In this document: positions 1-64,000 of the stretch, in pieces
Layout of the letters: each line of letters begins with the position of its first letter
Numbering within the stretch: position 1 is the stretch's first letter
Sequence record: NC_070950.1
Reading direction: 5' to 3' (one strand)
DNA: 64,000 nt
Notes under the pieces: model-generated
What the model was told of the DNA's origin: nothing
Databases searched by the model: none
The model's input: the letters and a program-made list of their open reading frames with translations, nothing else
Program-made: the position numbers and the translations under genes

Positions 1-14
1 AATAGGAGTTAACC

Positions 15-1565
15 GTGCGTAAGACGGTGGTCATTAACAAAGCGCACAATTACCTCAGAATAACGGATTATTCTGAGGAGTTTGTGAACAGAGTGATAAT
101 GCCGTTCTGTCGACGGTATCTTTATAAGTACGCGAAAAAACCCATTCCAGGAACAAGAAAAACTCAGAGTTACGTGAGTCATGTGTTCGCTCGTATGAAT
201 AATGACAAAACGGAATTCCGTATATCCGCGGGTCTTCTAAAAGAATTCCTGAGTTTTATGGAATATTGCGGGTACGCACCTAACAGGGCGCTTGTGCTCG
301 ATGAACCAGAAATCGTTCCGACGAGAGTACAGTTCGAATGGAATAAAGGATGGGGTGGGTATAAACCAGGGAGTGAACAAGAACAGAAGGAATGGTGTGA
401 TTACCAGATTGCTGACGGACCCATAAAAGTCAACAACGCCGGAACAGGTGTGGGTAAGAGCTTTTGTGCAACCAAGCTCATGGTCGACATGGGGGTTCGT
501 GGGCTGATAACAGCATTACCTCGTTATATACCGATATGGTCCAAATGCCTGTTTCAATATTTGAAACTCTCGGTTGAAGACGTAGTCTATGTTGAATCTG
601 GCGGGCTTGAGGAGTTAGCCGAAAACATTCAGAAGGGAATCATTAATCCCAAAATTATCATTCTCCCGTTAACCAGGATTGACTCGCACTATAAACGGAT
701 GAGGGAAGATGATACCGTTCCTGACTTAGATGAACTCTACGCTAAGATGGGAATCGGGTTGAGGATCATGGATGAAGGGCATGAATCTGTTTATCAGGTT
801 TACATGTCCATGCTTTACGGTAATTTCTCCAAGACCCTGGCGTTGTCAGCAACCCTGAAAGCCGATGATGCTTTACAGAACCGTATCTATTCGTACATCT
901 ATCCTCAAAGCATCCGCTTGAAGGACGGGGAATCGAAGAAATACATCGATGTTTATGCTTACCATCACTGGATTGACATTAGGAAGTTCAGGATTAACCC
1001 CAGAGGATTTGGGGGGTATAACCACGTGAAGTTCGAACAAGGGATTATGAAGTCCCCTTACCTGCTCGGTAGGTATTACGAACTCTGTAAACAGGCGTTT
1101 GAAGAGTTTTATGTCAAAGACTTGTTACCCGAGCAAAAAGCCCTCTGGTTCTTTGCGACAGTAGAAATGTGCGTCAACATGTTGGAGTTCTTTAAAAGGG
1201 ACTACCCGGAAATGGATTTCGGGAAATACACCAACGAGGAATCGTCTAAGGCAGATACCAAGGATAATTACCTCAAGCACCAAGTCTTGATTACTACTCC
1301 TCAGAGTTGCAGCACCGGTAAAGATATTGAGAAACTCTACGTTGCGTTTAGTCCCTATGCGGTTTCTTCTAAACAGCGTAACGCTCAGTCATTAGGGCGT
1401 TTAAGGGAAATAACGAAATGGTGGCCCGATCTTTCTCCTAAGTACGTTTACTTCGTTTGTCAGAACGTAGACAAGCAAGTTGACTACCATCGCAAGCGAA
1501 TGGAGGAGTTCGCCAATAAAGCGAAGAGCATTACCAATATCAATAGCGGGCATTCCATTCCTTAG
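15..1565 (+). CDS. SF2 (DEAD/DEAH-like) helicase, phiKZ gp75-like
   Basis: GTG start with AGGAG SD at 4-8; Walker A NNAGTGVGKS, motif II DEGH, motif III SAT, motif VI QSLGRLR; 516 aa. Confidence 0.85.
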   Translation: MRKTVVINKAHNYLRITDYSEEFVNRVIMPFCRRYLYKYAKKPIPGTRKTQSYVSHVFARMNNDKTEFRISAGLLKEFLSFMEYCGYAPNRALVLDEPEIVPTRVQFEWNKGWGGYKPGSEQEQKEWCDYQIADGPIKVNNAGTGVGKSFCATKLMVDMGVRGLITALPRYIPIWSKCLFQYLKLSVEDVVYVESGGLEELAENIQKGIINPKIIILPLTRIDSHYKRMREDDTVPDLDELYAKMGIGLRIMDEGHESVYQVYMSMLYGNFSKTLALSATLKADDALQNRIYSYIYPQSIRLKDGESKKYIDVYAYHHWIDIRKFRINPRGFGGYNHVKFEQGIMKSPYLLGRYYELCKQAFEEFYVKDLLPEQKALWFFATVEMCVNMLEFFKRDYPEMDFGKYTNEESSKADTKDNYLKHQVLITTPQSCSTGKDIEKLYVAFSPYAVSSKQRNAQSLGRLREITKWWPDLSPKYVYFVCQNVDKQVDYHRKRMEEFANKAKSITNINSGHSIP

Positions 1566-1597
1566 AATTTTTCAGTACTAAATTATGACTAGGTCAA

Positions 1598-1619
1598 GAG
1601 CTGGGGGTTTCCTCAGCTC
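1598..1619 (+). terminator. hairpin after helicase gene (putative terminator)
   Basis: GAGCTGGGG...CCTCAGCTC stem with one G-T pair; no clear U-tract. Confidence 0.45.
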
Positions 1620-1657
1620 CCACCTATTATGCATTTACAAATTTAGGAGGAACGACT

Positions 1658-2107
1658 ATGCGTTCCGTCATGATCATAAGAACCGGAAAGGAGATCGAAC
1701 CCTTTGCATTGGAAGCCTTGATCGCGGGCATTTTGGACTACACGGCGCATCAGAAACTTGAAGATGCGTATGAGATCATGGACTCTTTACTGTCGAACAT
1801 TGTCACGGATAGTTTGGACGAACTTAATGACAAAATGCTCGAACCCACCACTCGACCTCTTTCCATATACGAGAAGGAAAAATATCAGCATTATTTGAAC
1901 GAAAAGAAGAACGAACGTTATATTCGTTTCTTCCAATTACGTCAGCGTACTCTGAGCGCTTTCTCGACGTTTCTTGAAAACTTTAACGACCCCATCCTAT
2001 CTATGTCTAAAGGTAATAATCTTTTACCCAAGTTGGAAGCCGAACGAAATAATATTTTGTTCGTCTCATTAGAGCAGAAGAAGAATGGAACCAAAACAAA
2101 ACAATAG
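1658..2107 (+). CDS. hypothetical protein (149 aa)
   Basis: Strong SD AGGAGG upstream; first of four overlapping ORFs; no recognisable motif. Confidence 0.7.
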   Translation: MRSVMIIRTGKEIEPFALEALIAGILDYTAHQKLEDAYEIMDSLLSNIVTDSLDELNDKMLEPTTRPLSIYEKEKYQHYLNEKKNERYIRFFQLRQRTLSAFSTFLENFNDPILSMSKGNNLLPKLEAERNNILFVSLEQKKNGTKTKQ

Positions 2108-2483
2108 CCTGATTTCGGTATTGCGATCTCGCTCCAATTATTCTGAGGAAGGAGGCTTGGTAGCTGGAGAATATCTGGCGGATTATTTTGAAAACGCCAT
2201 TATTCAAGAGCATATGGATTTGGGTTATTTAAGAAACATGTGTTATGAACAGGCGTTAATGGGTAACAGGTCATTAACAAAACCGGGCTGGATGCATCCA
2301 GCCCTCTCTTACGACGCAAGTGACGTCTGTGACGATTTATTTACAGAAGCGATGGAAATACTCGCCGAAGTTAATAATGACGTCACAGAGGCTCTGAATT
2401 GCATTAATTCGATTTCCTTTAAACGTACTTCCCGGCTCCTCTTTAGTACCGGAAGTGTAATTATGATAAAAACCCAATGGTAA
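2085..2483 (+). CDS. hypothetical acidic protein (132 aa)
   Basis: ORF overlapping both neighbours on the same strand; D/E-rich. Confidence 0.65.
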   Translation: MEPKQNNSLISVLRSRSNYSEEGGLVAGEYLADYFENAIIQEHMDLGYLRNMCYEQALMGNRSLTKPGWMHPALSYDASDVCDDLFTEAMEILAEVNNDVTEALNCINSISFKRTSRLLFSTGSVIMIKTQW

Positions 2484-2848
2484 ACAGAATAAGAAGTTTG
2501 GTTAGGGTCAGTGTCCCGGCAGACATCCCCTGGGCTTCTGATTCGAGGTTGTACCACGCCAGCGCACTTTTCTTTGAACGCTGGATTTACTATGGTGATT
2601 TCTCTCCTGAAGCTTACGACGAACTCTTTATCGATGTCGAATCTTTATTTGAGAAATTGCCGAAAAAAGATATCAATGAGATGTTCGATGAATGTTTGCT
2701 CTTAGTGGAAAACATTCGTAATGACGAAATTAACAGTGAAGTGAAAGATCTTATTGAGGGCAGTCGTTTTAAGGTATCGGTTGAGGGCACTAAGCTCATC
2801 AATTGGGATCATCAACGCTTTTTAATCTTAGTGGAAACTTTAACATGA
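2477..2848 (+). CDS. hypothetical protein (123 aa)
   Basis: Overlaps upstream ORF; its TGA overlaps the next ATG (ATGA at 2845). Confidence 0.65.
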   Translation: MVNRIRSLVRVSVPADIPWASDSRLYHASALFFERWIYYGDFSPEAYDELFIDVESLFEKLPKKDINEMFDECLLLVENIRNDEINSEVKDLIEGSRFKVSVEGTKLINWDHQRFLILVETLT

Positions 2849-3297
2849 GTAGAAAATCTATTGTACTGCGTCTTCCGGCTTCAACTGTTGCCGACCTTAA
2901 GGAATTCGACGAAGAAGCACAACTTCTTATTCTCACAGCATGCCTCTCACTCGCCAAACGACCCACTCAGGAACCCGTTAAGGAAGACGAAGACACCGAT
3001 CCTCGCTCCATCATCTCCAAAGAGGTCGATGATATTCTCGACACCATCGACGATAACTTCGAAGAGGCTGACGACGGCGACGAGGATGAGGAATCTTCTG
3101 AAAACCGTAAAGATGAGCAGCGCACAGTGATCCATCAGCAAATGGCAGACTTTATTGAAGAGTTTGTTGGGTTACTGGTTGATCCGGAAACTGAGAATTA
3201 TGGCGTTTTCAGCGCCATCGTTATGGACGATCTCAACACACCTATCAGCTGGGCTGCTGATGACAAAACTGGTCTGACCACGATTGTATACGGCTGA
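2845..3297 (+). CDS. hypothetical highly acidic protein (150 aa)
   Basis: Start reassigned from 2803 to the ATG at 2845 (ATGA coupling); acidic tract DDILDTIDDNFEEADDGDEDEE. Confidence 0.7.
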   Translation: MSRKSIVLRLPASTVADLKEFDEEAQLLILTACLSLAKRPTQEPVKEDEDTDPRSIISKEVDDILDTIDDNFEEADDGDEDEESSENRKDEQRTVIHQQMADFIEEFVGLLVDPETENYGVFSAIVMDDLNTPISWAADDKTGLTTIVYG

Positions 3298-3300
3298 CAG

Positions 3301-3333
3301 TAATCCTCCTACCCCAATGGGGTAGGAGGATTA
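3301..3333. terminator. bidirectional terminator-like palindrome
   Basis: Perfect 15-bp inverted repeat TAATCCTCCTACCCC-AAT-GGGGTAGGAGGATTA between convergent genes; T10 at 3343-3352. Confidence 0.8.
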
Positions 3334-3352
3334 GCAAGTCTATTTTTTTTTT

Positions 3353-4645
3353 CTAGAAAAGTGAATCGTAAAGATTAAGTACGGTTGTTTCTACTTTAGA
3401 AACGTGGGCGTTTTTCATCTTAGTTAACATAAACCGGGTTGGGATGTTAACAACTTCACTACTTAAACGGCTGGCTGATTTACCCAAAGAAACCCCGCAA
3501 CAAACCTTGCAGTGGTTATCTTCTTTTGTCTGACAGAGATAAGGAACGCGCATCTTAACCGTACTACCTATCATTTCGGTCTCAGTGCCTTCCAGAACGG
3601 TCGGTTTACCATTCTTAAGGTAATATCCCCCCTTCCAGTTCTTGAGGCTGTAAGGGTCGATATAGACGTCCTCTGTATAGGTTGTTCCGCAATCGTCTTC
3701 AGCTACAACGATTCGTGAGGTTAACCGCATCAGTTCTTTAACCCCTGCGCCACCTTCACCCGTTGCCTTACCACGGTCATAGGACGCGGAAACTGCGGTA
3801 TTGATGTAGTGGGTGATTTGGTCGTAATTCCAAATCTCATTAAGGGGTTGTTTTATCAGAATAAACTCACCCGTGTTAAAGTCCCTTTCCAGACCAAAGA
3901 CCAGGAACATTTTCTTACGGGCGTTATCGATAAATTTCTTATCAATGAAGAAATCAGAAGAAGCGCCGTTCAATTGCTCTTCCATGTCGAGGTCTACGAT
4001 CTGTTTGATGATGTTCGCTGCGACAATGGGGTCGTTTAACTCATGGGCGTGTTCTTTAAACAATCTCTCCCTTAGTGCAATGACCGCTTTACTTACGGTA
4101 ACCGCTTGGATGCTTCCGGCTTTAGTAAAGATGTCATTTAAACCCATCAGATAGTTGGCTTGTTTAGTAAGCTTAAGACACTCGGTCACGCTTGCTTTAC
4201 CAGCCGGTATCTCTTCGCCTGGCTGAGGGTCGTCTACCATTAATTCGGCGATGACGTCTTCAACTAATCTACCGGTTATGAGTTTATTGTGATACGGAGT
4301 CCGGTTTTGGAATACTTCCCAGAAAAGACATCTGTTAAGCAACAAGATCCCCATTGTGGTGGTAATGCTCCCCTCAATACTCGGGTGCCATTTATTATCT
4401 ATCACCAGCTTTTCGTGTTTATAGAAAAGAGGGTACGCGAGATCCCCTTCTATTTCTATCGTGTCCCCATCGTCGTTATAACACCAAAGTCCGTTGGGAC
4501 TGCGATGAAGGAGCCAGGGGGTTTTACCTAACAGAGTCTCGTTTTTTTCATTATCAGTAAGAACGGAGAAGGTGCTCAGTATCCAGAGTTTCTTTTGATA
4601 CATACGCCTTTCAAAACACTGGAAGAGATAATCGATCTTATTCAT
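3353..4645 (-). CDS. rpoC: DNA-directed RNA polymerase beta-prime subunit, middle fragment (virion RNAP, phiKZ gp80-like)
   Basis: beta-prime motifs EDDCGT and the Zn site RVPYLC...CKVCCG; GKATGEGGAGVKELMR resembles the bridge helix; only 430 aa, so a split subunit. Confidence 0.85.
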   Translation of the reverse strand: MNKIDYLFQCFERRMYQKKLWILSTFSVLTDNEKNETLLGKTPWLLHRSPNGLWCYNDDGDTIEIEGDLAYPLFYKHEKLVIDNKWHPSIEGSITTTMGILLLNRCLFWEVFQNRTPYHNKLITGRLVEDVIAELMVDDPQPGEEIPAGKASVTECLKLTKQANYLMGLNDIFTKAGSIQAVTVSKAVIALRERLFKEHAHELNDPIVAANIIKQIVDLDMEEQLNGASSDFFIDKKFIDNARKKMFLVFGLERDFNTGEFILIKQPLNEIWNYDQITHYINTAVSASYDRGKATGEGGAGVKELMRLTSRIVVAEDDCGTTYTEDVYIDPYSLKNWKGGYYLKNGKPTVLEGTETEMIGSTVKMRVPYLCQTKEDNHCKVCCGVSLGKSASRLSSEVVNIPTRFMLTKMKNAHVSKVETTVLNLYDSLF

Positions 4646-5522
4646 TGGTTAACCCCAGTTTTTTCACTAATCCGTCAGCGTAGTACAGGCTTTCCACATC
4701 AGAGAAATCTTCTCCTAAGCGAGCAGAGAGTTTATCGAGGAAACTCTCGTTGGTAATCCCGCTGCACAGCATCAAACAAATGATCTCTTTAATGTATTTT
4801 TTAGGTTCGTTTTCTTTCATCTCGTTGAGGCGGTCAAGATAATATTTATAAATGACCAACCACCCGATTCCTAATTTGCCTGCGCTAACTACGTGTTCCC
4901 ACGCCAACGTTCCGCGTAAGAATTCTTTATTACCCCTGACTCGGTCGCTGACGTATTGAGGGACTTCGACGTCAGCATCAGGGTTAATCAACGACGTCCT
5001 TAAAACTTCTAACAGATGTTCAGAGACGTCAGAGATAATCATTTCGTACAGGCTGGTGTCCTCCAGATCAAGGAGCTTTTCGATCACCGCTATGAAACGA
5101 TCTTTTGTTTCTAAGTCGGTCGCTTCCAAAATAACACTAAGGGACAGAAGGTCCTCGTAACCATCAAGAATATAGGCGACGTCGATGATATTAGTAAGCA
5201 AGGGAAGATGATCTATGGTGATCTGATCTTTATCAATCTCAACGCCAAGTTCTGTGATGATTTGAATACTATTAGCGATGAGGATATCCCTTATAGCGTT
5301 AGTCTGTTCAATGACAGTCATTCCTTCGTCAATGAGTATTTCCAGGATTTGACTTTGTACGGTTGTTTCTTCCTGACTAATCGCAATTAAATTATACGCT
5401 TTATCGAATGTATTGAAATTAAATTCGGTAATAGATTTAGCAAAGGCCAACCAGGTTTCTCCTAACTCAGATGTCAGGATACTGGCTTCAGTGAGGTCTA
5501 TTGCTCGTTTTTCAAAAATCAT
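4638..5522 (-). CDS. hypothetical protein, probable virion protein (294 aa)
   Basis: Overlaps the RNAP fragment start by 8 nt; virion role inferred from synteny with phiKZ gp79/gp80. Confidence 0.6.
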   Translation of the reverse strand: MIFEKRAIDLTEASILTSELGETWLAFAKSITEFNFNTFDKAYNLIAISQEETTVQSQILEILIDEGMTVIEQTNAIRDILIANSIQIITELGVEIDKDQITIDHLPLLTNIIDVAYILDGYEDLLSLSVILEATDLETKDRFIAVIEKLLDLEDTSLYEMIISDVSEHLLEVLRTSLINPDADVEVPQYVSDRVRGNKEFLRGTLAWEHVVSAGKLGIGWLVIYKYYLDRLNEMKENEPKKYIKEIICLMLCSGITNESFLDKLSARLGEDFSDVESLYYADGLVKKLGLTNE

Positions 5523-5565
5523 GGTTTAACCCCTGCTAAAGGTCGTGGGTAATAGGAGACATAAA

Positions 5566-6273
5566 ATGCGTAGTAGCCAGCAGAAAGCCAAGGCTAGTCA
5601 AAAGAAAGCGATCAAAAATACTCAGCGCAAGAAAAACTGCAGCGGAAAGAAGATCGTTTTAACTAAGAAGCAGAAAGAAAGGAAAATGATTGAAACGGTC
5701 ACTGCTATGGCGAAAGCCGGGGACGTCTCCAGTGTTCAATTACTGGCTGCTGCCAGCGCCAAAGCTAAGGGTGTTAAATCGGGAGAGCTTAAGACCAAGC
5801 AGCTTATCGAGCTGGTAGATGAAAATATTCAACAGCTCATTATCTCTCACGCTCTTGTGGAAGGCATTGCCGAATGTTTAGATGAAGGACTTATCGAAGA
5901 TCCTGATAATTCCATCTCTGATAAAGTCAAAGAATGCGACGAATTGACTGTGCGTTGGATGGAAGACGCTAACGCCGTTATTGCGCTCAGCCACACCGAA
6001 CTCATTCCGGAAGATTACGTCGATATGGCCATTAGCTTTATGGCCAGCACTATCGGTATCATGTCCGATAGCTACCCTCGACTCATCGAATTAACCGAAG
6101 ATATGAAATCAGTCATTAATAAGAAAATGGCTGAGATCATCGATGCGGTGAAAGCTGACTATCCGGAAGCTACTGAATTCGAACAGGTCTCCAAAATTCA
6201 CCAGAAACGGATGATGAAAATCATGCCGCTTTACGGGACCCCAGCGCCTGTAGAAGAAACTGAAACCGTTTAA
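5566..6273 (+). CDS. hypothetical protein with K/R-rich N-terminus (235 aa)
   Basis: Start reassigned to the ATG at 5566 (AGGAG SD); basic N-terminal ~40 aa, acidic helical remainder. Confidence 0.7.
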   Translation: MRSSQQKAKASQKKAIKNTQRKKNCSGKKIVLTKKQKERKMIETVTAMAKAGDVSSVQLLAAASAKAKGVKSGELKTKQLIELVDENIQQLIISHALVEGIAECLDEGLIEDPDNSISDKVKECDELTVRWMEDANAVIALSHTELIPEDYVDMAISFMASTIGIMSDSYPRLIELTEDMKSVINKKMAEIIDAVKADYPEATEFEQVSKIHQKRMMKIMPLYGTPAPVEETETV

Positions 6274-6290
6274 TCATAGGACCGATATTT

Positions 6291-7907
6291 ATGTCTGAAG
6301 AAAACAACATTCCGGCCCAAGGGACGGCGCACGACAAGAACAACCACACGATGAGTCAGTTCCAGGAACCCAAAGATCTCAAGTTGGGGGTGTTCGATCC
6401 AAAAGAAGATAATAATTTCATTAAGGTCTTCTTAGGCGTTGACTCAGAAGAGTACAAGAAACTCTCTGGGCTTATCTCAAGATGGCTGGAGTACAACTTC
6501 GTCCTCAACGAACCCAATGCCAAACCGGCTCAGATTAACGCGGTTAAAGATAAATACTTCGGGTATCTTAAAGAACAGTACCCGAACAAAACAGAAGAAG
6601 AAGTTAACGAGCTGGCTCAGTCATACTACAGCTTCGCAACCAACTTCACTGAAAATCTGTACCGCCGGAACGAAACCGTTAATGGGGCTAAAACGACTAA
6701 CGTCTCTTTAAAAGCCCAGGGTATCGTCGAGGGAGACATCGTTGGTCGTGCGCCAGGGTTGGGTAAAAAGCTCCCTATGCGCGATATGATGCGCCGCCAT
6801 TTCCGTCGCACCACTAACGAAGCGGAAAACTTCGACGTTCTCCTGCGTAACTCATTTATTCAGTTACGTATTTCTCGCCCAACCATTCTGGAACTGGGGC
6901 GTCTGCTGGAAGACATTCAGCTCGAAGTGAAAAACTACGTTCGTCAGGTTAATGGTAACTCATTAACTCTCGCTCGTATTTCTATCGCTCGGGTTATTTG
7001 GAAATTCGTTTCTGATCGCATCGTATCCTGCTCCGTCAAAGATACCGACGATTATTACGATCTCGCTAACAACATCCTTTGGAGTGACTTTGGTGCGCTT
7101 TGCATCTCGTTACTTTCCGCATCGTCGTCTAAGGGTGTGAATTTCCAACTCGAGTGTCTTGCGAACAACTGCGACTGGGAAGAGTATCAGGTTATTGATC
7201 CTTCTCTCTTGCTTCGTCCTATTCCTGAGAATCTTTCAGAAGAGCAGTCTATCGCTCTGGGTAATATCGTTAACGGGGTTCAGCGTTATTCCCGTGAAGA
7301 GATTACCAAGCTTCAGAATAAGACCAAGTACGATTTCGATACCAAATTGATGTTCGACGAAGGCCGGCAGTATTTCGAAATCGCTCCTCCAACGCTGTCT
7401 GTTGCGTTTGAAACCTTCGACATGTTCGTCGATAAAGTCATCCCTTCGATTCAGCAATTGCGCGCTAACACCATCAACGATCAGGAGTATGCCGTTGCTC
7501 TGGCTAACCTCATCCAGAGTATCGCCGGTAGCGAATACGCCCATTGGGTTAAATCCTACGTGATTAACCCGGAGAGCGGCACAGACGGCGCACCTACTAA
7601 GTATGATCGTTTAGGTGAAGGTGGGTCTCGTGAGTTTAATGAAGGTCTCTTTGATATCCTCGATAGCGATGTTGAACTTTCCCAAGAACTCATCAAAAAG
7701 ATCAACCGTATCGGTCCATCGATGACACTCACCATCATCGGGGTGCCGAACTATCATTGCCCTCGTTGCGCGAAATCAAGTTCTGAAAGCGGTATCACTT
7801 ATAAAGGCATCACCCCTATCGATCCGCTTATGGCTTTTTTTACCCTAACCCAGTTGATGTTTATGGATCGGGTGGTGAATCTAAGCGGTCTCGACGCAAC
7901 CCCTTAG
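6291..7907 (+). CDS. Cys-motif protein, candidate baseplate-hub/tail assembly chaperone (538 aa)
   Basis: AGGA SD; motifs FQLECLANNC and HCPRC...PIDPLMAFF, reminiscent of T4 gp26/gp51-type assembly proteins (pattern only). Confidence 0.5.
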   Translation: MSEENNIPAQGTAHDKNNHTMSQFQEPKDLKLGVFDPKEDNNFIKVFLGVDSEEYKKLSGLISRWLEYNFVLNEPNAKPAQINAVKDKYFGYLKEQYPNKTEEEVNELAQSYYSFATNFTENLYRRNETVNGAKTTNVSLKAQGIVEGDIVGRAPGLGKKLPMRDMMRRHFRRTTNEAENFDVLLRNSFIQLRISRPTILELGRLLEDIQLEVKNYVRQVNGNSLTLARISIARVIWKFVSDRIVSCSVKDTDDYYDLANNILWSDFGALCISLLSASSSKGVNFQLECLANNCDWEEYQVIDPSLLLRPIPENLSEEQSIALGNIVNGVQRYSREEITKLQNKTKYDFDTKLMFDEGRQYFEIAPPTLSVAFETFDMFVDKVIPSIQQLRANTINDQEYAVALANLIQSIAGSEYAHWVKSYVINPESGTDGAPTKYDRLGEGGSREFNEGLFDILDSDVELSQELIKKINRIGPSMTLTIIGVPNYHCPRCAKSSSESGITYKGITPIDPLMAFFTLTQLMFMDRVVNLSGLDATP

Positions 7908-7925
7908 AGCTAACTACCTTTACTA

Positions 7926-7951
7926 ACTCGCCTGATTATCTGCAGGCGAGT
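7926..7951 (+). other. RNA hairpin immediately upstream of the 7955 start codon
   Basis: ACTCGCCTG-ATTATCTG-CAGGCGAGT, 9-bp perfect stem covering the weak RBS region. Confidence 0.55.
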
Positions 7952-7954
7952 AAA

Positions 7955-8344
7955 ATGTTCTTAGGGAAGTCTATTAAAACGATCACCCGCACAGAACTCA
8001 ACGTCATCGATAGCAAATTAAATCGTATCGGCATGGGGTATGTGGGGCTGAGTAAAATGACTCCCTTCGATCCTATCAGTTGGGTAGAGGAAGAGCATGA
8101 GTATACTCACCCGTTCAGTCTTCAACGTCGCTTTTACGACTACGGTTATTTCCGCCTAAAAGAAATCTTTACGTTAAACGAATACTTAAACATGGAAGCT
8201 TACCTTTTGGATAAGGCGATGAAGTACATTCGTTTAGGGGCCGATTCCAGATTAAAAGATGAAATCAGGCTCAATAAAGATAAAGCTGAGCCGGAAGCCA
8301 GTGAGGTCGAAAAAGTCATGAAAAACCTATTAGGTAAAGGATAG
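7955..8344 (+). CDS. hypothetical protein (129 aa), possible frameshift-extension domain of the upstream gene
   Basis: Weak SD; frame open back to 7805; motif FTLNEYLNM resembles the C-terminal module of tail-chaperone pairs. Confidence 0.6.
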   Translation: MFLGKSIKTITRTELNVIDSKLNRIGMGYVGLSKMTPFDPISWVEEEHEYTHPFSLQRRFYDYGYFRLKEIFTLNEYLNMEAYLLDKAMKYIRLGADSRLKDEIRLNKDKAEPEASEVEKVMKNLLGKG

Positions 8345-8349
8345 CGATT

Positions 8350-8931
8350 ATGTCTTATTCCAAACCTTCAAGTACTTCTATCACGCCAACCAATAAGGTG
8401 ATCGAAGAAACCGAAGAAGCCGTTCAGCAACAAATCACCTTAGAAAAAGAAAATGTCCCTACCGTCGTCCTTGCCAGTGAGATGGTAGGTTCTAAAAGCA
8501 ACGCAGTTACTGACGTTTTCGTAGAGGCCCTGACGCGCTATAAAAACGTATTAGCCGGTAACCTTGTTCTTAACAAATCCCAGCTCAAAGAAGAGCAGGC
8601 TGCGTTTATGAACACAGTGAGTAACACGATGAATCTTGAGTTTAAAGATTACGTGTTAACCACCGATGCGTTGGTTCTTTTAATGCGTGATAACAAAGAA
8701 GCCTTCAACGAAAAGCGTCTGTACGAACTGTTTTATTATGTTCAAGGCGACTATTCTAAGAAGGCGGCTGAACGTTACATGCGTTACATGTCGGCTCTGT
8801 ACACCCTGTCCCAAAACCTTCGTAACCGTTCTCGAATCGGTAAGATGGTGGACATTGTCAGTCTTTCCTCTGGCTATACAACTAAAGCTGCTACGAATAT
8901 CCAGAATTACTTCAACCGTAATTACGGTTAA
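8350..8931 (+). CDS. hypothetical protein (193 aa), possible virion protein
   Basis: AAGGA SD; clean ORF ending at a hairpin. Confidence 0.65.
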   Translation: MSYSKPSSTSITPTNKVIEETEEAVQQQITLEKENVPTVVLASEMVGSKSNAVTDVFVEALTRYKNVLAGNLVLNKSQLKEEQAAFMNTVSNTMNLEFKDYVLTTDALVLLMRDNKEAFNEKRLYELFYYVQGDYSKKAAERYMRYMSALYTLSQNLRNRSRIGKMVDIVSLSSGYTTKAATNIQNYFNRNYG

Positions 8932-8940
8932 TACTACTCC

Positions 8941-8974
8941 TACTACTCCTACCGCCTTGGCGGTAGGAGTAGTA
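8941..8974. terminator. bidirectional terminator-like palindrome
   Basis: Perfect 16-bp inverted repeat TACTACTCCTACCGCC-TT-GGCGGTAGGAGTAGTA between convergent genes; TACTACTCC is duplicated in tandem at 8932-8949. Confidence 0.8.
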
Positions 8975-8975
8975 T

Positions 8976-10697
8976 TTATGCTACGAGTTTATTGTAAACT
9001 TTTTCGATCTCAGTAATGGTCGGGAATCTATGAAGTGTGGTACAGAGACTCAACGCATTTGCTTTAGGGCTGCTGGCGTAGTTGACTCCGACTTCCCTGA
9101 ATTGGAATCGGTTCAACCCTTCAATTTTACACGCTTCCATACGTGTTGTTTTATTTGATACGTTCAGCGCCACTGTCGCCGTAGGATAAGCACCAGTAAC
9201 GTCGATATCATCGGTCAAACCACGACCACGACTTCTGATACCCGGCATGCCGATAAAGAGCGCTTTACCCATGTCCTCGTTCTTTTCAGTCTCCAACAAC
9301 GCAATCCAATCTTTAAGATCTGGTTTAAGATCATCAAGTTCATCTTTGCTTGTCGTTCCGCGAGTACCCCAAACGTAACCGTTATCTTTAGCAACAAAAG
9401 ACAGTTCGTCGGAAATACATTTCGGCTGACTAGGATAGTTAAAGAATTCAGACGATTTCAAAAGCATAGGTAGCGAGAGACTTAAGTCATCCGTCTTTTC
9501 GTTAAGTTCTTCTATCGTGATGTTATCTTTGATGTTGTAAATGCAATATTCAAAGATATGATTCTTTTGCATATAACGGTGCCAGTCAGGTGAACCTGCT
9601 GGTAAGTGACTACCTGATTCGGTATAGAGTTTACCTTCTATCCCATTATCTTGAGCGGTGAATTCCAATCCGTAAGAATCCTTCTTACCCTGAGGAGCGC
9701 GTTTAATCGCATAGAAGGATGCGGCGTCCAACCATTGCCATGACGACATAGCTTGAACGGTAGGGAAACTTTCTTGCCACTCCAGAGGTTGTTTATCACC
9801 GTTCTCCTTGACCTTATGAGTTCTTCCTTTATTGAACCAATAATTTTGGAATTCCTCAGGAACATTCGGGTCGCTATAAACCGCAGCTGGATCAATGTTG
9901 TAAGCAAGTAATGCTTCCTCGTTCTTCTCCATATCGAACTTGGCGTTCCAAGACGCTATCCAATCTGGATGCCATTCATGCCAGCGCGCTACGTTACTTT
10001 CCACTACTTGAGCTTGGTTGTCAAAGAGCTCCCAAATCACAGTCGCGTTACGTCGTTTTAAAACATCTCCTAATAATCGCTCAGCTTCAGATTCTAAAGT
10101 CTCGATAATCTTCTTATCAGACATTCCATTAAAAATCCAACGAACTGCTGAGAAGTAAATCTTTTCTTTAAACGTAGTCGACGCCATAATGATAGAGTCA
10201 TCATTATTGTTGATCATGTTTGTTTCTACGTCATAAGCTGCCGTGGTATAAGACTCTGTCTCTTGGTATTTTGCCTGTGTCCTGAAATAGTAGTTCTTTA
10301 TGAGCACCGGAGTGGTTTGCTCACAACCGTAGACATATGGAGAGTTCTTCATAGTCAGCAGGTCGGCTTTTTTATCAGGTACCCCGTAGAGGATTCGGCT
10401 GATATTCATCGCCATACGAGCACGTGTGCTTTTAAAACTATCGCATAATCGTTTGTCGATGTAGTCTTTCTTATCTTTAAACTTACGGAATTTTTCTTTC
10501 GTGATATAAAAGTCGACAACGAGATCGGGAATACCTATCAGCGAATCAGATCGAGACCCATCTTCATGGACATTGGTTATTTTAACCAGGTTATAGTCTT
10601 TTAATTTGTCGTACCGTGATGTGCTGTATGCAACTTTTTTACAAACTTTTCCAATGATGGGAGAGTCATTTTTTTCTCCCGATCCTAGTGTAATCAT
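8976..10697 (-). CDS. split family-B DNA polymerase subunit (3'-5' exonuclease plus palm motif A), phiKZ gp82-like
   Basis: ExoI AYDVET, ExoII WNAKFD, ExoIII YNIKD, Pol motif A DIDVTGAYPT near the C-terminus; motifs B and C absent. Confidence 0.8.
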   Translation of the reverse strand: MITLGSGEKNDSPIIGKVCKKVAYSTSRYDKLKDYNLVKITNVHEDGSRSDSLIGIPDLVVDFYITKEKFRKFKDKKDYIDKRLCDSFKSTRARMAMNISRILYGVPDKKADLLTMKNSPYVYGCEQTTPVLIKNYYFRTQAKYQETESYTTAAYDVETNMINNNDDSIIMASTTFKEKIYFSAVRWIFNGMSDKKIIETLESEAERLLGDVLKRRNATVIWELFDNQAQVVESNVARWHEWHPDWIASWNAKFDMEKNEEALLAYNIDPAAVYSDPNVPEEFQNYWFNKGRTHKVKENGDKQPLEWQESFPTVQAMSSWQWLDAASFYAIKRAPQGKKDSYGLEFTAQDNGIEGKLYTESGSHLPAGSPDWHRYMQKNHIFEYCIYNIKDNITIEELNEKTDDLSLSLPMLLKSSEFFNYPSQPKCISDELSFVAKDNGYVWGTRGTTSKDELDDLKPDLKDWIALLETEKNEDMGKALFIGMPGIRSRGRGLTDDIDVTGAYPTATVALNVSNKTTRMEACKIEGLNRFQFREVGVNYASSPKANALSLCTTLHRFPTITEIEKVYNKLVA

Positions 10698-10712
10698 GGG
10701 CTCACCACATTT

Positions 10713-10716
10713 TATG
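10713..10716 (+). promoter_or_regulatory. candidate late promoter core TATG upstream of head operon
   Basis: TTTTATG 60 nt before ATG 10776; phiKZ non-virion RNAP late promoters have a TATG core; a 4-mer is weak evidence. Confidence 0.35.
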
Positions 10717-10775
10717 AATGTTGAAGTTCTCTAAACAATTACGCTTATAGTTATTTTTAACAGAGGCCTTATTAA

Positions 10776-12101
10776 ATGATTGACGTCAGTTTTCTCCGTC
10801 CTGCTAAGGTGGGTGGGATGGAGTTTATGGATTTCCAATACACCAATTTCTTCGACGAACTCAGCAGGGCCTTTGATGACGTAATTGTCGAGGGTGAATT
10901 AAAGGAAATTCCTGATGAGGTTCTTGGGCTTGTGCGCAAGTATACCGGATTTAGCAATATCGAAATTAATTTGGTCGAGGTGGGCAATCTTGCTATTGAA
11001 GCCGGGTATTTAAATCCCAATAATGTGTTCAATATTGAGGATATTGAAAAATATCTTCCTCGATCTGAGTCTACTTTGTACCGTTGGTTTACCGGAAATA
11101 AACAGACGTTCTTTAAAGGTACAATAGATTATCAAACGGGATCCGTTGGCGGTGCTTACGCCGAACTACCCTTCCGCCTATTTGTTAATTCCCGCCTTAA
11201 TACGTTTTTATCCAAATCGTTCCTGGACAAGTACAAGGCTAGTCACGGTCAGGCGTTAGCCGCTGCATTTATTCATGAGTTGGGCCACGCATTTGGCGCG
11301 ATCATGATGATCCATCAATCAGTTTACGATGCCATCACCGTAAGAACAGCGGTTGATTTCTTTACTCGAGCTAAAACGCCTAAAGATCGCGTTACCGTAA
11401 TAAAGGATGGTTACCGGTTACTCGACCCAGATGCTAAACCCGATCAGAAAATCGAAAGCGAAATCGCGAACGCCGAAGACGGTAATGAATTCGTTATTTT
11501 TCTGTCCAAGATAGCCTCGCAACGTAACCTCAAACGCAGTTTAAGCTTGGGCGTCACTAAGATGAACTCTGAGGTTGTTGCGGACGCTTATTCGGTCAGA
11601 ATGGGGTGCGGACGATCTCTTGCCGTGGCAATAGGGTCAATAACTAAGAACAGTCATTTAGGTCAGCTTGTACTTACTTTGCTGTTGTCCCTCATGACTG
11701 CGTTTTACAGCGCTTCTCTTTCTCTTACCGTCGGCGGTGTCATGGGCGTCGGCGCCCTAGTAGTCTTCTCCTTGCTTTTTTACATGGGTAACAATACGCC
11801 GGATGTCTATAATTCAGAACACCGTAGAATGACCGACATTCTTACTCAGATGATCGGCAAGCTGAAAGATAATAAATTTATTTCAGCTCAAGATAAACAA
11901 AAGTACTTGGGTCAGATTATCGAAACTCAGAAACTCATTGATGAGAACAAACCCTTCATTGAGGGTTCCGTTTTCCAATCGATGTGGATGTGGTTAAAGA
12001 GCGGATCCGATGCTAAGTTAACCAATATCGAACATTATACTTCGCTTATTGCTAACAGCAAAACGAATGTATTGTCAGAACAATTTAATTCCCTTTCCTA
12101 G
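10776..12101 (+). CDS. putative virion Zn-metallopeptidase-like protein (HExxH, M48-like; 441 aa)
   Basis: FIHELGHAF, downstream EVVADAYSVRMGCG, hydrophobic hairpin; first gene of the head-protein operon. Confidence 0.55.
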   Translation: MIDVSFLRPAKVGGMEFMDFQYTNFFDELSRAFDDVIVEGELKEIPDEVLGLVRKYTGFSNIEINLVEVGNLAIEAGYLNPNNVFNIEDIEKYLPRSESTLYRWFTGNKQTFFKGTIDYQTGSVGGAYAELPFRLFVNSRLNTFLSKSFLDKYKASHGQALAAAFIHELGHAFGAIMMIHQSVYDAITVRTAVDFFTRAKTPKDRVTVIKDGYRLLDPDAKPDQKIESEIANAEDGNEFVIFLSKIASQRNLKRSLSLGVTKMNSEVVADAYSVRMGCGRSLAVAIGSITKNSHLGQLVLTLLLSLMTAFYSASLSLTVGGVMGVGALVVFSLLFYMGNNTPDVYNSEHRRMTDILTQMIGKLKDNKFISAQDKQKYLGQIIETQKLIDENKPFIEGSVFQSMWMWLKSGSDAKLTNIEHYTSLIANSKTNVLSEQFNSLS

Positions 12102-12110
12102 AGGTATGAC

Positions 12111-12509
12111 ATGTCACATTTAGCCCACACCATCACCCTGAAGAGCAAACTCTTAGAGTTGGGGGTTACTGACCCTGCGGATCAAAAACGTATTGTTGAG
12201 AACGCTTATGTTCGTGCGCTGGTAAAATACCTGTTTACCTACAAATATGTTTTCTCCGGATACACCGAAGAAGTCGAATCCAATATTTACCGCCGTCTGG
12301 CCAAGTGGAATGAGATCTCGCCTATTAACGGCCCTTTCATTGTCGAGAAACTCAAAGCGATCGTTCGCAATCTGAAAAACGAAGCGCTGGCTGGCGGTCA
12401 GTTCACCCCAATTAAAAATGCGAACGAAACTTTCGATGAACTGAGTTCGGAAGAGTTTATCAAATTGATGGACTGGTTGTTCGGAGAGATGGTGACCGGT
12501 AATGACTGA
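12111..12509 (+). CDS. small virion/head protein (132 aa)
   Basis: GAGGT SD; lies in the head operon, coupled to the next gene. Confidence 0.6.
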   Translation: MSHLAHTITLKSKLLELGVTDPADQKRIVENAYVRALVKYLFTYKYVFSGYTEEVESNIYRRLAKWNEISPINGPFIVEKLKAIVRNLKNEALAGGQFTPIKNANETFDELSSEEFIKLMDWLFGEMVTGND

Positions 12510-14007
12510 TAAAAAAGATCCTGTTGTTACCACCTATCCTTTAATTGGAGAAGGTGGTAAAGTGGTCCCGGGAGACCAAGAAGAACAATTGATCGATCTC
12601 GACGCCGCCTACAAGAAGACAGGTGAAACGAAAACCAATGAGCTTGTAGAAGGCCTGGAGCGTTACATCAACCAAAAAATTCTCGGTAAACGGGAAATGG
12701 AATTAGCTGGAGTTAAAGGAGGGGAGAATTTTGATCCCCTCCCATCCAGACGTAATGCCGTGTTGGGAGGAGAATCTTTCCTCACCGCTGTAAAAGACGG
12801 TTTTTTGAAGATCATTGATTTCATTATCAAGTTTATCAAAGGCGCCGTTAACTGGGTTATCGAACGCATTAAAGTATTACTGGGCTTTAGTAAGACAAAG
12901 GCCGAGATTAAAGCCTGCGAAGACGCCAGATCTGATATGGAGAAAGAGGTCAAATCCACCCTGTCTGGATTCGGAATCAACCCTTCTTTCTACAGCCTGG
13001 ATCAGCTGGTTGAATCCGCGCCTCGTGGTATCGATCGGGTCGAAATGATTAAATACCTTTCAGCCAAATCTAAAAACGAAACCGAGATGGCGAAAGCACT
13101 CACTGGTGTTATTCCTGACCTGACAACACTGACCCGTAAGTTAAGAGATTCTTCCGATAGCTTGACTAAACGGTACAAGCGATTCAAAGTTGTTCTGGAA
13201 GACACCCGTAAGAAATTGGCCGCTAATAGAGTTGGAGATGCTGACGCTTACGAGCTGTCTAAAGCCATCAAAGACGTTATGGTCATTTCCGAAGACTATG
13301 GAGATGTGGTCGCTTCTTTGTCTGCGGTGGTGTCTAAACTGTATGGGGTTAATCTCGATAACTCTAAAATCCTTAAAGAGGGATTTGGTGTTTTACGAGA
13401 AAATATTGCCCGAAATCGTGCGGTCGCAACCAGTAAGCTCAATCCGGAAAAACTGACCGGTCTTTACGCTGAAATCGGAACGTTAAATAACCGGATTATT
13501 TCTGAATCGGGTAATACGTTCGATTTATCTCACGTCGACACTAAAGTTCTAAAAGAAGTGGTCTCTTTGGATGACGCCAATTTCATCAATAATTTATCTG
13601 ATGTGGTCGGTAATCGTCAACTCATCGCAGACTATCAGACCATGGCGGTTTCTGTCAGGGACTTTACTGCGATTCTGGAATCGTCTTCTGCCATTTGCGC
13701 CGACATTTCCCGTGAAATTGCCAACTTCACTAAGTGGAAAAATAACGTGGATATGTACCTCGCGGTAGCGGTCACAGAAGATCTTAAACTGATCGCTTCT
13801 ACGCTGATCGCTTCTGCGGGAGCCGGGGAATATGATCTCGACAAGTTAGGTAAGAGCAAACCTGTTGTTCTACCTGAACCCGGCCTGGTCAAGAAGACCG
13901 GTTTGATCACCCAGGAAATTCTCGACGCCGATCTCCATGGTGTTACTACCGCTGTTAACAATTTTGCGAAAACTGCGGGACTCAACGTGAGGGTTAAACC
14001 ACGATGA
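12502..14007 (+). CDS. internal head (ejection) protein with propeptide (501 aa)
   Basis: GGAG SD; G-x-E sites (VEGLER, KGGENF, LGGESF) followed by amphipathic helix KIIDFIIKFIKGAVNWVIERIK. Confidence 0.65.
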   Translation: MTDKKDPVVTTYPLIGEGGKVVPGDQEEQLIDLDAAYKKTGETKTNELVEGLERYINQKILGKREMELAGVKGGENFDPLPSRRNAVLGGESFLTAVKDGFLKIIDFIIKFIKGAVNWVIERIKVLLGFSKTKAEIKACEDARSDMEKEVKSTLSGFGINPSFYSLDQLVESAPRGIDRVEMIKYLSAKSKNETEMAKALTGVIPDLTTLTRKLRDSSDSLTKRYKRFKVVLEDTRKKLAANRVGDADAYELSKAIKDVMVISEDYGDVVASLSAVVSKLYGVNLDNSKILKEGFGVLRENIARNRAVATSKLNPEKLTGLYAEIGTLNNRIISESGNTFDLSHVDTKVLKEVVSLDDANFINNLSDVVGNRQLIADYQTMAVSVRDFTAILESSSAICADISREIANFTKWKNNVDMYLAVAVTEDLKLIASTLIASAGAGEYDLDKLGKSKPVVLPEPGLVKKTGLITQEILDADLHGVTTAVNNFAKTAGLNVRVKPR

Positions 14008-14684
14008 ACGAAACCCTAGAAAAATTGCTGAGTAACGCGCTGACCCATGACAGCGATTGGGAAGCTGACGCTCAACAATTTAAAGAAGGTATAAAGGAGA
14101 TTCATCAGCTCCTGGAACGTCGACTGGATGCCAAGCTTCTCATGGAAGCTCTCGCTTTCTTCGATGCGTGTGAAGAAACGATTATCGACGTAAGAGCCAG
14201 GATGGTAACAGGTCCTTCTAAAGTCAATAACGATCTTTTCTATAATTTCTGTAAATTTAAATACACGCAGAAAATTATGGGGATCTCAGTATTGGCGGAC
14301 GGCGTTTTAGTCGCTAAGGATTTCGATACCGCTATTGGTGCGATGGTTGATGATTTGTTTAAATCGCTTAATCAATCCACTGATAACGATCGTTTCCATA
14401 AAGCGATCTGTCTTCGTCGTGATGTGAAACGACTTAAGATTGCACTGGAAGATCCGTATACGTTTAATCTCGGTGTGGATTGGACAGTCATTGAACCAAA
14501 AGAAGATTACATTGAAGACTCGACAGATCTTGACTTCTTGAAAGAATCGAGAGAACGTCTTGCCGTCAATGAAACATCTTACGAGTTCTGGGCGATCGAA
14601 AATCGTATCCGTCAAATTACGTCGGAGAATTACATTCGTCGTTCGTTCTTAGAACGTCTTGGTCTTTACTACAAAAAAGATTAA
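14004..14684 (+). CDS. hypothetical protein (226 aa)
   Basis: ATGA coupling with the upstream gene; no motif recognised. Confidence 0.65.
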   Translation: MNETLEKLLSNALTHDSDWEADAQQFKEGIKEIHQLLERRLDAKLLMEALAFFDACEETIIDVRARMVTGPSKVNNDLFYNFCKFKYTQKIMGISVLADGVLVAKDFDTAIGAMVDDLFKSLNQSTDNDRFHKAICLRRDVKRLKIALEDPYTFNLGVDWTVIEPKEDYIEDSTDLDFLKESRERLAVNETSYEFWAIENRIRQITSENYIRRSFLERLGLYYKKD

Positions 14685-14689
14685 TGTTA

Positions 14690-14723
14690 AATACTCCTCC
14701 TACCCTAGGGTAGGAGGAGTATT
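14690..14723. terminator. perfect 34-bp palindrome between convergent genes
   Basis: AATACTCCTCCTACCCT|AGGGTAGGAGGAGTATT, no spacer; 32-nt core identical to 54122-54153. Confidence 0.8.
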
Positions 14724-14725
14724 GT

Positions 14726-17641
14726 TTAGGATTTATGCAATTTAAAGTTTAAAGTAATATCTTCAGCAATTGTCAACAACGTGTTATTGTTGTTGTTCAA
14801 CACTTTACGAATACTGAACCCGGTCGTTGCATCTTTGTTACTAATGACATCGATGCTAGTAGACCCTGCAAACGATTCCAGTTTTATATCAACCACATCG
14901 TCACCAGAAATATCTTTAAGTGCGGAGATAAGACTGGAGTTAGAAATGGTTGAGTTGGCCAGCATGTTGTTGATAGTCTCGGGATATGTGTTAGCGAGAC
15001 TGGTCTGCAACGCATCCGACTCATACCCATTTTTGGTTAAGTAAACCGTAATGGAGAAACTGAGATCGCTCCTAATCGTCGTTTCGATATCAGCGTTGAT
15101 GATGACATCGATATTCCCGATCTTAGCTTTAGGAAGAAACTTGACTTTGGTTTCGTCCAGGCTTCGATTGTTAATCGCTGTCATATCTTGCTTGATATTA
15201 TCAGTCAGATAGGTTTTGGTCGACTCATCGAAATCTTTATCGTACGTATCGGTCGTGAAGAAGTAAGAGCCATCAAACCCTAAGAAGTCGAAGCTGTACT
15301 GCAGCTTCCTAGGTTCAACTTCCACGTTGTTACCGTCGGCGTCTTTAACAAAATCGCCGATGAGATATTTGTACGTCGGATTACCTTGAGCATCCAGAAT
15401 AGGGTCACCTTTCTTATGCAAGAAGATCGGAAGACCATCATTGCCTAAAACCAGTTTCCCTTCGGCATCACGCTGAGGATAATCTTTATCATAAGTATCC
15501 GGAACGTTATAAGTGTACTTCTGATAACGCGCGTCGCCAGTGATCGGTCGGATACGAGTGTACATGTAATCGAGGCTCTGACCTAGAGTAATGTTCCACT
15601 GCGTTTCGATAATCGCTTGCATATCAGCAGAGAAAAGACTAGAGGCGATCTTGTTGTCGCTATCTGATCTGTTCGTTGCATCATCAGTAGTTTTTAACAG
15701 AAGGAAACTGAATGCGTTAGTCAGACTACTTGGGATATTATTTGCGTCCGCGTCGTACTGAGTCAGGTTGTTAAGATAAAGCAAATCGTTGTTATCGATG
15801 TCAAAGTTGCTCGATAATACAAACTGCCAAATCCTTTCACCGGAACTGTTGACCCCTACCAATTCACCCTTAACAGATGCGAGCGCTGCTGCGTTAGCTG
15901 GGGTGAAACAGAGTTGTGCTCCGACCTCACTATCCTCCAAAGCCTTGTACTCTTTACCAGACTTACAAACAAGAGTAAAGACGTAGCCCGTTTTCGTTAC
16001 GGAGACGTTAATACTTGATACGCCGAGCTCTATCCCCAGGTTGGTGTTCTCGTATAAGAATCTCTGGTAGTTGCCGGTAGGAGAATCCATCCGGTACATT
16101 CTTAACGACGCTTGATTGTCGGTAAGATCCATGACGTAATGGAACGGAGTGTAAACCAACGCATTCCCATTGACATAGTTGGAAATAGCCTCAAACCCAG
16201 AATTCTGGATGGCGGTTAATTCCGTTAAGGGAACTATCCTGGTCGTCGTTTTCGAAATATCGAATACCGTCCTGCTCGGTATAGTGATCCGTTCGCCATT
16301 GTCAAACACCATTCCTGTCGCTACCAAATCTTCGGCACTTTGCAGAATCGATCCGATGTAGGTGTTCATGCTAGAAACCATCCCGTCTTTATTAGACTGA
16401 GCTGGAAGATCTCTGGACGCCTTGTACAGACGATTGGTGATGTAATCAATGGAAAGTACTTCGTCGTAACCACGGTCTTCAATATTGTAAGAATATTGAT
16501 TAGGGGTAATCGGTAAGCTATCCCGGCGGTTGCCGTAGATGCTCGCTCGACGAACACTTTCAAAACTACGAGGATTGGCTCCGCCGGTTACAGCGTTGAC
16601 AGTAATCCAGGCTTGGTTATTCGCACTCAACAATGGCGAGGAGTACACGCCCAATTGGTTGTTGTCGTAATTATAGTCGAGATATTCCGGTGTGTGATCT
16701 GCAACACTGATCGTTTTGAGATCCTGCTCGTAATAACCGACGGTCGTATAAACGTACAACGCGATCTTACCTACGCCCAATCCGCTCGTTATATACGCAA
16801 CCGGAACTTCATAGGTAAACGAACCGTTATCATTATCCAGGGAGATAACCAAAGTCGGTACAGTCGTATCGAAGTTGGCTTTGTTGTAACTAATAGCCAT
16901 CTCGGCAGTACTGCCGTCTGAATAAGTGATAAAGGCACGGATGGCGTAAAGATAGTTACTGAAATAAAAGGTGTCTTTAGCCAAGCCGGAGGCTGCCGTT
17001 GTCGCGATATTGAACTTAGGCGTGTTGTTCAATTGACGAACAGGAACGAGGATGCGGAGGAACTTAACGTTGCTGATAACAACGTAGTCGGTATCCAGTA
17101 CGTTCTCTGAAATTGGATTGAGCGGATTGTTGACAGTTGAATCATAAACAACGCTATGACCGCCGTGTTCCATTAAACGAATTTCGAAACCGTTTTCAAT
17201 ACTGAAGTAAGTGGAGTTAACCAAAATTCGAGTATCTTTAGGAACTAACAGTTTCCGATATTTGTTTACTACCGCCCCATCTTCTTCCTGGTAGTCAACA
17301 GCCAAACGTTTTATCTCACTCACTGGAATAAGATAAGCCATCGTTGTACTGCTAGGAACACCGAGCAAACCGTACCATTCTTCGTCAGATAGATTACGGC
17401 TGAGATCAGACATGTTCCTCGCCTGGTTTTTATACATCTGAGCAGCTGCGTCACTATGACGACTCAGCAGTGTATACGCCTCACCCACGATCATATCCAT
17501 AGCCGTGATAAATGGATGCGTGGGGCTATTAAAGGCAATGTTTTTACCTGACCATGCATCTTCGATCATGGAAAGTACGTTAGGAATAACTCGAGTGGGG
17601 TTATTCGATATTTTTTCTAAGTCGGAGTAGGAATAACTCAT
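14726..17641 (-). CDS. baseplate wedge protein candidate (T4 gp6 / P2 gpJ-like), 971 aa
   Basis: GGANPRSFESVRRA...ITPNQY matches the baseplate-J GG-x-x-x-E-S-x-E-x-x-R...T-x-x-D/Q-Y pattern; size and synteny fit phiKZ-like baseplate genes. Confidence 0.6.
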   Translation of the reverse strand: MSYSYSDLEKISNNPTRVIPNVLSMIEDAWSGKNIAFNSPTHPFITAMDMIVGEAYTLLSRHSDAAAQMYKNQARNMSDLSRNLSDEEWYGLLGVPSSTTMAYLIPVSEIKRLAVDYQEEDGAVVNKYRKLLVPKDTRILVNSTYFSIENGFEIRLMEHGGHSVVYDSTVNNPLNPISENVLDTDYVVISNVKFLRILVPVRQLNNTPKFNIATTAASGLAKDTFYFSNYLYAIRAFITYSDGSTAEMAISYNKANFDTTVPTLVISLDNDNGSFTYEVPVAYITSGLGVGKIALYVYTTVGYYEQDLKTISVADHTPEYLDYNYDNNQLGVYSSPLLSANNQAWITVNAVTGGANPRSFESVRRASIYGNRRDSLPITPNQYSYNIEDRGYDEVLSIDYITNRLYKASRDLPAQSNKDGMVSSMNTYIGSILQSAEDLVATGMVFDNGERITIPSRTVFDISKTTTRIVPLTELTAIQNSGFEAISNYVNGNALVYTPFHYVMDLTDNQASLRMYRMDSPTGNYQRFLYENTNLGIELGVSSINVSVTKTGYVFTLVCKSGKEYKALEDSEVGAQLCFTPANAAALASVKGELVGVNSSGERIWQFVLSSNFDIDNNDLLYLNNLTQYDADANNIPSSLTNAFSFLLLKTTDDATNRSDSDNKIASSLFSADMQAIIETQWNITLGQSLDYMYTRIRPITGDARYQKYTYNVPDTYDKDYPQRDAEGKLVLGNDGLPIFLHKKGDPILDAQGNPTYKYLIGDFVKDADGNNVEVEPRKLQYSFDFLGFDGSYFFTTDTYDKDFDESTKTYLTDNIKQDMTAINNRSLDETKVKFLPKAKIGNIDVIINADIETTIRSDLSFSITVYLTKNGYESDALQTSLANTYPETINNMLANSTISNSSLISALKDISGDDVVDIKLESFAGSTSIDVISNKDATTGFSIRKVLNNNNNTLLTIAEDITLNFKLHKS

Positions 17642-18672
17642 TTAGCAGTCCACCATTCTAATTCCATGGTACTTAAGTTTATCCAAGGATAAACGTTGTA
17701 TTGTTTTTCTAAGAATTCACTAGGTTGTATTTGACGATAGTAAGAGGAACGCTGGTCATCACCCATGTTCGGATTAAAGAATACGGTAGCGCCATTAAAT
17801 CCGTCAACGACCTCAAATGTATCGAACCTCGCCCCAACACTACTGAACTGAATTGTCAGTTCATCTTGTCCTTGACCGCGTCTGACAGTACTCTCGTTAT
17901 CAATCGCCGACATAGCACCCATGGGGTAGGTTACGGGGATGGATTGAACTGTCATGTACATGCTTTCTATATTTCGTAAGTTTTTGTTCATAATGAAATG
18001 ATAGATGCGACAGTCGAAATCCCAGTAGTTACCGGCCAGCGCCTCAAGAGAAGGCTCCATCTCATTATCACCTAATCTCACTTCGGGAATATAGCTTTCC
18101 CAAGTTTGGAAGATATAGGGAATAATACCTGGTTTTGGATTATAGAACGTCGTATTGATCGTCAGCGGTCCGTTCTCATCCAAAATCCCAACCGGGGCCT
18201 GATGGACCTCGTTACGAATTCCCGGATTACTTTTCCTGACTTCTAAATCTAAATCAGGGAACCCGTTACTGGCTTTACATAAGTTAGTTAGCGGCGCAAT
18301 CCAGGCTAATTTATTGTCGAGATCCGGATGCGGATAAAGGTTAGCTGAGCGATAATCCAATAACCCCCTGACATAAGCAGGAAGGCTATCAGTTTGTGCT
18401 TTATAGAAAGGGGCGAATCGAGGAGATTTTACAACGTTATCGTCTTCGAGATTTAAAACAGGGCGGGTGACGAAAAATAATCCTATGACGTTGTCTGCAA
18501 TAGGCGTCATCTGTACGCCTGGTCCCAGAATACGGATTCCCTTTAAAGTATTTGCGAGGGGTGATGTATAGGAGGAACCTCCATTTGCTGTAAACACATC
18601 ATCAAAGATGCTCAACCTGTCCGTTAGGGCTTCTCCAGTGAAGTTCTCGGAACTATTGAATTTGATATCCAT
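17638..18672 (-). CDS. tail-tube-fold / baseplate tube-initiator candidate (344 aa)
   Basis: Overlaps the 971-aa gene by 4 nt; W..Y...RIYHF...PVTYP...ELTIQF resembles tube/T4 gp54-type proteins. Confidence 0.45.
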   Translation of the reverse strand: MDIKFNSSENFTGEALTDRLSIFDDVFTANGGSSYTSPLANTLKGIRILGPGVQMTPIADNVIGLFFVTRPVLNLEDDNVVKSPRFAPFYKAQTDSLPAYVRGLLDYRSANLYPHPDLDNKLAWIAPLTNLCKASNGFPDLDLEVRKSNPGIRNEVHQAPVGILDENGPLTINTTFYNPKPGIIPYIFQTWESYIPEVRLGDNEMEPSLEALAGNYWDFDCRIYHFIMNKNLRNIESMYMTVQSIPVTYPMGAMSAIDNESTVRRGQGQDELTIQFSSVGARFDTFEVVDGFNGATVFFNPNMGDDQRSSYYRQIQPSEFLEKQYNVYPWINLSTMELEWWTAK

Positions 18673-18700
18673 TATTTATTTCCAAAAAAGAGGAACGACT

Positions 18701-19816
18701 ATGATCACCGCTGTGCTGTCCTGGGCATCCGCTATTATTAGCTTAGCTAAGATGCTTAATCCTGACAACAAAAACTACGATGAGAGCAAAAAGGTCATTG
18801 ATAAATTGGGTAGTGTGGCCGGAATCGTCAGCACGAGTTCCGCAGCTAAGTCAGCGCAACGCGCCATTATCAACCCGATGGTTGTGGTGGAGCGGCCGCT
18901 CCTCCACCAAGAATATATGAATGAACTTTTAACGATCATACAATTACGCGACATCATGAACGTCCTGACCCACCTGAGTTTGCAGGGTGAAGTTGGCGGC
19001 GTTAAGATCGCTAAACTGATCGAAGGCATTAACCCGTCCCGTTCTGGTTTCCTTTCGCTGATGGGCGCCGAGTCTTTTGGTGGAACCAACATTCTTCCAC
19101 CGGTGGCTGGGGCCGAAGCCGATCTGGTTACCGTTAAAGATAAAGACGGTGTGATGATCGACACTAAACTTCAAAATACCCTCAACGAATATTCCCCGCT
19201 CGCTCTGGGTAAAGTCGTTGGCGCCGAAGTTATCATCGATGGTAAACGCAACACGTTCCCACTGGTATTCCGCCAGGTCCCGGTTCCTGCGGATACCAAA
19301 CAGCTTGAGAACGTATTCCAGGTAGCCAAGCCCGAAGACGGCCTGCGCATGCGTATCATGATGCTCAAAACAGGCGAAATCACACCTGCCGAGTTCCTTA
19401 CCGGTAGCGATCTGGTTAAGAAAGAATTCGCCGTTCGTAAGAACGATTTGACCGGGTACTACGAAGAAGCGCAAAAACGTGCGACTCGTAATCGTGTTGA
19501 GGCTATTCGCACTGGCGAAGCTTCCATGAACACAATGGCGAACGTCTTCGTTATGTCTTCCGATACCGCTCGTCAGATCGAGCTTGAAATCGGCTTACGT
19601 TTTGCCAACGCCTCTTCCCGTGACCGCATTTTCAGCAAAACCGTCGCTAACACCATTGTGGTGGTTAACGAAGGCCGCGGTATATTTACGTTCTACACTC
19701 ATGGCCAGGATATGCCGGAAGTGTACACGCGTTCAGAAATCAAAGTGAAGGCTGCTAAAGATACCTCTTCTAACAGTCTGCAAGATTTGCTTAAACTCTT
19801 TAACGGTGGTGTATAA
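18701..19816 (+). CDS. internal head protein (371 aa)
   Basis: Start reassigned to the ATG at 18701 (GAGGA SD); G-x-E sites MGAESF and AGAEAD; first gene of the inner-head operon. Confidence 0.65.
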   Translation: MITAVLSWASAIISLAKMLNPDNKNYDESKKVIDKLGSVAGIVSTSSAAKSAQRAIINPMVVVERPLLHQEYMNELLTIIQLRDIMNVLTHLSLQGEVGGVKIAKLIEGINPSRSGFLSLMGAESFGGTNILPPVAGAEADLVTVKDKDGVMIDTKLQNTLNEYSPLALGKVVGAEVIIDGKRNTFPLVFRQVPVPADTKQLENVFQVAKPEDGLRMRIMMLKTGEITPAEFLTGSDLVKKEFAVRKNDLTGYYEEAQKRATRNRVEAIRTGEASMNTMANVFVMSSDTARQIELEIGLRFANASSRDRIFSKTVANTIVVVNEGRGIFTFYTHGQDMPEVYTRSEIKVKAAKDTSSNSLQDLLKLFNGGV

Positions 19817-20691
19817 TGGATCTGGTGAAATACGCTAAAGGCGTAAAGTCGCTTAAAAAGAAAGACGTCTACGATACAATCGCGTTACAGAAAGGCATGG
19901 TGAACACGATCAAAAACATGCTCGCCCTCAACGCCAGTAACGACGTCGGATACGACCAGTACGCTCAGCGCTGGGCACTGACCAAAGGGATCCTCAAAGA
20001 CGTTGGCCGTCGGGTAACTAATCCGACCATGACCGACATTTTTGTCGATTCGATTAAAGGGATCGAATTCATCCTGTCTCGTCTGGAACAACAGGCCAAA
20101 GGCATCGACGATACCATTGACGGAACAACCCTGACCATCAAAGAAACCAACATCCTGATCATCCTGGATAACATTGGTTTTTGGACAGGTTACACTCTGG
20201 ACCTGGTGGAAGTCCTTTCTTCTTTTGCGCTGGAAGGCAAAGAAGATGAGCGCGGTATTAATAAAGCCGACCTGACTTTCCTTAATAAGACTTGGTCTTA
20301 TTATTCCGATCTCTCGGTTCAGTTCATGGCTGAGCCCGACCAGATCGTTCGTCGTTTAGAGAAACTTTCTGACGTGCCGGCGGATCAGGATAGCGTGGAT
20401 ATTGTTCAGAACGCCAAAGGTCGTGATGCTGTTAACGCGATGAGAGGGTTCGGGATTCATACCGTTCTGCCGGCCTACTGGATTCTCGATATTAAGAAAA
20501 ATATCGATCTCGGTCGTATCAAAGCTAATCAGAAGCGCATCGAAATTCACTCGATGAAACTTGAGCAGCTGATGAACAAACGTAATGGTAGCAACGATCC
20601 TCACTTGGATCGCCAGATTGAAATCTACCAAAACGACATCATCAAGGCTAAGGCTAAAATCGAAGATATCGTTGAAAGTTATCAGGTGTAA
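19816..20691 (+). CDS. head/inner-body protein (291 aa)
   Basis: TAATG overlap with the upstream gene; coiled-coil C-terminus; synteny with the phiKZ gp89-gp97 cluster. Confidence 0.6.
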   Translation: MDLVKYAKGVKSLKKKDVYDTIALQKGMVNTIKNMLALNASNDVGYDQYAQRWALTKGILKDVGRRVTNPTMTDIFVDSIKGIEFILSRLEQQAKGIDDTIDGTTLTIKETNILIILDNIGFWTGYTLDLVEVLSSFALEGKEDERGINKADLTFLNKTWSYYSDLSVQFMAEPDQIVRRLEKLSDVPADQDSVDIVQNAKGRDAVNAMRGFGIHTVLPAYWILDIKKNIDLGRIKANQKRIEIHSMKLEQLMNKRNGSNDPHLDRQIEIYQNDIIKAKAKIEDIVESYQV

Positions 20692-20702
20692 GGGAGTCCA
20701 TT

Positions 20703-21218
20703 ATGCCGAATTACCGTTCGAGCAAATACGGTATGGTGAGTGCTGATCTTTTAGATCCCTCCCTTACCGCTGTTAACGATCTATTAAAACTCTATCTCAG
20801 AAATGCGGGCCAAGATTTCGAATTCGGCATTGCGCCTAAGAACATTCAGGAAGCGTTTCGGAATGTCAACACGCTGATGGCTAATGACTTCCGTGCTTGG
20901 CTGGCGGCTAACTACAACGATGGCGTCGGGCTACGATCAGATATGGTTCGTCGAATCCTGGGTTTTCTTTCTGGTGAACTGACGGGTCAGCTGGTCGTAG
21001 AAGGCATCCGGATGGACCAGATCAAGGTCAGACATCTGAAACGCATCGGTGGAGAGGCTAAACCTTATCTCCCTGCCCCTGCCAAAAGAAATGAAAAATG
21101 GCATGATGCCCTGAACAATGTCTTACCTAACGATTTCTACAGTTTGGTAGAAGGTATCGGCTTGCAGGCATTAGTTTGTTTAATGCTGACGTTAAGTGGG
21201 GAAACAGGCGATGTCTGA
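20703..21218 (+). CDS. head protein (171 aa)
   Basis: GGGAG SD; within the head operon. Confidence 0.6.
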   Translation: MPNYRSSKYGMVSADLLDPSLTAVNDLLKLYLRNAGQDFEFGIAPKNIQEAFRNVNTLMANDFRAWLAANYNDGVGLRSDMVRRILGFLSGELTGQLVVEGIRMDQIKVRHLKRIGGEAKPYLPAPAKRNEKWHDALNNVLPNDFYSLVEGIGLQALVCLMLTLSGETGDV

Positions 21219-22506
21219 TGTCGATAAGATTTCAAAAGAACTTTCGGAGATTTCCATTACTCACTCTTCCGAGTTAATCGAAGCTGCCGAAGAATCCAAC
21301 CAGATGGCCGAATTTGCCGATCGACTTTCTGAGTCGGCTGACAGGGCTTTGGTTATAAAAGAAATGCTTCAGAACGTTAACCCTACCGCGGTAACCGTTT
21401 CTTTTGGTTCAGCCATTGATAAACAGTTAAACCGTATTGGGGTGATGGACGTCATTAATAAGACGTCAGCTGACGTTTTAGGCGCAGAAGCGTTGGGAAG
21501 AACCCTGATGCCTTCGGCCTATCTCCAAAGCCGTATAGCCGGCTGTGAGTCTTTTATCGGCGATGCCTTATCCAAGGCTAAGAAAATGCTGATAGCGGCG
21601 TCTGAGGGCATTAGGGACCGTTATATTCTCATTAAGGAATCTAATCGTTCTTTGGCAAGAAGAATTCTCTTAGTAGAAGAGAAGTTGAGTAAAGCCCCAG
21701 GTCCTTTAGTTCACGGTCAGTTTAAAATTAAACTTGATCGTAATCCTCGGCTTTTCCTGGTTGATGGCGTGGTTAAAGAGCAGTGGGGAGCACAACTTGA
21801 GCGAGTAGATAAATCCATTTCTGCGCTTATGTCGAACTACTACAAAAATAACCGCAGTTCTATCAACGAACTTCTTTCTTATTTCGGCGGGTTCTCCCAT
21901 CTCGAAGAAGACCGTGCTATCGAACGTCTTTTGTCCATGCCGAGCATGATCAGCCATTACACCTTTAAGGAATGTTTATATCCCAACCGGGAGCTTTCTA
22001 AGGATGGTGTGAGGGTAATGCAGTCGGTGGAACTTATGGGCGGCCGTCGTTTCCTTAACGCGGTGTATGAGAAGAAACCAAAGCAGTTTGAGTCTCTGGA
22101 AGAACTCTCCCGGTATTTCACCCAGATCCTTGAAAACGAATACGTTAAGTTCGTTGCCACCGAAAAAGTTGAATTGAATAAAGATATTGAGATCTCCAGT
22201 CTCTCTACTTTAGAGATCAAGGTTATTCTTAAACTCTGTTCAGGTATCCTTGATAAAACAGAAAGCCTGTTCAGCGAAGGCGATCAGTATTCGGTGGAAG
22301 GAAAGGATTATTTGGAAATGATTAACGTCATTTCTGATAACAACTGGGATGACAAACTCAAGTCTACCGTCGTCAGGTATTTCGAACAGCTCGCTTTGAA
22401 ATATAATAAAGAGATGCTGAACAACCGTGTGGCGGTGGTGGAATACCTGACCCTGCTTATCAATGGACTGTTAAACATCGCTGAACGTAGTATAGACGGC
22501 GAATAG
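21211..22506 (+). CDS. phiKZ-like internal head protein paralog (431 aa)
   Basis: Start likely 21211; acidic propeptide, G-x-E sites (LGAEAL, AGCESF), then amphipathic helix. Confidence 0.65.
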   Translation: MSDVDKISKELSEISITHSSELIEAAEESNQMAEFADRLSESADRALVIKEMLQNVNPTAVTVSFGSAIDKQLNRIGVMDVINKTSADVLGAEALGRTLMPSAYLQSRIAGCESFIGDALSKAKKMLIAASEGIRDRYILIKESNRSLARRILLVEEKLSKAPGPLVHGQFKIKLDRNPRLFLVDGVVKEQWGAQLERVDKSISALMSNYYKNNRSSINELLSYFGGFSHLEEDRAIERLLSMPSMISHYTFKECLYPNRELSKDGVRVMQSVELMGGRRFLNAVYEKKPKQFESLEELSRYFTQILENEYVKFVATEKVELNKDIEISSLSTLEIKVILKLCSGILDKTESLFSEGDQYSVEGKDYLEMINVISDNNWDDKLKSTVVRYFEQLALKYNKEMLNNRVAVVEYLTLLINGLLNIAERSIDGE

Positions 22507-22514
22507 GGGGTATC

Positions 22515-23489
22515 ATGTCGCTAGAGCGCATTATGCTTTCTAAAAAGGCACAGGGCCAACATCAGGACTTGATGGATGCGTTGAACCAATTTAACGTCGT
22601 TATGGGAAACGAAACCCTATTTGACGACGTTAAGCTTATCGGGACGAACGTATTATCCCGATCTGCGGTGTTGGCTGGAAAAGGTATAACTGAGTTGAAC
22701 AATCTCTTTACTGTTGGTACTCGTAAGGCCATGGTGAAATTTGGGACTAATCGTCAGGCGATCTCTGTTTTATCCAGGGATGTCCCTAAACGAGAGCTCA
22801 AAGAAGAGGTTGTTCTTCCAGCATCTTTTGTCAACAACGTGACCTCAGAGGGCGATCTGAGTACGGTTATCGACGATACGCGAGCCCTCGGCCAAACGTT
22901 GGATTTGTTGGTCCGTCACCTCAATGACATCGACGGATACCTGAAACAACAACTGGGTTACGTAAAGGATATTGGAAACGTTCGTACTAACGATCAGGGC
23001 GTGGCTTTGATTCAGAAATACGATAAGTTATCTTATCCTCCCTTACAGCTGCCCATTCATGCTAATTTTATAGCCTCTTCGCACCCCTTGCCCGGAGGGA
23101 AGATTTTAACCTACGATGATAAACGTCATGTTTATTCTATGTCTGGTAAAAAGCCCCACGGCGAATCCCAACCTTATCCTGCTCAATTAGATACGGTTGG
23201 ATGGTTACGAGCGGTTAATGGCGTCAACGATCATTTACAGCGCTTAATCAAGTATATGTACGAGTACAATACTTTTGTTAAGAACTGGGCTAGTGCGGTG
23301 AAATCAGCGTATCCCCATCTTGAAAGAGAAGATAACCTGAGTGAGTCCGTTTCTAAGCAGCTCGAAAGAATGCTTGATGGTAACGTCAACATTATGCAAT
23401 TGTATAGCGGATTACTCCCTCGTCTTATTGGATACACGGATAAGTATATCCAGGATGTGTTAGGGTCCGTCAACAAACTTCTTAATTAA
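22515..23489 (+). CDS. phiKZ-like internal head protein paralog (324 aa)
   Basis: AGGGGG SD; short propeptide ending MGNETL; similar layout to neighbours. Confidence 0.6.
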   Translation: MSLERIMLSKKAQGQHQDLMDALNQFNVVMGNETLFDDVKLIGTNVLSRSAVLAGKGITELNNLFTVGTRKAMVKFGTNRQAISVLSRDVPKRELKEEVVLPASFVNNVTSEGDLSTVIDDTRALGQTLDLLVRHLNDIDGYLKQQLGYVKDIGNVRTNDQGVALIQKYDKLSYPPLQLPIHANFIASSHPLPGGKILTYDDKRHVYSMSGKKPHGESQPYPAQLDTVGWLRAVNGVNDHLQRLIKYMYEYNTFVKNWASAVKSAYPHLEREDNLSESVSKQLERMLDGNVNIMQLYSGLLPRLIGYTDKYIQDVLGSVNKLLN

Positions 23490-23526
23490 TAAGTTTTACA
23501 TCAAATCTCTCTAGAGGATTTAAATA

Positions 23527-24792
23527 ATGAGTAAATTGTTTCTGGATCTGCTGGCTCGTCAGGGCAACGAAAACCTGGAAATCGAACTGGGTAATGGCGA
23601 TACCGCTGTAATCGTTCCTGAGTCGGCCGAAGAAATCGCTGAAATGGCTGCTGAAAACGTCCTCGCTGAAACTTCCGAAGAACTGGAAGAACACGCCGAT
23701 GACGTTGAAGACCTGTGCGACAAAGTTGAAGAACTGGAAGAGCAGGTTGAAGAACTGCAAGAAGTCGTTGAAGGCGCCGAAGCCCTCCTGCAACCGGGTA
23801 CCCAGTGGAACCCTGCTGCATTCGCCCTGCTGTACGCCCGCGGTGAAAAACTGAACGCCAAAATGAGCGATACCGCTGTCCCGGTTATGGGTGCGGAATC
23901 TCTGGCTGACGCGACTACCGCCGAACTGTCTGCTCGTGAAGGCCTGGAAGCTATGGGCGCCACCGTGAAAAAATGGGGCTCTCAGGCGATCGCTTTCATC
24001 AAGAAAATCTGGGATAGCCTGATCGCTTTCATCAAAGGCCTGTTCTCCAAAGCCACCGCGGTTAAGAACAAAGCGAAAGCTGTTGCCGCTCGCCTGGAAA
24101 AAACCGAAAAACTGAAAGAAACCATCAAGCTGGGCAAATGGAACGCGTTTGTCGGTGTTGGCGAAGGTCAGCCTAAATCTGCAACCGGTCTGTCCACTCT
24201 GATCGGCGCTGCCGGTAAAGTGGTAGCGGGTTCTGAAGCTCTGCTGTCTTCTCCGGGTAACGCCGCTGCGCTGGCAGGTCCGGTTAAAGAACTGAGCTCC
24301 GCAGCAGCTGGCCTGGACTCTGTTTTCGGCCCGGCTAAGAAAGCTGGCGGCGACAAAGCCGTTGCCGCTCACCAGTGGCGTGGTCTGACCATCGCGGTCG
24401 GTTATTACGCTGGTAAAGTCGAAACCTTCGAAGATGTTGCGAAAGCCGCTAAAGCCATCCGCATCTCCTGGAAAGTTTCCGGCGGTAAAACCTCTGGCGA
24501 ACACAAAGTCACCGACGGCAAAGACGCGCTGAAAAAATACATCAGCGACGCCAACGCTCTGGTTGACTCCATCGCTTCTTCTAAAGTTGAAGCGCAGTAT
24601 GGCGCGGCTAAACGCGATCGTATCATCGGCCTGCTGAAAGCAGCTGATACCAAAGACGGCGAAGACGTGGGTAAAGCAGTTAACGCAGTGAAAGCTGCTC
24701 AGACCGCTCTGTCCTCTGTAACGACCTCTGCGACCCGTCTGGGCCTGGCTATCGCTAACGGCGAACTCGACTACGTACGTGCTTGCCTGTAA
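23527..24792 (+). CDS. abundant phiKZ-like internal head protein (421 aa)
   Basis: GAGGA SD; very acidic propeptide with four G-x-E sites; helix AIAFIKKIWDSLIAFIKGLF; strong optimal-codon bias like the capsid gene. Confidence 0.75.
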   Translation: MSKLFLDLLARQGNENLEIELGNGDTAVIVPESAEEIAEMAAENVLAETSEELEEHADDVEDLCDKVEELEEQVEELQEVVEGAEALLQPGTQWNPAAFALLYARGEKLNAKMSDTAVPVMGAESLADATTAELSAREGLEAMGATVKKWGSQAIAFIKKIWDSLIAFIKGLFSKATAVKNKAKAVAARLEKTEKLKETIKLGKWNAFVGVGEGQPKSATGLSTLIGAAGKVVAGSEALLSSPGNAAALAGPVKELSSAAAGLDSVFGPAKKAGGDKAVAAHQWRGLTIAVGYYAGKVETFEDVAKAAKAIRISWKVSGGKTSGEHKVTDGKDALKKYISDANALVDSIASSKVEAQYGAAKRDRIIGLLKAADTKDGEDVGKAVNAVKAAQTALSSVTTSATRLGLAIANGELDYVRACL

Positions 24793-24820
24793 TCCCTCGG
24801 GATGGTTGTTTAAATCAAGA

Positions 24821-24846
24821 GAGGGGAGTCCTTAGGGGCTCCCCTC
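24821..24846 (+). terminator. rho-independent terminator
   Basis: GAGGGGAGTCC-TTAG-GGGCTCCCCTC stem followed by CCTATTTT. Confidence 0.7.
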
Positions 24847-24870
24847 CCTATTTTGCATTTGAGAGGATTT

Positions 24871-25944
24871 ATGTCTACCCCTTACACTCAAAAAGGCATG
24901 TCCATGTCTCTCGCAGAAGAATACGAGGGAGATAAAAAGAAATTAGATCGTTACATTGAAGGTACCCCCGATAACGTAGAGCGGTATAAAAAGGTGGCAG
25001 CGGTTATCGGTAAAGAACCCGGCCATGTTACTGACGATAAAGATACAATAGACAATACCGCCGGCACAGAAGAATTTGATATCGACGAAGCCGTTCTTAA
25101 TTTCCCAGAAGATGAGAATGTTGCTGGGATGGAAGACTTCGTAGAGTTTGCCAAGAAGGCAATAGTTCGATTAATGCGAATGATCAAGAATGCGGCTATC
25201 TTCATCTACGAGCTCGTCTTTAACAAGGTTAGTCGCATCAAACACATCGCCCGTAAAGCAGAGTATCAATTAAGAACGCAGAGTCTGATACCTACTCTCG
25301 TACCTTACCCCAAAGGGACCCGTAAGATATTCATAGGGCCGGCTTTACAGACCAACGCTAATTGGACGCTTAAGAGTATTCAGCAGGTTCAACTGTTTTA
25401 TACCAGGTTGATGAAAGCGCACGGTAATTTATTGGATGCGGCTAAATCGGGTAATTGGAGAAACAACCCTAATTTCATTTTTGAAACAGCGGCTACGTTC
25501 GCTAATGAAATTTGCCAGAATCATCACAGTGATTATTCTGAAACCCAAGTTCTCCCAGGCGGGAAAATCTACAGGGTGAATTATTCCAAAGGCAGTGGAA
25601 AAAATCGTCCTGGTGTTTCCCTTAGCCAGAAACTCTCCGTTCAACTTAAGGATAAATCATTTAAGCCGGATAGAGCGATTGCTGACGACCTCATGACAGC
25701 CCTGCAGGGATTCGCTGATAAGATCGGTAACGATCATCGCAGTCAAACCAGCACTTCCAGAAAAATGGAAGCGGCGATAAGAGACCTGGAACGTTATTAT
25801 GTCGATCCTGAGGCAAAACGCCATGCGGCGGCTTACTTCACTTGGTTGATTGATTTCCAACGTACGGTTCTGAGCACTGGTCTTCAGTATGTTTTCGGAA
25901 CCCTGTTCGGTTATGCTGAATTCATTTCGGCTAATGTTAAGTAG
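24871..25944 (+). CDS. phiKZ-like internal head protein paralog (357 aa)
   Basis: Start reassigned to the ATG at 24871 (GAGAGGA SD); AGTEEF and AGMEDF sites, then amphipathic helix. Confidence 0.65.
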   Translation: MSTPYTQKGMSMSLAEEYEGDKKKLDRYIEGTPDNVERYKKVAAVIGKEPGHVTDDKDTIDNTAGTEEFDIDEAVLNFPEDENVAGMEDFVEFAKKAIVRLMRMIKNAAIFIYELVFNKVSRIKHIARKAEYQLRTQSLIPTLVPYPKGTRKIFIGPALQTNANWTLKSIQQVQLFYTRLMKAHGNLLDAAKSGNWRNNPNFIFETAATFANEICQNHHSDYSETQVLPGGKIYRVNYSKGSGKNRPGVSLSQKLSVQLKDKSFKPDRAIADDLMTALQGFADKIGNDHRSQTSTSRKMEAAIRDLERYYVDPEAKRHAAAYFTWLIDFQRTVLSTGLQYVFGTLFGYAEFISANVK

Positions 25945-25952
25945 AGGTAGTT

Positions 25953-26363
25953 ATGTCAGCTGGTGTTATTAGCAAGAACATGTGGGTGAGTCTACTCTCT
26001 AAAGCCCTCAACGCCGATGCAAGTGTATTAAAATCTCAGACGTTTGTTTTTTCGCCGAGTAGCTCTGACGACCTAGTTAGAATTAGCGACGTTAGAGGTC
26101 CCGATTCCCCCGTTGTAATGAAGAAGTTTGATTTCGGCAAACTCACCTACGGGAGAAAGTTCGACGTTCGGCACATTCTTCAGGATTCTGAAAACAAAAC
26201 AGCCGATGAGATTTTTGAATATTGGAAGAAATTGGTGCGACTCGATGACCTTGATCGCGGCGAGGTTGATTTGGTTAAAGACGAGTCGATCCTTTATATC
26301 TATTTCAAATCTTCATCTATCTGTTTCAAAGGAAGCGTTGAGGTGACGTATGCGGATCGGTAA
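25953..26363 (+). CDS. small virion protein (136 aa), S-x-x-F/Y-x-G-S domain family
   Basis: GAGGT SD; C-terminal SSSICFKGSVEV shared with ORFs 27697 and 51162. Confidence 0.6.
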   Translation: MSAGVISKNMWVSLLSKALNADASVLKSQTFVFSPSSSDDLVRISDVRGPDSPVVMKKFDFGKLTYGRKFDVRHILQDSENKTADEIFEYWKKLVRLDDLDRGEVDLVKDESILYIYFKSSSICFKGSVEVTYADR

Positions 26364-27690
26364 TTATTTATTTCAAAACATACGTACCGCTTTGACCCTA
26401 TTGGGTATTGTGTTTCAGATTCAAACGAGGAAACCTACTCAAGAAGAGTCAGATATTCTCGTTAACGGATTCAGGGAACTTGACGTTTCTCCTGCAGTTT
26501 ATCAAGAAAACGCATTACTGGCCTTACAGCTAGTGATTAAACGTTATATAGAGGATCTGGAAGCGTCTTTCTATGAACTGAGTCAATTACACGGATTAGT
26601 GCCAAAATCGCTTCATAGCGTATTAGGCGAGCTTATAGAGGGAATTAAGAAAACAAACAGCGACGACCTCGTTGAATATTTCGATGAAGGGTTGTTAAAA
26701 GAACACTCCATTCGCAGTTTGTTTACCCCTACCCCTGAAGACGAACTCGTCATTTCCGAGCATTACGAGACATTAAAAAGTCTTTATAACGAAACCGTTA
26801 CTAATCTCCTCGACGAATTAGAAGACACCATTGACCCTTCGATTCTTCCGATAATAGAGGATGGGGTACGCGATCTTAATTTGATCGAATTTATTTTACA
26901 GTATTTCGAATTGTCTAATTACGACAATGTCTCGGAGGAAGAGATGAAATATAGTCAGGTTAAAGCCAAACTTGATGAAATTGAAACTGCGGTCATTAGT
27001 GGTGCGGAAGAATTCAAAACCCTCATTAACGATTCTCCAGTATCGGGAATGGAAGCCGGGTTTGTTGACACTGTTAAAGCCGGAATCGCCAAAGTCGTTG
27101 ACACTATCAAGACTGCGCTGAAAACTCTTCTCGATTTCTTTGCTGGACGTAAGAAAGATGCCGCGGCTCAGATCGCAGATATCAAAGAGAAGTTCAATAA
27201 GCAAATCGAAGATCTGAAGGCGGCTGGTAACGACAAGCTTGAGATAGATCAAGAGAATATTAAGAAAACCATTGATATGTTGGAGAAGGCTGATCTTAGC
27301 GAAGTCGCCAATCATTTCAAAGGGGTGAACGATGCAACAGGTGCTATCTCAGCGTACACCGCGGCATTGTCTGATCTGGAAAAACTCTGCAAGCCGGATG
27401 ACGCCGATAAACAATTGGGTGATACTCAAACTAAACTCAATGAACTTTCCGGGACTCAGGTCAACGTGAACAACGACGCGCCAGCAGAAGAGAAGTCGAC
27501 CCTGAAAGAGGTCGTTGGCGAGCGCACCAAAGCTCTACAAGAGAAGTTCGCAGAAGCCAAAGAGAGTGTGAAGAATTTTATCAAACCTCTGTCCGCCATG
27601 GAGCGTCTCAATAGTACTCTGGGTAAAGTCATCAAAAAGAAATCAGAGAAGGAAGAAAAAGTCTCTGGTAACGAAGCCTGGATGGAGTAA
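26350..27690 (+). CDS. head protein (446 aa) with possible internal in-frame start at 26944
   Basis: GAGGTG SD; C-terminal half has SGAEEF and SGMEAG sites, an amphipathic helix and terminal SGNEAWME. Confidence 0.65.
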   Translation: MRIGNYLFQNIRTALTLLGIVFQIQTRKPTQEESDILVNGFRELDVSPAVYQENALLALQLVIKRYIEDLEASFYELSQLHGLVPKSLHSVLGELIEGIKKTNSDDLVEYFDEGLLKEHSIRSLFTPTPEDELVISEHYETLKSLYNETVTNLLDELEDTIDPSILPIIEDGVRDLNLIEFILQYFELSNYDNVSEEEMKYSQVKAKLDEIETAVISGAEEFKTLINDSPVSGMEAGFVDTVKAGIAKVVDTIKTALKTLLDFFAGRKKDAAAQIADIKEKFNKQIEDLKAAGNDKLEIDQENIKKTIDMLEKADLSEVANHFKGVNDATGAISAYTAALSDLEKLCKPDDADKQLGDTQTKLNELSGTQVNVNNDAPAEEKSTLKEVVGERTKALQEKFAEAKESVKNFIKPLSAMERLNSTLGKVIKKKSEKEEKVSGNEAWME

Positions 27691-27696
27691 AGAGAA

Positions 27697-28485
27697 ATGA
27701 TTAATTCTGCTTTCACTCCCGGATTTTTAGCGGTGTTGGGTTCGCAATACGCCCTTACCGACATCCAATCTGTAGACGATACGACTAGTGAACTCAAAGC
27801 AACCTTAGGGGAAACACCAAAGACCTTCAGATTCCCAAAAATGGATATTGGGGATATGTTCGTTGGCGCTCCTCTTATCAGCTTCGGTACCTCCGGTGAA
27901 CTTATTAACGACGTGATCGCCAGAGCCATGAACTATCATGAAGCTGGATTGGTTAGCGGTGTGGATTTCGATTTAGAGGAAGAGCAATTAGATTTCCAAG
28001 AAGGTACAAGCGTTTACCTTAATGTTAAGATACTCTCTTCATCTTTAATGTACAAAGGGAGTTTCGGCCTGACGGTTTATCGCGCTGACCTGTCACCGCT
28101 CACCCAGCCCATTGAACGTGATCTGACATCAACGATCCCTGATTACTCTTCACTGGACTGGATGACGTATCTCAGTACTCGAATTTTTAACGTTGAGTAC
28201 GATATTGAAATCGGCGACACCATTCCGGAATCCTGGAAAACCCCACTGTGGCCTTTGCTTTACGCCATGGATCCGGCTTTCAATATTGATGACGTGTTGG
28301 ACGCGATTACGGGTTCCGAAGTGTTGGAAAAATACACGGATGAAATTTCCAATCTGTTGGTGATCAAGTTAGAGGGCGGAGAACTCACCCTTCGCTACAC
28401 CTTTGATAAGGCCCAGACCGTAACCTACATTACCGATTTTGAACTCCCCGGCGACCCAGCTATCACTGACGCGTTACTCCCTTAA
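27697..28485 (+). CDS. virion protein candidate (262 aa)
   Basis: Contains the SSSLMYKGSF domain; ends before a hairpin. Confidence 0.55.
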   Translation: MINSAFTPGFLAVLGSQYALTDIQSVDDTTSELKATLGETPKTFRFPKMDIGDMFVGAPLISFGTSGELINDVIARAMNYHEAGLVSGVDFDLEEEQLDFQEGTSVYLNVKILSSSLMYKGSFGLTVYRADLSPLTQPIERDLTSTIPDYSSLDWMTYLSTRIFNVEYDIEIGDTIPESWKTPLWPLLYAMDPAFNIDDVLDAITGSEVLEKYTDEISNLLVIKLEGGELTLRYTFDKAQTVTYITDFELPGDPAITDALLP

Positions 28486-28490
28486 CAACG

Positions 28491-28519
28491 AGAATCTGGC
28501 CCCAGAAAGGCCAGATTCT
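28491..28519 (+). terminator. hairpin (putative terminator)
   Basis: 11-bp perfect stem AGAATCTGGCC/GGCCAGATTCT, 7-nt loop, AT-rich tail; TATG at 28519-28522. Confidence 0.65.
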
Positions 28520-28554
28520 ATGACCTTATATTTTTAATAGAAGAGGACGTTATT

Positions 28555-30069
28555 GTGCTCAGAACGTTTGTAAAGGCAGGGGAAACGTACCGTAACGCTC
28601 TTTATCCTGCAATCATCGAATCCCTTCGTCGGGTTTTAGAATTCTACTCACTGACGGGTATTGACAAAGTGTATTTCAACGGGGACGCGGAAGTCTCCAA
28701 GCAACTTTTTTCTGACCTCGATAGTGGAGTAAGAGCGGACAGACAAACCGATTTCAAATTAGTTAATAAGCTTTATATCGTCACCGAAGAGCAACCTTCC
28801 GTCTTTAACAATGGTTACAGTAATGCTCAGAGAACGATTACCAACAGACCGGTGTGGAAAACGGACGACGATAAAGTTATGATCATCCCTACCTACGATG
28901 GAAGGGAGATCACGGTTGATGTTAACGCCCACTTCAGGACAAGGCAAGAAGCCCGTAATTTCCGTAACAGTTTAGAGCAGGCTAGAAATCGTCAGGCTAA
29001 CGACCTTAATTTCAACGCCCACGTCCATTACCCACTGAACCTGGAAATTATCTACTTCCTTACCACCATTCACAAACGGTTAGTGGACGCGGGCCAGGTT
29101 ACCGATGAGTTTGCCCCATGGTTCTTTAAGAATGCATGCATGCCATTCACCACGATAACTAACCCGGCCGGGAATAACACTCAGGTCGTTTTACAACAAA
29201 GACGTGATGAGATTGGGATATTCTTTGAAGAACCCACTATTGCGTTGACCCGTAAATCCAACGAATATCTGGGCCGGTACGAAGTTTCTTTCCGTTATAA
29301 GTTCTACTGGAACGAACAGACCGATTGGGACTTGCGTTACCCTCTAATGATCTATCAACAGCCGTTAGATCAAATGTACATGCCTAAACCTCAGTTGGGT
29401 TACCGGAATGGGTTTAACCCCCATGCTTTCGTAGAGTTAGGTATGATTAACTTGTTGCTGAAAAGCAGGACAAAACACTCGCCTTACTATCAGCGAATTC
29501 CGGAATACGACATGTGGGTCCCTCCAGGACAACGTTGGTTGGATACTCAGTTGACGATCGCGATTACGGTTAAAGACGAAGCGAACGTTCCTCTTATGAA
29601 TATTGTTAACGATATTCCTAATTGGACCTGGGATGACGACTTCTTGGAACACATGTTAAAGTACCGTGAAAATCTCTTCACCCGCCATGAAGACATTTTC
29701 CATATTCAGGTTTATTCTGACGATATCTTAGTCCTCCCAGAACAGCTCAGTATGGATGAGGAAGGGAACATACTTCTTAATCGTAAACCGACGATGGGTA
29801 ACGTATATCGGGTCGTTATTTTTGTCGACTGTAATTTAAAAGAATTCAGCGATCAAAATAACCAAAACATATTGGACGATGAAAATTATCTCTACGTCGT
29901 CATTCCTAAATTATTCCCTTGGTATAAGTGGGATAAGTTCCCGGTGAATACGCCTAACGATCTCGCTAGATTGATAGACGAATCGGGCTTAGGGGACATG
30001 GGTGCGTTAAGAGAGCCAGTGCCAATGTATATGATGAATAACAGCCTAGCGGCCTATAGGGAGAATTAA
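28555..30069 (+). CDS. virion structural protein (neck/tail-terminator candidate), 504 aa
   Basis: GTG start with GAGGA SD; first of a four-gene coupled unit syntenic with the phiKZ gp98-gp101 region. Confidence 0.55.
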   Translation: MLRTFVKAGETYRNALYPAIIESLRRVLEFYSLTGIDKVYFNGDAEVSKQLFSDLDSGVRADRQTDFKLVNKLYIVTEEQPSVFNNGYSNAQRTITNRPVWKTDDDKVMIIPTYDGREITVDVNAHFRTRQEARNFRNSLEQARNRQANDLNFNAHVHYPLNLEIIYFLTTIHKRLVDAGQVTDEFAPWFFKNACMPFTTITNPAGNNTQVVLQQRRDEIGIFFEEPTIALTRKSNEYLGRYEVSFRYKFYWNEQTDWDLRYPLMIYQQPLDQMYMPKPQLGYRNGFNPHAFVELGMINLLLKSRTKHSPYYQRIPEYDMWVPPGQRWLDTQLTIAITVKDEANVPLMNIVNDIPNWTWDDDFLEHMLKYRENLFTRHEDIFHIQVYSDDILVLPEQLSMDEEGNILLNRKPTMGNVYRVVIFVDCNLKEFSDQNNQNILDDENYLYVVIPKLFPWYKWDKFPVNTPNDLARLIDESGLGDMGALREPVPMYMMNNSLAAYREN

Positions 30070-30072
30070 GAA

Positions 30073-31368
30073 ATGGGTGTGTTCACTCCAGGTACCGGTG
30101 ATAATCCCACCGTAACGACCGCTGAAGGACCTAAGATTTATGCTGATGACTATAAGTCAAGTATCGTCGATTCCGTCTATGTACACGGGACGAGTTTACT
30201 GACTTTTGTTACAGGTACTCCAGTAAGGACACAATACTACCGCCAATATCTTGGCGCTGATGAAGTTCCTGTCGGACCACAGTTAGACGATATAAACACC
30301 TACCAGTCCTACACTCGAATCAACGACCTCATCATGAAATTCGAGGGTAAGCCGGCGTATTCATTTGACACCGATACCGCCGAATCAACAGAGACGGGTG
30401 GAGCTTACGTCATTTTTGATCTGAACCCAATTCAGGGTGATGTTTTTATCCGGGATATTGGTGACGGTCGTGCGGGTATTTACGTCGTAGAAGGCCAGCC
30501 TGAACTTCGTAGTTACGCGGCGGATAAAGTCTATTTTATCCAGTTCAAACTCATCGGTTTGATGACCCAAGCTATAGAAGACAATTTTAATAGTAAGGTC
30601 GTCAGGGAATATTACTATTCCAAAGATTCCGCTCTAAACGGCGGGAACGCGTTGTTATCTAAAGATCGTTTAGATGGCATCAAGGAACTGATGCGGTTGT
30701 CCTTCGCCATTACGCAGCAGTTGTTACGTAAGAACTATTTTAACCCTGAAGAAACTATCACGTTTAAGAACGAAGAAGACGGTTTTGTTTATTACGATCC
30801 TTACTTGACGAGATTCCTTACGTATGTTTTACCTTACCGAGAATTCCTCGGGGTCAAACCTATTAATCTCATCAATACTCAAGTGGGTGTTAAACACAAC
30901 TATAACGACCAGCTTACGGTTTACGACGCGCTCCTCCAAATGAATAAGGATCTGCTCGCTGTTGTACCGCGTAAGATGTACGTTTATTCTCGTCGTCAGT
31001 TCTTCGGAACCCGGACATACGGTTCTCCGTTGATGACGAAAATAGACCGTTTCTATCAGGTGGAGAAACTTGAGTTCGATGGTATTCAGCGACTCAATTT
31101 ACCTGTTAACGGTTACATCCTTTATCCTGACCCGGAACCGGGTAGTGAAGAGGATTTCTATTTCAGCGCTGGTTTCTTTGACGGTGTTCCGGCTAATGAA
31201 TTTGAACGTTTAACGCTGGACTTTTTCTTTAACAAAGTCAGAGATCGGGATGCGTTGCTGGCGTACGCTAAAACGGTATTAACGTTACCAGATAAAGATC
31301 TGGCTTATCAGGGCGGGGTTGTGGTGGCTATGATAGAACTATCCCGCAGAGTTTTAACTGGAGAATAA
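30073..31368 (+). CDS. virion structural protein (head-tail connector candidate), 431 aa
   Basis: GGAG SD; RTQYYRQYL...GGAYVIFDLNPIQGDVFI beta-barrel-like pattern; synteny. Confidence 0.55.
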   Translation: MGVFTPGTGDNPTVTTAEGPKIYADDYKSSIVDSVYVHGTSLLTFVTGTPVRTQYYRQYLGADEVPVGPQLDDINTYQSYTRINDLIMKFEGKPAYSFDTDTAESTETGGAYVIFDLNPIQGDVFIRDIGDGRAGIYVVEGQPELRSYAADKVYFIQFKLIGLMTQAIEDNFNSKVVREYYYSKDSALNGGNALLSKDRLDGIKELMRLSFAITQQLLRKNYFNPEETITFKNEEDGFVYYDPYLTRFLTYVLPYREFLGVKPINLINTQVGVKHNYNDQLTVYDALLQMNKDLLAVVPRKMYVYSRRQFFGTRTYGSPLMTKIDRFYQVEKLEFDGIQRLNLPVNGYILYPDPEPGSEEDFYFSAGFFDGVPANEFERLTLDFFFNKVRDRDALLAYAKTVLTLPDKDLAYQGGVVVAMIELSRRVLTGE

Positions 31369-31370
31369 TC

Positions 31371-32033
31371 ATGATCGAGCTCTTCCGTTATAAAGAGATT
31401 AGGAAGTCACTTATTGCCCAACACGACATTATTGTTAATCGCAATTATCGTGTGTCTTTTCCTCGGCAATACTTAATGTCCTTGGATCAATTGGAGAACC
31501 GAGAAATCGTCCGTATGACGAGCGTGATCGATCCGGATTCACACACTCGGCCTTCCCCCATGACTGTGACGTTAGAGCGAGTTATCGATATTCTCAAACG
31601 GCTTCCTGATAGTAGGATACTCGCATTTAAACACAGCAGGGATGCACTGGAGATTTACGAAACTATTCAGGGGTATCTCAACAATTGGATAGAGATCATT
31701 TTAGAGGCCCCTGAATTCTCCTACCCTACGATCCAAGAGCTTTATGATTTGGAAAGTGTGGCCAAGTGGGCATTCCCGGTTTATCAACATGAAAAACGAA
31801 TGATGTCGTTCAGGGAAAATAGGGATTTCAATAAGCAACAGTTCGCCCATCCTTTGCTAAGCCTGATTGGTGTGTTGAAGTCCGATGACGATGTTCCGTC
31901 ATTTATCTCATTTTTGGATAACCGTCTTCCGCAACATCTCAAGGCTTATCGCAACGAAGAACTCTTTACGGAAGACTTAAAAGAAGTTCTTTCTTTTGAC
32001 AACTCTTTATTTGGAATTAAGGGTGGGTTATGA
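31371..32033 (+). CDS. hypothetical protein (220 aa)
   Basis: GGAG SD; coupled to both neighbours. Confidence 0.6.
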   Translation: MIELFRYKEIRKSLIAQHDIIVNRNYRVSFPRQYLMSLDQLENREIVRMTSVIDPDSHTRPSPMTVTLERVIDILKRLPDSRILAFKHSRDALEIYETIQGYLNNWIEIILEAPEFSYPTIQELYDLESVAKWAFPVYQHEKRMMSFRENRDFNKQQFAHPLLSLIGVLKSDDDVPSFISFLDNRLPQHLKAYRNEELFTEDLKEVLSFDNSLFGIKGGL

Positions 32034-33376
32034 TACCCGTTAATATTAGTAACGTCTTAGAACAGGCGAAGCAGGTTGCCGCAACCAAACGCGCTACCAT
32101 CTCTACGCTCGAGCTAACTCTTATAACCCCGGAATTACATTATCCCGTTCCTAACGTTCAGAGGCTCTCTAAGAGCTCTAATTTCTTGGAGGACGGGACG
32201 GATATTTGGGCGATTAACTTCTTGATGCAGCCTGGCGTTTTCTTAAAACAGATTCTTCCGTACAAAGATAACCTGCTCGTTGACTTAGTTGAGAGCACGG
32301 GACTCAATAGAACACTTCGTCGCCTTCGCGCGACAATTCCAATGGACGTTAATCCTCAAACCAGTTCGGATAACAGTGTCTATATTGATCCAGGTGTATT
32401 AGATCAAAACATGGTCGTTCCCGTCACGCTTATTTTGATCGATACAGTATACGAACAGTTACGTAACCAACCGCTACTTGATAATTACTTAATGGCTACA
32501 ACCAAAGACGTTTTGCATAATGTCTGGAGTCAGCAAGGTCACGCCATTCAGTCTAACGGGGTTAACAAGTTTAAAGGAGTTGACATTGAAGAACCCACCG
32601 ATAACCCTAGAGTTTATCGGCAGATTATGGTCAAGCACGGCACGCGTCTGACTCGTTTCGCGGACTATCTTCAGAATGAAGAAGGATTGGGAATTTATAC
32701 CCGTGGGTGTGGGTCTTTCTATCGAGATGGAATTTGGTACGTCTTTCCTATTTGTAAACCCGAAAGATACGGTACGGTGAAGAAGTCCTTAGATATTTAT
32801 AAGTTCCCTGAGGACGTTCTACCAGTAACGGAACAAACGTATGGGACGACGGCGAACTCCACGTTAATACTTTCTACAGGCCCATCTAAATTGCTTGACG
32901 GCACTGATAACCTGAGACAGAATTTTGGTGCCGGTCAACAGATCATTTCTTCGGATGCGATTTCAGGAGAAGCTGGGTCGCACTATAACAACGGAGCGAG
33001 TGTCACTCTACGAGCAGAGAAAGTGACTGAATACAGAACCACGCAGCGTGCCTCAGGGCAGGAACTTATCGACATCAACCCCACTCCTACCAATAACGTT
33101 TTTAAAGAGATAACTAAAAACGCCATGAGGGACTGCAAAGTACTGGAATTGAATTGGAGTAACTCTAATCCTTTTCTCATTACCCCAGGGGCCCCGGTTA
33201 AGTACTATTTCCTTAACGAACAAGGAACACTCACTATTCAGGAAGGCACGGTAATATCGGAGCAGACCACCTATTACTCTGATTCTACCAGACCCCTCAC
33301 ACCGTTTAGAAAGAACTCTGTTCTGACCATACTCCTGCTCCCTATTCAAAATACCACGATAACCCCGAACAATTAA
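32030..33376 (+). CDS. virion structural protein (baseplate hub candidate), 448 aa
   Basis: ATGA coupling; hub role inferred from size and synteny only. Confidence 0.5.
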   Translation: MIPVNISNVLEQAKQVAATKRATISTLELTLITPELHYPVPNVQRLSKSSNFLEDGTDIWAINFLMQPGVFLKQILPYKDNLLVDLVESTGLNRTLRRLRATIPMDVNPQTSSDNSVYIDPGVLDQNMVVPVTLILIDTVYEQLRNQPLLDNYLMATTKDVLHNVWSQQGHAIQSNGVNKFKGVDIEEPTDNPRVYRQIMVKHGTRLTRFADYLQNEEGLGIYTRGCGSFYRDGIWYVFPICKPERYGTVKKSLDIYKFPEDVLPVTEQTYGTTANSTLILSTGPSKLLDGTDNLRQNFGAGQQIISSDAISGEAGSHYNNGASVTLRAEKVTEYRTTQRASGQELIDINPTPTNNVFKEITKNAMRDCKVLELNWSNSNPFLITPGAPVKYYFLNEQGTLTIQEGTVISEQTTYYSDSTRPLTPFRKNSVLTILLLPIQNTTITPNN

Positions 33377-33390
33377 AATTCAACATGGAG

Positions 33391-33420
33391 TTTTTTATGG
33401 CACTATATAACCGCAGTGTA
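33391..33420 (+). promoter_or_regulatory. candidate early (virion-RNAP) promoter
   Basis: TTTTTT-ATGGCA-CTATAT-AACCGCA-GTGTA; same spacing as the copies at 38440 and 44455. Confidence 0.55.
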
Positions 33421-33463
33421 TGAAAAACAAAATGTTATTTTTAATTTAATAGAGGAAATCATC

Positions 33464-33922
33464 ATGAAACGTTTTATCTCTGCGGCTATTCTTTCCGTTA
33501 TTGCTATGAGCGCTACCGCAACTGAAAATACCAACATCTGGGGCTGCGTCACAAATACAGGCAAAGTCGCTAGAGTCGACTTGGTAGAAGGAGCGGGTGG
33601 CGTTCAGGCGGTCTACACGTTCGGTAAGGCCGGGAGCAATCCAGAGCTCTCCGTTGTCAAGAAACCTTCTGACGTTAAGTATACTGAGAAAGAGGCTTAC
33701 GCCAACGGTATCCTGCAAACCACGTATTACCAGCTGACTTTTAATAACGGACAGTTCAGTTATATCGCTGAACAGTTTAACAAGATCGGGCGTCTTTATG
33801 TGCTCAAGAACGATAAAGTTATTTCGACCATTGAGTGCGAAGACATTATCGATGCCGGTGTTCTCGACAGCGAAAACATGATCAAAATCTTTCCTTACCA
33901 TGAAAAGGTAAAGGATGAATAA
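33464..33922 (+). CDS. secreted/periplasmic protein (152 aa)
   Basis: Start reassigned to the ATG at 33464 (GAGGA SD); Sec signal MKRFISAAILSVIAMSATA; two Cys near the ends of the mature domain. Confidence 0.7.
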   Translation: MKRFISAAILSVIAMSATATENTNIWGCVTNTGKVARVDLVEGAGGVQAVYTFGKAGSNPELSVVKKPSDVKYTEKEAYANGILQTTYYQLTFNNGQFSYIAEQFNKIGRLYVLKNDKVISTIECEDIIDAGVLDSENMIKIFPYHEKVKDE

Positions 33923-33926
33923 ACCT

Positions 33927-33956
33927 CCTACCTCCACCCATAAGGGTGGAGGTAGG
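33927..33956. terminator. bidirectional terminator-like hairpin
   Basis: 13-bp perfect stem CCTACCTCCACCC-ATAA-GGGTGGAGGTAGG between convergent genes; T11 at 33970-33980. Confidence 0.8.
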
Positions 33957-33978
33957 GCAACCTAATTTATTTTTTTTT

Positions 33979-35520
33979 TTATCCTGCAAAATCGAAATCA
34001 GGAACTGATTCGCCGTTTTCGTCTAACATGTGTTTAAAGGATTTCTTACCAGCACACTTGGTGTTGATATCGTGAACTAACCCTAATACCGGATCGAGCG
34101 GATAGACCCAAAATCTTTCCGATAGAGGAGAACCCTCTCCTCTCATTTTGGATAAGTTGACGGTCCAGTAAGCTTTGTCGTCCACTGTTTTTGCAACATG
34201 CACTGTGATAACGCCATCACATTCGTTCGTTAATTTAGTCGAGCCTTCAGTCATGGACTTCCCGCCGACTTCTTTGGCGAAAGTCAGTTCTGCGTCGTCG
34301 TCTGATTCACGTAAGAACTTTTTAGCCTCTGGAGATAACTGGTGAGGTGTACAGAAACAAATACCGTGATTGACGATGAACCCACGGACACGCTTGTACA
34401 GGTCTTGTAAGCGATCAGAGCGAGATTCCCCAGAAGTCCCCTTGAGGTTAGCCATCCCTAAGTAATCGTAAGCCCAGAAAATGATTTCGTGACCTTTCAT
34501 CTGTAACTTACGAATACGGTCAGTCATCTCATAATAGTTATCATTGACGGGATCGACTCGGTTCATGATTAAGAACCAGCCATTCTTCCTAAACCCGTCT
34601 GCGATAACTTGAGCGATCGTTTCAGGCAACTCGTTCTTGAAGTCACCTTGGTGGCCGAACTGGTTGACCATGATGAGCTTATACATGCGTTCGATAATTA
34701 TGTCTAACGCATCCTCAGCGGAATCCAGTACGATGGTAGGTATTTTAGACTTATCACGCAGCAGGGGTTTGTTATAGAGACCTATCGATGATACGATGTG
34801 TCCCATGGTCAAGCTCTTACCCCTGTTTGTTAACGCCTCCCACATATAGAACTTGGAGCGACGCAACCCATTATCGGGATATAGCGCTTTGTTTAGTCCC
34901 TGAAGACCTGTCTTTAACACACCTTCTTCCGACGATTCGATTTTAGCACGTTCAATGATATTAACGATGCCACTCAAATCGTCTGTATTGACTTCTTCTA
35001 CCAAAGCGACGTTCTTGTCAGCCAATACAGCTTCCGTCAATTTGGTTTCAATCATGTCGGCTATTTTAGCCCAAGTGGTTTTATCCGTTTTACTCGGGTC
35101 GCCAAAATAAAGTTCTTTAATTTCGTTCTTAAAATCTTTATTGAACTTATCGTCACCCACTGCTTTTTTGACTTCTTGAATATGACGATAAATAATCTGC
35201 CGTGTTCTTTCTTCGCTAGGGTAGTCTTCTAATCCTGCTTCAATAGCTTTGGCTAACTCAGGTGCGTCCTTCATAAAGTCCATTACTCGTTGAGTGAGCA
35301 ATGATTTTATGATCGGCTCATCTTCGGGTTGAGCTAAAATCCAGTCGATGGTATCGCGAATAGCGGTTTCTATTTTTTTATCCTGCGTGAACAAATCACC
35401 TTTAGAAATCGGTATTCCATTCAAAAGATCTTTCGCTTCCCCTAACAGAGTGACGTCTTTTATTTTTTTAATTTGGTACATCGCACTGAGAATCTTAACC
35501 AGGATCAGTAACGTGCTCAT
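33979..35520 (-). CDS. dnaB: DnaB-like replicative helicase (phiKZ gp118-like)
   Basis: Walker A EALTNRGKS, Walker B AYDYLG, TPHQLS, arginine-finger KMRG; two genes from the capsid gene as in phiKZ. Confidence 0.85.
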   Translation of the reverse strand: MSTLLILVKILSAMYQIKKIKDVTLLGEAKDLLNGIPISKGDLFTQDKKIETAIRDTIDWILAQPEDEPIIKSLLTQRVMDFMKDAPELAKAIEAGLEDYPSEERTRQIIYRHIQEVKKAVGDDKFNKDFKNEIKELYFGDPSKTDKTTWAKIADMIETKLTEAVLADKNVALVEEVNTDDLSGIVNIIERAKIESSEEGVLKTGLQGLNKALYPDNGLRRSKFYMWEALTNRGKSLTMGHIVSSIGLYNKPLLRDKSKIPTIVLDSAEDALDIIIERMYKLIMVNQFGHQGDFKNELPETIAQVIADGFRKNGWFLIMNRVDPVNDNYYEMTDRIRKLQMKGHEIIFWAYDYLGMANLKGTSGESRSDRLQDLYKRVRGFIVNHGICFCTPHQLSPEAKKFLRESDDDAELTFAKEVGGKSMTEGSTKLTNECDGVITVHVAKTVDDKAYWTVNLSKMRGEGSPLSERFWVYPLDPVLGLVHDINTKCAGKKSFKHMLDENGESVPDFDFAG

Positions 35521-35534
35521 TTAAAAACTCCAAG

Positions 35535-36092
35535 GTGATGATAATGAATTTAATTTTTCAAGAGTCTCCTGACCGCCACCAGGTATGGTTATTAACTAAT
35601 GATATGGTGAAAGCGGTTGAGAGATCTCGTATAAGATTCGATCAGTTAAATCGAATCCCAGAATATCGAGATCGTTTTGCGGAATCCGATATTATTGCTA
35701 TTGCTGTTTTACAATACAGTATGAGCCTTAAATTGGGTCGTCCGCTCCAGGACGTGTTTGATCCAGACGCTTATGTGGGTGACGAAGGACTTGTCCTCAA
35801 GAGTAAGATTAGCAATGTATTAGCAGAACTCCCTCGTCTGACCGTTATAGCGGCGTTGAGCAATCCTGCTCGTTATTACATTAAGAAAGTGGGTAATGAC
35901 GTTATTTTATGTCAAGGTGAGCTGGTTAAACCAGACACTAGCTGGACTGAGCTAAACGAATCTCTCTTCACTCACGCATTATTAAAAGGGATTTATAGCC
36001 AATACGGCTACCATCAATTGCATTTCCGAGAATTGAACCGACCGCAACGAGATAGCTTTACGTTAGCCGACGTTCTCCGCGTATTGTCTTAA
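35535..36092 (+). CDS. head protein (phiKZ gp119-like position), ~185 aa
   Basis: Between DnaB and capsid genes; the AAGGTG SD suggests the real start may be the ATG at 35544. Confidence 0.6.
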   Translation: MMIMNLIFQESPDRHQVWLLTNDMVKAVERSRIRFDQLNRIPEYRDRFAESDIIAIAVLQYSMSLKLGRPLQDVFDPDAYVGDEGLVLKSKISNVLAELPRLTVIAALSNPARYYIKKVGNDVILCQGELVKPDTSWTELNESLFTHALLKGIYSQYGYHQLHFRELNRPQRDSFTLADVLRVLS

Positions 36093-36122
36093 TCCCTGAT
36101 GCATAAGGGGTTAAGTACATTT

Positions 36123-36126
36123 TATG
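36123..36126 (+). promoter_or_regulatory. candidate late promoter core TATG upstream of capsid gene
   Basis: ATTTATG 55 nt before the capsid ATG. Confidence 0.4.
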
Positions 36127-36180
36127 TACTAGTGCCGTAAACAAATATTTGTTTAAAGCTTTGAATAAAGGAAATTATCG

Positions 36181-38367
36181 ATGAAGCGTACAATTAACGT
36201 CCGCAAAGGCTCCACTGCTGTAAAACCCCTGAACCTCGCGATGAGCGACATGTTTAGTCAGGGCGGCTTTAAATCTTTTACTGGTGTTGAAAACCTGGAT
36301 ACTGCGACCGACCAGTTCAATGCCATGTTTGCTGGCACCGAGTCACTGGCTAACGGTATTAGCCCAGAGTCTTCCAAACTGCTCAGCAACCTGACCAACT
36401 CTCAGCGTTTCGCGACCATCTCCAGCATCGCGTCGATGCAAAATGCATTCCCGACCGTTGATCGCCGCCTGGCTGACTTCGCCGGTACCGAAGGTTTCTC
36501 AATGGCGCAGTTTGCCGGTGAGTCCGCTAAAGTTAAAGGCGTGAACATCACTCTGAACGCCCTGTCTCACCGCCAGACCGACGCTGCTGAAGCTCTGTTC
36601 ACCACCGTCACCATTCCGTACGCGGAAGAGTACCTGGAGTTCTCCGTGCGTACCGCTGGCCTGGGTCGTTACATCTACGGTGCTGCTGCTGGCGAACGTG
36701 CCTCTGAGCTGGTACCGGTAATGAGCCTGATCCGCAAAGGTAAAGCTTTCATGGCTGATACCCTGCGCATGTATCCGGTTTATCCGACCGACTCGGCTGA
36801 TCCGAACCGTAAATACTTCATGGCTGAGTCTGTAGCTGCTGCTACCGAAGCCACTTACGACAGCGCTGATCCGCTGAACCGTCAAGCTCACAAGACCCAA
36901 TACCTGAAAGTTCCGGTATCCGTACCGAACCTGGTTGGTCTGTCTGAAGCCCCGGGTCAGAACCCGTTCGAAACTTCTGATGAAGTTGAATCCAACTCCA
37001 TCCAGATGACCAACGTCGCACTGACCGCCAACGTCGGCGCTTCCGGCTCTGCTACCGCAGTCGTACTGCGTATGCCGACCGTGAACATGTCTCAGGCGCA
37101 TTTCGGTATCGCTGCAATGGGTGCTTCTTCTGACGATCGTCAGATGGACTTCCAGGTACAGGGTCTGCCGGCGTCTGCACTGTTCAACATCGGTAGCGAT
37201 ACTGTTACCACTGCACTGGATGCACTGAAAGCGAATGGCGCTCAGCCGTTCTTCTCTCTGAGCATCACCGGTACTTACCAGCGTCAGACCAATACCCTGA
37301 AAATCCAGGGCGGTTCTTTCGAACTGGAGTACATCAAAGATGCGGCCGGCAACAAACATCTGCCGACCACCTCCAGCGCAACGATCAAAGCTCTGTTCGG
37401 CCTGTTCGCTGATGGCGAAATCGCCGGTGTTGAACTGCGTTACAACCACACCAACATCAACCGCGTGAACTTCGGTTACCGTGTTGAAGTGTTTGACGCA
37501 CGTAAAACTCTGACCACTCATCGTCAGACTCCGATCTCTGTTCGCTACCCGGTCAGCAAAGAAGATACCAATGAGGAATCTCTGAGCTACGCGATCGATC
37601 AGATGGCGATCATCCTGAACGCACAGACCACCGCAAACGCGTTTACCAAAGCTGAAGAGCACGTTGATTACGTGACCTCCATCAACGGTTCCGCGATCGT
37701 AGGTAACGAACAGGCGTCTAACGTCCTGGCTGGTATGCACTACGCTAACGCTGCTGCGATCAACCGTACTCTGAAACTGTCTGACATCGTGTCTACTCAG
37801 GACAGCGTCGGTGTAGTTGACAACATCTCTGCGGCACTGTGCAACACCCTGAGCGAAATGGCAGCAGCGCTGGCCACTAACTCCGGTCTGGCTGCTATTG
37901 CCGAATACACCCGTGAAAAACTGAAATGGCAGGTTGTTGCCCATCAGAACATGGGTCGTTACCTGATGCGTTCTGGCGACGCTCGTACCATGGGTGCGTA
38001 TACCGACTTCGCGGTTGAACTGACTAACGTCGAAACCATGATCGGTAAATTCTACCTGGTACCGCAGTCCGAAACCGACGGCAACACCATCGACCCGCTG
38101 GGTGGTATGGGCGTGTGCGTTGATAAAGAGCACGTTGTTGTACAGGGCGACGTCACTCGTACCGATCGTCAGTTCGGTATCCTGATGACCATGCCGATCT
38201 TCCAACACCACTCTGTATGTCCGATCGTCGGCGTACTGACCGTTGAAGACGCTGTACTGGCTCTGAACGACGAAGGCCTGATCGACGCTCTGGCTAAACA
38301 GCGCGTTGTGGTTAACGGCGTTGTACAGTCTGAAGTCGACGCTGTAGACGACGGTCAGCTGCCGTAA
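36181..38367 (+). CDS. major capsid protein (phiKZ gp120-like), 728 aa
   Basis: AAGGA SD; strongest optimal-codon bias in the window; ~100-aa propeptide with three F-x-G-x-E sites; size and DnaB-gp119-MCP-RNAP synteny; terminator follows. Confidence 0.85.
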   Translation: MKRTINVRKGSTAVKPLNLAMSDMFSQGGFKSFTGVENLDTATDQFNAMFAGTESLANGISPESSKLLSNLTNSQRFATISSIASMQNAFPTVDRRLADFAGTEGFSMAQFAGESAKVKGVNITLNALSHRQTDAAEALFTTVTIPYAEEYLEFSVRTAGLGRYIYGAAAGERASELVPVMSLIRKGKAFMADTLRMYPVYPTDSADPNRKYFMAESVAAATEATYDSADPLNRQAHKTQYLKVPVSVPNLVGLSEAPGQNPFETSDEVESNSIQMTNVALTANVGASGSATAVVLRMPTVNMSQAHFGIAAMGASSDDRQMDFQVQGLPASALFNIGSDTVTTALDALKANGAQPFFSLSITGTYQRQTNTLKIQGGSFELEYIKDAAGNKHLPTTSSATIKALFGLFADGEIAGVELRYNHTNINRVNFGYRVEVFDARKTLTTHRQTPISVRYPVSKEDTNEESLSYAIDQMAIILNAQTTANAFTKAEEHVDYVTSINGSAIVGNEQASNVLAGMHYANAAAINRTLKLSDIVSTQDSVGVVDNISAALCNTLSEMAAALATNSGLAAIAEYTREKLKWQVVAHQNMGRYLMRSGDARTMGAYTDFAVELTNVETMIGKFYLVPQSETDGNTIDPLGGMGVCVDKEHVVVQGDVTRTDRQFGILMTMPIFQHHSVCPIVGVLTVEDAVLALNDEGLIDALAKQRVVVNGVVQSEVDAVDDGQLP

Positions 38368-38389
38368 GCAACATTAGTACCGTGAAATA

Positions 38390-38423
38390 ATAACCCCCTA
38401 CCCTTAACGGGGTAGGGGGTTAT
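38390..38423 (+). terminator. terminator after capsid gene
   Basis: 14-bp stem ATAACCCCCTACCC-TTAACG-GGGTAGGGGGTTAT. Confidence 0.8.
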
Positions 38424-38439
38424 ACTTCGTCTTCTTAAA

Positions 38440-38468
38440 TTTTTTAAGGACTATATTATCTCTGGGTA
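38440..38468 (+). promoter_or_regulatory. candidate early (virion-RNAP) promoter
   Basis: TTTTTT-AAGGA-CTATAT-TATCTCT-GGGTA; TATATTAT is one mismatch from the phiKZ early consensus TATATTAC; upstream of the non-virion RNAP operon. Confidence 0.6.
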
Positions 38469-38546
38469 AAGGGTTGGTATAAGGGACCGCGCATCCCATA
38501 CCAGATGAAGCTCTAGTCTAAAAATAAACCTTAAGGAAATTAACAA

Positions 38547-39569
38547 ATGAGTCTTTCGTCTTACGGCACGCAAAATGCCTTATCTTATCAGTTATTTAAT
38601 AACACGAGCAAGGAGCTCTTGCTACGTAATAACGGCGGAATGAACAATATTATATCCGCGTGTCCTAAAAGCGGATATAATAACACTATTGTTCTGCGGG
38701 TTACGCTTACTGTACATAATGTTCACAATGTATTATTTGATTTGGAAGGCATGACCAACGCTTTAGATAGGGAGATCGCAACTGAATTCATCACTCAGTT
38801 AAATGCCCGTAAGAAGAACGACTTTGTTTATTTAGAAATTAACGACACCATTTGTATGACACACACAGTCACCCTAGGGCAACGTCACGCGAGTGGATTA
38901 AAAAATGAAATTAAAAGTGACCTGCTCAATTTCACTTTAAGTCAAGAGGTCAATAAGTATAAAGACAGGTTCGTTGGTAAGACCGCAACCGCAATCACCC
39001 AAGAGATAAAAAATGATTTAACTGAAGAAGAATCAGAAAACCTCATTGTGTGTATGAGAGTTAATGATCCCCTTTCCATTGTAAATAATCTCTGGACCAC
39101 AGCGGGCGGTGAAGCAGTTTTAATACCGAAAACTACCAATGAAGACGAACCAGCGGGCCTGTATATTGTGAAAGGTCATAACGCTTATAACCGTGGAAGT
39201 GAATATCATGATATCGCTAAGTGCAGTAAGGAATTCCTTAACGCACTAGGGGTTTATCACAGTAAACACGAAGCCGATATTGGCGGTAACAGTAAATTGT
39301 TACACGACCTTACATCTAAAGTATCAGAAATGAAGAAATCCACTGAGAAAGCTCAACGGGAACTAAACACCGCAGAAGTTAAAGCAACCACTCTAAATAA
39401 TCGGTTGGAGCATGCAAAGATGGTGCAACTGTTCGATAAAGAACGGGCTAAGTTCAAGGAAGATATATCCAAAAGCGCGAATACCGGTAGTGGATGGGGG
39501 GATGCATTTAAATCTGCAGGGGGGTTCTTGTCGACGCTGTTCTCGATATTTAAACTCCTTCCCATTTAA
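38547..39569 (+). CDS. conserved hypothetical protein with C-terminal coiled coil and amphipathic tail (340 aa)
   Basis: AAGGA SD; heptad region then GWGDAFKSAGGFLSTLFSIFKLL. Confidence 0.65.
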   Translation: MSLSSYGTQNALSYQLFNNTSKELLLRNNGGMNNIISACPKSGYNNTIVLRVTLTVHNVHNVLFDLEGMTNALDREIATEFITQLNARKKNDFVYLEINDTICMTHTVTLGQRHASGLKNEIKSDLLNFTLSQEVNKYKDRFVGKTATAITQEIKNDLTEEESENLIVCMRVNDPLSIVNNLWTTAGGEAVLIPKTTNEDEPAGLYIVKGHNAYNRGSEYHDIAKCSKEFLNALGVYHSKHEADIGGNSKLLHDLTSKVSEMKKSTEKAQRELNTAEVKATTLNNRLEHAKMVQLFDKERAKFKEDISKSANTGSGWGDAFKSAGGFLSTLFSIFKLLPI

Positions 39570-39580
39570 CAAGGTGCGAC

Positions 39581-41251
39581 ATGGATCCTAAGTTACTGAA
39601 AGCGGTATCGGCTACGATGCCTAAGTTTAATGAAACGATAGCTTCAGGTTTCCATCAACGAGAATTTGAGCAAATACATAAACGTTATGAATATCTTTTA
39701 AGAATGACGTTTGAACCCATTGAAAAGAAAGGAGTATGGTTTGTTGGCGTCAGGTCGGTACGACCTCATGAAATGTATAACGTCATCGCGAAGAACACAC
39801 AGCAGAAAACCTTTGAAACAAACAAAGAAAGTCTTTATCCGGTTAAACTCGTCTTTAAATACGGGATGGATAAAAATACTGCCAGGGAGATGGATCCTGT
39901 TTACGTACTCCTTCCGTTCTGTGATCGGTATGGGGATGTTTGGATCAGGGGAAGTCAATACAGCTTACAGATCGTCCTCGCTGACCGAGGGTTGAGCGTC
40001 ACTAAAGACGATCAGATCTTCGTAAGGCTCCTGGGATATAAATTCAAAGTAGGAACTGAGCAATATGAATACACTCAGATCCACAATGAAATAAATCCTG
40101 TCAGGGAAACTAACCTTCCTATTAACCTTCCGGCTAACCGCTTCTACGTGGCCAGTGAAGCACGTCGTCCAAACCCAACTAAAACCCCCACACCTTTATT
40201 GGCGTGGTATGTGTTTGCGGAGTATGGTTTTAGCGAAACCATGCGTAAGTTTGGGGAATGCGATTATGCGATAGGTGATCGTGATGCGATCATTCAGCAA
40301 TATAGTGAAGATAAAGGTTGGAAGCTGTTTGGCAGTAAAGGATTGGCGATTGGCAAAAGTATCACGCCATATGTGAATTGCGGGTTAGCTATAGCGGCTA
40401 AACCATTAAACGAAAAACGAAGAGGGGAAATACCTAACGTTGCACAACAGTATATTGCGGCATTGCTTTATCTGTGTGATGTTGGCGGAGAATTTATTGA
40501 TTTGGATAAACTCGACGATAAATATTTTTGGCGTATGATGGTCGGACACGCCAGTATTAAAGCCGGAGGAAATCTCACCCATTTGGAAAAACAGATGGCG
40601 GATCACTTCGATTCCATGAACGAAGGTTTAGACCAAACAAGTATCCAACGATTCGCTGAGCAACGAATTGTGGTTAAAGATCGTTATGAATTGTTTAATT
40701 ACATCATAGCGAACCGGGCTGAAATCGTTAAGACTTCCGATAAAGCCAATATGTTACATAAAGAAATTAGTTCTAGTGAGTTCACATTAGACAAACTGAT
40801 TACTGCGGCTAACCGCTTTAAACACGACGTCAAAAACACAACAGAACTCAACTATGAACGTGTTAAGTCATTCATGTCATCTCATTTCAAATTACGCGAT
40901 ATCGAATCGGCTGCTTGGGAATCTAACATGATCCAAGAAGCTACGCCGACAGATTGCCCTATCGCCGATTATGGCTTTGGGGTGATGTCTCAGGCGAAAG
41001 TATTCGGTCCTCGTAATAACGGGAGAAACAGTGACTTTAACCCCAACGATCCCGCTAACTGCATACATGGCTCTGTACCTTTTGTGATGAGTTTCCAACG
41101 GGTAACTAAACCCGACCCAAACGCTTGCGGATTCTTAGCCCCCTGCGTGTATTTGATCAACGACAAATACTTGGGACTCAGACCAGAAGATGTGGAACTG
41201 TACGAAGCCACTGTGAGCAGACTTACTAAGTCTGAGGTTAAAATTAAATGA
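39581..41251 (+). CDS. rpoB: DNA-directed RNA polymerase beta subunit, N-terminal fragment (non-virion RNAP, phiKZ gp123-like)
   Basis: LPFCDRYGDVWIRGSQY corresponds to the beta P-x-x-x-x-x-G-x-F-x-I-N-G motif; C-terminal HGSVPF...PDPNACG fork region; 556 aa; position after capsid gene. Confidence 0.8.
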   Translation: MDPKLLKAVSATMPKFNETIASGFHQREFEQIHKRYEYLLRMTFEPIEKKGVWFVGVRSVRPHEMYNVIAKNTQQKTFETNKESLYPVKLVFKYGMDKNTAREMDPVYVLLPFCDRYGDVWIRGSQYSLQIVLADRGLSVTKDDQIFVRLLGYKFKVGTEQYEYTQIHNEINPVRETNLPINLPANRFYVASEARRPNPTKTPTPLLAWYVFAEYGFSETMRKFGECDYAIGDRDAIIQQYSEDKGWKLFGSKGLAIGKSITPYVNCGLAIAAKPLNEKRRGEIPNVAQQYIAALLYLCDVGGEFIDLDKLDDKYFWRMMVGHASIKAGGNLTHLEKQMADHFDSMNEGLDQTSIQRFAEQRIVVKDRYELFNYIIANRAEIVKTSDKANMLHKEISSSEFTLDKLITAANRFKHDVKNTTELNYERVKSFMSSHFKLRDIESAAWESNMIQEATPTDCPIADYGFGVMSQAKVFGPRNNGRNSDFNPNDPANCIHGSVPFVMSFQRVTKPDPNACGFLAPCVYLINDKYLGLRPEDVELYEATVSRLTKSEVKIK

Positions 41252-43641
41252 GCAGCATTCGCCCTACCAATCGCGGTAATGGAGTGAGTATTCCTAACGA
41301 AGATCCGAGCATGGGTAATGGTTTCGGTTCACTGGCTACAGGAATGCAACAAAATAGCATGTACGGTCAACCGCAACAAATGTTTGATCCGTCTGCGATG
41401 ATGAAAATGATTTCAACAGGAGGTATGAGCAATAACCCAGCCTCCGGCGGTTGGGATTGGTCGAACGTAGATAGGCCGAAAAACCCTAATGCTGCATTCT
41501 TGGATGAGTTTTTAGGGCATCAGGAAGATGAACTCGAGCACGCGTTGAAAATGGAAGCGCAAGCTTACGCAACTAAATTCGCAGCGCGTATTATCAACGA
41601 CATTAAAACGAGAAACACAAGCGGGTATTATAAGTTCTTCCTTAACGCGTATAATATCTTTGCACTGGTCCCCGACGCCCCTCCTATGATGTGTCCTATC
41701 AGGGGGCGGTTCATAGAGGTTATCAAGAATACTCAGGCGGCGCAGTTGCGTATTGCGGGCCGTGGTGTGACATTCGGTGGTCGTGATTTCGCTTTACAGA
41801 TCATGGCGCAGAATCCACTTGATCAACGTCTGGTAGAAAACCTCTTCAGTACTGGTATTGCGAACGCCATGTTTTTAGAAATGGTGGATTGGTTTGCTAA
41901 AACGGCTGATGGCAGAGACGCATATAGCAAGCTAACTAATGAACTTAAGTTGACATTGACTAAATTACCTAAGTTCATTACTTACGCAGCGGAATGCTTC
42001 CAGTTCTTCAATATGGATAGCCCGTATAATGACCTGAGTCCAGTCCCTAAAACTTCCCCAAACCCAGATCAGAACATGAGTCAGTATGTGGTCAGATCGA
42101 CGTCAGGGAGTGGAGCGGAGTGGTTAGGGTTCCAGCATTCTACAGAATCTCAACAGCAGAAGGAGATCAGGGAGATCAACGAATGGGTAGCGAATAATCT
42201 TCGCCAACGCCAAGAGTACCAATACCAGCAAGCCCAGCAACAAACTCCCGACGCGGCATATTGGTGTGGTCAGCAGACTCAGCAACAGTATAGTTTTGGG
42301 GAACTTCATACTAAACGTGTTGATTTCGAAAACGTTAATCCCGATAACGTGGCGGATTTCTCTTTAGAGAACTTCAAACGTATCCCGGGGACAGATAAAT
42401 ACGTTGTCGATGAAACCACTTGGAGTTATTTCTCCAAGGCGTTCAAACGAGCCTATCGTCCCTATGGTGAACTTTTTGCCGGAACATACGGAATACGAGT
42501 CGTCAAGATCAATTTCGAGCTCAACGACGGTTGGGTGGACAATGTTCTGTTTATAGAAGGAGTGACTCCAGCCATGGCTTTAGCCAACCCAGCGATGCTA
42601 CTTCCGCATCTCGAGACTGACCAGCAAGGCAACGTGGTCATCGTCGATGAAGTGGTCCTACCAAAAGAGAAGGACGAAGAAACTGGCATTGAAATGGTTC
42701 CGTTACAGAAAGTTAAAGTGATGGAACACGCCCCGACAGCGGTTGTTGTTCCCGAGGTTGTCACAGGTGATAGCTTTGGAAATATCGAGACCGTAATCGA
42801 CACCATGTTCGATACCGTTAAACCGTCAACATCCGGATTGTTCGGTGTTGCCATCCCGGTAGAGAACTGGAAACGTTTCTTCGTAGAAGACAGCACAATC
42901 GTAGAAGAAATCTACCTTCGTTTACCTTGGCTGGTTAAAGGTAACGGCGGCGGTACTCCACCTACGTTCTTTGATTTCGTTTCAGAGATACAAAAGACGA
43001 TGGATCATTATATCGGTTGTGATGAACTTCGTGGATTTGTTGAAACTCATATCACTGACACGGTTAACCGTTGGTTGGTTGATACGAGAGGTTACGGCGG
43101 CAATCGTGACGATCAATATCGCTTCAGAATTAATGGGATCTTCAGCAATCTCAAGAATCTGATTAATCACTTAGAGAAAAACGATCCCGACACGTTCAGT
43201 GTTTTGATCGATCCTAAGCGGTTTAAGCGACTCTTTACTAAGTGTAAACTGTTTGCACCGCGTGAGACACGTTCAGCGCTCTTGAATGGCGCTCTGCCGA
43301 GTTCTCCAACTCAGGCTGCGATAGCTAAGGAAAATGATAAGAAAGCTATGGTCGTCCTTACAGACGTCGTAGTGACCCGTATCGGCAATATCCTCGCACC
43401 TAATACACAAAAGACCGTTATCAACGTAAAACGTTCAGCGTTCCCAGAGATGTTCTCTTTAATCGAACGTTCATTTGGGAAAACCTCCGATCTGTTACCA
43501 GAAGGTGTTGAACAGGTACTGTCTTTTGTCAGTGACGATAGTCTTTGGACTTTCAACACATCAGGATTTGATTCCAACGTCGCAGTTATGCGTAAGGTAC
43601 CCAGAACCCAAGGCATGCTTAATTTTAAATTAATTGAATAA
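41248..43641 (+). CDS. large conserved hypothetical protein with Q/N/G/M-rich low-complexity segments (797 aa)
   Basis: ATGA coupling to the RNAP beta-N gene. Confidence 0.7.
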   Translation: MSSIRPTNRGNGVSIPNEDPSMGNGFGSLATGMQQNSMYGQPQQMFDPSAMMKMISTGGMSNNPASGGWDWSNVDRPKNPNAAFLDEFLGHQEDELEHALKMEAQAYATKFAARIINDIKTRNTSGYYKFFLNAYNIFALVPDAPPMMCPIRGRFIEVIKNTQAAQLRIAGRGVTFGGRDFALQIMAQNPLDQRLVENLFSTGIANAMFLEMVDWFAKTADGRDAYSKLTNELKLTLTKLPKFITYAAECFQFFNMDSPYNDLSPVPKTSPNPDQNMSQYVVRSTSGSGAEWLGFQHSTESQQQKEIREINEWVANNLRQRQEYQYQQAQQQTPDAAYWCGQQTQQQYSFGELHTKRVDFENVNPDNVADFSLENFKRIPGTDKYVVDETTWSYFSKAFKRAYRPYGELFAGTYGIRVVKINFELNDGWVDNVLFIEGVTPAMALANPAMLLPHLETDQQGNVVIVDEVVLPKEKDEETGIEMVPLQKVKVMEHAPTAVVVPEVVTGDSFGNIETVIDTMFDTVKPSTSGLFGVAIPVENWKRFFVEDSTIVEEIYLRLPWLVKGNGGGTPPTFFDFVSEIQKTMDHYIGCDELRGFVETHITDTVNRWLVDTRGYGGNRDDQYRFRINGIFSNLKNLINHLEKNDPDTFSVLIDPKRFKRLFTKCKLFAPRETRSALLNGALPSSPTQAAIAKENDKKAMVVLTDVVVTRIGNILAPNTQKTVINVKRSAFPEMFSLIERSFGKTSDLLPEGVEQVLSFVSDDSLWTFNTSGFDSNVAVMRKVPRTQGMLNFKLIE

Positions 43642-43685
43642 CCCCACCATCCTAGAACCATTTAATCGATTAAGTAGTTACTATC

Positions 43686-43714
43686 GGATATCCTTCCTTA
43701 ACGGGAGGGTATCC
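43686..43714 (+). terminator. hairpin (putative terminator)
   Basis: GGATATCCTTCC-TTAAC-GGGAGGGTATCC stem with G-T pairs. Confidence 0.55.
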
Positions 43715-43749
43715 CTTAATAACCATTTCCCACAAAAAAGGAATACGAA

Positions 43750-44385
43750 ATGAATCGTCCAATTTTTAAAATTAGTCAGCACGCGCAGTTGTCGATCCCG
43801 GCCCTCATCGATGTTACAGAAAATGAAGCGGAATGCTCGTCACTTGTTTACGGCCTCCATCCTTCCATGACCGGGGTATTCTCTGAACGCCAGAAGGATT
43901 CAATGGCAGAGAGTCTTTACCTAATGGGTCAGTACGCCGAAATCATTCCCAGGAATAAGCCGGAGTGTACGATTGATTATCATCCCATCACTAACGAGCA
44001 TTACCTTAAATCGTTTAAACATTATTACGAAGCATGGGTTGCTTTGGGTAGAGATGAAGTGGTGATGCAGGGAGCTACTGTTAGGGTTTCGTCGTTTTTA
44101 TTATTAAGGACTATGTTCAATGGGGTCATAGGAATTCTACCTTATCTCGACCCCAAAGGACATCGGATGCAAGCAAAGGAATACGCTAAATTAGACGATT
44201 TGGTTAAACTGACCTACGGCGTGCCCGCTGGGTCATTCTCGGCGACCCCCGATTACCAGGTTGTTCCTAAAATAGAGGTGCGGGAACAGATCGTGATGAG
44301 TTTTACTGACAAATACGGTAATGCAATCACCATCACCGGGAACGACAGAGAAAAGATGATCGAACAGATAGAAAAATTAAAGTAA
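43750..44385 (+). CDS. hypothetical protein (211 aa)
   Basis: AAGGA SD; bounded by hairpins on both sides. Confidence 0.7.
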   Translation: MNRPIFKISQHAQLSIPALIDVTENEAECSSLVYGLHPSMTGVFSERQKDSMAESLYLMGQYAEIIPRNKPECTIDYHPITNEHYLKSFKHYYEAWVALGRDEVVMQGATVRVSSFLLLRTMFNGVIGILPYLDPKGHRMQAKEYAKLDDLVKLTYGVPAGSFSATPDYQVVPKIEVREQIVMSFTDKYGNAITITGNDREKMIEQIEKLK

Positions 44386-44391
44386 TCGTCT

Positions 44392-44423
44392 TCCCTACCA
44401 CTCCTTAACTGGGGTGGTAGGGA
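44392..44423 (+). terminator. terminator hairpin
   Basis: TCCCTACCACTCC-TTAACT-GGGGTGGTAGGGA, T-rich tract about 15 nt downstream. Confidence 0.7.
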
Positions 44424-44454
44424 GTAAGAAAGCTTTAATTTTTTAACATGAAGA

Positions 44455-44483
44455 TTTTTATAAGTCGATATCATTCAGGTGTA
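44455..44483 (+). promoter_or_regulatory. candidate early promoter upstream of glycine-zipper cluster
   Basis: TTTTT-ATAAGT-CGATAT-CATTCAG-GTGTA; same spacing as the 33391 copy. Confidence 0.5.
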
Positions 44484-44527
44484 TAAACAACAAGTATTTT
44501 AATTCTTATTCACTAAAGAGGTCCAAA

Positions 44528-45100
44528 ATGGAAATTCGTAAAGATATGATCAATGAAATCGCTGCTCGTATCATCTCTGGTTGCAACGACGTGGAAGCCA
44601 GTGTCCGCGAAAAGCTGCTGCGTAATTTGGTTAATGGTGAGATCTGGCAGTTCGAGCTCAATGAAACTGAGCAAGCGGAACTGATCGCGATCGTAAGCAA
44701 AGAGTTCGGTATTTCCGATCTGGTCTACGTCGAACCGCAGAAAAACATTTCTGAAGAAGATGTCGCCAAAGTCGCCGCCAGTGTTAACGGGCATGTCGAA
44801 CACAAATATCTGAATCTGCGAAATGCGATGGCGGTCGGTGCAGTACTCGGTGCTGGCGCGGCCATCTTAAAAGAAGGTGCGAACGCAATTAATGCCGGCG
44901 CTGGTGTGGTCGGCGCTGCTGTTTCTTACGGCGTGGGTTATCTGGCTGACAAGAAACAGATCGGTATGGGTAATCAGTACGCTGATGTCGCGGCAGGTAT
45001 TGTTGCCGGTGGCGTTATCGGTGGCGGCGCTGTATTTGGCGCGGGCTTTGTCGCCAAACGTTTCTTCAGCAATGAAGAAGTTGAAGTTGTTGCAGAGTAA
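44528..45100 (+). CDS. glycine-zipper membrane protein 1 (190 aa)
   Basis: GAGG SD; soluble N-terminal half then G-x-x-x-G-rich hydrophobic helices. Confidence 0.75.
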   Translation: MEIRKDMINEIAARIISGCNDVEASVREKLLRNLVNGEIWQFELNETEQAELIAIVSKEFGISDLVYVEPQKNISEEDVAKVAASVNGHVEHKYLNLRNAMAVGAVLGAGAAILKEGANAINAGAGVVGAAVSYGVGYLADKKQIGMGNQYADVAAGIVAGGVIGGGAVFGAGFVAKRFFSNEEVEVVAE

Positions 45101-45163
45101 TAAACGCATCTGAAATATCCGATGCATCTTAAATTAAACTATCAATAGTAAGGAAATACGATC

Positions 45164-45556
45164 ATGAAAAAAGAAAACACTGAACTGACTGGCGCTGAAC
45201 TCGACGAAGCTAAAGCAATGCTGGCTGTTGATGCAGAAACTTCCCTGTTCGACGACATCTGTGAAAAACTCGGTGGCTACGTAGCTACCGACAAACAGAA
45301 AAGCCACGTGAAAGCCGCAGTGATCGGTGGTGTTATCGGCACCGCTCTGAGCATGGCGACCAAACCGTCGGTCGGGACACTGGTCGGTGGCGTGGTTGGT
45401 ACCGCAGGCGGAGCTTATATCGGTAGCCGTCTCGCCGATGATCTGAGCGATCGTTTCATTGACAAACTACTCACCGGTGACATCGGCTTCGTGTGTAGCG
45501 CTATCGGCGCATCCATCGGCGGGGCATTAACCCCGAGCAAAGTCGAAGCGGACTAA
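45164..45556 (+). CDS. glycine-zipper membrane protein 2 (130 aa)
   Basis: AAGGA SD; AVIGGVIG and GTLVGGVVGTAGGAYIG helices. Confidence 0.75.
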   Translation: MKKENTELTGAELDEAKAMLAVDAETSLFDDICEKLGGYVATDKQKSHVKAAVIGGVIGTALSMATKPSVGTLVGGVVGTAGGAYIGSRLADDLSDRFIDKLLTGDIGFVCSAIGASIGGALTPSKVEAD

Positions 45557-45624
45557 ATCATCCAGTTCGTTCCACTATCGTTAAATTTTAGGCAACTCAA
45601 CATCAAAACGTAAGAGGTAATATC

Positions 45625-46020
45625 ATGGATATGGCAAACAAACCTGCAGTTAACAAAGCTACCTTGTCAGAAGAAGAAATTCTGAAAATGCTGGCTGGTC
45701 ACAAATCCACCGATGCCAACTATCGCGTTGGTCGAATCGCTGGTGTGCTGGGCGCAGTCGTCGGCGGCGCACATCGCACTATCACTCAAGGCATCAAACC
45801 ATCAACTGTCGTCGGCGCAGTCGTCGGCGGATTAGTTGGATACAAAACCGGCAAGCTTGCGGATGGCTTCAGTGGCCTGACGGGAACGCATTCCCCGATC
45901 GCAGATGTCGGCGCATTCACGGCAGGTTACGGCGTGACTCTGGGCATGAGCGCCCTGGCGGCCACCTTCGATCAGTACATCACACCGCTGTACGAATCAG
46001 AAGAAGAAACCGAAGAATAA
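45625..46020 (+). CDS. glycine-zipper membrane protein 3 (131 aa)
   Basis: GAGGT SD; AGVLGAVVGG and VVGAVVGGLVG helices; acidic tail. Confidence 0.75.
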   Translation: MDMANKPAVNKATLSEEEILKMLAGHKSTDANYRVGRIAGVLGAVVGGAHRTITQGIKPSTVVGAVVGGLVGYKTGKLADGFSGLTGTHSPIADVGAFTAGYGVTLGMSALAATFDQYITPLYESEEETEE

Positions 46021-46026
46021 GAAAGT

Positions 46027-46058
46027 TAACTCCTCTACCCTTACGGGTAGAGGAGTTA
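46027..46058. terminator. bidirectional terminator-like hairpin
   Basis: 14-bp perfect stem TAACTCCTCTACCC-TTAC-GGGTAGAGGAGTTA between convergent genes. Confidence 0.8.
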
Positions 46059-46075
46059 CTTAATTACTTATTTTT

Positions 46076-49042
46076 TTACTCTGGAAGGGTGTCATCAACT
46101 TGGAAGTCGTCTTTCTTATTGCCGTCTTCTTCTGTCTCTGTTTCTTCCTCGGTTTGGTTTTCTTCTTCGGAAGTGCCTGTTCCCGTCTCTTCTTCCTCAG
46201 TCGTTCCCCCTTCCCCAGGCAAATCTTCCTCTATAGAGAAATCGTCGTCTGTCTGAGTTCCCTCTTCAGGGGCACCCTCATCATCAGGTGGGGCGCCGAA
46301 CTCATCCGCCGGAGGCTGTTCCGCAGGCATGATCTTTTCCAAACGTTTAGCCAGTCGATCAGTCTCTTTATTCCAGGCCTTCATGAACTGTTCTAAGAAC
46401 ATTCCACTGTTGTCCACGTACTGAGATATGTTGTGGATTAACGAATAGACCCCGCCCTCTTTACCCTTGTTACCGATAAGATCGAACGGCATAGGGAGGT
46501 TGAATCGATCATAAAGTTCAATTAGATAAGTACTGCGAATAATGGATTTGACTTTCTCAATATCCAACCCGCCGCTACCATCAGTTTTGTTCATGATCTG
46601 TTCAATCAGACCGGAAGTCCCTGACATTTCAACCCACGAGTTTACAAACTGATTGACCGTATCGATTTTATCTTTCAGTTTGGTTACTGATTCCTGAGTA
46701 GCCGGAGTCGGTAAGGTCACGGTGAGGTTGTTGATAAAGTCAGCCAGGATAACTTCAACGATGTGCTCGTTAGTTCCCTCTATCTCTTCGCCGTTATCAG
46801 GTTTCCACAACGATTTGTTCTCGTTAATGGTGTCGACCAAACGATTCAACATAACCTGGTTAACCAACATATCCTTACGTTCGATCTCAGCAACAAAGTC
46901 GCCCAATACCTTCTGCCAGATCAATGTTTGGTTGCGGAGCATTTCCTGCTCGGCCAATGCTTCGACCTGGAAGTTGGTTCCTTCTTCTTTATCGTCCAAC
47001 CAAGTACGTTGGAGTTTAAAAGTGGAGGCGATGTTGTTGAGGAGGTTCTGTCTGGAGGTTTCGTCGATAGCTTTGAAGTTACCGCGTTCAACCGGTTCCA
47101 GAGTTATCTTGGGTCCGACCATCCACGGGTTACCGTTACTATTAACCTCAACGATCAGGGATTGAGTCTTCATTGCTTCAACAATGTCGGGCACTGAAAC
47201 AGTACCGGAGTTTACCACGTTGTGAAGCGTTGGGTTTACCCTGAAGAACTGCGCCCTGGCCGTAGCAATCGTACCATCCGGATCAACGTCGTCTTCTTCC
47301 AGATCAACCACTAAACGCTGACGGGTTTGAGCCTGATCCAAGTTAGCCAGAATGTCAGCAGTATCCAATGCTGCCAGACGACCGATATGGAGTTTAGCCT
47401 GGTTGGTTAAAGAAGAACCAATACCAAAGCTATTGTAGTCAAACGCGACGTAGGTGAAGTACTCTGCCGGAATGTAAAGAACCCGAACACCCTGTTGCTT
47501 GAAAGAACGAGCCAGGAAGATCTTCAGGTTAGCTTCAACCAATTCAACAGAAATATTTTTCCCACTCACCCCGGAAGCAATAGCCTGGATAAGGGATTTT
47601 TCTATTTGATCCTTCGATAACAGGGTGAATTCTGACATATCGAAGTCACAATCGGCACCTTGCTGAACTTTCTTCAGGTTAGCGATAAGTGCGTTGGTTC
47701 CACCTGTTTTATTAGGCGTGTCGATCTTATCTTTCTGACCCTTAGAAGACTGATAGAAGTTAAAGTCCCTTGTACTTTTTAAGAACTCTCCGTTAGACGG
47801 ATCAAGCAAAGCGAACCCACCAATGAGCTTAGTCCGATCACCTTCCATATGGACGGGAATAAAGGCTTCACTCGGAATATGGTACCGTAACGGAATTCCA
47901 TAAACTGAGGTGTCGTAAACCCCTGGGCTGCGGACACTGATAGTTTGACGATGCGGGTAACTACGATGCGGATAAAACTCATTCTGAAGAACTTCCAGTT
48001 GGCTTTCCGACAAGATCTGAGTTTTAGTATCGGCGTTAGGCGTCCCGTTCTTACGTTTAGCCTTAGAGTCGTCAGGCTCCTTATTCGACTTCTTAGGATC
48101 TTCCTTTTTCTTATCCTTGGTCGCCGTAGTCTCTTCTTCGCCTTCCTCACCTTTTTTCTCTAGGCGAGATTTAATAAGGGAAGCGAGATCTTCTGTCCCA
48201 CCGATGTCATTGACGATCTTCTTCGTTAAAACCTGATTCACGGAACGAAGAGCCAGAACCGCCGGGTTGTCAGTCAAGGTAATCCCGAACCCTTCCCCTT
48301 CATCATTCTCGATCAATTCGAATTCAGTTGAGGTATCTGGGGTGGAGTGACTAAACAAAGCCTCTAGCCCATGAACGACGTTATTGAGCTGTTTAGGACC
48401 CCTCACCAATCCTTTGTTGATGGCAAGAAACTTGCCGTCCACATTTTTAAATTGCTTCTCAATCTCTGGTTTTATCTGAGTGTTAATGTAACTTTCGTTA
48501 CCTGTCACTCCGTCTTCCCCAAACTGCTGACCGTTGATAAGGTGATCCAGCGCAGGTCTAGAGATGTTCAAAAGCACGTAGGATCCTGTGCCGAATAACC
48601 CATCTTTGATGAACTCCGGTAACAGCTTCTCGATTTTATAGTCGCTGGTATAGTAGGTTTCCGTCTTACGGAGCAACTCTTCATGCAGCTTAGTATTTTT
48701 AAATTGAGACCGCAAAGTATCGTGAGTAAGGATCCTTTCCTGTAATCCGTTCGGGTAGAGGAGAAGCGTCTTCCAGATTAATTCCGCACGCGAAACATAA
48801 GGTGTGATTTCCCTTAAGTCAGTTGCCGCATTGATATTGTTGGCAATGATATCGCTGATCTTTTTTAATTTGGAAGGTTGGACTTTACGTTCTTTCTCAT
48901 CTGTATTTCTGGTATGATCTCTCTCGTCCCGAACGAGGTTCCGAACGACGCTTTTTAACGAGGGGCTGATATTGTTTAAATTACCCCTGAGTTTGGTTTG
49001 ATCGAGGTAATCATATCCTCGGGTTGAACGCGTTCTATTCAT
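46076..49042 (-). CDS. portal protein candidate (phiKZ gp129-like), 988 aa
   Basis: Size, G-x-E sites in the N-terminal third, D/E-rich C-terminal tail, head-to-head with a baseplate-type gene; inferred from synteny. Confidence 0.65.
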   Translation of the reverse strand: MNRTRSTRGYDYLDQTKLRGNLNNISPSLKSVVRNLVRDERDHTRNTDEKERKVQPSKLKKISDIIANNINAATDLREITPYVSRAELIWKTLLLYPNGLQERILTHDTLRSQFKNTKLHEELLRKTETYYTSDYKIEKLLPEFIKDGLFGTGSYVLLNISRPALDHLINGQQFGEDGVTGNESYINTQIKPEIEKQFKNVDGKFLAINKGLVRGPKQLNNVVHGLEALFSHSTPDTSTEFELIENDEGEGFGITLTDNPAVLALRSVNQVLTKKIVNDIGGTEDLASLIKSRLEKKGEEGEEETTATKDKKKEDPKKSNKEPDDSKAKRKNGTPNADTKTQILSESQLEVLQNEFYPHRSYPHRQTISVRSPGVYDTSVYGIPLRYHIPSEAFIPVHMEGDRTKLIGGFALLDPSNGEFLKSTRDFNFYQSSKGQKDKIDTPNKTGGTNALIANLKKVQQGADCDFDMSEFTLLSKDQIEKSLIQAIASGVSGKNISVELVEANLKIFLARSFKQQGVRVLYIPAEYFTYVAFDYNSFGIGSSLTNQAKLHIGRLAALDTADILANLDQAQTRQRLVVDLEEDDVDPDGTIATARAQFFRVNPTLHNVVNSGTVSVPDIVEAMKTQSLIVEVNSNGNPWMVGPKITLEPVERGNFKAIDETSRQNLLNNIASTFKLQRTWLDDKEEGTNFQVEALAEQEMLRNQTLIWQKVLGDFVAEIERKDMLVNQVMLNRLVDTINENKSLWKPDNGEEIEGTNEHIVEVILADFINNLTVTLPTPATQESVTKLKDKIDTVNQFVNSWVEMSGTSGLIEQIMNKTDGSGGLDIEKVKSIIRSTYLIELYDRFNLPMPFDLIGNKGKEGGVYSLIHNISQYVDNSGMFLEQFMKAWNKETDRLAKRLEKIMPAEQPPADEFGAPPDDEGAPEEGTQTDDDFSIEEDLPGEGGTTEEEETGTGTSEEENQTEEETETEEDGNKKDDFQVDDTLPE

Positions 49043-49067
49043 AAATGTAGACTCTTAGAGAAGACTC

Positions 49068-51155
49068 ATGGAAAATATTGATTTTAATGCGTATGTGGCG
49101 GATACGATAAGTTTGGTCAGAACCATGGTCGTCAAATGTGAAGCCATAGCGACTATAGATAACTCGTTGCTGACCTCCGCTGGTTACCCCGTCAGTGACG
49201 ATAAACGCACTTGGCGGTACTACCTTAACTTAAACGGCCAATATCACGCTGCTGATGTAAAGATGTACGTGTCCTCACTGGATACGGGTGAAGAGATTCT
49301 TTTTAGTAAAGAATCGTTAGAAGAACACCTTATTACTAAAAAGGCGTATCTTTCTTCCGGTTATTGGTATAACCGATTGGTAACTGATTATCCCGCGCAA
49401 CGAGAGCTAATAAATGGGATATTGGATCCTATCGCGTTAGATGACGCCATTGGAGCCAAGAACTATAAAATCCTTCGGTATAACGAAGACTTAGTTTTGT
49501 GGAATGAAGATCAGGTTATTCCGAGACTCCAGGATTGGATTGACGCGTTCTGCCATCAGCATTTCGGGACAGAATACTTTTACACAGATAACTTAATGCT
49601 CCCAGTAGTATTGGCTACGCTGTACGGATTAATGCCAGGGGCGTTAATGACGATCCGTGAAGAAGCCATAGGAACGAGGTACGTCCACGACTTCCATATC
49701 TGGGGGCGGTTAAATTCCTACGGTGATTTCACTCAGTATAAAAATGTGCTGAATGGGGTTCAGACTCTTTGGCTTTATCGCAATATTGAATGGTTGGCGG
49801 ATAATGCCGGGAAGAACTACACACTCGGTTTGCTCATTCAAAATCTGCTGACGGTAAGAGGGATACCTATCGCTGAGTTCGAGGTAACCTACAATACTGA
49901 AAATCAAATTGAAGATCTATCTCCAACGGTCGCCTTCATTAAGAACAACTTAAACTTACTCGATCGATATACCGACAAGCACAAAATTTATACTGCGGAA
50001 GAAATCATCGATAAAGAATCTCTTTTGGCTAAAGATAATCCGGCTCAACAAGAAATATATCTGGATGACATCAAAGCCAAGGGTAAGTTCGCGTTATTCT
50101 CCAGCATCCCGTCCAAGTTACTGGAATCGGAAATGGAGGACTATACCACTCGTCACGCTATTACGCTGATGAACTCCGCATATCACCATTGGGTTTATCT
50201 TGTCAAGAACGGTTATTACAACGCTGTTATTGACGTCCCTAACCCTAAAGAGGCGACTACCTTCAGATTGACCGTTAAAGAAGGCTTGATACTCTGGACG
50301 TATCTGACCAGAAGGATACGTGGCGAAGATCTCTCTTTAATGGAAGGTGTTTTTTATCAGAACGTATTAAAGATCACCCCGCCCACTTATTCCGAGTTAA
50401 GGGAAAAGGGTTCAAATTCCTTTTTATACGATTACCAGATAAAAGATGCCATCGAACTTCACGTCCCGTACGAAAAGATAATTTCTACTGATGCTTTTTA
50501 TCAAAAAGCAAAAGAGAATTATTTGCTGGCTTGGAAATACCAAAAGTTCTACGCTCAGTACCACGATCAGTTCCGTCAGGCGGTAGTTAAAAACGTAACG
50601 GACTCTTTCTTTGAGCGGGGCAAATGGGATATCAAAAGTGAAGTAACCTCTTTTGATACCTGGCTGGCTAACAAGGAATTGGATTTCTCTAATTATACTG
50701 ACGATGAGTTATTAGGGCTGGCTTGGGATACGTTCTCGTTAGCAACTGGCTGGGATAGTTCAAACGTAACGTTACGCACGCTGCAATCTAGTCTTATTAA
50801 GCTGATGCTGGAACTTTCTAGTTACACCATCCACGTTTACACGACTATTGACGACGGTAATAATACTATTGAAGCAGGGTCCCGCATAGATTTGGGGATC
50901 CGTAAGGATTCCTTCACCTCTACTATGGATAGTAGGGCGGTTCTGCTTCCGGCTATGTTGCACGTCGTACCTAATATCGACATGAAGGGCAAAACAACAT
51001 CCATCGTTGATTTTAATACTTACGGTGGTGTTGACACGGGGTCTGTTGGCGAAGCCACGTTGCCTCTCGATCCCGAGTTAGTAGAGAATACAACAAGGAA
51101 ATCCTCTTCCTACGGATTACTCCCCATGTTCTTTACACTCACTAACTCGGAATGA
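49068..51155 (+). CDS. virion structural (baseplate) protein candidate, 695 aa
   Basis: WRYYLNLNGQYH N-terminus recalled as typical of phiKZ-like baseplate proteins; synteny with portal. Confidence 0.55.
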   Translation: MENIDFNAYVADTISLVRTMVVKCEAIATIDNSLLTSAGYPVSDDKRTWRYYLNLNGQYHAADVKMYVSSLDTGEEILFSKESLEEHLITKKAYLSSGYWYNRLVTDYPAQRELINGILDPIALDDAIGAKNYKILRYNEDLVLWNEDQVIPRLQDWIDAFCHQHFGTEYFYTDNLMLPVVLATLYGLMPGALMTIREEAIGTRYVHDFHIWGRLNSYGDFTQYKNVLNGVQTLWLYRNIEWLADNAGKNYTLGLLIQNLLTVRGIPIAEFEVTYNTENQIEDLSPTVAFIKNNLNLLDRYTDKHKIYTAEEIIDKESLLAKDNPAQQEIYLDDIKAKGKFALFSSIPSKLLESEMEDYTTRHAITLMNSAYHHWVYLVKNGYYNAVIDVPNPKEATTFRLTVKEGLILWTYLTRRIRGEDLSLMEGVFYQNVLKITPPTYSELREKGSNSFLYDYQIKDAIELHVPYEKIISTDAFYQKAKENYLLAWKYQKFYAQYHDQFRQAVVKNVTDSFFERGKWDIKSEVTSFDTWLANKELDFSNYTDDELLGLAWDTFSLATGWDSSNVTLRTLQSSLIKLMLELSSYTIHVYTTIDDGNNTIEAGSRIDLGIRKDSFTSTMDSRAVLLPAMLHVVPNIDMKGKTTSIVDFNTYGGVDTGSVGEATLPLDPELVENTTRKSSSYGLLPMFFTLTNSE

Positions 51156-51161
51156 TAAAAA

Positions 51162-51569
51162 ATGACTAATACACAGCAATGGCCTATCAATCTCGTTAAA
51201 AACGAATACTTCAAAGACAACGGAATACGTGGAGAAAGATTGCAGCAACTCATCTCCTTTATTCCGTTAGGCAGGACAGAAGAAGGCAATTATCTTTATG
51301 AGGTCACCAAATCAGGAAGCTGTCCGAATACTGAACAGTGGGAATTAGAACGATACGATCTTTCTTTTATCTCAAGAAAACATCTGATAAGTGATAGCGA
51401 AACCGTAAATCATTTGAACATGCTAATCCCTTTTATTAGTAAGGCGACGGGTTATCACTTATTACCGGGTGACATCGGTGGCGTGACCTTTCATAAAACA
51501 TACTGGATTATCGACGTAGCGAGAGACTCGTTGAGATTCACCGGCTCTTTCTCAATCATGAAGAAATAA
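51162..51569 (+). CDS. small virion protein (135 aa), S-x-x-F/Y-x-G-S domain family
   Basis: ERYDLS...GYHLLPGDI...DSLRFTGSF. Confidence 0.55.
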   Translation: MTNTQQWPINLVKNEYFKDNGIRGERLQQLISFIPLGRTEEGNYLYEVTKSGSCPNTEQWELERYDLSFISRKHLISDSETVNHLNMLIPFISKATGYHLLPGDIGGVTFHKTYWIIDVARDSLRFTGSFSIMKK

Positions 51570-51580
51570 GGATTTATTCA

Positions 51581-52486
51581 ATGGCAACTGACACTCAACA
51601 ATCTTCCAACTCCAGACTGCCCAGTCAGATTGTTACCGCAACAGCATTTGGTGTGAAGATCGCGATCGCCGCTATTACCAAACAAAACGTGGAAGTCGAA
51701 CAATACACCACGCTCAACGAAATACATTCCGTCCTGGCCGATGAAAGTTTGGGTGTAAAAGCTGGTTCTGACTTTACCCTGAAGTATTATGGGTTAGGTG
51801 TTAAGGGTTCTCAATTCATTGGTAACGACGCCAACGGCATCGCCCGTATGTTGGTTAACCAACATCAGCCGATCGACTGTAACGCGTTCTATCCCATTCC
51901 GCTTGTCGTAAGAGAGCTCTCCGACGACCTCACCGCGGATCAACGTGCTAACTACCGTATGCGTGTTGTTTTTACTAAAGATAGTGTGACTTACGTCGCT
52001 TACTATCTGCGGGTCATCAGTTTTGCGGCGTTCAGTCCGTCGATTGTAAAAATCACGAAGGATCCTACAACGGGTAACGAAGATCCTGATGTTTACGTTC
52101 CGACCTCTGACTATCAGCACCCGACTCCGATCACGCCTAATAGCGACGGTACCGTTCCGCTTTCCAATCAGTATGTTTCGGCAACGGGTAAACTGGATCT
52201 CAGTATCGATGCTTCAGGTCTGGCTGAACTTCGCAACGCCTGTTCAATTATGTTCGGCGATGAGTCTTACGCCGCTCCAAACGAATATTACGTTTGCACC
52301 GGTATCGATACCCCGAGCTCTGGTCAGACGTCCGGTTCCATTAATGTTTCCTATACAGAAGCTGTCAGCGCAATCATCGCTTACTTCATTACGGAAACTC
52401 ATCCTCGCGATGCTAATGCGAACGGCGCAATTGAAATGTTCTTTGATATCGGAGCAAGTGCCCCGTTGTTGCTGGCTTCTAGCTAA
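51581..52486 (+). CDS. virion structural protein (tail-collar/baseplate candidate), 301 aa
   Basis: AAGGA SD; TAFGVKIAIAA...YYGLGVKG resembles tail-collar fibre N-terminal domains. Confidence 0.5.
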   Translation: MATDTQQSSNSRLPSQIVTATAFGVKIAIAAITKQNVEVEQYTTLNEIHSVLADESLGVKAGSDFTLKYYGLGVKGSQFIGNDANGIARMLVNQHQPIDCNAFYPIPLVVRELSDDLTADQRANYRMRVVFTKDSVTYVAYYLRVISFAAFSPSIVKITKDPTTGNEDPDVYVPTSDYQHPTPITPNSDGTVPLSNQYVSATGKLDLSIDASGLAELRNACSIMFGDESYAAPNEYYVCTGIDTPSSGQTSGSINVSYTEAVSAIIAYFITETHPRDANANGAIEMFFDIGASAPLLLASS

Positions 52487-52497
52487 GGAGAAACATC

Positions 52498-53145
52498 ATG
52501 CTCTTTAAAGAGTTATCTCCTACTGGGGGTGTTCTTCAACTCCCTAAGCTAGTCGTTGGTAAGTTATCCACGGATTACTTTGAGACGATTACCGATTTCT
52601 ATGAAGTCGTTCTGGATCAAAGTGTTTACAAAGTTTCCCAGGTTTATCTCGGCAGTGACGGCAAGCCCAAACTCGAACTCGTTCCCAATGAAATCAATGT
52701 GTTTAACGACATACTTTATTTCACTGGTAAAGGAGTGACGGGATTAACTTCTCAAGATGTTGTTACAACTATCGCCAACCCTATGCAGACCGTTGCTGAT
52801 GCGTTTTTGGATCAGTCCCCTGTTTGGGTGCCGGCTATAGAAGAGCTGAGTTTCTTTTCTAATATCGAACTCAATACCCCACGTGACATCTTCACCGTGA
52901 CCGATCAATATCCTCGTAAACTTGCTAATTTGTTGAGCGGGGGAAGGAATCACGTGAAGTGGGGTGTGGGGTCTTTGAACGAGTATTCCACTGCGGGATT
53001 CTCTTTACTGTATTACGGTGATGTGAGTAACGCGCCATCGTCTTACGCTTATCCGCCTGCTGCTAAAACAATTGCTATTGTTTCGCTTAATTCAGGCAAT
53101 AACAAAGGAATGGTAATGCTGTGCTCGGACAAAAAGATCGAATAA
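52498..53145 (+). CDS. hypothetical protein (215 aa)
   Basis: AAGGAG SD; in operon with structural genes. Confidence 0.6.
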   Translation: MLFKELSPTGGVLQLPKLVVGKLSTDYFETITDFYEVVLDQSVYKVSQVYLGSDGKPKLELVPNEINVFNDILYFTGKGVTGLTSQDVVTTIANPMQTVADAFLDQSPVWVPAIEELSFFSNIELNTPRDIFTVTDQYPRKLANLLSGGRNHVKWGVGSLNEYSTAGFSLLYYGDVSNAPSSYAYPPAAKTIAIVSLNSGNNKGMVMLCSDKKIE

Positions 53146-53720
53146 GAGAAAAAACGATTATTCGGATTATCGGGACCGACCCCAGTACAACGCACATGGG
53201 TAATGCCGTTATTGACGTCAACATTACGGAAACTCAAAAATTCCAATTACGTTACGTCAATACGGTTATCGGCGACAAGGTCGATTTTTACGAGAAGCTG
53301 AACTACGCTGAGAGACCCGTTACCAAACGCACATTGGGGATGTCAAGGTCATATAAGGATCTCTTAGAGATCTTTGAGCCTGACATCGCCATTTGCGAGG
53401 ATAACTTCTTAGGGGCTTCTGCGGATACGTATAAACGATTAGTTGAAACCGTTTCTATGTTGCGCGATACTGTTAAAGAGCACAGTAAATCACTGTTCTT
53501 TATGAGCGTTCTCCCTAATCTTGCTAAGGCTATCGTTGGTGCTAATTTTAAAGGTACTCAAAAAGAAGACGTGCTGAAGGGTTTAAAGAACTATCCGCAC
53601 TTAGATCTTAACGGTATCGATCTTGACACCCTCGATGACCACAGCGTTGACAGTATCGTTATCGCATTATATCTTTGTGAAATGGTCGCAAAAGACTATA
53701 AGGTATTTCCTCATGACTGA
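53121..53720 (+). CDS. ruvC: RuvC-like Holliday junction resolvase
   Basis: RIIGTDPSTTHMG (catalytic D), AICED (catalytic E), GANFKGTQKEDV, DDHSVDSIVIA (C-terminal D pair). Confidence 0.8.
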   Translation: MLGQKDRIREKTIIRIIGTDPSTTHMGNAVIDVNITETQKFQLRYVNTVIGDKVDFYEKLNYAERPVTKRTLGMSRSYKDLLEIFEPDIAICEDNFLGASADTYKRLVETVSMLRDTVKEHSKSLFFMSVLPNLAKAIVGANFKGTQKEDVLKGLKNYPHLDLNGIDLDTLDDHSVDSIVIALYLCEMVAKDYKVFPHD

Positions 53721-54114
53721 AACTAAAGCACCGGGGGATGAAACTACCGAAGAGGACCCGATACTCGAGGTCCAACATCCCCAGGGGTTGGAGGGAAAGG
53801 TATTTGGTAAATGGACGGTAAGGTTGCGCAACGTCTGTGGCGTGGTTGCGTGCCTTTCGGTTTGTTATAATTCCATTAACTACACAGATACCATAAAGAA
53901 AGCAGTCCTGGCGGGATACGGTTATCCAGACAGGACGAGCTTAGGGATCGTCTTCATCGGTCCGATTATCATCGCCCTTGTTTTCATGAACGCCAGCAAA
54001 ATCTTGCAGGTTATCATGAAGATTCCTGGTGTGGCGGAAAAGCTGCGCAAAGGAACTATCGGGGTGCTGACTCGACCTGGAGATAATCCTCCACCGCCTC
54101 CACCACAGAAATAA
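53713..54114 (+). CDS. two-TM membrane protein, holin candidate (133 aa)
   Basis: Start reassigned to the ATG at 53713; two hydrophobic segments; basic then poly-Pro C-terminus; convergent with the spanin pair. Confidence 0.5.
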   Translation: MTETKAPGDETTEEDPILEVQHPQGLEGKVFGKWTVRLRNVCGVVACLSVCYNSINYTDTIKKAVLAGYGYPDRTSLGIVFIGPIIIALVFMNASKILQVIMKIPGVAEKLRKGTIGVLTRPGDNPPPPPPQK

Positions 54115-54120
54115 GAAAGT

Positions 54121-54154
54121 TATACTCCTCCTACCCTAGGGTAGGAGGAGTATA
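54121..54154. terminator. perfect 34-bp palindrome between convergent genes
   Basis: TATACTCCTCCTACCCT|AGGGTAGGAGGAGTATA, followed by a T-rich tract. Confidence 0.8.
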
Positions 54155-54166
54155 TTTATTTTATTA

Positions 54167-54700
54167 TTATTTTTGCTCGGTAGTCGTCGAAGAAGTGACT
54201 TTCGTTACAACAGATTTAGTTGCTGCTTTGGCTTTGGTCATTAGGAATTTAGGATCAAAGACATTGACCGTTCCTGAAGCCTGATCGACAATTTGATCAA
54301 TGTTGCCGAGTAGGCCTTTGATGGCAACTTGCGAAGCATAAACCAAATCGTTGGCGTTATCTAAATCCCTCGTAGTCGTAATAAGTTTTAAACGAGTGAG
54401 CTTGTAGCATCTAACATAGTCAGTATTCTGATCCAAGCAATCATTCGCCTTAAGCCATTCATCGAGTACGATGAGTTGACTAATTGGCTCTACCGGATTA
54501 TCAGAAACGAGTTCCTTTGGGACGGTATGGGCGGCTTCTTTCAATTGCTGAAGATTGATTCCCATACTACTGACTTGAGCGGCTTGAGCCTCCACCTGAA
54601 GTTTGGTGTTGGCTTCGCTGACTGTGGTCTTGTGGCTGCACCCCGTCACTAAGATCATCAGCGCCGTAACGGCTAAGCATTTCATTATACGTTTTTTCAC
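54167..54700 (-). CDS. outer-membrane lipoprotein, o-spanin (Rz1-like), 177 aa
   Basis: GTG start with GAGG SD; lipobox LVTG-C21; start embedded in the 3' end of the i-spanin gene. Confidence 0.7.
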   Translation of the reverse strand: MKKRIMKCLAVTALMILVTGCSHKTTVSEANTKLQVEAQAAQVSSMGINLQQLKEAAHTVPKELVSDNPVEPISQLIVLDEWLKANDCLDQNTDYVRCYKLTRLKLITTTRDLDNANDLVYASQVAIKGLLGNIDQIVDQASGTVNVFDPKFLMTKAKAATKSVVTKVTSSTTTEQK

Positions 54701-54959
54701 GATCTTGACCTCGACGATCTAACATAAGAGCAAGTTGAGCGTTAAGTTTAGTTTGGCTGGCTGTGGAGACCTCGATAGCCTCCCGTAAACTCTTCATTTG
54801 GTCAGTGATTTTTGCCATCTGACCCACGGTTTCTTGATCGACTGTATCCTTAGGGAAAAACCGATTAACCCCAAGAATAATCATGATGACCAATAATAAT
54901 AAAATAACGATCCCATCTTTAACTACACTTCCGACATTATCTTTAGTAATAACCGACAT
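54567..54959 (-). CDS. inner-membrane spanin, i-spanin (Rz-like), 130 aa
   Basis: Single N-terminal TM GIVILLLLVIMIILGV then predicted coiled coil; 134-nt overlap with the lipoprotein gene. Confidence 0.7.
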   Translation of the reverse strand: MSVITKDNVGSVVKDGIVILLLLVIMIILGVNRFFPKDTVDQETVGQMAKITDQMKSLREAIEVSTASQTKLNAQLALMLDRRGQDREKTYNEMLSRYGADDLSDGVQPQDHSQRSQHQTSGGGSSRSSQ

Positions 54960-54970
54960 GACGAATACCT

Positions 54971-56203
54971 CTAAACTAGAGCATGGATTTTGAACACAAA
55001 GCCAGTCACAAGGTCATCGCTAAAGTAACGGTTACGGAAAGCATGATAGAGATCCCCCCCGTTATCGACGCCCGTGAGGCCATTAACGTAATCCGGGGTT
55101 AACCGGATATCGGTACTCCACAGCATTTGGTTACCGCCTCTTTTAGAAATATAAGAGGGGAACAGGCCGTTGCTCAACATAAGAGGATGAGCGTAGGTGT
55201 CGTTAACCAAGAAGACTGTAGGGTAGCGATAGGTGATCAGTGGGGTTATCGTAATCCCGAAGTCTGGATTATCAAACACCACAAAGAAACTATTTTGATT
55301 TAAAAGAAGCGCTTTAAACGTTTCCGCAGTATAAAGCTTATCTTTAGCAATGACTTTACGTTCCTTAGGATAAAGGTTACTTAAGTCAACGTAATTAAGA
55401 GATTCGAAAATTCGCTCGGGCCATTTATAATGACGGTAGTCGATACGTAGTCTTTTCTCACCCGTTCTTGTAACCAGGGGAGAACCTGTGACTAATCTTC
55501 CAGCGATAACTAACCAAACCTTCTTATCTTTGATAGGAACGTCTAGTTCGACTTCTAAACCAGTGAATCCATCTTCGTCAATGAACTTTATCATGTCTTC
55601 GGTAAATGGACGTGTCTCTAAAGCAGACACTTTGGAGAAGTCATAGATATCAACGTGACTACTATCATTAATGCGGTAATTCTTCCCACCGTTTAAAAGA
55701 TAGATCCCGTCGTCTCTACTTATTCCTCTAATGAAATGCCCGTTGAGATTAAAAAGACATTTCGTGATAAGGTCGTCATATTTGCGCGTTGTTACGATAG
55801 TAGTTAGTAACAGATCCGGGGCTTCACTAACACTAACCAGCGCTTGACGGTCAGCAGACAACAGATGATTAGCAGGAGCGATACGATAGCCGCTTAATTG
55901 AGCGTCACCACGTTGAACATAAACCAACTTCTCTCCCGGGAGTTCCGAAGAGAGAGTAAGCGGATCATTCTCTTTTGTCAACAGCCAGGCTTCAATGGTC
56001 CCATCGAAAGTTTGAAACTCATATTGATAATCGAAGGCGTTTAAACAAAGCTGTTTACCCACTAGTTCGTCGAGAATAACTATTCGTAATTTACTGTAGG
56101 TTTTAAAGTACTGGTTGGTCTTTAAAGTGCTTAAATCTACAACGGCTTCTCCAGCGTGCCCTGTGAGAGCAACACCTACGGCTCGTACATACTGATAAGA
56201 CAT
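54971..56203 (-). CDS. virion structural protein candidate (phiKZ gp130-like position), 410 aa
   Basis: Start reassigned to the ATG at 56203 (GAGG SD); divergent from the tail fibre genes. Confidence 0.55.
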   Translation of the reverse strand: MSYQYVRAVGVALTGHAGEAVVDLSTLKTNQYFKTYSKLRIVILDELVGKQLCLNAFDYQYEFQTFDGTIEAWLLTKENDPLTLSSELPGEKLVYVQRGDAQLSGYRIAPANHLLSADRQALVSVSEAPDLLLTTIVTTRKYDDLITKCLFNLNGHFIRGISRDDGIYLLNGGKNYRINDSSHVDIYDFSKVSALETRPFTEDMIKFIDEDGFTGLEVELDVPIKDKKVWLVIAGRLVTGSPLVTRTGEKRLRIDYRHYKWPERIFESLNYVDLSNLYPKERKVIAKDKLYTAETFKALLLNQNSFFVVFDNPDFGITITPLITYRYPTVFLVNDTYAHPLMLSNGLFPSYISKRGGNQMLWSTDIRLTPDYVNGLTGVDNGGDLYHAFRNRYFSDDLVTGFVFKIHALV

Positions 56204-56304
56204 AGCGCCCTCTTCCGGAATTCTATGGTTCATTATTTAAATTCATTCATAGGATCGGGCCGCTTAGCGTGGCGAGGTCTTCTAACCGCCAAACAGGATT
56301 CGAT

Positions 56305-59076
56305 ATGTCAGAATATTTATATCCTTGGAATCCCTTCCAAGATGATGATGACGCCCGTATCACTGGAGAGCTCGCGAGTGTACCCGGGGGAACCCGTGTG
56401 CTGGTCGTTCCTAGAGCCGCTCCTTTCTTTTCCGAAAACTTAACTATTGTCAATTCGGATACTAATGCCCCGTTGGTATTAGGTGAAGACTACGTCTTCA
56501 GTTATCCGTTTATGGATTTTATCAAGAATTATTCCAAAAACGTTTATGGTGGGATAATTCTTCTCAAAGCAACCACTGCTTTGAACATTTCAATAAGTTA
56601 TGACACCATCGGCGGGCCGTTCGTTTTAGATGACGTTGCGTACGCTGAAGCTGTGGCCAATATCATCTCATCCGGGAGATTGGCAGATTGGAGTCAGGTC
56701 GTTAATCTCCCTTCTGGTTTCCCAGCCGATCCCCACGACCATCCAGAAAGTCAGACTTATAACTACAACGAGTTCATGGCTAACCTCACTCTGATGATTG
56801 AGGCGATGAACAATGAAACGAATAACCCAACTGTCCAGACACAGCTGACACAGCACAGTGCCGATAACTTAAGAATCGCGCATCCCAACGGCGAGCCAGA
56901 GGATGTGGGATTAAGCAATCTTCACGATTACCCGGTGGCTCAAGAAAGTGATTTCGACGGTAATTCCAACCAGTTATATATGGTTCTTGGTATTACGAAG
57001 AAACTCATCGATAAAATGTTAGCCGAGTTCTTGAACGGATCGTTACCCGCTGACTTCGAAGAAACGGTTCAAGAAATCTACGATCAAATGAACTCTTACC
57101 TGCAGCAAACGGCTACGCTCGCTGGGCAAGTTGATAACAAGCTGTCGAACACCATCAACGGTTTGGAAACCTTCGATAATGGCGCGACACTGAAGTCAAC
57201 CAAGGATATGTTATTCCATACCCCAACTAACAGCTGGTACTATTGGGGTGGGACTTATCCTACTGGCGGTTACGTTGTCAGCGGCGGGGCTTCCCCTTAC
57301 GATGCTTCAGGTAATCTGATAGCCGGTTGGAAAGTGGCTGGTGCAGTTGAGCTTGAAACCAGACTCTCTTCGAAAACCATCGGCCTGGGTGGGGATATCG
57401 TAGGTTACACGGCAGTGGCTGGAGCAATAGCCCGTACTGTGAATGACCGACTCCGGGATACGATTAGTGTAAGGGACTATTATCAAAGTAGTGATAATGG
57501 TAACTGGGCCTTGGCTTATAACCGAGCTAAAGCGGTCAACCCTAAAGTTTGGTTCCCGAGATCCGATTCTGCGTACATCGTTACTTCAACGTTGGCTCTG
57601 TCCGCTGGAGGTGGGATATACTCAAACGGCGCAACTATAAGCTCTCCTCCTGCGGCTGACGCCACGGGTACAGCACTGATAAAGGTTATTTCGGCGACAA
57701 GTGTTTCCGACATCGAGCTAAGTGGGATAACTATCGATGGTGGGGTTAACGAAACACTGACGTCTAAAAACTACACTCGGCCTGTTCAGATGACCGGATG
57801 CACCAATATTCGGTTTAGGAACGTCAGGATCGTAAACAATCCGGATTGGAGTTTTTCACTAGAATCGTGTAAACAGATCATTATTGACAATTACTATCAA
57901 CGTTCTTTCGTCTATGCCAACAGTGCGACGACTACATCGTTAGCTGGCGGTCGAGACGGCGGTCACCTGATGGACTGTGTCGACGCAACATTAACGAATC
58001 TGGATATCGAGTCTGGTGACGATTGCATTGGGATCACATCTAAACTTTCCGGCTGTGCCAACATCACAGTGAGAGGGCTTAAAGGAAGCTCGGTTATCGC
58101 CAGCCTCCTCATTTATAACGAAGAACAGGACGCTTCACTGAATTATTATTCGCAACCTTGTTCTCGTTTAAAATTCTCCGAGATCCATGTAAAAGATGGA
58201 GCTAACTGTCGCAACATCGTTCGAGTTAAGAAATACGGTTCTACTTCTGTCATTAACGATGTCTCAATAACGGGAGTGAGTGGGAAAGCCAATAACAGCT
58301 ACGGTGTATGGGTGGGTGGTGTTAATAACGTTTACCTCAACGATATTAACGTCGAATCAACCCAGGTTCATGGGGCGTATATTGAGAACTGTTCAAGAGT
58401 GAGAGGCAACGTAAAAGCGAAAGCCAATGTTTCCACTTACCACGGCGTTATCGTATACAACTCCAACAACTGTGACCTGATACTGGATTCCGATCAATCA
58501 GCCGGGTATGGTATCTATCTCGATACTGTGAGCTATTCCGTCATCAAACCGTATTCCTATAACTGCGGGGCTGGTTTGTTCTCTACCTCGGCAGGTGGCG
58601 GATGTAGGATGGTGAACTGTACCAACGTGAACATGCCGGAAGGTAATCTCTACGGTACAACCACAGTATCCTATTATGGTTTGAACTACTCCACTGGCAA
58701 CACCGGATGTACGTTTGGTCTGGATCTGATGTTCTACGGCCTGGTTCCGTCTACCCGTCTCCCTACGGCGTATTACCTTAAAACCCCAGCGGTCAGTCTT
58801 AAGTTTAAGGAAGATTCTGCGGGAACGTTGTCGGTTTATTCCAACATCGGGTGTACGTTAACCAGAAACGCGGCGGGTAACTACACGGTTGCTTTTTCAA
58901 GTAACATGAACTCAACTGGGTTCCAATGGGTTCTAGAAGCCTATCACAACGGCGCACGTAGGACGGTTCAATTGTCCTCAGCGGTGACTGTCGGTGGATT
59001 TAGTTTCTTAACTCAGGACGCAGCGGGAACAACGACTTACGCCGATCACGTCAGTCTGGTCGCCTGGAACACTTAA
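56305..59076 (+). CDS. tailspike / depolymerase (baseplate-anchor N-terminus, tailspike head domain, GH28/pectate-lyase-like beta-helix), 923 aa
   Basis: Start ATG 56305 (AGGA SD); DPHDHP anchor; TFDNGATL...WYYWGG tailspike N-domain; ARTVNDRLRDTISVRDY; RDG...SGDDC...RVK motifs. Confidence 0.75.
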   Translation: MSEYLYPWNPFQDDDDARITGELASVPGGTRVLVVPRAAPFFSENLTIVNSDTNAPLVLGEDYVFSYPFMDFIKNYSKNVYGGIILLKATTALNISISYDTIGGPFVLDDVAYAEAVANIISSGRLADWSQVVNLPSGFPADPHDHPESQTYNYNEFMANLTLMIEAMNNETNNPTVQTQLTQHSADNLRIAHPNGEPEDVGLSNLHDYPVAQESDFDGNSNQLYMVLGITKKLIDKMLAEFLNGSLPADFEETVQEIYDQMNSYLQQTATLAGQVDNKLSNTINGLETFDNGATLKSTKDMLFHTPTNSWYYWGGTYPTGGYVVSGGASPYDASGNLIAGWKVAGAVELETRLSSKTIGLGGDIVGYTAVAGAIARTVNDRLRDTISVRDYYQSSDNGNWALAYNRAKAVNPKVWFPRSDSAYIVTSTLALSAGGGIYSNGATISSPPAADATGTALIKVISATSVSDIELSGITIDGGVNETLTSKNYTRPVQMTGCTNIRFRNVRIVNNPDWSFSLESCKQIIIDNYYQRSFVYANSATTTSLAGGRDGGHLMDCVDATLTNLDIESGDDCIGITSKLSGCANITVRGLKGSSVIASLLIYNEEQDASLNYYSQPCSRLKFSEIHVKDGANCRNIVRVKKYGSTSVINDVSITGVSGKANNSYGVWVGGVNNVYLNDINVESTQVHGAYIENCSRVRGNVKAKANVSTYHGVIVYNSNNCDLILDSDQSAGYGIYLDTVSYSVIKPYSYNCGAGLFSTSAGGGCRMVNCTNVNMPEGNLYGTTTVSYYGLNYSTGNTGCTFGLDLMFYGLVPSTRLPTAYYLKTPAVSLKFKEDSAGTLSVYSNIGCTLTRNAAGNYTVAFSSNMNSTGFQWVLEAYHNGARRTVQLSSAVTVGGFSFLTQDAAGTTTYADHVSLVAWNT

Positions 59077-59085
59077 GGAAAAAAT

Positions 59086-59340
59086 ATGCCTGTTACAGCA
59101 GTACTTGCCGCCACTGTTAATCTCACTACTCTGAAAGATAAGAGTTTGGAAAATGAGGTTCTCCAAACCATTAAAGAAAGAATGGCTTACGAGAAACCAG
59201 ACATTGAACTGACCTTATCTAAAGATGACAGTGTTGTTAACAGTTACACCTTTGTTAGTGGCGACGCTCTAACCGTTTCCGATGATTTCAGTTTTGTTTT
59301 TAACGGGATCGTCGCGGACGTAATCAGCAACGTTAACTGA
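59086..59340 (+). CDS. small protein after tailspike (84 aa), possible chaperone
   Basis: AAGGA SD 6 nt upstream; followed by terminator. Confidence 0.6.
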   Translation: MPVTAVLAATVNLTTLKDKSLENEVLQTIKERMAYEKPDIELTLSKDDSVVNSYTFVSGDALTVSDDFSFVFNGIVADVISNVN

Positions 59341-59351
59341 GTAACCTAATA

Positions 59352-59383
59352 AGGTAGGGGAGGGCGTCAGCCCTCCCCTACCT
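59352..59383 (+). terminator. terminator hairpin
   Basis: 14-bp perfect stem AGGTAGGGGAGGGC-GTCA-GCCCTCCCCTACCT. Confidence 0.75.
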
Positions 59384-59451
59384 AGTCGATTTTATGATTC
59401 AGGCTTAATATTCGTGGAGTGTGATACTCACTCCATCACGAGGTGAGATCA

Positions 59452-62400
59452 ATGAACTATCCTAATATTCCCGAATACCGTTTGGATATCACGGGGAAGA
59501 ACCCAGAAAACTTGATTCCTTTCGAGCATCTTCAAAGGGAAGATAATGATCGAAAAATGATCGTCGTCCCACGTCACGCTCCCTTCTTTATCGACAGCGT
59601 GATTTTGAGCTTCCCTGACGGCACCCCAATGGTTTACGGAACCCATTATGAATTCTTCAACATCATGGGTGAGCTTTCCAGAAGAACCGGTAAGGCGGTC
59701 GGTTGTTTTATTCGCATTTTGGATAAAACCATAACTCGGTTTAACGCCCGCTATCAAACAGTAGGTTCGGTATCTCTCTTTGATAAGAGTTTCCTGGATC
59801 TCTATAATACCGTCATAGACGATGAGCGAGCTGTTTGGTTCGACGATATCGCCAACAAGCCTATATTGTTTGATCCAGAGCAGCATGGTCATGACGTCAG
59901 GTACGGAGTATACGCATTTAAAGACCTTGCAGATGCTTTCGAGCAGATGGTCGCTAACACCGTAGGTGGGGAAGGTTATCACGCCCCGTACGAAGAATTC
60001 TTTGTTCAGCGTATCAACAACGCCATTAGTTACCTTTCACAAGTACAGAGTCGTTGCATCGCACTCATTAACGAACACGCCAGTAACAAGATCAACGTGC
60101 ATGGGATCGATAATGTTAAAGTGGGATTGGGTAACGTTGATAACATCGGGACTTATACTTCCGATAATTGGGGAGATCCTATCGATGATAAACATCGCAT
60201 AACCCCAGGGTATCTGAAAAAGTTAGCTGAAAACACCACTGTGGATCTCAGTAACTTGGTCCAACCCGGAGTTCTCCCAATTGCACGCTACGGTGAAAAC
60301 TTTTACATCCCTCCGGTCATCGATGGATCTTTTAAAGGTGTCGGGACCCGTCAACCTTGGCGAGTGGCCTGTTTAGAAAGAAACGGTTATTTAGTAGCAA
60401 TAGGTAATTACAAGGATGTCAATACGGACGTTTTGATGTACATGTATAACAAAACCCCGTTTGTTTCCCCGGCCAATTCTGCTAACTGGATAAATACACG
60501 TTACGAATATAAACCCACTCGTGCCGTTGAAGATGACGTTAAACTCACCACAGTTATTAAAGGCGGTGATTACCGTTGGATGATCGTAGGTAACGACCAA
60601 ACCAACAAGTGGTATGTAGTTAACTGCAATTCCACATTCAATCCGGTTAGTCACGTTCTCACGCCAATCAGCAATGTGGACTTTTTCTCCAACATTAGTC
60701 ATATCAGAATGTCCGTTTGCGGAGAGAGTATTTATCTGTTCAAGATCACGGATACTCAAGCTGATGGACGTAAATATGTGACGATGAGGAAGATCGACGT
60801 AAGCTCTGTTGATGTTAACACAGAGAGTGTCGCTCTGACCACACCTTCTCTTATTTACACCGATTCATCTAACGCCAGTAAAACATCCACCACCGGCGTT
60901 TTCGATCCTTTCGTTGTTACCAAAGACGGGTCTAATAAAGTCACTAAAGTGTTGGGTAGCTTTAACCCAGTACTGGACTATATTGAAATGGAAAGGGATA
61001 TTCATATTGAAATGATTCCTGATCCAACTAACCCCACAGTAAGTTATATGCGTTGGTGGACCCCCTGTATGCATCATCTGGGGACTAAGGCAGTAACGAC
61101 GACTTACTCCCCGTCCTGGAAATTGCAGGAGAGTGGTGGGTTTACAACGATGACGTGGACAAAAGGACTGGGGTCCGCTACGATGAACATCACTGCGTGG
61201 GATTTAAATTACGCGCCGTGGATGGGTAATCAAAATACAGCGAATACCGACTTCTTCAAGCAAACCTCATCGTGGTTCCACTCACCGGCAATGGGTAACG
61301 GGTTTACTGGTTCGTCTTCAATACTGTCCAATGATGCAAGATTCTCATGCGCGTCGACTCACTGGAACTTCTTCCCGTTATTGACAGCAACGAGCATGTC
61401 GGACTTCTTTACGTCTAGTGACCCTTCCACATTTACGACTGCCGATCCGGCAATAACAAATATGGATGTTAATGAAGCCGGTGGTTATAACCTGAGAACT
61501 TTACAGTGTGGTATTACCAATACCACCGTGTACGGGTCAGCTCCCGCTTCCAGTTGCCACTCTACTTTACCCTTTACTGAGGCGAATAACTCGATAACAC
61601 ATTATGAACTTATTAAGTCAGAAGTTAATGACGATACCTTTGTTCATACGGCTAAATTGAGAACGGGTGATAGAACAACGGCTTCTGTATACGACGCCAA
61701 CACTTATTACCATATGAGTTACACCAACGACATTTATAAAACCAACATCCCTCCAAGGGGTGTACGTGTTTCTTACGTTGATGAAATGAATACGACTAAT
61801 AAGGGAGAGACGTTCTTCTCAGTGACTGGCGGGACGGTTTATAGTCTTGGTACCGGGCTTCAGGATAATCTGTTAACTCACTCTTTCACTACGACCAGAG
61901 ATTCTTCTACCAGGACGTTGTCGTTTAATCCATCTCTGTATGTTCAAATTACTAATGCTTTGGTTTTGTCTTTAGTAACAGCGAACTTCCCAAATGCAGC
62001 GGCTTACTATCAGAAAGCTTGGACTTTGTTATGGGTGCCAGGGAAAGAGAGTATTATAGCTCCTATGCTGATCGTAGAGTGGATGGGTACGGGTTCTGAT
62101 ACTAATGCTTATATCGGCGTGATGACGTTAAACGTGGTTAAAAACCCAACGCTGGCTGCTAACCAAACTACGACTGTGAATGGTGTAAAAACCTGCGTAA
62201 TGAATGTAGGTGATTTGACAGTAGTCAACAAATATACTGTGACGAACGGAACCTATTCTGGTGATCGTTCTTGGTTTGATGCGATTGGTAACCACTACAT
62301 CAACTCAGGATATTTTACTGTTTATCGCAATGCGTCTGGCGAAGTCTCTTTCTATTGGGGTTCTACCAATTCTAAGAACTACGGAAGCGCGACCAGTTAT

Positions 62401-63066
62401 GGTGTTGCTAAAACGGCGTACCTGTCTGGTAAAATGTCGTCAGCAACCGTCATTTCCGCTATTAACAATTACCCTGGCGGAAGAGATATGTTGGGGTCTG
62501 TCGTCTATGCATTAAAAGGCGTCGGTCTATTACTGATTTCCGATACGATGGCTACCGATATCTTTGTGGGTGGCGGCATTACTCCGGCTAAGCTGGCGGG
62601 TAGTACCTACCAGTCAGTTCTGGATGGATATGCTAACACAGCGCTGTTAGGATCGTTCTACATCGTTGCCGACATCATCCCGGTCAATCAATGGACGTTG
62701 TTCTTCTCAGCGAGTAAGATCGTTTTGAAAGGAACCTATTTCGAACTCCCCGTTGGTACTCTGACATTAACAGATTACTTCACCAATGTTCAAAATAAAA
62801 CGTTCTACTTGTTTTTAAAACTCACTGAAGGTAGTCCTGTGTATGAACTGTCATCAACCATGTTGTCGGAAACTTCGACATGTATGTTGATAGCGACGGT
62901 TACTACTGACGCCTTAAGCATTGTTTCTGTAGATACACAAAAGGTCTTTTCAATGACCGGCTATCGCGTGTCGTCTCAAGCTATCGGTTCGATCATACCT
63001 GGGTCGACCGGGGGGATCAACGAATTGGGCGAGACACCGTGGCTGTCGTCTACCTTGGTTGATTAA
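59452..63066 (+). CDS. large tail/baseplate-associated fibre protein (1204 aa), phiKZ gp131-family-like
   Basis: Start ATG 59452 (GAGGTG SD); N-terminal anchor (VPRHAPFF, PEQHGHD, GLGNVDN) shared with 56305 and 63115; beta-rich body. Confidence 0.7.
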   Translation: MNYPNIPEYRLDITGKNPENLIPFEHLQREDNDRKMIVVPRHAPFFIDSVILSFPDGTPMVYGTHYEFFNIMGELSRRTGKAVGCFIRILDKTITRFNARYQTVGSVSLFDKSFLDLYNTVIDDERAVWFDDIANKPILFDPEQHGHDVRYGVYAFKDLADAFEQMVANTVGGEGYHAPYEEFFVQRINNAISYLSQVQSRCIALINEHASNKINVHGIDNVKVGLGNVDNIGTYTSDNWGDPIDDKHRITPGYLKKLAENTTVDLSNLVQPGVLPIARYGENFYIPPVIDGSFKGVGTRQPWRVACLERNGYLVAIGNYKDVNTDVLMYMYNKTPFVSPANSANWINTRYEYKPTRAVEDDVKLTTVIKGGDYRWMIVGNDQTNKWYVVNCNSTFNPVSHVLTPISNVDFFSNISHIRMSVCGESIYLFKITDTQADGRKYVTMRKIDVSSVDVNTESVALTTPSLIYTDSSNASKTSTTGVFDPFVVTKDGSNKVTKVLGSFNPVLDYIEMERDIHIEMIPDPTNPTVSYMRWWTPCMHHLGTKAVTTTYSPSWKLQESGGFTTMTWTKGLGSATMNITAWDLNYAPWMGNQNTANTDFFKQTSSWFHSPAMGNGFTGSSSILSNDARFSCASTHWNFFPLLTATSMSDFFTSSDPSTFTTADPAITNMDVNEAGGYNLRTLQCGITNTTVYGSAPASSCHSTLPFTEANNSITHYELIKSEVNDDTFVHTAKLRTGDRTTASVYDANTYYHMSYTNDIYKTNIPPRGVRVSYVDEMNTTNKGETFFSVTGGTVYSLGTGLQDNLLTHSFTTTRDSSTRTLSFNPSLYVQITNALVLSLVTANFPNAAAYYQKAWTLLWVPGKESIIAPMLIVEWMGTGSDTNAYIGVMTLNVVKNPTLAANQTTTVNGVKTCVMNVGDLTVVNKYTVTNGTYSGDRSWFDAIGNHYINSGYFTVYRNASGEVSFYWGSTNSKNYGSATSYGVAKTAYLSGKMSSATVISAINNYPGGRDMLGSVVYALKGVGLLLISDTMATDIFVGGGITPAKLAGSTYQSVLDGYANTALLGSFYIVADIIPVNQWTLFFSASKIVLKGTYFELPVGTLTLTDYFTNVQNKTFYLFLKLTEGSPVYELSSTMLSETSTCMLIATVTTDALSIVSVDTQKVFSMTGYRVSSQAIGSIIPGSTGGINELGETPWLSSTLVD

Positions 63067-63071
63067 CCCTT

Positions 63072-63098
63072 TAAAAGGAGGGAGTTTCCCTCCTTTTA
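63072..63098 (+). terminator. terminator hairpin
   Basis: 12-bp stem TAAAAGGAGGGA-GTT-TCCCTCCTTTTA followed by TTTT. Confidence 0.75.
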
Positions 63099-63114
63099 TT
63101 TTCATAGGTGTAAT

Positions 63115-64000
63115 ATGTCTGACTTTAAAATCCTATCTTTCGATCCCAGAGGGGATAACGCAGATAATCTGTTAACCGAGCAGGTGACGTTGGATGACAC
63201 CACCCTCGATTACATTAAACCGGATTACAGTCCATTTTATTCTAACACTGTGGTTATTACTGATAAAGATGGTCAAGTGAGGAATGAAGGGACAGATTAT
63301 GTTCTGGAAGGTTTAGTCGTCCCACTGGTAAAAACTTCCGGTAAGGATGTAAAGGCTTACATCAGAATCGTCAATACAGAACTCTATGCTAAGTCTCCAC
63401 TGAGCATTCGGTATCATTCTTGCGGGATTAACCACTTTCCGAGAGATATGGTTAAGAACACTCCAACCGGGTCAGAAGGTAACAACCTCCCCGTCGATTG
63501 GAATACGCAAGTTTTAGGCAAGCCCGATTCTTATCCTTTTAAACCGCATATTCATAACGTTGAAACTGAAATAGCGGCGTGGACTGATTTGGCCGATGAA
63601 ATAGAAGAAATTTATCAGTACAGAAAAAATCACATCCTCAGCAAATACCAAGAGTTAAAAGGTCTGAGCGATGCAGTTTGGACTGCGACTGATCTCACCG
63701 CCAAGCAGCTCCGCGATAATGTGATGAATCACGATCGTGATCTCGATAACCCTCATGACGTTGATGCGGCTGACGTTTTACTCGGTAACGTAGACAACTT
63801 TGCTACAGCAACCGCCAATGACGAACTCCTGGGCTCGGCTGATAAGTTCTCTACCCCCCTAGGAGCGCAGTCTATACTTAATAATTCATTACAAAGTACG
63901 GACAGTTATCATCACATTGGTCGTCTTCCCCTTTCTTATTACGGAACTGATTTTTATATCCCCCCTCCGATAGAGGGAGACTTTAAAGGGATGTGGACTA
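63115..64000 (+). CDS. tail/baseplate-associated protein paralog, truncated by window end (>295 aa)
   Basis: Absent from the ORF track; translated by hand: AGGTG SD, open to the end, MSDFKILSFDPRG...PHIH...NPHDV...LGNVDNF...YGTDFYIPPPIEGDFKG. Confidence 0.75.
   Translation, partial: MSDFKILSFDPRGDNADNLLTEQVTLDDTTLDYIKPDYSPFYSNTVVITDKDGQVRNEGTDYVLEGLVVPLVKTSGKDVKAYIRIVNTELYAKSPLSIRYHSCGINHFPRDMVKNTPTGSEGNNLPVDWNTQVLGKPDSYPFKPHIHNVETEIAAWTDLADEIEEIYQYRKNHILSKYQELKGLSDAVWTATDLTAKQLRDNVMNHDRDLDNPHDVDAADVLLGNVDNFATATANDELLGSADKFSTPLGAQSILNNSLQSTDSYHHIGRLPLSYYGTDFYIPPPIEGDFKGMWT

Follow-up and report, generated by a model that had tools for sequence, protein, structure and literature searches.

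The window analyzed here, a stretch of 64,000 nucleotides from sequence record NC_070950.1, includes two consecutive genes of Klebsiella phage Miami that are referred to below as gene A and ORF B. The relevant features of this locus are as follows.

6291..7907, + strand: gene A (CPT_Miami_009), with a 0-frame product of 538 aa; phrog_4585, E 1e-110
7835..7841, + strand: slippery heptamer T_TTT_TTT, phased with gene A (GCT TTT TTT) and spanning the conserved Phe516-Phe517
7805..8344, + strand: -1-frame ORF, stop to stop, 179 codons plus stop
7841..8341, + strand: stretch that would be read after a shift, 167 codons
7842..7907, + strand: zone of two-frame overlap; its 0 frame holds the 21-residue C-terminal tail of the short product and the stop
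7908..7954, + strand: so-called intergenic spacer, open and conserved at the protein level in the -1 frame only
7926..7951, + strand: 9-bp hairpin (loop of 8 nt) in which the weak SD of ATG 7955 is sequestered
7955..8344, + strand: annotated ORF B (CPT_Miami_010), 129 aa, phrog_19747; its ATG is not conserved in relatives

Codons of gene A start at positions divisible by 3, and positions 7830-7844 read ATG GCT TTT TTT ACC. With respect to this frame, the seven T's at 7835-7841 do constitute an in-phase X_XXY_YYZ heptamer of the gene at 6291..7907, as had been proposed in an earlier note made from the Miami sequence alone, and the placement by that note of ORF 7955..8344 in the -1 frame of gene A is likewise borne out. 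Specifically, the -1 frame is closed by a TAA at 7802-7804, located 10 codons before the heptamer, and its next stop occurs only at 8342-8344; none of the 38 codons that separate the two Phe codons from ATG 7955 is a -1 stop. The product sizes that had been predicted from this arrangement, 538 aa and 684 aa (517 + 167), are also right. In terms of the Miami genome alone, this evidence is merely suggestive, as the arrangement is about what chance might give once. The window contains 80 ORFs of 100 aa or more, 20 of which possess a -1-frame ORF that crosses their stop and then continues for at least 100 codons, a frequency attributable to the tight packing of the genes, and six T7 runs are present in the 64 kb. 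Of those ORFs, gene 6291 is the sole one whose overlap additionally contains a slippery heptamer in phase.

On the basis of homology, gene A is identified as core gene cg18 of the Chimalliviridae (the phiKZ gp77 family), an entry in the core-gene table in the supplement of PMC10299810. Its homologs include phiKZ gp77, PhiPA3 gp074, 201phi2-1 gp136, EL gp47, Goslar gp081 and RAY gp267. The Miami gene is connected by tblastn to EL gp47 and PhiPA3 gp074, the PhiPA3 annotation notes name phiKZ gp077, and a search with PhiPA3 gp074 matches 224 phage records; the gene is carried by roughly 300 phage records in all. Gene A homologs adjoin gp78- and gp79-like genes, and the neighbors encode a helicase, a DNA polymerase and RNA polymerase subunits, which is an early, replication/transcription setting. 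A homolog, Churi gp256, has been detected by mass spectrometry at 15 min and is listed as non-structural (PMC11849849). The proteomic search databases of that study did not contain the -1 ORF, and only the homolog of the 0-frame product is on record in proteomics. Four Cys residues (C289, C294, C490 and C493) are conserved in the gene A protein and likely form a putative Cys4 metal site. Beyond this, Pfam, PHROGs and PDB-sequence searches with both parts of the locus, alone and as family alignments, gave no usable function match, and the labels carried by some records (‘ZipA-like cell division protein’, ‘putative baseplate protein’ and ‘baseplate hub assembly protein’) are unsupported by searches of the same kinds. 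Two protein-database searches for a deeper alignment of gene A returned the same five relatives; the structure model of its product, built on six sequences, was poor (pLDDT 49), and no fold search was made from it.

The arrangement at the Miami locus was compared with 68 related loci, comprising 29 named and annotated phages, 36 IMG/VR loci and 3 Logan contigs (metagenomic relatives of Miami). Of these, 65 were grouped into 21 lineages at below 50% identity, which cover phiKZ-type, 201phi2-1, PhiPA3, EL, OBP, Goslar, RAY, RSL2 and SPN3US-like phages as well as Vibrio phages. The lineages share descent, and the P values given below assume independent synonymous sites, which is reasonable at below 50% protein identity and not exact. 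The downstream ORF was found in the -1 frame of gene A in all 68 loci, including 29/29 annotated phages and 3/3 metagenomic Miami relatives. Past the stop of gene A, the sole long ORF is that of the -1 frame in 21/21 lineages (167-234 codons, versus 0-98 in the other two frames). In 68/68 loci this frame is open from a point 1-63 codons (mostly 4-23) before the T-run to the end of ORF B, and the relation between the two frames persists through many indels, all multiples of 3, over the 21 deep lineages. The earlier note had named homologs without the T-run, or with -1 stops between the genes, as the finding that would refute a shift; this situation was never met in the 68 loci.

Homopolymer runs are error-prone on several sequencing platforms (general knowledge), and a miscounted run could in principle split one long ORF into two. 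Such an artefact is very hard to reconcile with the occurrence of the same arrangement in 68 independently sequenced loci that include Sanger-era genomes (EL, 201phi2-1) as well as recent assemblies and metagenomes, or with the variation in T-run length among them. Moreover, the 0-frame tail that follows the run is itself conserved as far as its stop, with regard to both sequence and length (mostly 23-26 codons). We regard the chance of a sequencing error as negligible.

With respect to the heptamer, a perfect T_TTT_TTN is present in 27/29 named phages, 35/36 IMG/VR loci and 3/3 Logan contigs, and the three imperfect loci retain T_TTY with a G or C at heptamer position 1. Counted by lineage, the heptamer is perfect in 18/21, and a T_TTY or T_TTA tetramer is found in 21/21. 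The first Phe codon is TTT in every one of the 21 lineages (the product of background shares is 10^-15.1), and in most of these gene A homologs TTT is the less common of the two Phe codons. The wobble base of the codon preceding the Phe pair is T in 18/21 lineages (P = 1.8e-8), and this codon encodes nine different residues across them. In Kc263 the second codon is TTA, for Leu, such that the T-run has outlived a change of amino acid. The conservation of the T-run exceeds what would be needed to encode the conserved Phe-Phe dipeptide, and the synonymous positions of the heptamer are under strong selection. Downstream of the heptamer, the increase in synonymous-site conservation is only marginal at this depth of divergence (0.40 versus 0.35). 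Taken together, the comparison with relatives lifts the Miami arrangement far above chance, and we grade this comparative evidence, which rests on sequence alone, as decisive.

The same 684-aa protein could also arise by transcriptional slippage, in which host or phage RNA polymerase would stutter on the A7 template and add one U, followed by normal translation. Homopolymer runs are a known substrate for slippage of this type, and phiKZ-like phages use their own unusual multisubunit RNA polymerases, the fidelity of which on such runs is not established. A transcriptional slippage run is typically 8-9 residues or more, with length rather than phase conserved. In E. coli genes the UUUUUUU sequence is rarer than expected in every frame, possibly on account of polymerase slippage (PMC4066793). 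The runs in this family are, however, just 5-7 T's long: approximately one-third of the lineages have 6 (T_TTT_TTC or T_TTT_TTA), Noxifer has 5 (G_TTT_TTC), and no lineage has been extended to 8 or more, while known transcriptional slippage sites are longer than this (PMC5009743; also general knowledge). In addition, position 1 of the heptamer is selected and position 7 varies freely (T, C or A), a pattern that fits the rules of tRNA re-pairing and not those of maximal run length. We consider slippage by the polymerase unlikely, without setting it aside altogether.

In contrast to the heptamer, the start codon of the downstream ORF is not conserved, and Phikzvirus Churi and RAY lack a usable one. 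The first ATG lies 26 to 87 codons past the heptamer across lineages, none is found within 100 codons in RAY, and candidate starts mostly lack an SD. Annotated starts of ORF B fall 8 to 125 nt after the stop of gene A in 27 phages. In Phikzvirus Churi this gap is 323 nt and the annotation covers just the last 46 of 171 -1-frame codons, and in RAY the annotated start is 136 nt inside gene A. In phiKZ-type phages, about 90 codons separate the T-run from the first possible start codon, and a stretch of roughly 320 nt following gp77 carries no annotation. The codon corresponding to ATG 7955 of Miami encodes Pro or Ser in the relatives that are 70% and 45% identical, in which the -1-frame residues on both sides of it are conserved. 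Between Miami and the 70% relative, the spacer at 7908-7954 differs at codon positions 1, 2 and 3 in 6, 4 and 10 cases, respectively, and its identity is 9/16 residues in the -1 frame versus 4/15 and 2/15 in the other, stop-containing frames. By these measures the spacer behaves as -1-frame coding sequence.

A structural prediction points in the same direction. In the AlphaFold model of the -1-frame read (pLDDT 75), residues 1-26 are disordered and confident helices are present from residue 23 on, upstream of the annotated ATG (residue 41), and this model places the beginning of the folded C-terminal domain within the spacer 7908..7954. ORF B is interpreted as the rest of the all-helical C-terminal domain of the long product. 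Over 7842..7907, the 0-frame 21-residue tail is predicted with low confidence to be helical, and in the -1 frame the same stretch encodes the beginning of a polar linker for which disorder is predicted. Foldseek searches of the -1-frame model against PDB and BFVD matched only its own family. No in-frame A+B fusion was found among 1.84 billion representatives or the five relatives; one 765-aa candidate match was disregarded as weak and multi-stretch. An in-frame fusion, had there been one, would have proved independently that the joined protein is functional.

These data bear directly on the possibility that no recoding occurs, in which case A and B would be ordinary genes, with B translated from its own start (ATG 7955 in Miami) and with the frame relation and T-run as inherited accidents. 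Two genes are annotated in all 29 GenBank records inspected, -1 arrangements across a stop are common in the Miami window, and the SD of ATG 7955 is no worse than that of gene A, the anti-SD pairing of both starts being -3.9 kcal/mol. Owing to this equivalence, some independent synthesis of the 129-aa piece from ATG 7955 in Miami cannot be excluded. The 9-bp hairpin that the earlier note had described around this weak SD (7926-7934 pairing with 7943-7951) is real, with a stability of -16.5 kcal/mol in context, and may disfavor internal initiation; at 85 nt from the heptamer, it is too far away for a classical frameshift stimulator. As an account of the family, two ordinary genes would nonetheless have to accommodate a start of B that is conserved in neither position nor existence, a conserved and confidently folded part of the domain that begins upstream of the annotated starts, a frame relation kept through indels that are all multiples of 3 in 21 deep lineages, and strong selection on synonymous heptamer positions. 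We find this very improbable.

We favor programmed -1 ribosomal frameshifting on T_TTT_TTT as the source of a 538-aa and a 684-aa product, and assign this reading a probability of roughly 0.84, although direct evidence from proteins, ribosome profiling or transcripts is absent. What has been observed is the signal, the open frame, the conservation of both throughout the family and the absence of a conserved start for the downstream ORF. According to the proposed mechanism, the majority of ribosomes on gene A would traverse 7835-7841 in the 0 frame and stop at 7905-7907, to give the 538-aa protein with its short tail. A fraction would slip back by one base while two tRNA-Phe occupy TTT TTT, re-pair with TTT TTT in the -1 frame, and read on from 7841 to 8341, such that the resulting 684-aa protein would have its first 517 residues in common with the short isoform. 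Following residue 517, the long form would carry a polar linker of ~25 residues, predicted to be disordered, and then an all-helical domain of ~140 residues, which is what annotators have recorded as the separate gene CPT_Miami_010. Judged from length, the masses of the short and long isoforms would be roughly 61 and 78 kDa, respectively, and their ratio would depend on the slip rate. The ribosomal nature of the slip, the rate at which it occurs and the roles of the two isoforms are inferred.

In terms of efficiency, U_UU.U_UU.Y falls in the class H_HH.U_UU.Y, which is efficient in E. coli, and among tetramers U_UU.C and U_UU.U rank second and third in their tendency to shift (PMC4066793). In E. 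coli test constructs, the all-U heptamer was much less shift-prone than the best A-rich motif (PMC5009743), and such motifs shift at only >0.1% without a stimulator (PMC4066793); given these two results, the long form may be rare. A search for a downstream stimulator 5-9 nt after the heptamer found no conserved stem-loop or pseudoknot in 60 or 90 nt (z about 0), and no upstream SD-like stimulator was found 4-22 nt before it (mean -0.4 versus a background of -2.1 kcal/mol). Hairpins near or after the stop of gene A are strong in Miami, PS1, PhiPA3 and Noxifer and are not general (mean z -0.6). Since no stimulatory element was detected, the 684-aa form is inferred to be the minor isoform. A stimulatory element is a common and not an obligatory feature of programmed -1 frameshift sites, and the lack of a ribosomal stimulator is neutral toward transcriptional slippage.

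A more far-reaching form of the frameshifting model can be put forward only tentatively, and we hold it to be doubtful: the shift would be ancient, family-wide and obligatory, would express a hidden, start-less core domain without a canonical cis stimulator, and would have its rate set in trans. If this were true, the absence of a canonical cis stimulator would leave the slip rate to be set in trans, and the short-to-long ratio could consequently change during infection. Possible causes would include phage-modified ribosomes, the supply of tRNA-Phe and the nascent chain. These phages are known to encode ribosome-binding proteins (PMC11849849).

The earlier note knew of no description of such a shift for phiKZ-like phages, and this agrees with the GenBank records and the searchable literature. 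None of the 29 GenBank records inspected annotates an A/B join, and the shift is not mentioned in the full-text literature searched, including a 2016 recoding review, a 2023 core-genome paper and a 2025 review of nucleus-forming phages. Intensive study is devoted to the Chimalliviridae (phiKZ-like, nucleus-forming jumbo phages), whose 68-72 core genes serve as the list for the ongoing assignment of functions. If the shift is genuine, core gene cg18 (phiKZ gp77, with no assigned function) yields two proteins and not one, and a domain of ~140 residues that is now annotated inconsistently as a separate small gene, or left unannotated in phiKZ-type genomes, is a conserved C-terminal extension of the cg18 protein. 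As such, it would be missing from proteomic databases, knock-down designs and core-genome tables. The locus would also place a programmed frameshift of a tailed phage in an early, non-structural gene, where to our knowledge nearly all known phage programmed frameshifts belong to tail chaperones, and would be a natural case of a bare U-rich heptamer that is deeply conserved in evolution without a recognizable stimulator.

With respect to known systems, the parallel that the earlier note drew with tail assembly chaperones holds for the mechanism and fails for the kind of gene, as gene A is an early, non-structural core gene. In phage P2, E/E+E' is a -1 frameshift of the tail assembly chaperone type. 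The corresponding lambda G/GT frameshift is described in PMC5009743. As in both of these systems, a -1 shift near the 3′ end of a phage gene would generate a minor, C-terminally extended fusion with the next ORF, that ORF has no independent role as a start-bearing gene, and the position of the shift is conserved across distant phages. Unlike tail chaperones, gene A has no Pfam, PHROG-function or PDB-sequence likeness to a chaperone or tail protein, and its -1-frame model has no fold match. At 538 aa, its product is longer than the approximately 100-150 aa of such chaperones, and the gene is surrounded by helicase and polymerase genes instead of being flanked by those for the tail tube and the tape measure. 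Its homolog is on the list of non-structural proteins that are expressed at 15 min.

A further likeness is to transposases of the IS3/IS1 type (orfA/orfAB), in which a start-less downstream -1 ORF is joined by a heptamer slip to give a fusion protein; U_UU.U_UU.C is among the heptamers employed by IS elements, and the product ratio is the point of the device (PMC4066793). IS sites usually have a downstream stem-loop or pseudoknot, and often an upstream SD-like element, whereas neither was found for the site in gene A, and this gene shows no transposase homology and is a core gene of a lytic phage family. In the case of bacterial dnaX, the shift truncates the protein, and its high efficiency derives from an SD-like element plus a hairpin. 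The shift in gene A would instead extend the protein, with no stimulator seen and no sequence likeness to DnaX. The two systems nevertheless resemble each other in that one gene, through a -1 slip, would provide two isoforms (tau and gamma in the case of dnaX) that share an N-terminal body in a replication-associated context (PMC5009743).

At 100% identity, the window corresponds to positions 1-64000 of the 253-kb genome of Klebsiella phage Miami (MT701590.1), a member of the genus Miamivirus, and the two adjacent genes of concern are the following:

6291..7907, + strand: gene A, CPT_Miami_009, 538 aa, annotated 'hypothetical protein'
7955..8344, + strand: ORF B, CPT_Miami_010, 129 aa, annotated 'hypothetical protein'

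The earlier note had proposed that a programmed -1 frameshift fuses these two genes, and the sequence features on which it relied were all borne out. Specifically, the gene A frame reads ATG GCT TTT TTT ACC, and its run of seven T's (7835-7841) is thereby an X_XXY_YYZ heptamer in phase with the gene. ORF B lies in the -1 frame relative to gene A, stop codons in this frame occur at 7802-7804 and 8342-8344 with none between, and a slip on the heptamer would yield a product of 517 + 167 = 684 residues. A 9-bp hairpin (7926-7951) over the weak SD of ATG 7955 is likewise present. With respect to the window as a whole, 20 of its 80 ORFs that encode 100 aa or more are accompanied by a -1 ORF that crosses their own stop and runs for at least 100 codons, which is frequent here because gene packing is tight; among these 20, only the gene at 6291 carries an in-phase slippery heptamer within the overlap. 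Exact T7 runs occur six times in the 64 kb, and A7 runs and runs of eight do not occur. Taken alone, the arrangement in the Miami genome is not striking and is insufficient to accept the frameshift reading.

Homologs of gene A were found in 73 phage records with the Miami query and, via PhiPA3 gp074, in 224 records spanning the entire family of nucleus-forming jumbo phages. Annotation notes for PhiPA3 and 201phi2-1 give phiKZ gp77 and EL gp47 as its equivalents, and in the supplement of the core-genome paper it appears as core gene cg18 (Goslar gp081, phiKZ gp077, RAY gp267; 'hypothetical protein'; PMC10299810). Pfam and PDB searches with gene A returned no relative, and the labels 'ZipA-like cell division protein', 'putative baseplate protein' and 'baseplate hub assembly protein' carried by some homologs were unsupported by Pfam, PHROG or PDB searches. 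Gene A contains four cysteines (C289, C294, C490 and C493; codons at 7155-7172 and 7758-7769), three of them invariant and one nearly so across 23 diverse homologs, and these two pairs, some 200 residues apart, suggest a putative structural metal site linking two parts of the protein. The homolog in phage Churi is in the list of non-structural proteins and is expressed at 15 min (PMC11849849), and genes for a helicase, a DNA polymerase and an RNA polymerase subunit lie nearby. Nearby CPT_Miami_012 (8976-10697, - strand), annotated 'ribonuclease', matches the DNA polymerase PHROG phrog_3011 over its full length (E 9e-206), and the RisingSun counterpart carries the label 'putative DNA polymerase'. 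A record labeled 'Stenotrophomonas phage BUCTxx100' (OR529409.1), an unexpected host, is 99.1% identical to Miami over 6291-8931.

The earlier note had offered conservation of the T-run and of the open -1 frame in homologous gene pairs as a check, and both proved to be present at every locus compared. These comprised 29 annotated phage loci, 36 IMG/VR loci (7 duplicating named phages) and three metagenomic Logan contigs that are Miami's nearest relatives (70, 50 and 45% identity); clustering of 65 loci on gene A identity gave 21 lineages sharing <50% identity. The ORF after gene A, as placed by independent annotators, is in the -1 frame in 29 of 29 annotated phages, and the same holds for all three contigs. 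Moreover, in all 21 lineages the -1 frame supplies the sole long ORF beyond the gene A stop (167-234 codons, versus 0-98 in the other two frames). At every locus this frame is already open at the T-run, which lies on a conserved Phe-Phe 10-39 codons (mostly 23-26) before the gene A stop.

The heptamer is T_TTT_TTT, T_TTT_TTC or T_TTT_TTA in 27/29 named phages, 35/36 IMG/VR loci and 3/3 contigs, with position 7 thus unconstrained (T, C or A); the exceptions have G (PhiPA3 and Noxifer) or C (one metagenomic locus) at position 1. Selection of the IMG/VR loci relied on a peptide pattern containing Phe-Phe, and these loci therefore inform on codon choice only and not on the dipeptide. All 21 lineages use TTT for the first Phe (product of background shares, 10^-15.1), in genes most of which use TTC more commonly than TTT. 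The codon before it ends in T in 18 of 21 lineages, versus a mean T3 of 0.27 (P = 1.8e-8), and encodes nine different residues among them. In Kc263, the second Phe codon is replaced by Leu TTA with the T-run retained. These probabilities assume that synonymous sites evolve independently in the different lineages, a fair if inexact approximation at such divergence. Judged by sequence comparison, the T-run is conserved beyond what the dipeptide would require, in a pattern that matches the requirements of tRNA re-pairing in the -1 frame.

The most economical explanation is that some ribosomes change frame at the two Phe codons: they would slip back by one nucleotide and continue into the start-less -1 ORF to give a fusion. 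In E. coli, heptamers of the H_HH.U_UU.Y class belong to those that shift efficiently, insertion sequences make use of U_UU.U_UU.C, and the tetramers U_UU.C and U_UU.U rank second and third best (PMC4066793), so that the three lineages whose position 1 is G or C would also be covered. The main rival is transcriptional slippage at the T-run. Selection falls on heptamer position 1 rather than on run length, the runs are merely 5-7 T's and no lineage has lengthened one, and we regard this alternative as quite improbable, though the unusual phage RNA polymerases keep it in play. In terms of stimulators of ribosomal frameshifting, we found neither conserved RNA structure within the first 60-90 nt 3′ of the heptamer nor an SD-like element 5′ of it, and we therefore infer that the slip rate would be low and the long isoform minor. 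The best A-rich motif far outperforms the all-U heptamer (PMC5009743).

Comparison of the loci indicates that ORF B has no conserved start of its own. Annotated starts fall 8 to 125 nt past the gene A stop in 27 phages, the first -1-frame ATG lies 26-87 codons past the heptamer (in RAY, 100 codons pass without one), and few candidate starts have an SD. In Pseudomonas phage Churi (Phikzvirus), only the last 46 of 171 codons of the -1 ORF are annotated; the 323-nt 'intergenic' gap after its phiKZ gp77 homolog (3103-3425 of fetched locus L023) has no -1-frame stop and shows homology to ORF B of other phages. The PhiPA3 annotation notes give no phiKZ homolog of PhiPA3 ORF B. Erwinia phage RAY gp266 (2736-3284 of locus L025) has its annotated start 136 nt within gene A, 5′ of the T-run, apparently because the -1 frame lacks an ATG for >100 codons past it, and this start looks like a gene-caller artefact.

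Among Miami's nearest relatives, the one at 70% identity has a Pro codon and the one at 45% a Ser codon in place of the ORF B ATG, with the flanking -1-frame residues conserved. Across the 16-codon spacer, comparison of Miami with the 70% relative shows 6, 4 and 10 differences at the first, second and third codon positions of the -1 frame, and the two share 9/16 residues in this frame, versus 4/15 and 2/15 in the other two, both of which contain stops. Some independent initiation at ATG 7955 cannot be excluded in Miami, where the SD (-3.9 kcal/mol) equals that of gene A and is buried in the hairpin. Strong hairpins 10-50 nt past the gene A stop were seen in Miami (z = -3), PS1, PhiPA3 and Noxifer, and two Miami relatives have hairpins of different sequence at a similar place (window 7926-7951 and loci L067, L068, L017, L020 and L021). 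The feature is not family-wide (mean z -0.6) and may block internal initiation. Separately, Vibrio and Photobacterium phages (loci L003-L007) have a short GC-rich hairpin with the gene A stop codon in its loop, and the stem differences among PDCC-1, phiKT1028 and pTD1 may represent covariation.

As for the products, conservation extends to the 0-frame tail 3′ of the shift site, for which a helix is predicted with low confidence. The -1 continuation starts with a polar linker (G/S/P/N/D/E/K/R/Q/T make up 57-80% of its first 30 residues). AlphaFold modeling of the -1-frame read (37 sequences, pLDDT 75) leaves residues 1-26 disordered; helices modeled with confidence start at residue 23, ahead of the annotated Met (residue 41), and belong to an all-helical domain after the linker for which Foldseek found no fold relatives in PDB or BFVD beyond its own family. 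With a helical tail in one frame and a linker plus all-helical domain in the other, the shift would replace a short helix with an additional, tethered domain.

A join annotation across gene A and ORF B was absent from all 29 inspected records (of ~300). The frameshift is not mentioned in a comprehensive 2016 recoding review (PMC5009743) or a 2025 review of nucleus-forming phages, and the suggestion that it is undescribed in phiKZ-like phages stands as far as the searchable literature goes, subscription-only papers excluded. The parallel drawn previously with tail assembly chaperones holds for working mode: there, as in insertion-sequence frameshifts, an upstream ORF and a start-less -1 ORF give a fusion. 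It does not extend to family membership, as gene A lacks homology to either group and its genomic context and size are wrong. The frameshift proposed here would add a further case of a familiar mechanism, in a gene family that is prominent and new to it.

Follow-up and report, generated by a model that had tools for sequence, protein, structure and literature searches.

Processed head proteins in phiKZ and its relatives

Sets of proteolytically processed internal head proteins are known in phages phiKZ, 201phi2-1, SPN3US and Goslar, and those of the PF12699 family are high-copy and injected. The published model of phiKZ gp86 starts beside the cleavage site and shows a helix bundle in contact with hexamer 1 (PMC11297242); Goslar gp65 takes the same position in the capsid, and both lie within an inner-wall helix-bundle complex. 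The N-terminal pieces of phiKZ gp93 and gp162 remain on the capsid lattice. In SPN3US, maturation cuts have been mapped by mass spectrometry at AQE-125 of gp53 and ARE-137 of gp54 (PMC10052503).

The Miami gene cluster

The window, by which we mean the whole 64,000-nucleotide stretch analysed here, is identical (100%) to bases 1-64000 of Klebsiella phage Miami, a nucleus-forming jumbo phage with its own homologue of the phiKZ prohead protease. Gene order in the Miami cluster is the same as in EL, RisingSun, pTD1, FishSpeaker, SPN3US and phiKZ. An initial annotation had proposed that six head proteins encoded here expose a cationic amphipathic helix right after their last cleavage site, and that maturation, by removing an acidic propeptide, arms this helix for insertion into the inner membrane. 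All six of the peptides that it quoted are found in their named ORFs; the numbers that it gave as helix positions, 12502 to 26350, are gene starts, and the peptides follow G-x-E at a distance of 1-9 residues, so that 'right after' is loose wording. The genes are listed below, together with their putative cleavage sites and, where present, the module formed by the site and the helix that follows it (helix 1).

gp015: 12502..14007, + strand; putative orthologue of phiKZ gp86, Goslar gp65 and SPN3US gp47, by gene order and AF2 model
gp015 module, site G89-G-E91 plus helix 1: 12766..12894, + strand; quoted helix 12802-12885
gp022: 21211..22506, + strand; PF12699 (phiKZ_IP) internal head protein
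gp022 site G111-C-E113: 21541-21549, + strand; quoted helix 21553-21600
gp023: 22515..23489, + strand; conserved cluster protein
gp023 site G31-N-E33: 22605-22613, + strand; quoted helix 22617-22661
gp024: 23527..24792, + strand; PF12699 internal head protein, paralogue of gp022
gp024 module, site G139-L-E141 plus helix 1: 23941..24069, + strand; quoted helix 23974-24045
gp025: 24871..25944, + strand; carries the site-plus-helix module
gp025 module, site G86-M-E88 plus helix: 25126-25254, + strand; quoted helix 25147-25221
gp027: 26350..27690, + strand; carries the site-plus-helix module
gp027 module, site G233-M-E235 plus helix: 27046-27174, + strand; quoted helix 27073-27141

Two of these proteins match Pfam PF12699, gp022 at 176 bits (cut-off 27) and gp024 at 170 bits, and the two align with each other by hhalign at 95.8%. 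Relatives of gp024 include SPN3US gp53/gp54, phiKZ gp93 and Goslar gp58.

Candidate cleavage sites and a shared module

The helix does follow the last conserved G-x-E in gp015 (kept in 64 of 66 relatives) and gp024 (17 of 17), but the Miami cuts themselves are ones that we infer, though with good support. Motifs downstream of residues 89-91 in gp015 occur in at most 9% of its relatives, and in gp024 the motifs at residues 13-15, 83-85, 122-124 and 139-141 are all kept in 17 of 17 relatives while the others are kept in at most five of the 17. Site and helix are conserved together at approximately 30% identity in EL, RisingSun, pTD1 and FishSpeaker. The gp025 module and the gp023 G-x-E are each conserved in five lineages, and the gp022 site, A-G-C-E followed by S/G-F, is identical in four of five, FishSpeaker having T-A-C-E. 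The mapped cuts in SPN3US directly precede the top amphipathic helices of their proteins (hydrophobic moment, muH, 0.74 in gp53 and 0.76 in gp54), and in phiKZ gp86, gp93, gp95 and gp97 an S-x-E is closely followed by the top or second amphipathic helix, an arrangement that, judged by eye, also occurs in gp94 and gp96. By analogy, the prohead protease would cut at these Miami sites. The pro-form anatomy that had been described, with acidic N-terminal regions bearing conserved G-x-E motifs, the last of which starts a strongly amphipathic and mostly basic helix, is thus supported, as the motifs are conserved, Miami has a homologue of the protease, and equivalent cuts are mapped by mass spectrometry in SPN3US.

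Sequence comparison further shows that site and helix 1 make up one homologous module of approximately 45 residues, with the pattern G-x-E, then [GSA]-F-x-D-x-[VI]-K, then the helix, which is common to gp015, gp024, gp025, gp027 and gp279, weaker in gp022 and marginal in gp023. A profile of the module built from 23 sequences matched gp025 (E 8e-16), gp027 (E 3.9e-18) and gp279 (E 1.5e-11), the last of which is encoded outside the window and was absent from the profile input; gp022 was not matched in this search, and gp023 was matched marginally, through its RisingSun orthologue only (E 0.0055). Each relative genome yields 5 to 10 matches (EL 6, RisingSun 10, FishSpeaker 5). By hhalign, all pairs among gp015, gp024, gp025 and gp027 match best on site plus helix (57-95%): gp025 aligns over this region at 92% with gp024 and 93% with gp027, and residues 231-268 of gp027 align with residues 137-173 of gp024 at 94.9%. 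Within the gp015 family, conservation over 40 residues is highest in the module, with N85, G89, E91, F93, I108, I109, W118 and G128 as the conserved residues, and in 51 of 66 relatives no 18-mer of the protein is more amphipathic than that of the helix. Conservation of individual residues is in keeping with specific packing or recognition rather than with amphipathicity in general.

One form of recognition would make the cut-site residues and helix 1 mainly a docking element for the prohead protease, the assembly core or the scaffold, with a role that ends at maturation. Conservation is highest at the site and on its P' side (P7 N, P3 G, P1 E, P2' F), the identical P' pattern recurs across unrelated-looking families, protease sites in SPN3US show P4 and P1' preferences, and truncated SPN3US gp47 is still packaged, yet incompletely processed. 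However, internal sites of the pro-regions are also conserved, and in SPN3US are cut, yet have no helix, and maturation does not remove the helix, which in gp86 is ordered. We consider a docking role of this kind decidedly unlikely.

Amphipathicity, hydrophobicity and charge

Hydrophobic moments were calculated on the Fauchere-Pliska scale for 18-mers, against a background of 19,061 windows of this length in 54 ORFs (99th percentile 0.545). The helix of gp024 (muH 0.70) is in the top 0.01% of 18-mers from the whole stretch, and those of gp015 (0.64), gp027 (0.63) and gp025 (0.59) are in the top 0.01-0.3%. The description of the helices as amphipathic therefore holds for these four proteins, but the quoted peptide is weak in gp022 (muH 0.39) and not amphipathic in gp023 (muH 0.35, net charge 0), and in both of these another helix of the protein scores higher. 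With orthologues included, the helix after the gp022 site is weakly amphipathic (muH 0.39-0.57) and no amphipathic helix follows the gp023 site (0.32-0.42). The pairing of site and helix exceeds chance: the ORFs of the window contain 222 [SAG]-x-E motifs, of which only nine have an 18-mer with muH of at least 0.58 and hydrophobicity (H) of at least 0.40 no more than 16 residues downstream, and five of the nine are in four of the six proteins. Helix 1 also contains each protein's most hydrophobic 18-mer (H 0.84-0.86, versus 0.52 and 0.71 for the next helix), which goes beyond what packing into a bundle ordinarily requires of a helix and counts against an explanation by packing only.

'Cationic' describes the quoted peptides (net +2 to +4) other than that of gp023 (0), but the best 18-mers of orthologues range from -2 to +3, so that positive charge is a tendency and not a rule. 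The propeptides are acidic as claimed, with N-terminal net charges of -29 (gp024), -27 (gp027), -12 (gp025), -8 (gp022), -4 (gp015) and -1 (gp023). The mature parts carry +17 (gp024 and gp025), +4 (gp015), -1 (gp022) and -3 (gp027). Charge could mean that a lysine stripe on helix 1 binds and neutralises packaged DNA and that the acidic pro-region is a charge mask which leaves before packaging. The opposed charges of gp024 and gp025 (+17 each, with pro-regions at -29 and -12) and the spacing of helix 1 lysines every 3-4 residues are in keeping with this, as is the example of T4, whose basic internal proteins accompany its DNA. Against it, the mature forms of gp015, gp022 and gp027 are close to neutral, neither the very wide aromatic face nor the invariant W and G is explained, and pro-fragments in phiKZ remain within the capsid; DNA binding as the purpose of the helix seems very improbable.

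Predicted fold and possible roles of helix 1

The AF2 model of gp015 (pLDDT 76, pTM 0.71; helix pLDDT 90-92) has phiKZ gp86 as its best structural match (8y6v_G, Z 13.0; next match 8.8), and the model of gp024 (pLDDT 79, pTM 0.70) aligns by its mature part, residues 142-421, to gp86 residues 120-383 (Z 8.8), though Z values of approximately 9-13 are also possible between unrelated long helical bundles. Residues 95-495 of the gp015 model superpose on residues 120-419 of the gp86 chain (282 of 297 residues), beginning four residues past the gp015 cut. The link between gp015 and gp86 rests on synteny and fold, because a gp015-family profile of 66 sequences finds no sequence match to gp86. In the gp024 model helix 1 is within a 64-residue helix of the bundle; residues 34-88 form an acidic (charge -22) and amphipathic helix, which may pair with helix 1, and the top structural matches cover residues 30-421 as a single bundle. 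On the models of gp015 and gp024, the Miami helix most likely opens a folded capsid bundle as its first helix; it is probably buried in gp024, and would likewise be so in gp025 and gp027. The claim of membrane insertion is not supported, given that the predicted gp015 superposes on solved gp86 with the helix probably packed in the bundle.

We thus regard these genes as probably those of Miami's processed internal head proteins, with helix 1 amphipathic for packing into the bundle and capsid wall. Each precursor would have an acidic N-terminal region with one to four conserved G-x-E prohead-protease sites, the last followed at once by a lysine-striped, aromatic-rich amphipathic helix 1 of 30-40 residues, and the remainder would fold as an elongated, PF12699-like helical bundle. 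The wide hydrophobic face of helix 1 would pack into the bundle and against neighbours in the capsid wall, with its lysine stripe toward solvent or DNA. The N-terminal region most likely targets the protein to the prohead, may remain as capsid cement, and would offset the charge of a basic mature domain; in the model of the gp024 precursor, the bundle appears to include the long acidic helix, which the last cut would part from the mature protein.

A buried helix is compatible with a later switch from bundle to membrane, in which helix 1 stays packed or covered by the pro-region until ejection, the bundle opens, and the helices enter the interface of the inner membrane or early vesicle, anchoring the ejected DNA-protein mass or shaping or permeabilising the vesicle. 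The four strong helices have suitable properties (muH 0.59-0.70, H 0.44-0.66, charge +1 to +3; HeliQuest-type discriminant 1.55-1.65 for gp024 and gp025; favourable estimated interfacial free energy, the median values being -5.7 and -8.2 kcal/mol per 18-mer), and helix 1 is in each case the protein's most hydrophobic helix. In SPN3US gp47, an inferred ejection protein, a transmembrane-like segment follows the cut, and contact with the host membrane was speculated upon in 2017 (PMC5694885). It has also been published that host membrane proteins are recovered together with injected phiKZ gp93, that lipid gathers at the phiKZ injection site without new protein synthesis, and that Goslar gp58 remains with the vesicle remnant once the DNA has left; the role of PF12699 proteins has been termed an unsolved mystery. 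However, the gp015 counterpart is a fixed component of the capsid wall in two cryo-EM structures, the residue-specific conservation of helix 1 speaks for packing or recognition, no helix is transmembrane-like in 83 relatives, the positive charge of helix 1 is not conserved, and the physical description does not hold for gp022 and gp023. Moreover, the membrane-protein partners of gp93 were scored against a cytoplasmic truncated phiKZ gp93 as negative control, and by our own reasoning helices wedged into the luminal leaflet would work against inward budding. A membrane switch after ejection therefore appears unlikely.

Comparison with known systems

Packing into a capsid bundle, the reading that we prefer, agrees with the closest known counterparts of gp015. 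These are the vertex-binding-complex proteins phiKZ gp86 (PDB 8Y6V chain G), Goslar gp65, SPN3US gp47 and 201phi2-1 gp148, which are like gp015 in cluster position and, as far as the model can be trusted, in their elongated helix-bundle fold. In all, the N-terminal pro-region ends at [SAG]-x-E and the mature chain opens with an amphipathic helix. The motif differs, being G-x-E in Miami, S-x-E in phiKZ and A-x-E in SPN3US, and the place of the lysine-striped amphipathic helix of the gp015 family is taken in SPN3US gp47 by its transmembrane-like segment; for Miami, cleavage and a position in the capsid are predicted from the likeness.

The PF12699 inner body proteins (phiKZ gp92-97, gp162 and gp163; SPN3US gp53 and gp54; Goslar gp53-58) resemble gp022 and gp024, which pass the Pfam threshold, in pro-regions that are long, acidic and contain several conserved cut sites, and in a most amphipathic helix that comes immediately after the last cut, the cut mapped in the two SPN3US proteins. 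In contrast, gp025, gp027 and gp279 have the module without the Pfam domain. T4 internal proteins are similar in that the prohead protease cuts N-terminal pro-pieces after glutamate and in that the mature proteins are basic, packaged with the DNA and ejected, but their pro-pieces are 10-20 residues long versus 33-235 in the Miami proteins, no conserved helix module follows the cut, and phiKZ retains some of its pro-pieces as capsid cement.

More distant systems show a resemblance only. Colicin pore domains, the Bcl-2 family, apolipoproteins and perilipins, helical-bundle proteins able to switch to membranes, likewise hold a very hydrophobic helix inside a soluble bundle; no membrane-switch bundle stood out in the structural search, in which AhlB, TIP47 and designed lytic bundles were among generic bundle matches only. 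The pro-forms of cationic membrane-active peptides likewise set an acidic pro-part beside a basic amphipathic part, but such peptides act free, whereas the Miami helix belongs to a folded protein of 270-410 residues.

A cleavage site and helix shared among head proteins

In four of six head proteins of Klebsiella phage Miami (gp015, gp024, gp025 and gp027), and in a further protein encoded outside the window (gp279), the predicted last protease site directly adjoins a strongly amphipathic helix, hereafter helix 1, and this pairing is a real, conserved module rather than a product of chance. The genes concerned are:

12502–14007, plus strand, gp015
21211–22506, plus strand, gp022
22515–23489, plus strand, gp023
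23527–24792, plus strand, gp024
24871–25944, plus strand, gp025
26350–27690, plus strand, gp027
Miami record 229566–230561, minus strand, gp279, 331 amino acids, annotated as hypothetical, outside the window

At 100% identity and in matching coordinates, the window corresponds to bases 1–64000 of Miami (MT701590 / NC_070950), a jumbo phage that encodes chimallin. The initial annotation had described all six proteins of the window as carrying a cationic amphipathic helix after the last cut. The six peptides that it quoted are indeed present in the open reading frames, while the positions attached to them are gene starts and not helix coordinates. For gp022 and gp025, the record's ATG starts, which have annotated ribosome-binding sites, were adopted (21211 and 24871); mechanical calls run upstream to GTG and TTG starts (21196 and 24853, respectively).

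Hydrophobic moments (muH) were calculated on the Fauchere-Pliska scale against a background of 19,061 18-mers from the window's open reading frames, for which the 99th percentile is 0.545. Strong amphipathicity was upheld for gp015, gp024, gp025 and gp027 (muH 0.59–0.70) but not for the peptides quoted from gp022 (weak, 0.39) and gp023 (0.35), neither of which is the top helix of its protein. The proposed cationic character is likewise inconstant, with net charge ranging from −2 to +3 among orthologues, while the N-terminal parts that precede the last cut are acidic as described (net charge −29 to −1). Across the window there are 222 [SAG]-x-E motifs, nine of which have a comparably amphipathic, hydrophobic 18-mer within 16 residues downstream, and five of these nine fall in four of the six proteins. 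A chance origin of the site-plus-helix arrangement is ruled out by its conservation.

Predicted last cleavage sites

Four lines of evidence support the predicted last protease sites of the Miami proteins, with cleavage itself mapped only in relatives, and for gp015 and gp024 the calls of the initial annotation are well supported. The Miami genome carries a gene (197002–197655) whose product is homologous to gp175, the prohead protease of phiKZ (35% identity, E 1.3e-21). Among 66 relatives of gp015 (15–58% identity), the motif at residues 89–91 is kept in 64, the motifs upstream of it in 40–44 and each downstream motif in at most six. For gp024, all 17 relatives retain four motifs, the last being 139–141, and no other motif is retained in more than five of the 17 (≤29%). 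This pattern mirrors the cuts mapped by mass spectrometry in SPN3US gp53 (ARE-12, AQE-95 and AQE-125) and gp54 (AQE-124 and ARE-137; for both, PMC10052503, Table 2), which we count as support for the last-site call; in both SPN3US proteins the last cut directly precedes the most amphipathic 18-mer of the protein (muH 0.74 and 0.76). The phiKZ proteins gp86, gp93, gp95 and gp97 have the same layout of S-x-E followed by a helix, as do gp94 and gp96 when read by eye, the phiKZ cleavage sites being taken as quoted in other papers.

A neighbouring protein, gp013 (10776–12101), has a G14-M-E16 motif followed by an acidic amphipathic helix, and in its counterpart from SPN3US, gp45, a cut occurs at ASE-20; by this analogy, gp013 probably loses a short pro-piece too.

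Definition and spread of the module

The six proteins belong to known families. The family of phiKZ-like internal head proteins (PF12699, phiKZ_IP) is matched by gp022 (176.3 bits) and gp024 (170.2 bits; Pfam gathering score 27 bits), and gp015, gp023, gp025 and gp027 match nothing in a Pfam search, PF12699 included. PHROGs labels gp015, gp022 and gp024 as head or virion proteins. While gp022, a paralogue of gp024, aligns to that protein along most of its length, the similarity of gp015, gp025 and gp027 to gp024 found by hhalign is confined to the site-plus-helix region.

Orthologue alignments reveal a pattern common to the families, in which G-x-E is followed by [GSA]-F-x-D-x-[VI]-K and then by the helix. 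In every pairing among gp015, gp024, gp025 and gp027, the best local profile–profile match lies on the site and helix (57–95% probability), and most of the weak matches that involve gp022 and gp023 (0.4–20%) land there as well, the exceptions being gp022 against gp023 and gp023 against gp024. No other 40-residue stretch of the protein is as conserved within the gp015 family as the module, with N85, G89, E91, F93, W118 and G128 near-invariant.

A module profile of 50 positions, for which four families from five phages supplied the sequences, matches the four Miami members and also gp279, which was not among the training sequences; gp022 and gp023 are not matched by it. In gp279, the first 46 residues contain three [AG]-N-E motifs, and a helix with muH 0.73 and charge +3 follows. 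The gp279 gene adjoins a virion protein gene and lies near that of the nuclear shell protein chimallin, annotated at 231943–233955; the EL counterpart is gp165. In other genomes the profile finds six matches in EL, ten in RisingSun, five in FishSpeaker, a single weak one in phiKZ and none in SPN3US, where the motifs have diverged. Five of the ten RisingSun matches (NC_042018, at 5643, 8476, 68053, 69002 and 165379) lie outside the four training families, and a sixth extra match, a weak one, is the gp023 orthologue. These extra matches imply a repertoire of processed head proteins larger and more variable among relatives than the six listed here.

The explicit description of this module seems to be new, if modest. 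It provides a compact, conserved, multi-copy mark of these proteins across families, and so a handle for finding a genome's full set of processed head proteins, which here yielded gp279, as well as precise residues for mutation.

Structural setting of the post-cleavage helix

The most likely meaning of the module is structural: the last maturation cut would fall where helix 1 of a helical-bundle domain begins, while targeting, cementing and charge balance would be the tasks of the acidic N-terminal part. Models of two of the proteins point this way. The relatives of gp015 were gathered by a word-based protein search, which gave five, and by a large profile search, which gave 74 matches; a locus search of viral contigs with the gp015 alignment found none. 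The AlphaFold2 model of gp015, from 66 sequences (pLDDT 76, pTM 0.71), has a single long helix at 83–156, with confidence below 50 at 80–90, around the cut, and of 90–92 at 100–120. Among ~48,000 PDB representatives its best match is 8y6v_G (8Y6V chain G), which is phiKZ gp86 (Z 13.0, rmsd 4.2, 282/297 residues), with residues 95–495 superposed on 120–419; the runner-up scores Z 8.8. In phiKZ, gp86 touches all but one of the six hexamer 1 subunits, and it is modelled starting next to its mapped cleavage site (Yang et al., PMC11297242). Taken with these capsid contacts, the match identifies the post-cut helix of the gp015 family, as modelled, with helix 1 of a folded bundle that is anchored on the capsid wall.

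The AlphaFold model of gp024, from 17 sequences (pLDDT 79, pTM 0.70), comprises an acidic helix at 34–88 and a 64-residue helix at 129–192 that spans the cut site, and its mature part, 142–421, aligns to gp86 120–383 (Z 8.8). The best-scoring generic bundles match residues 30–421, a stretch that takes in the acidic helix. A Foldseek search of the PDB with this model returned nothing significant; the likeness to the pore toxin AhlB appears in weak Foldseek rows only (E 0.7–0.9), which we do not regard as evidence. With the gp015 and gp024 family profiles, searches of PDB sequences returned generic coiled coils only. The models thus do not favour a helix free to reach lipid outside the folded core, since helix 1 of gp015 (pLDDT 90–92) superposes on the helix that opens the gp86 bundle and that of gp024 would be part of the 64-residue bundle helix.

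Both models draw the helix unbroken through the cleavage site, G139-L-E141 in gp024 and the corresponding site of gp015 (within 83–156, with low confidence at 80–90). Because proteases act on extended substrates, local unfolding around the site must occur in the prohead.

With regard to the pro-region, the acidic helix of gp024 (55 residues, net −22) is itself amphipathic and complementary in charge to helix 1 (net +9), and it is reasonable to infer that the two pair. In phiKZ, gp93 (from residue 14) and gp162 (18–137) leave N-terminal pieces on the capsid lattice as cement, and an acidic helix of gp162 (163–181) joins the gp86 bundle. As this helix lies between cleavage sites, it represents a pro-region-like helix docking in trans on a bundle with a basic first helix. 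We rejected the notion that it is the cationic post-cut helix of gp162, residues 163–181 being acidic (net −7).

A possible role at membranes

Alternatively, helix 1 might act on a membrane after ejection, as the initial annotation proposed in describing these proteins as armed by maturation for inner-membrane insertion; we consider this unlikely. In its fullest form, to which we would give only an outside chance, the module would be a maturation-gated membrane anchor, such that, after removal of the acidic pro-helices and ejection, helix 1 would sit, in hundreds to thousands of copies, in the early infection vesicle's luminal leaflet, tethering the DNA–protein mass and possibly letting nucleotides and mRNA pass through the vesicle. 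The physical chemistry of the four helices fits membrane action, and in each protein no helix is more hydrophobic than helix 1. SPN3US gp47 has a transmembrane-like segment, for which its authors speculated on host-membrane contact in 2017 (PMC5694885), Goslar gp58 remains with the vesicle remnant, and injected phiKZ gp93 is found together with membrane proteins and lipid, although the negative control used in scoring its membrane partners was a cytoplasmic, truncated gp93. Against such a role, the structural evidence from the gp015–gp86 match and the gp024 bundle points away from membrane action, conservation of the helix region is residue-specific, its positive charge is not conserved, and a transmembrane-like helix occurs in none of 83 relatives. 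Transmembrane helices were rejected on a Hessa-type free energy of 19-mers, which in these 83 relatives is never below +2.4 kcal/mol.

The membrane reading is not one that sequence alone could yield, and the sole family with a solved structure has the helix in a capsid-wall bundle. A full-text literature search found no paper joining the amphipathic feature with the jumbo phage inner body. The questions touched are what the PF12699 proteins, injected in high copy, do, a role that a 2026 Goslar preprint calls an unsolved mystery, and how, in infections by nucleus-forming phages, the early vesicle is formed, gets its nucleotides and sheds its mRNA.

Comparison with known jumbo phages

The gene order at the gp015 locus (DNA polymerase, gp013-like, gp014-like, the gp015 gene and two minus-strand genes) is the same in Miami, EL, RisingSun, pTD1, FishSpeaker, SPN3US and phiKZ, except that the DNA polymerase gene heading the cluster in the relatives, on the minus strand, is replaced in Miami by a ribonuclease. 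Goslar gp65 is the gp86 homologue in the vertex-binding complex, of which gp86 is also a component. Although sequence homology of gp015 to gp86 was not found (the 66-sequence profile has no match to 8y6v_G at E ≤ 1), gp015 shares its cluster position with phiKZ gp86, Goslar gp65 and SPN3US gp47 and, as modelled, has the gp86 fold.

Follow-up and report, generated by a model that had tools for sequence, protein, structure and literature searches.

Three neighbouring genes of Klebsiella phage Miami, gp041, gp042 and gp043, encode a lineage-specific accessory family of small proteins whose helices are uncharged glycine zippers. The initial annotation had seen in them a new system; this is too strong, as they form a lineage-restricted small-protein family with no enzymatic or sensing partner and not a demonstrated new system. 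Tentatively, and with somewhat less than even confidence, we favour the reading that they are made early and act on the inner membrane as a holin- or viroporin-like mixed oligomer of three types, A, B and C. New here are the recurring gene order in three metagenomic relatives, the slot and promoter copies in other genera, and the promoter class.

The window analysed, 64,000 nucleotides in length, is identical to bases 1–64000 of Klebsiella phage Miami (NC_070950/MT701590). The three ORFs lie on the + strand at 44528–45100 (gp041, the A-type paralogue, 190 aa), 45164–45556 (gp042, B-type, 130 aa) and 45625–46020 (gp043, C-type, 131 aa), and each is annotated as ‘hypothetical protein’ in the record. 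Sites resembling Shine-Dalgarno (SD) sequences (AGAGG, AAGGA and AGAGG, respectively) are found 7–10 nt 5′ of each ATG. That of gp041 (44518–44522, +) is an annotated ribosome-binding site, and those of gp042 (45151–45154, +) and gp043 (45614–45618, +) are identified by sequence and annotation.

Hairpins at both ends support a self-contained transcription unit. The 3′ end is marked by a bidirectional intrinsic terminator (46027–46058; 14-bp stem, 7 G-C pairs) common to gp043 and its convergent neighbour gp044, which encodes a virion structural protein; the record annotates a terminator at 46030–46057 between the two genes, and equivalent hairpins sit 3′ of the C-type gene in the metagenomic contigs L017 and L018. 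The initial annotation had described three ORFs, each with an SD, and a closing terminator, and all of this is borne out exactly. At the 5′ end, a hairpin 3′ of gp040 (44391–44424, +; 11-bp stem, distal T-run at 44439–44444) is nearly invariant across six Miami-like genomes and insulates the cassette against transcription from upstream. As the T-run stands apart from the stem, a simple terminator scan misses this hairpin. A small intercistronic hairpin (45106–45125, +; GCATC...GATGC, 7 predicted pairs) is weakly evidenced, with one compensatory change in VB_ZK_P1 and no conservation in L017.

Profile–profile comparison (hhalign) among the three families gave probabilities of 96.5–97.7%, E-values of 7.5e-10 to 1.6e-12 and scores of 52–68, far above the maximum of 28 in 60 column-shuffled controls. 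By this measure the predicted proteins are shown to be true paralogues, diverged copies of one small phage protein, as had been proposed. All three genes are intact in six of the six Miami-like genomes, where estimated dN/dS ratios of 0.057 (gp041), 0.154 (gp042) and 0.080 (gp043), with 0.271 for the neighbouring gp040, show purifying selection on the trio.

The layout described in the initial annotation, three helices followed by an acidic tail, recurs in all three proteins, and direct reading of the translations confirms its motifs: GYLAD in gp041, SRLAD in gp042 and GKLAD in gp043, with KPS preceding helix 2 in the latter two. In gp041 a soluble N-terminal region of ∼95 aa precedes three Gly/Ala-rich helices (residues 98–116, 117–141 and 152–177, approximately) and the tail EEVEVVAE; its orthologues are P0007, a 204-aa protein of L018, a 235-aa protein of the contig L020, and P0015. 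Single-sequence AF2 gave this N-terminal domain a pLDDT below 50. The helices of gp042 span residues ∼49–66, 68–91 and 104–123, with KPS in the turn and the tail SKVEAD. For gp043 (tail SEEETEE), AF2 with a 6-sequence alignment reached pLDDT 72 overall and placed three long helices at residues 35–55, 59–86 and 91–124 with pLDDT 76–91; a three-helix fold is predicted for gp041–gp043. Residues invariant in the C-type family include R37, the zipper G64/G68/G72/G76/D80, and S90-P91. All three N-termini are hydrophilic and charged, with neither hydrophobic leader nor lipobox, so the proteins have no signal peptide, again as first annotated. Prohead-protease processing of the acidic tails was considered and dropped, the tail ends fitting no single consistent motif.

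The helices themselves are uncharged glycine zippers, weakly hydrophobic and well below membrane anchors of the same genome. Their uncharged stretches of 15–24 residues are 47–62% Gly/Ala/Ser/Thr, each protein has 5–6 GxxxG motifs, and in gp042 and gp043 the glycines cluster on one helical face (index 0.55–0.76). Amphipathicity is low (hydrophobic moment 0.04–0.24), as is the Eisenberg mean hydrophobicity (0.28–0.63). On a Hessa scale the best 19-residue windows have dG values of +2.5 (gp041), +3.7 (gp043) and +5.5 (gp042) kcal/mol, against −6.8 to +1 for ∼20 clear membrane anchors of the Miami genome. Of the claim that these are glycine-zipper membrane proteins, the zipper helices stand; membrane insertion stays conjectural, given these marginal dG values and family matches that stay below threshold.

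Such figures bear on the possibility, in our view quite unlikely, that the proteins are soluble and cytoplasmic, with Gly/Ala faces that bundle, acidic tails that bind a partner protein, and no involvement of the membrane. Positive dG for every helix and the low mean hydrophobicity argue for it, as does the record, which gives gp041–gp043 no membrane label even though the depositors ran TMHMM in their annotation workflow (PMC7844079). The tails also resemble docking peptides in their similarity within a genome: in L020 all three end in PL.(E/Q)L(S/N)W, and those of L018 are alike too (PAE). The L020 ending also counts for the favoured mixed oligomer, as it suggests that the three proteins have a partner or an assembly in common. 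Against a soluble location, uncharged runs of 20–24 residues with so low a hydrophobic moment are unusual in soluble helices and the i+4 glycine ladder does not vary; every one of the nearest family models is a membrane hairpin, and beyond the family itself the closest folds belong to small membrane proteins.

Those family models were matched only below threshold, and the matches point consistently, if provisionally, to glycine-zipper hairpin families. Against Pfam, gp042 scored 23.7 bits with Gly-zipper_YMGG (PF13441; cutoff 28.9), 22.2 with Gly-zipper_Omp (PF13488; cutoff 25) and 16.3 with Rick_17kDa_Anti (PF05433; cutoff 24.2), and gp043 reached 17.5 bits with the glycine-zipper families (cutoff 24.2). 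An HMM scan of gp041 against these families gave no match, none of the 12 family members scanned reached a curated Pfam glycine-zipper cutoff, and a match to NCBIfam YiaD scored 19 bits against a cutoff of 175. A helix-turn-helix with a GxxxGxxxG ladder is present, as in the Pfam glycine-zipper families. A class II bacteriocin is contradicted by scores of 14.6 and 14.1 bits with Bacteriocin_IIc (PF10439; cutoff 27.1), the lack of a double-glycine leader, and a length two to three times the usual. A tail tape measure protein would be a long coiled-coil (>600 aa), against 130–190 aa here; the hydrophobic segments of PHROG tape measure families match gp042 weakly (E 0.08–0.23), in the zipper segment only. 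PADLOC models found nothing at E ≤ 0.1 for gp040–gp043, and neither PHROG nor Pfam gave a holin match for gp041–gp043.

When the PDB was searched with sequence profiles from each of the three family alignments, no match fell below E 0.02 or made biological sense, and a PDB fold search gave nothing below E 1. With the gp043 model, the best non-self Foldseek matches were a 118-aa protein of phage EL and a 123-aa protein of phage RisingSun (E 2.6e-3 and 2.2e-2, probability 1.00). The weak matches next in order include annotated holins, among them LydA-type and PR772 proteins (probability 0.5–0.99, E 0.16–2); those to small phage holins reach probabilities of 0.89–0.99. Holin fold matches of this kind could come from any three-helix protein.

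In sequence databases the family is narrow. By tblastn against 50,697 phage records each protein matched only in the six Miami-like genomes; a word-indexed search of 5.8 billion proteins found near-identical sequences only; and among 1.84 billion representative proteins a profile search gave 12 matches, the family matches being Miami-like only. Three of the 12, long proteins of fn3/Ig repeats, were rejected after a Pfam scan as compositional false positives. A scan of IMG/VR with the C-type alignment found nothing, and our literature searches found no paper on gp041–gp043 or their orthologues.

Gene order and position extend the family further. The A-B-C order (long/short/short) is kept in the three diverged metagenomic contigs L017, L018 and L020. 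Retention of all three types in order fits the hetero-oligomer put forward in the initial annotation, and divided roles would fit as well. One or two copies occupy the same slot, with the same ∼55-nt upstream element, in phages EL, RisingSun, pTD1, N1M2 and OBP; the slot lies between nvRNAP-beta/gp039-like genes and a convergent virion structural gene of ∼970 aa. The C-type profile matched RisingSun gp87 (probability 89.6%, E 2e-6, score 40) and EL gp82 (82%, E 1e-5, score 35), with a shuffled maximum of 21 in either case. Synteny, promoter alignment, and hhalign and Foldseek similarity all place the Miami trio in a clade-specific slot family of the EL gp82/RisingSun gp87 type. Its members, conserved within one branch of the nucleus-forming phages, are found in at least six genera: the Miami-like phages, RisingSun, EL, pTD1, N1M2 and OBP. 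The syntenic slot of PhiPA3 and Goslar has no such protein, and in EL a dozen or more small unrelated genes are found there; this position is an accessory-gene hot spot.

The location also raises the question of virion-carried ejection proteins, packaged in head or tail, whose zippers would enter the host membrane at infection and aid a conduit for DNA and protein. Glycine-zipper segments of tape measure proteins have been proposed to insert in the host membrane for such a conduit, and gp042 has its weak PHROG matches to tape measure segments. The cassette moreover lies within the conserved structural block that Prichard et al. (PMC10299810) list as core block 5, where its neighbours include the major head protein (gp036) and two virion structural proteins (gp044, gp045). 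We nevertheless hold packaging in the virion to be very unlikely. The PHROG matches are not significant, and the slot is the accessory-gene hot spot just described. The cassette has hairpins on both sides and a promoter of its own, of the class that serves the nvRNAP operon and arrays of small non-structural genes, and the RisingSun, OBP and N1M2 orthologues are labelled ‘hypothetical’ where their neighbours are labelled ‘virion structural protein’.

That promoter is a conserved phage element at 44433–44488 (+), consisting of a T-run, AACATGAAGATTTTTAT, the core TCGATATCATTC (44466–44476), then GTGTATAAAC. It aligns with the regions 5′ of the A-type genes in L017, L018 and L020, and also 5′ of RisingSun gp87, EL gp82, pTD1 gp058, N1M2 gp104 and OBP gp131; on these alignments the putative promoter, like its position, is shown to be conserved across genera, and the element has a use of its own, since it marks one transcription class in several genera. 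With a fixed PWM trained on 8 other strong Miami sites, the gp041 site scores 15.3 bits, a value equalled or exceeded at only 14 of ∼308,000 positions, 8 of which are the training sites; a weak consensus variant forms its core. The fixed PWM was preferred because an iterated one had drifted into coding-sequence noise. The full 17-nt motif AACATGNAGNTTTTTAT was rejected as a general promoter, having two copies only in 154 kb. Over 90 nt, the gp041 promoter region shares ∼65% identity with the region 5′ of gp033, a signal-peptide (envelope-directed) protein, which is driven by the sole second copy of this promoter/5′UTR module in the 154 kb.

Of the ‘early-type promoter’ first annotated, the conserved phage-specific element holds. 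A sigma-70 scan found no site 5′ of gp041, as expected because the phage uses its own RNA polymerases. Early expression would be a reasonable expectation, since the same promoter class precedes the non-virion RNA polymerase beta operon (gp037–gp038), whose site is one of the training sites. The AT-rich motif that can be found by bioinformatics in phiKZ-type phages is their early promoter, used by the virion RNAP (PMC7598289). The transglycosylase gene gp062 is preceded by the strongest copy of the class, so promoters of this class may not all be early.

This link to gp062 (73827–74495) bears on the proposal that the trio are lysis proteins of holin or pinholin type, making timed small holes in the inner membrane that depolarise it and so free a membrane-tethered (signal-/SAR-type) transglycosylase. 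The gp062 protein has an N-terminal hydrophobic segment (residues 4–22, dG −0.04), and Miami has no annotated holin, yet spanins (54167–54959) and the transglycosylase are annotated. The Gly/Ala/Ser/Thr-rich helices have a SAR-/pinholin-like composition, phage 21 S68 being the pinholin reference for the comparison, and several annotated holins are listed by Foldseek, but not significantly. Holins usually carry a highly charged, basic C-terminal cytoplasmic tail, whereas the tails here are acidic, and soluble N-terminal regions of 35–95 aa are atypical for class I–III holins. The spanins are 8 kb and gp062 is 28 kb away from the cassette, whose flanks are gp040 and a virion structural gene rather than lysis genes; its promoter class implies early synthesis, and ∼20 small Miami proteins, equally unassigned, have far better transmembrane helices. 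We therefore consider a lysis role rather unlikely.

Under the favoured reading, an early mixed oligomer at the inner membrane, gp041–gp043 would be transcribed as one unit from the conserved phage-specific promoter, most likely early and by the virion RNA polymerase, and made in the cytoplasm, as they lack a signal peptide. Each protein would start with a soluble piece, continue into a helical hairpin with a glycine zipper and a third helix rich in Gly/Ala, and end in a short acidic tail. Helices that are weakly hydrophobic and uncharged, with glycine on one face, may allow the proteins to attach to the inner membrane from its cytoplasmic side and to assemble as a mixed A/B/C oligomer, in the manner of small holin- or viroporin-like proteins, or of SAR-type helices at the limit of membrane solubility. 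As the most likely outcome, the inner membrane would change early in permeability, in potential, or in the access it gives to a second phage's DNA-entry machinery, as in superinfection exclusion. Timing, membrane association, hetero-oligomer and physiological role are what we infer from the features above.

The initial annotation had also linked the trio to the early infection vesicle of phiKZ-like phages, a link weakened by the lack of such a protein in the PhiPA3 and Goslar slot and by the profile search, whose family matches were Miami-like only. That these are channel or scaffold subunits made within minutes of the start of infection and entering the EPI vesicle membrane, or the adjacent inner membrane, from the cytoplasmic side strikes us as a long shot. 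If so, they would open the membrane for mRNA export or for genome hand-over to the nascent phage nucleus, the export step being called an open question in the EPI-vesicle preprint (10.1101/2024.03.24.586471), and the EL/RisingSun/Miami branch would use a glycine-zipper protein where phiKZ-type phages use something else.

The cassette is a concrete candidate family, traceable by its conserved promoter. Should it prove membrane-active, it could account for the ways in which clades differ in superinfection exclusion, membrane energetics or lysis control; if the proteins are soluble, the finding shrinks to one more small accessory family. To our knowledge, almost nothing is known of phage-encoded proteins acting early on host membranes in nucleus-forming jumbo phages, intensively studied though these phages are.

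Among known systems, the glycine zippers of outer-membrane lipoproteins (PF13441, PF13488, PF05433 SlyB-Pcp, YiaD) have in common with the trio the helix-turn-helix with GxxxG ladders and helices that are uncharged, weakly hydrophobic and ∼16–22 residues long. They are the only family models that match the trio at all, every score being below cutoff. SlyB/Pcp, YmgG/OsmB and YiaD-type lipoproteins carry a lipobox signal peptide and are exported, whereas the phage proteins have neither feature, are cytoplasm-made, and are extended by a soluble region at the N-terminus, a third helix and an acidic tail. Small holins and pinholins (LydA-type, PR772 P35; phage 21 S68), which oligomerise in the inner membrane, are similar in size (∼100–130 aa) and in having two or three helices rich in small residues. 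The trio differs in its acidic tails, long soluble N-terminal domains, early-looking promoter and lack of linkage to lysin or spanin genes; it is far less hydrophobic than holin transmembrane helices typically are, and no sequence or fold match to holins is significant.

T4 Imm and Sp are early superinfection-exclusion membrane proteins of a lytic phage, and HK97 gp15 is the product of an insulated moron gene; none of them came up as a search match, and no sequence or structure similarity to the trio was detected. Like the trio, they are small accessory proteins, envelope-directed as the trio would be, with their own promoter, insulated by terminators within conserved blocks and diverging rapidly between related phages; unlike it, they have classical transmembrane helices or signal sequences. 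The positional orthologues are too low in identity to Miami for BLAST or HMMER detection. Klebsiella phage N1M2 gp104 and Pseudomonas phage OBP gp131 are the looser of them, Ala/Ser-rich and not Gly-rich. EL gp82 (Pseudomonas; 118 aa), RisingSun/Joad gp87 (Erwinia; 123 aa) and pTD1 gp057/gp058 (Vibrio) stand as single or double copies against the ordered A/B/C triplet of Miami, and are like it in slot, in promoter and in their three Gly/Ala-rich helices.

The sequence matches Klebsiella phage Miami (NC_070950/MT701590) at 100% identity, with the same coordinates in window and genome. Miami, a jumbo myophage of 253 kb, belongs to the nucleus-forming phages that encode chimallin; its nearest named relatives are the Erwinia phages RisingSun and Joad and, from Vibrio, the Aphroditevirus phages (PMC7844079; PMC10299810). 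Its plus-strand genes gp041 (44528-45100), gp042 (45164-45556) and gp043 (45625-46020), all annotated 'hypothetical protein', form a compact cassette. As the initial annotation had described, each ORF has a Shine-Dalgarno sequence, purine-rich and 7-10 nt upstream; the proteins carry the motifs GYLAD, SRLAD and GKLAD and have hydrophilic N-termini and acidic tails, with KPS at the turn of gp042 and gp043; and the cassette is closed by a terminator, a 14-bp hairpin (46027-46058) common to gp043 and the convergent virion structural gene gp044. A second hairpin lies 3′ of gp040 (44391-44424). A small one between gp041 and gp042 (45106-45125), in which a single pair has changed compensatorily in Raoultella phage VB_ZK_P1 and which the more distant metagenomic contig L017 does not conserve, may act in RNA stability or processing, or have no function.

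These are real genes, intact in all six Miami-like genomes with low dN/dS there (0.057 for gp041, 0.154 for gp042 and 0.080 for gp043), the neighbour gp040 being looser at 0.271. In pairwise BLAST the proteins match one another only weakly (E 8e-4 to 0.2), so their paralogy was tested by profiles. Nine genuine relatives emerged when 1.84 billion representative proteins were searched in this way; three further long matches were fn3/Ig-repeat proteins and were set aside as false positives. Separate alignments of gp041-like (A type), gp042-like (B type) and gp043-like (C type) proteins were made from the genuine matches and their contigs. hhalign then gave C against B at 97.7% probability (E 1.6e-12), C against A at 96.5% (E 7.5e-10) and B against A at 97.0% (E 8e-11). 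Because the sequences are compositionally biased, the C-type comparisons were controlled with column-shuffled targets: scores of 68 against B and 52 against A stand against shuffled scores (60 replicates) that average ∼11–12 and never exceed 28, a somewhat lenient control since column shuffling breaks segment structure as well as order. Even so, profile comparison identifies the three as real paralogues, as first proposed.

Three metagenomic contigs of diverged Miami relatives (L017, L018 and L020) share one order: non-virion RNA polymerase (nvRNAP) beta, a gp039-like gene, one variable gene, then A (195-235 aa), B (98-127 aa) and C (126-144 aa), followed by a convergent ∼970-aa virion gene. 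The triplet is therefore old and ordered, not the product of recent duplication. In L020 (4772-6435) all three paralogues have the C-terminus PL(N/S)(E/Q)L(S/N)W, and in L018 PAE(A) ends two of the three; tails are thus more alike within a genome than across genomes, which hints at a common partner or co-assembly. The gene ahead of the cassette, gp040 (211 aa; 43750-44385), varies more than any of its neighbours (dN/dS 0.27); Pfam, PHROGs, NCBIfam and PADLOC contain no family that matches it, and proteins of other lengths take its position in L018 and L020. We note that OR529409.1, deposited as 'Stenotrophomonas phage BUCTxx100', is ∼95% identical to Klebsiella Miami-like phages in this region and has a 'mobile element protein' gene between its gp039 and gp040 homologues (L016:1-365; OR529409.1 12365-13501).

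With gp039 and nvRNAP-beta homologues as anchors, the equivalent slot ahead of the convergent virion gene was located in other genera. RisingSun has one protein there, gp87 (123 aa), which repeats the three-helix glycine layout and bears the motif GGMADG; EL has a 118-aa equivalent, gp82, first among a dozen or more small accessory genes; pTD1 has two such proteins, gp058 and gp057; and N1M2 and OBP have a looser, Ala/Ser-rich version of 211-220 aa as the last gene before the virion gene. The C-type profile matches RisingSun gp87 at 89.6% (E 2e-6, score 40) and EL gp82 at 82% (E 1e-5, score 35), the shuffled maximum being 21; for pTD1 gp058, at 41%, homology is only suggestive. An AF2 model of gp043 from six sequences (pLDDT 72, pTM 0.62; helices 35-55, 59-86 and 91-124) finds as its best non-self matches among predicted viral structures the same EL (E 2.6e-3) and RisingSun (E 2.2e-2) proteins, both with probability 1.00. 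Profile and predicted-fold matches thus support homology of these positional equivalents to the cassette proteins. BLAST finds no link between versions of different genera; each genus has its own fast-diverging version. The slot (window 43642-46075; EL gp82-gp93, L004:7920-13884) is a hot spot of accessory genes, holding one in RisingSun and Goslar, four in Miami, N1M2 and OBP, six in pTD1 and at least 12 in EL. The slots of PhiPA3 and Goslar contain no protein of the cassette kind, and the profile search found the family nowhere beyond Miami-like phages among the representative proteins; for these reasons a role in the early infection vesicle of phiKZ-like phages, as once suggested, is extremely unlikely.

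Some 55 nt can be aligned upstream of all the slot genes (Miami gp041, the A-type genes of the three contigs, RisingSun gp87, EL gp82, pTD1 gp058, N1M2 gp104 and OBP gp131): a T-run, AAC.T..AGTT.TTT, a core C(T/G)ATAT.A.C and then G(T/G)GTATAA. The gp041 core belongs to a phage-wide Miami motif, CTATATTATCT(N4-6)G with a T-run ahead, found at 38449-38468 upstream of gp037-gp038 (the nvRNAP beta operon) and at 73747, 107035, 112666, 115124, 128340, 136530 and 149621 (L010/L011, other Miami stretches); strong intergenic copies of CTATATTATCT precede that operon, gp062 and several arrays of small genes. In the EL record the depositors annotated the same motif as 'putative phage promoter'. A position weight matrix whose sole training set was eight strong Miami sites gives the gp041 site 15.3 bits, a value reached at just 14 of ∼308,000 positions, of which eight are the training sites. 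An nvRNAP subunit gene must be transcribed before nvRNAP exists. In RNAP-encoding jumbo phages the bioinformatically detectable motif is that of the early promoters, from which the virion RNA polymerase transcribes, late promoters showing TATG alone (PMC7598289). Early type is therefore a fair inference for the gp041 promoter, not a demonstration, and the motif is probably the virion-RNAP promoter of this clade. What holds of the original 'early-type' label is the conserved element of nvRNAP beta operon class; it is tempered by the gp041 core being a weaker variant of the consensus and by the same class preceding a transglycosylase gene.

The whole gp041 promoter/5′UTR module has just one further copy in 154 kb (∼65% identity over 90 nt), upstream of gp033 (33464-33922), whose 152-aa product begins with a clear signal peptide; a bidirectional terminator of its own (33923-33978) closes the gene. 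The stretch (33382-33978) is a second insulated, envelope-directed cassette within the structural block; the gp033 record notes a bacterial (Lelliottia) homologue. Location within that block, together with weak tape-measure-like matches, could point to gp041-gp043 being virion ejection proteins, which their own early-class promoter and place in an accessory hot spot make very unlikely.

Membrane association was the weak point of the initial annotation. In its favour, three uncharged segments of 15-24 residues (47-62% Gly/Ala/Ser/Thr) with very low hydrophobic moments occur in every one of the proteins, the glycines of gp042 and gp043 fall on a single face of the helix, and a G64/G68/G72/G76/D80 ladder, an Arg ahead of helix 1 and an Asp past helix 2 are invariant in the C-type alignment; this Arg and Asp would sit together at the open end of a hairpin. 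Against it, the best 19-residue windows on the Hessa biological scale are +2.5 (gp041), +3.7 (gp043) and +5.5 (gp042) kcal/mol, compared with −6.8 to +1 for ∼20 small Miami proteins. Pfam and NCBIfam give sub-threshold similarity alone, to the glycine-zipper hairpins found in lipoproteins of the outer membrane; nothing significant comes from the PDB by sequence or by fold; and small phage holins, the best fold neighbours beyond the family, match with E values short of significance. The helices therefore look like segments of SAR or glycine-zipper type that border on membrane solubility, unlike classical anchors. That the cassette encodes soluble helical proteins with docking tails is decidedly improbable. 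In favour of a true holin or pinholin, none is annotated anywhere in Miami, although i- and o-spanin genes are (54167-54959, minus strand), and the transglycosylase gp062 (73827-74495; L010:19828-20496), hydrophobic at residues 4-22 of its N-terminus, looks like a lysin anchored by a signal or SAR sequence; where the cassette lies, the charge of its tails and the class of its promoter all speak against that assignment, which we consider unlikely.

We favour, tentatively, an A/B/C set made early in the cytoplasm that would associate with the inner membrane from inside through glycine-zipper packing, changing its permeability, potential or accessibility; on this reading its nearest functional analogues would be superinfection-exclusion proteins made early and oligomers like holins or viroporins. 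We found no paper on the three genes in the literature searched. Together they make up a small family confined to one clade and conserved in promoter and locus, not yet evidence of the 'new system' once envisaged, and are a good, well-delimited candidate for descriptive study. Small helical proteins with glycine zippers are a kind of which bacteria and phages offer many examples; what is new is the triplet in its fixed order and a promoter conserved across genera.
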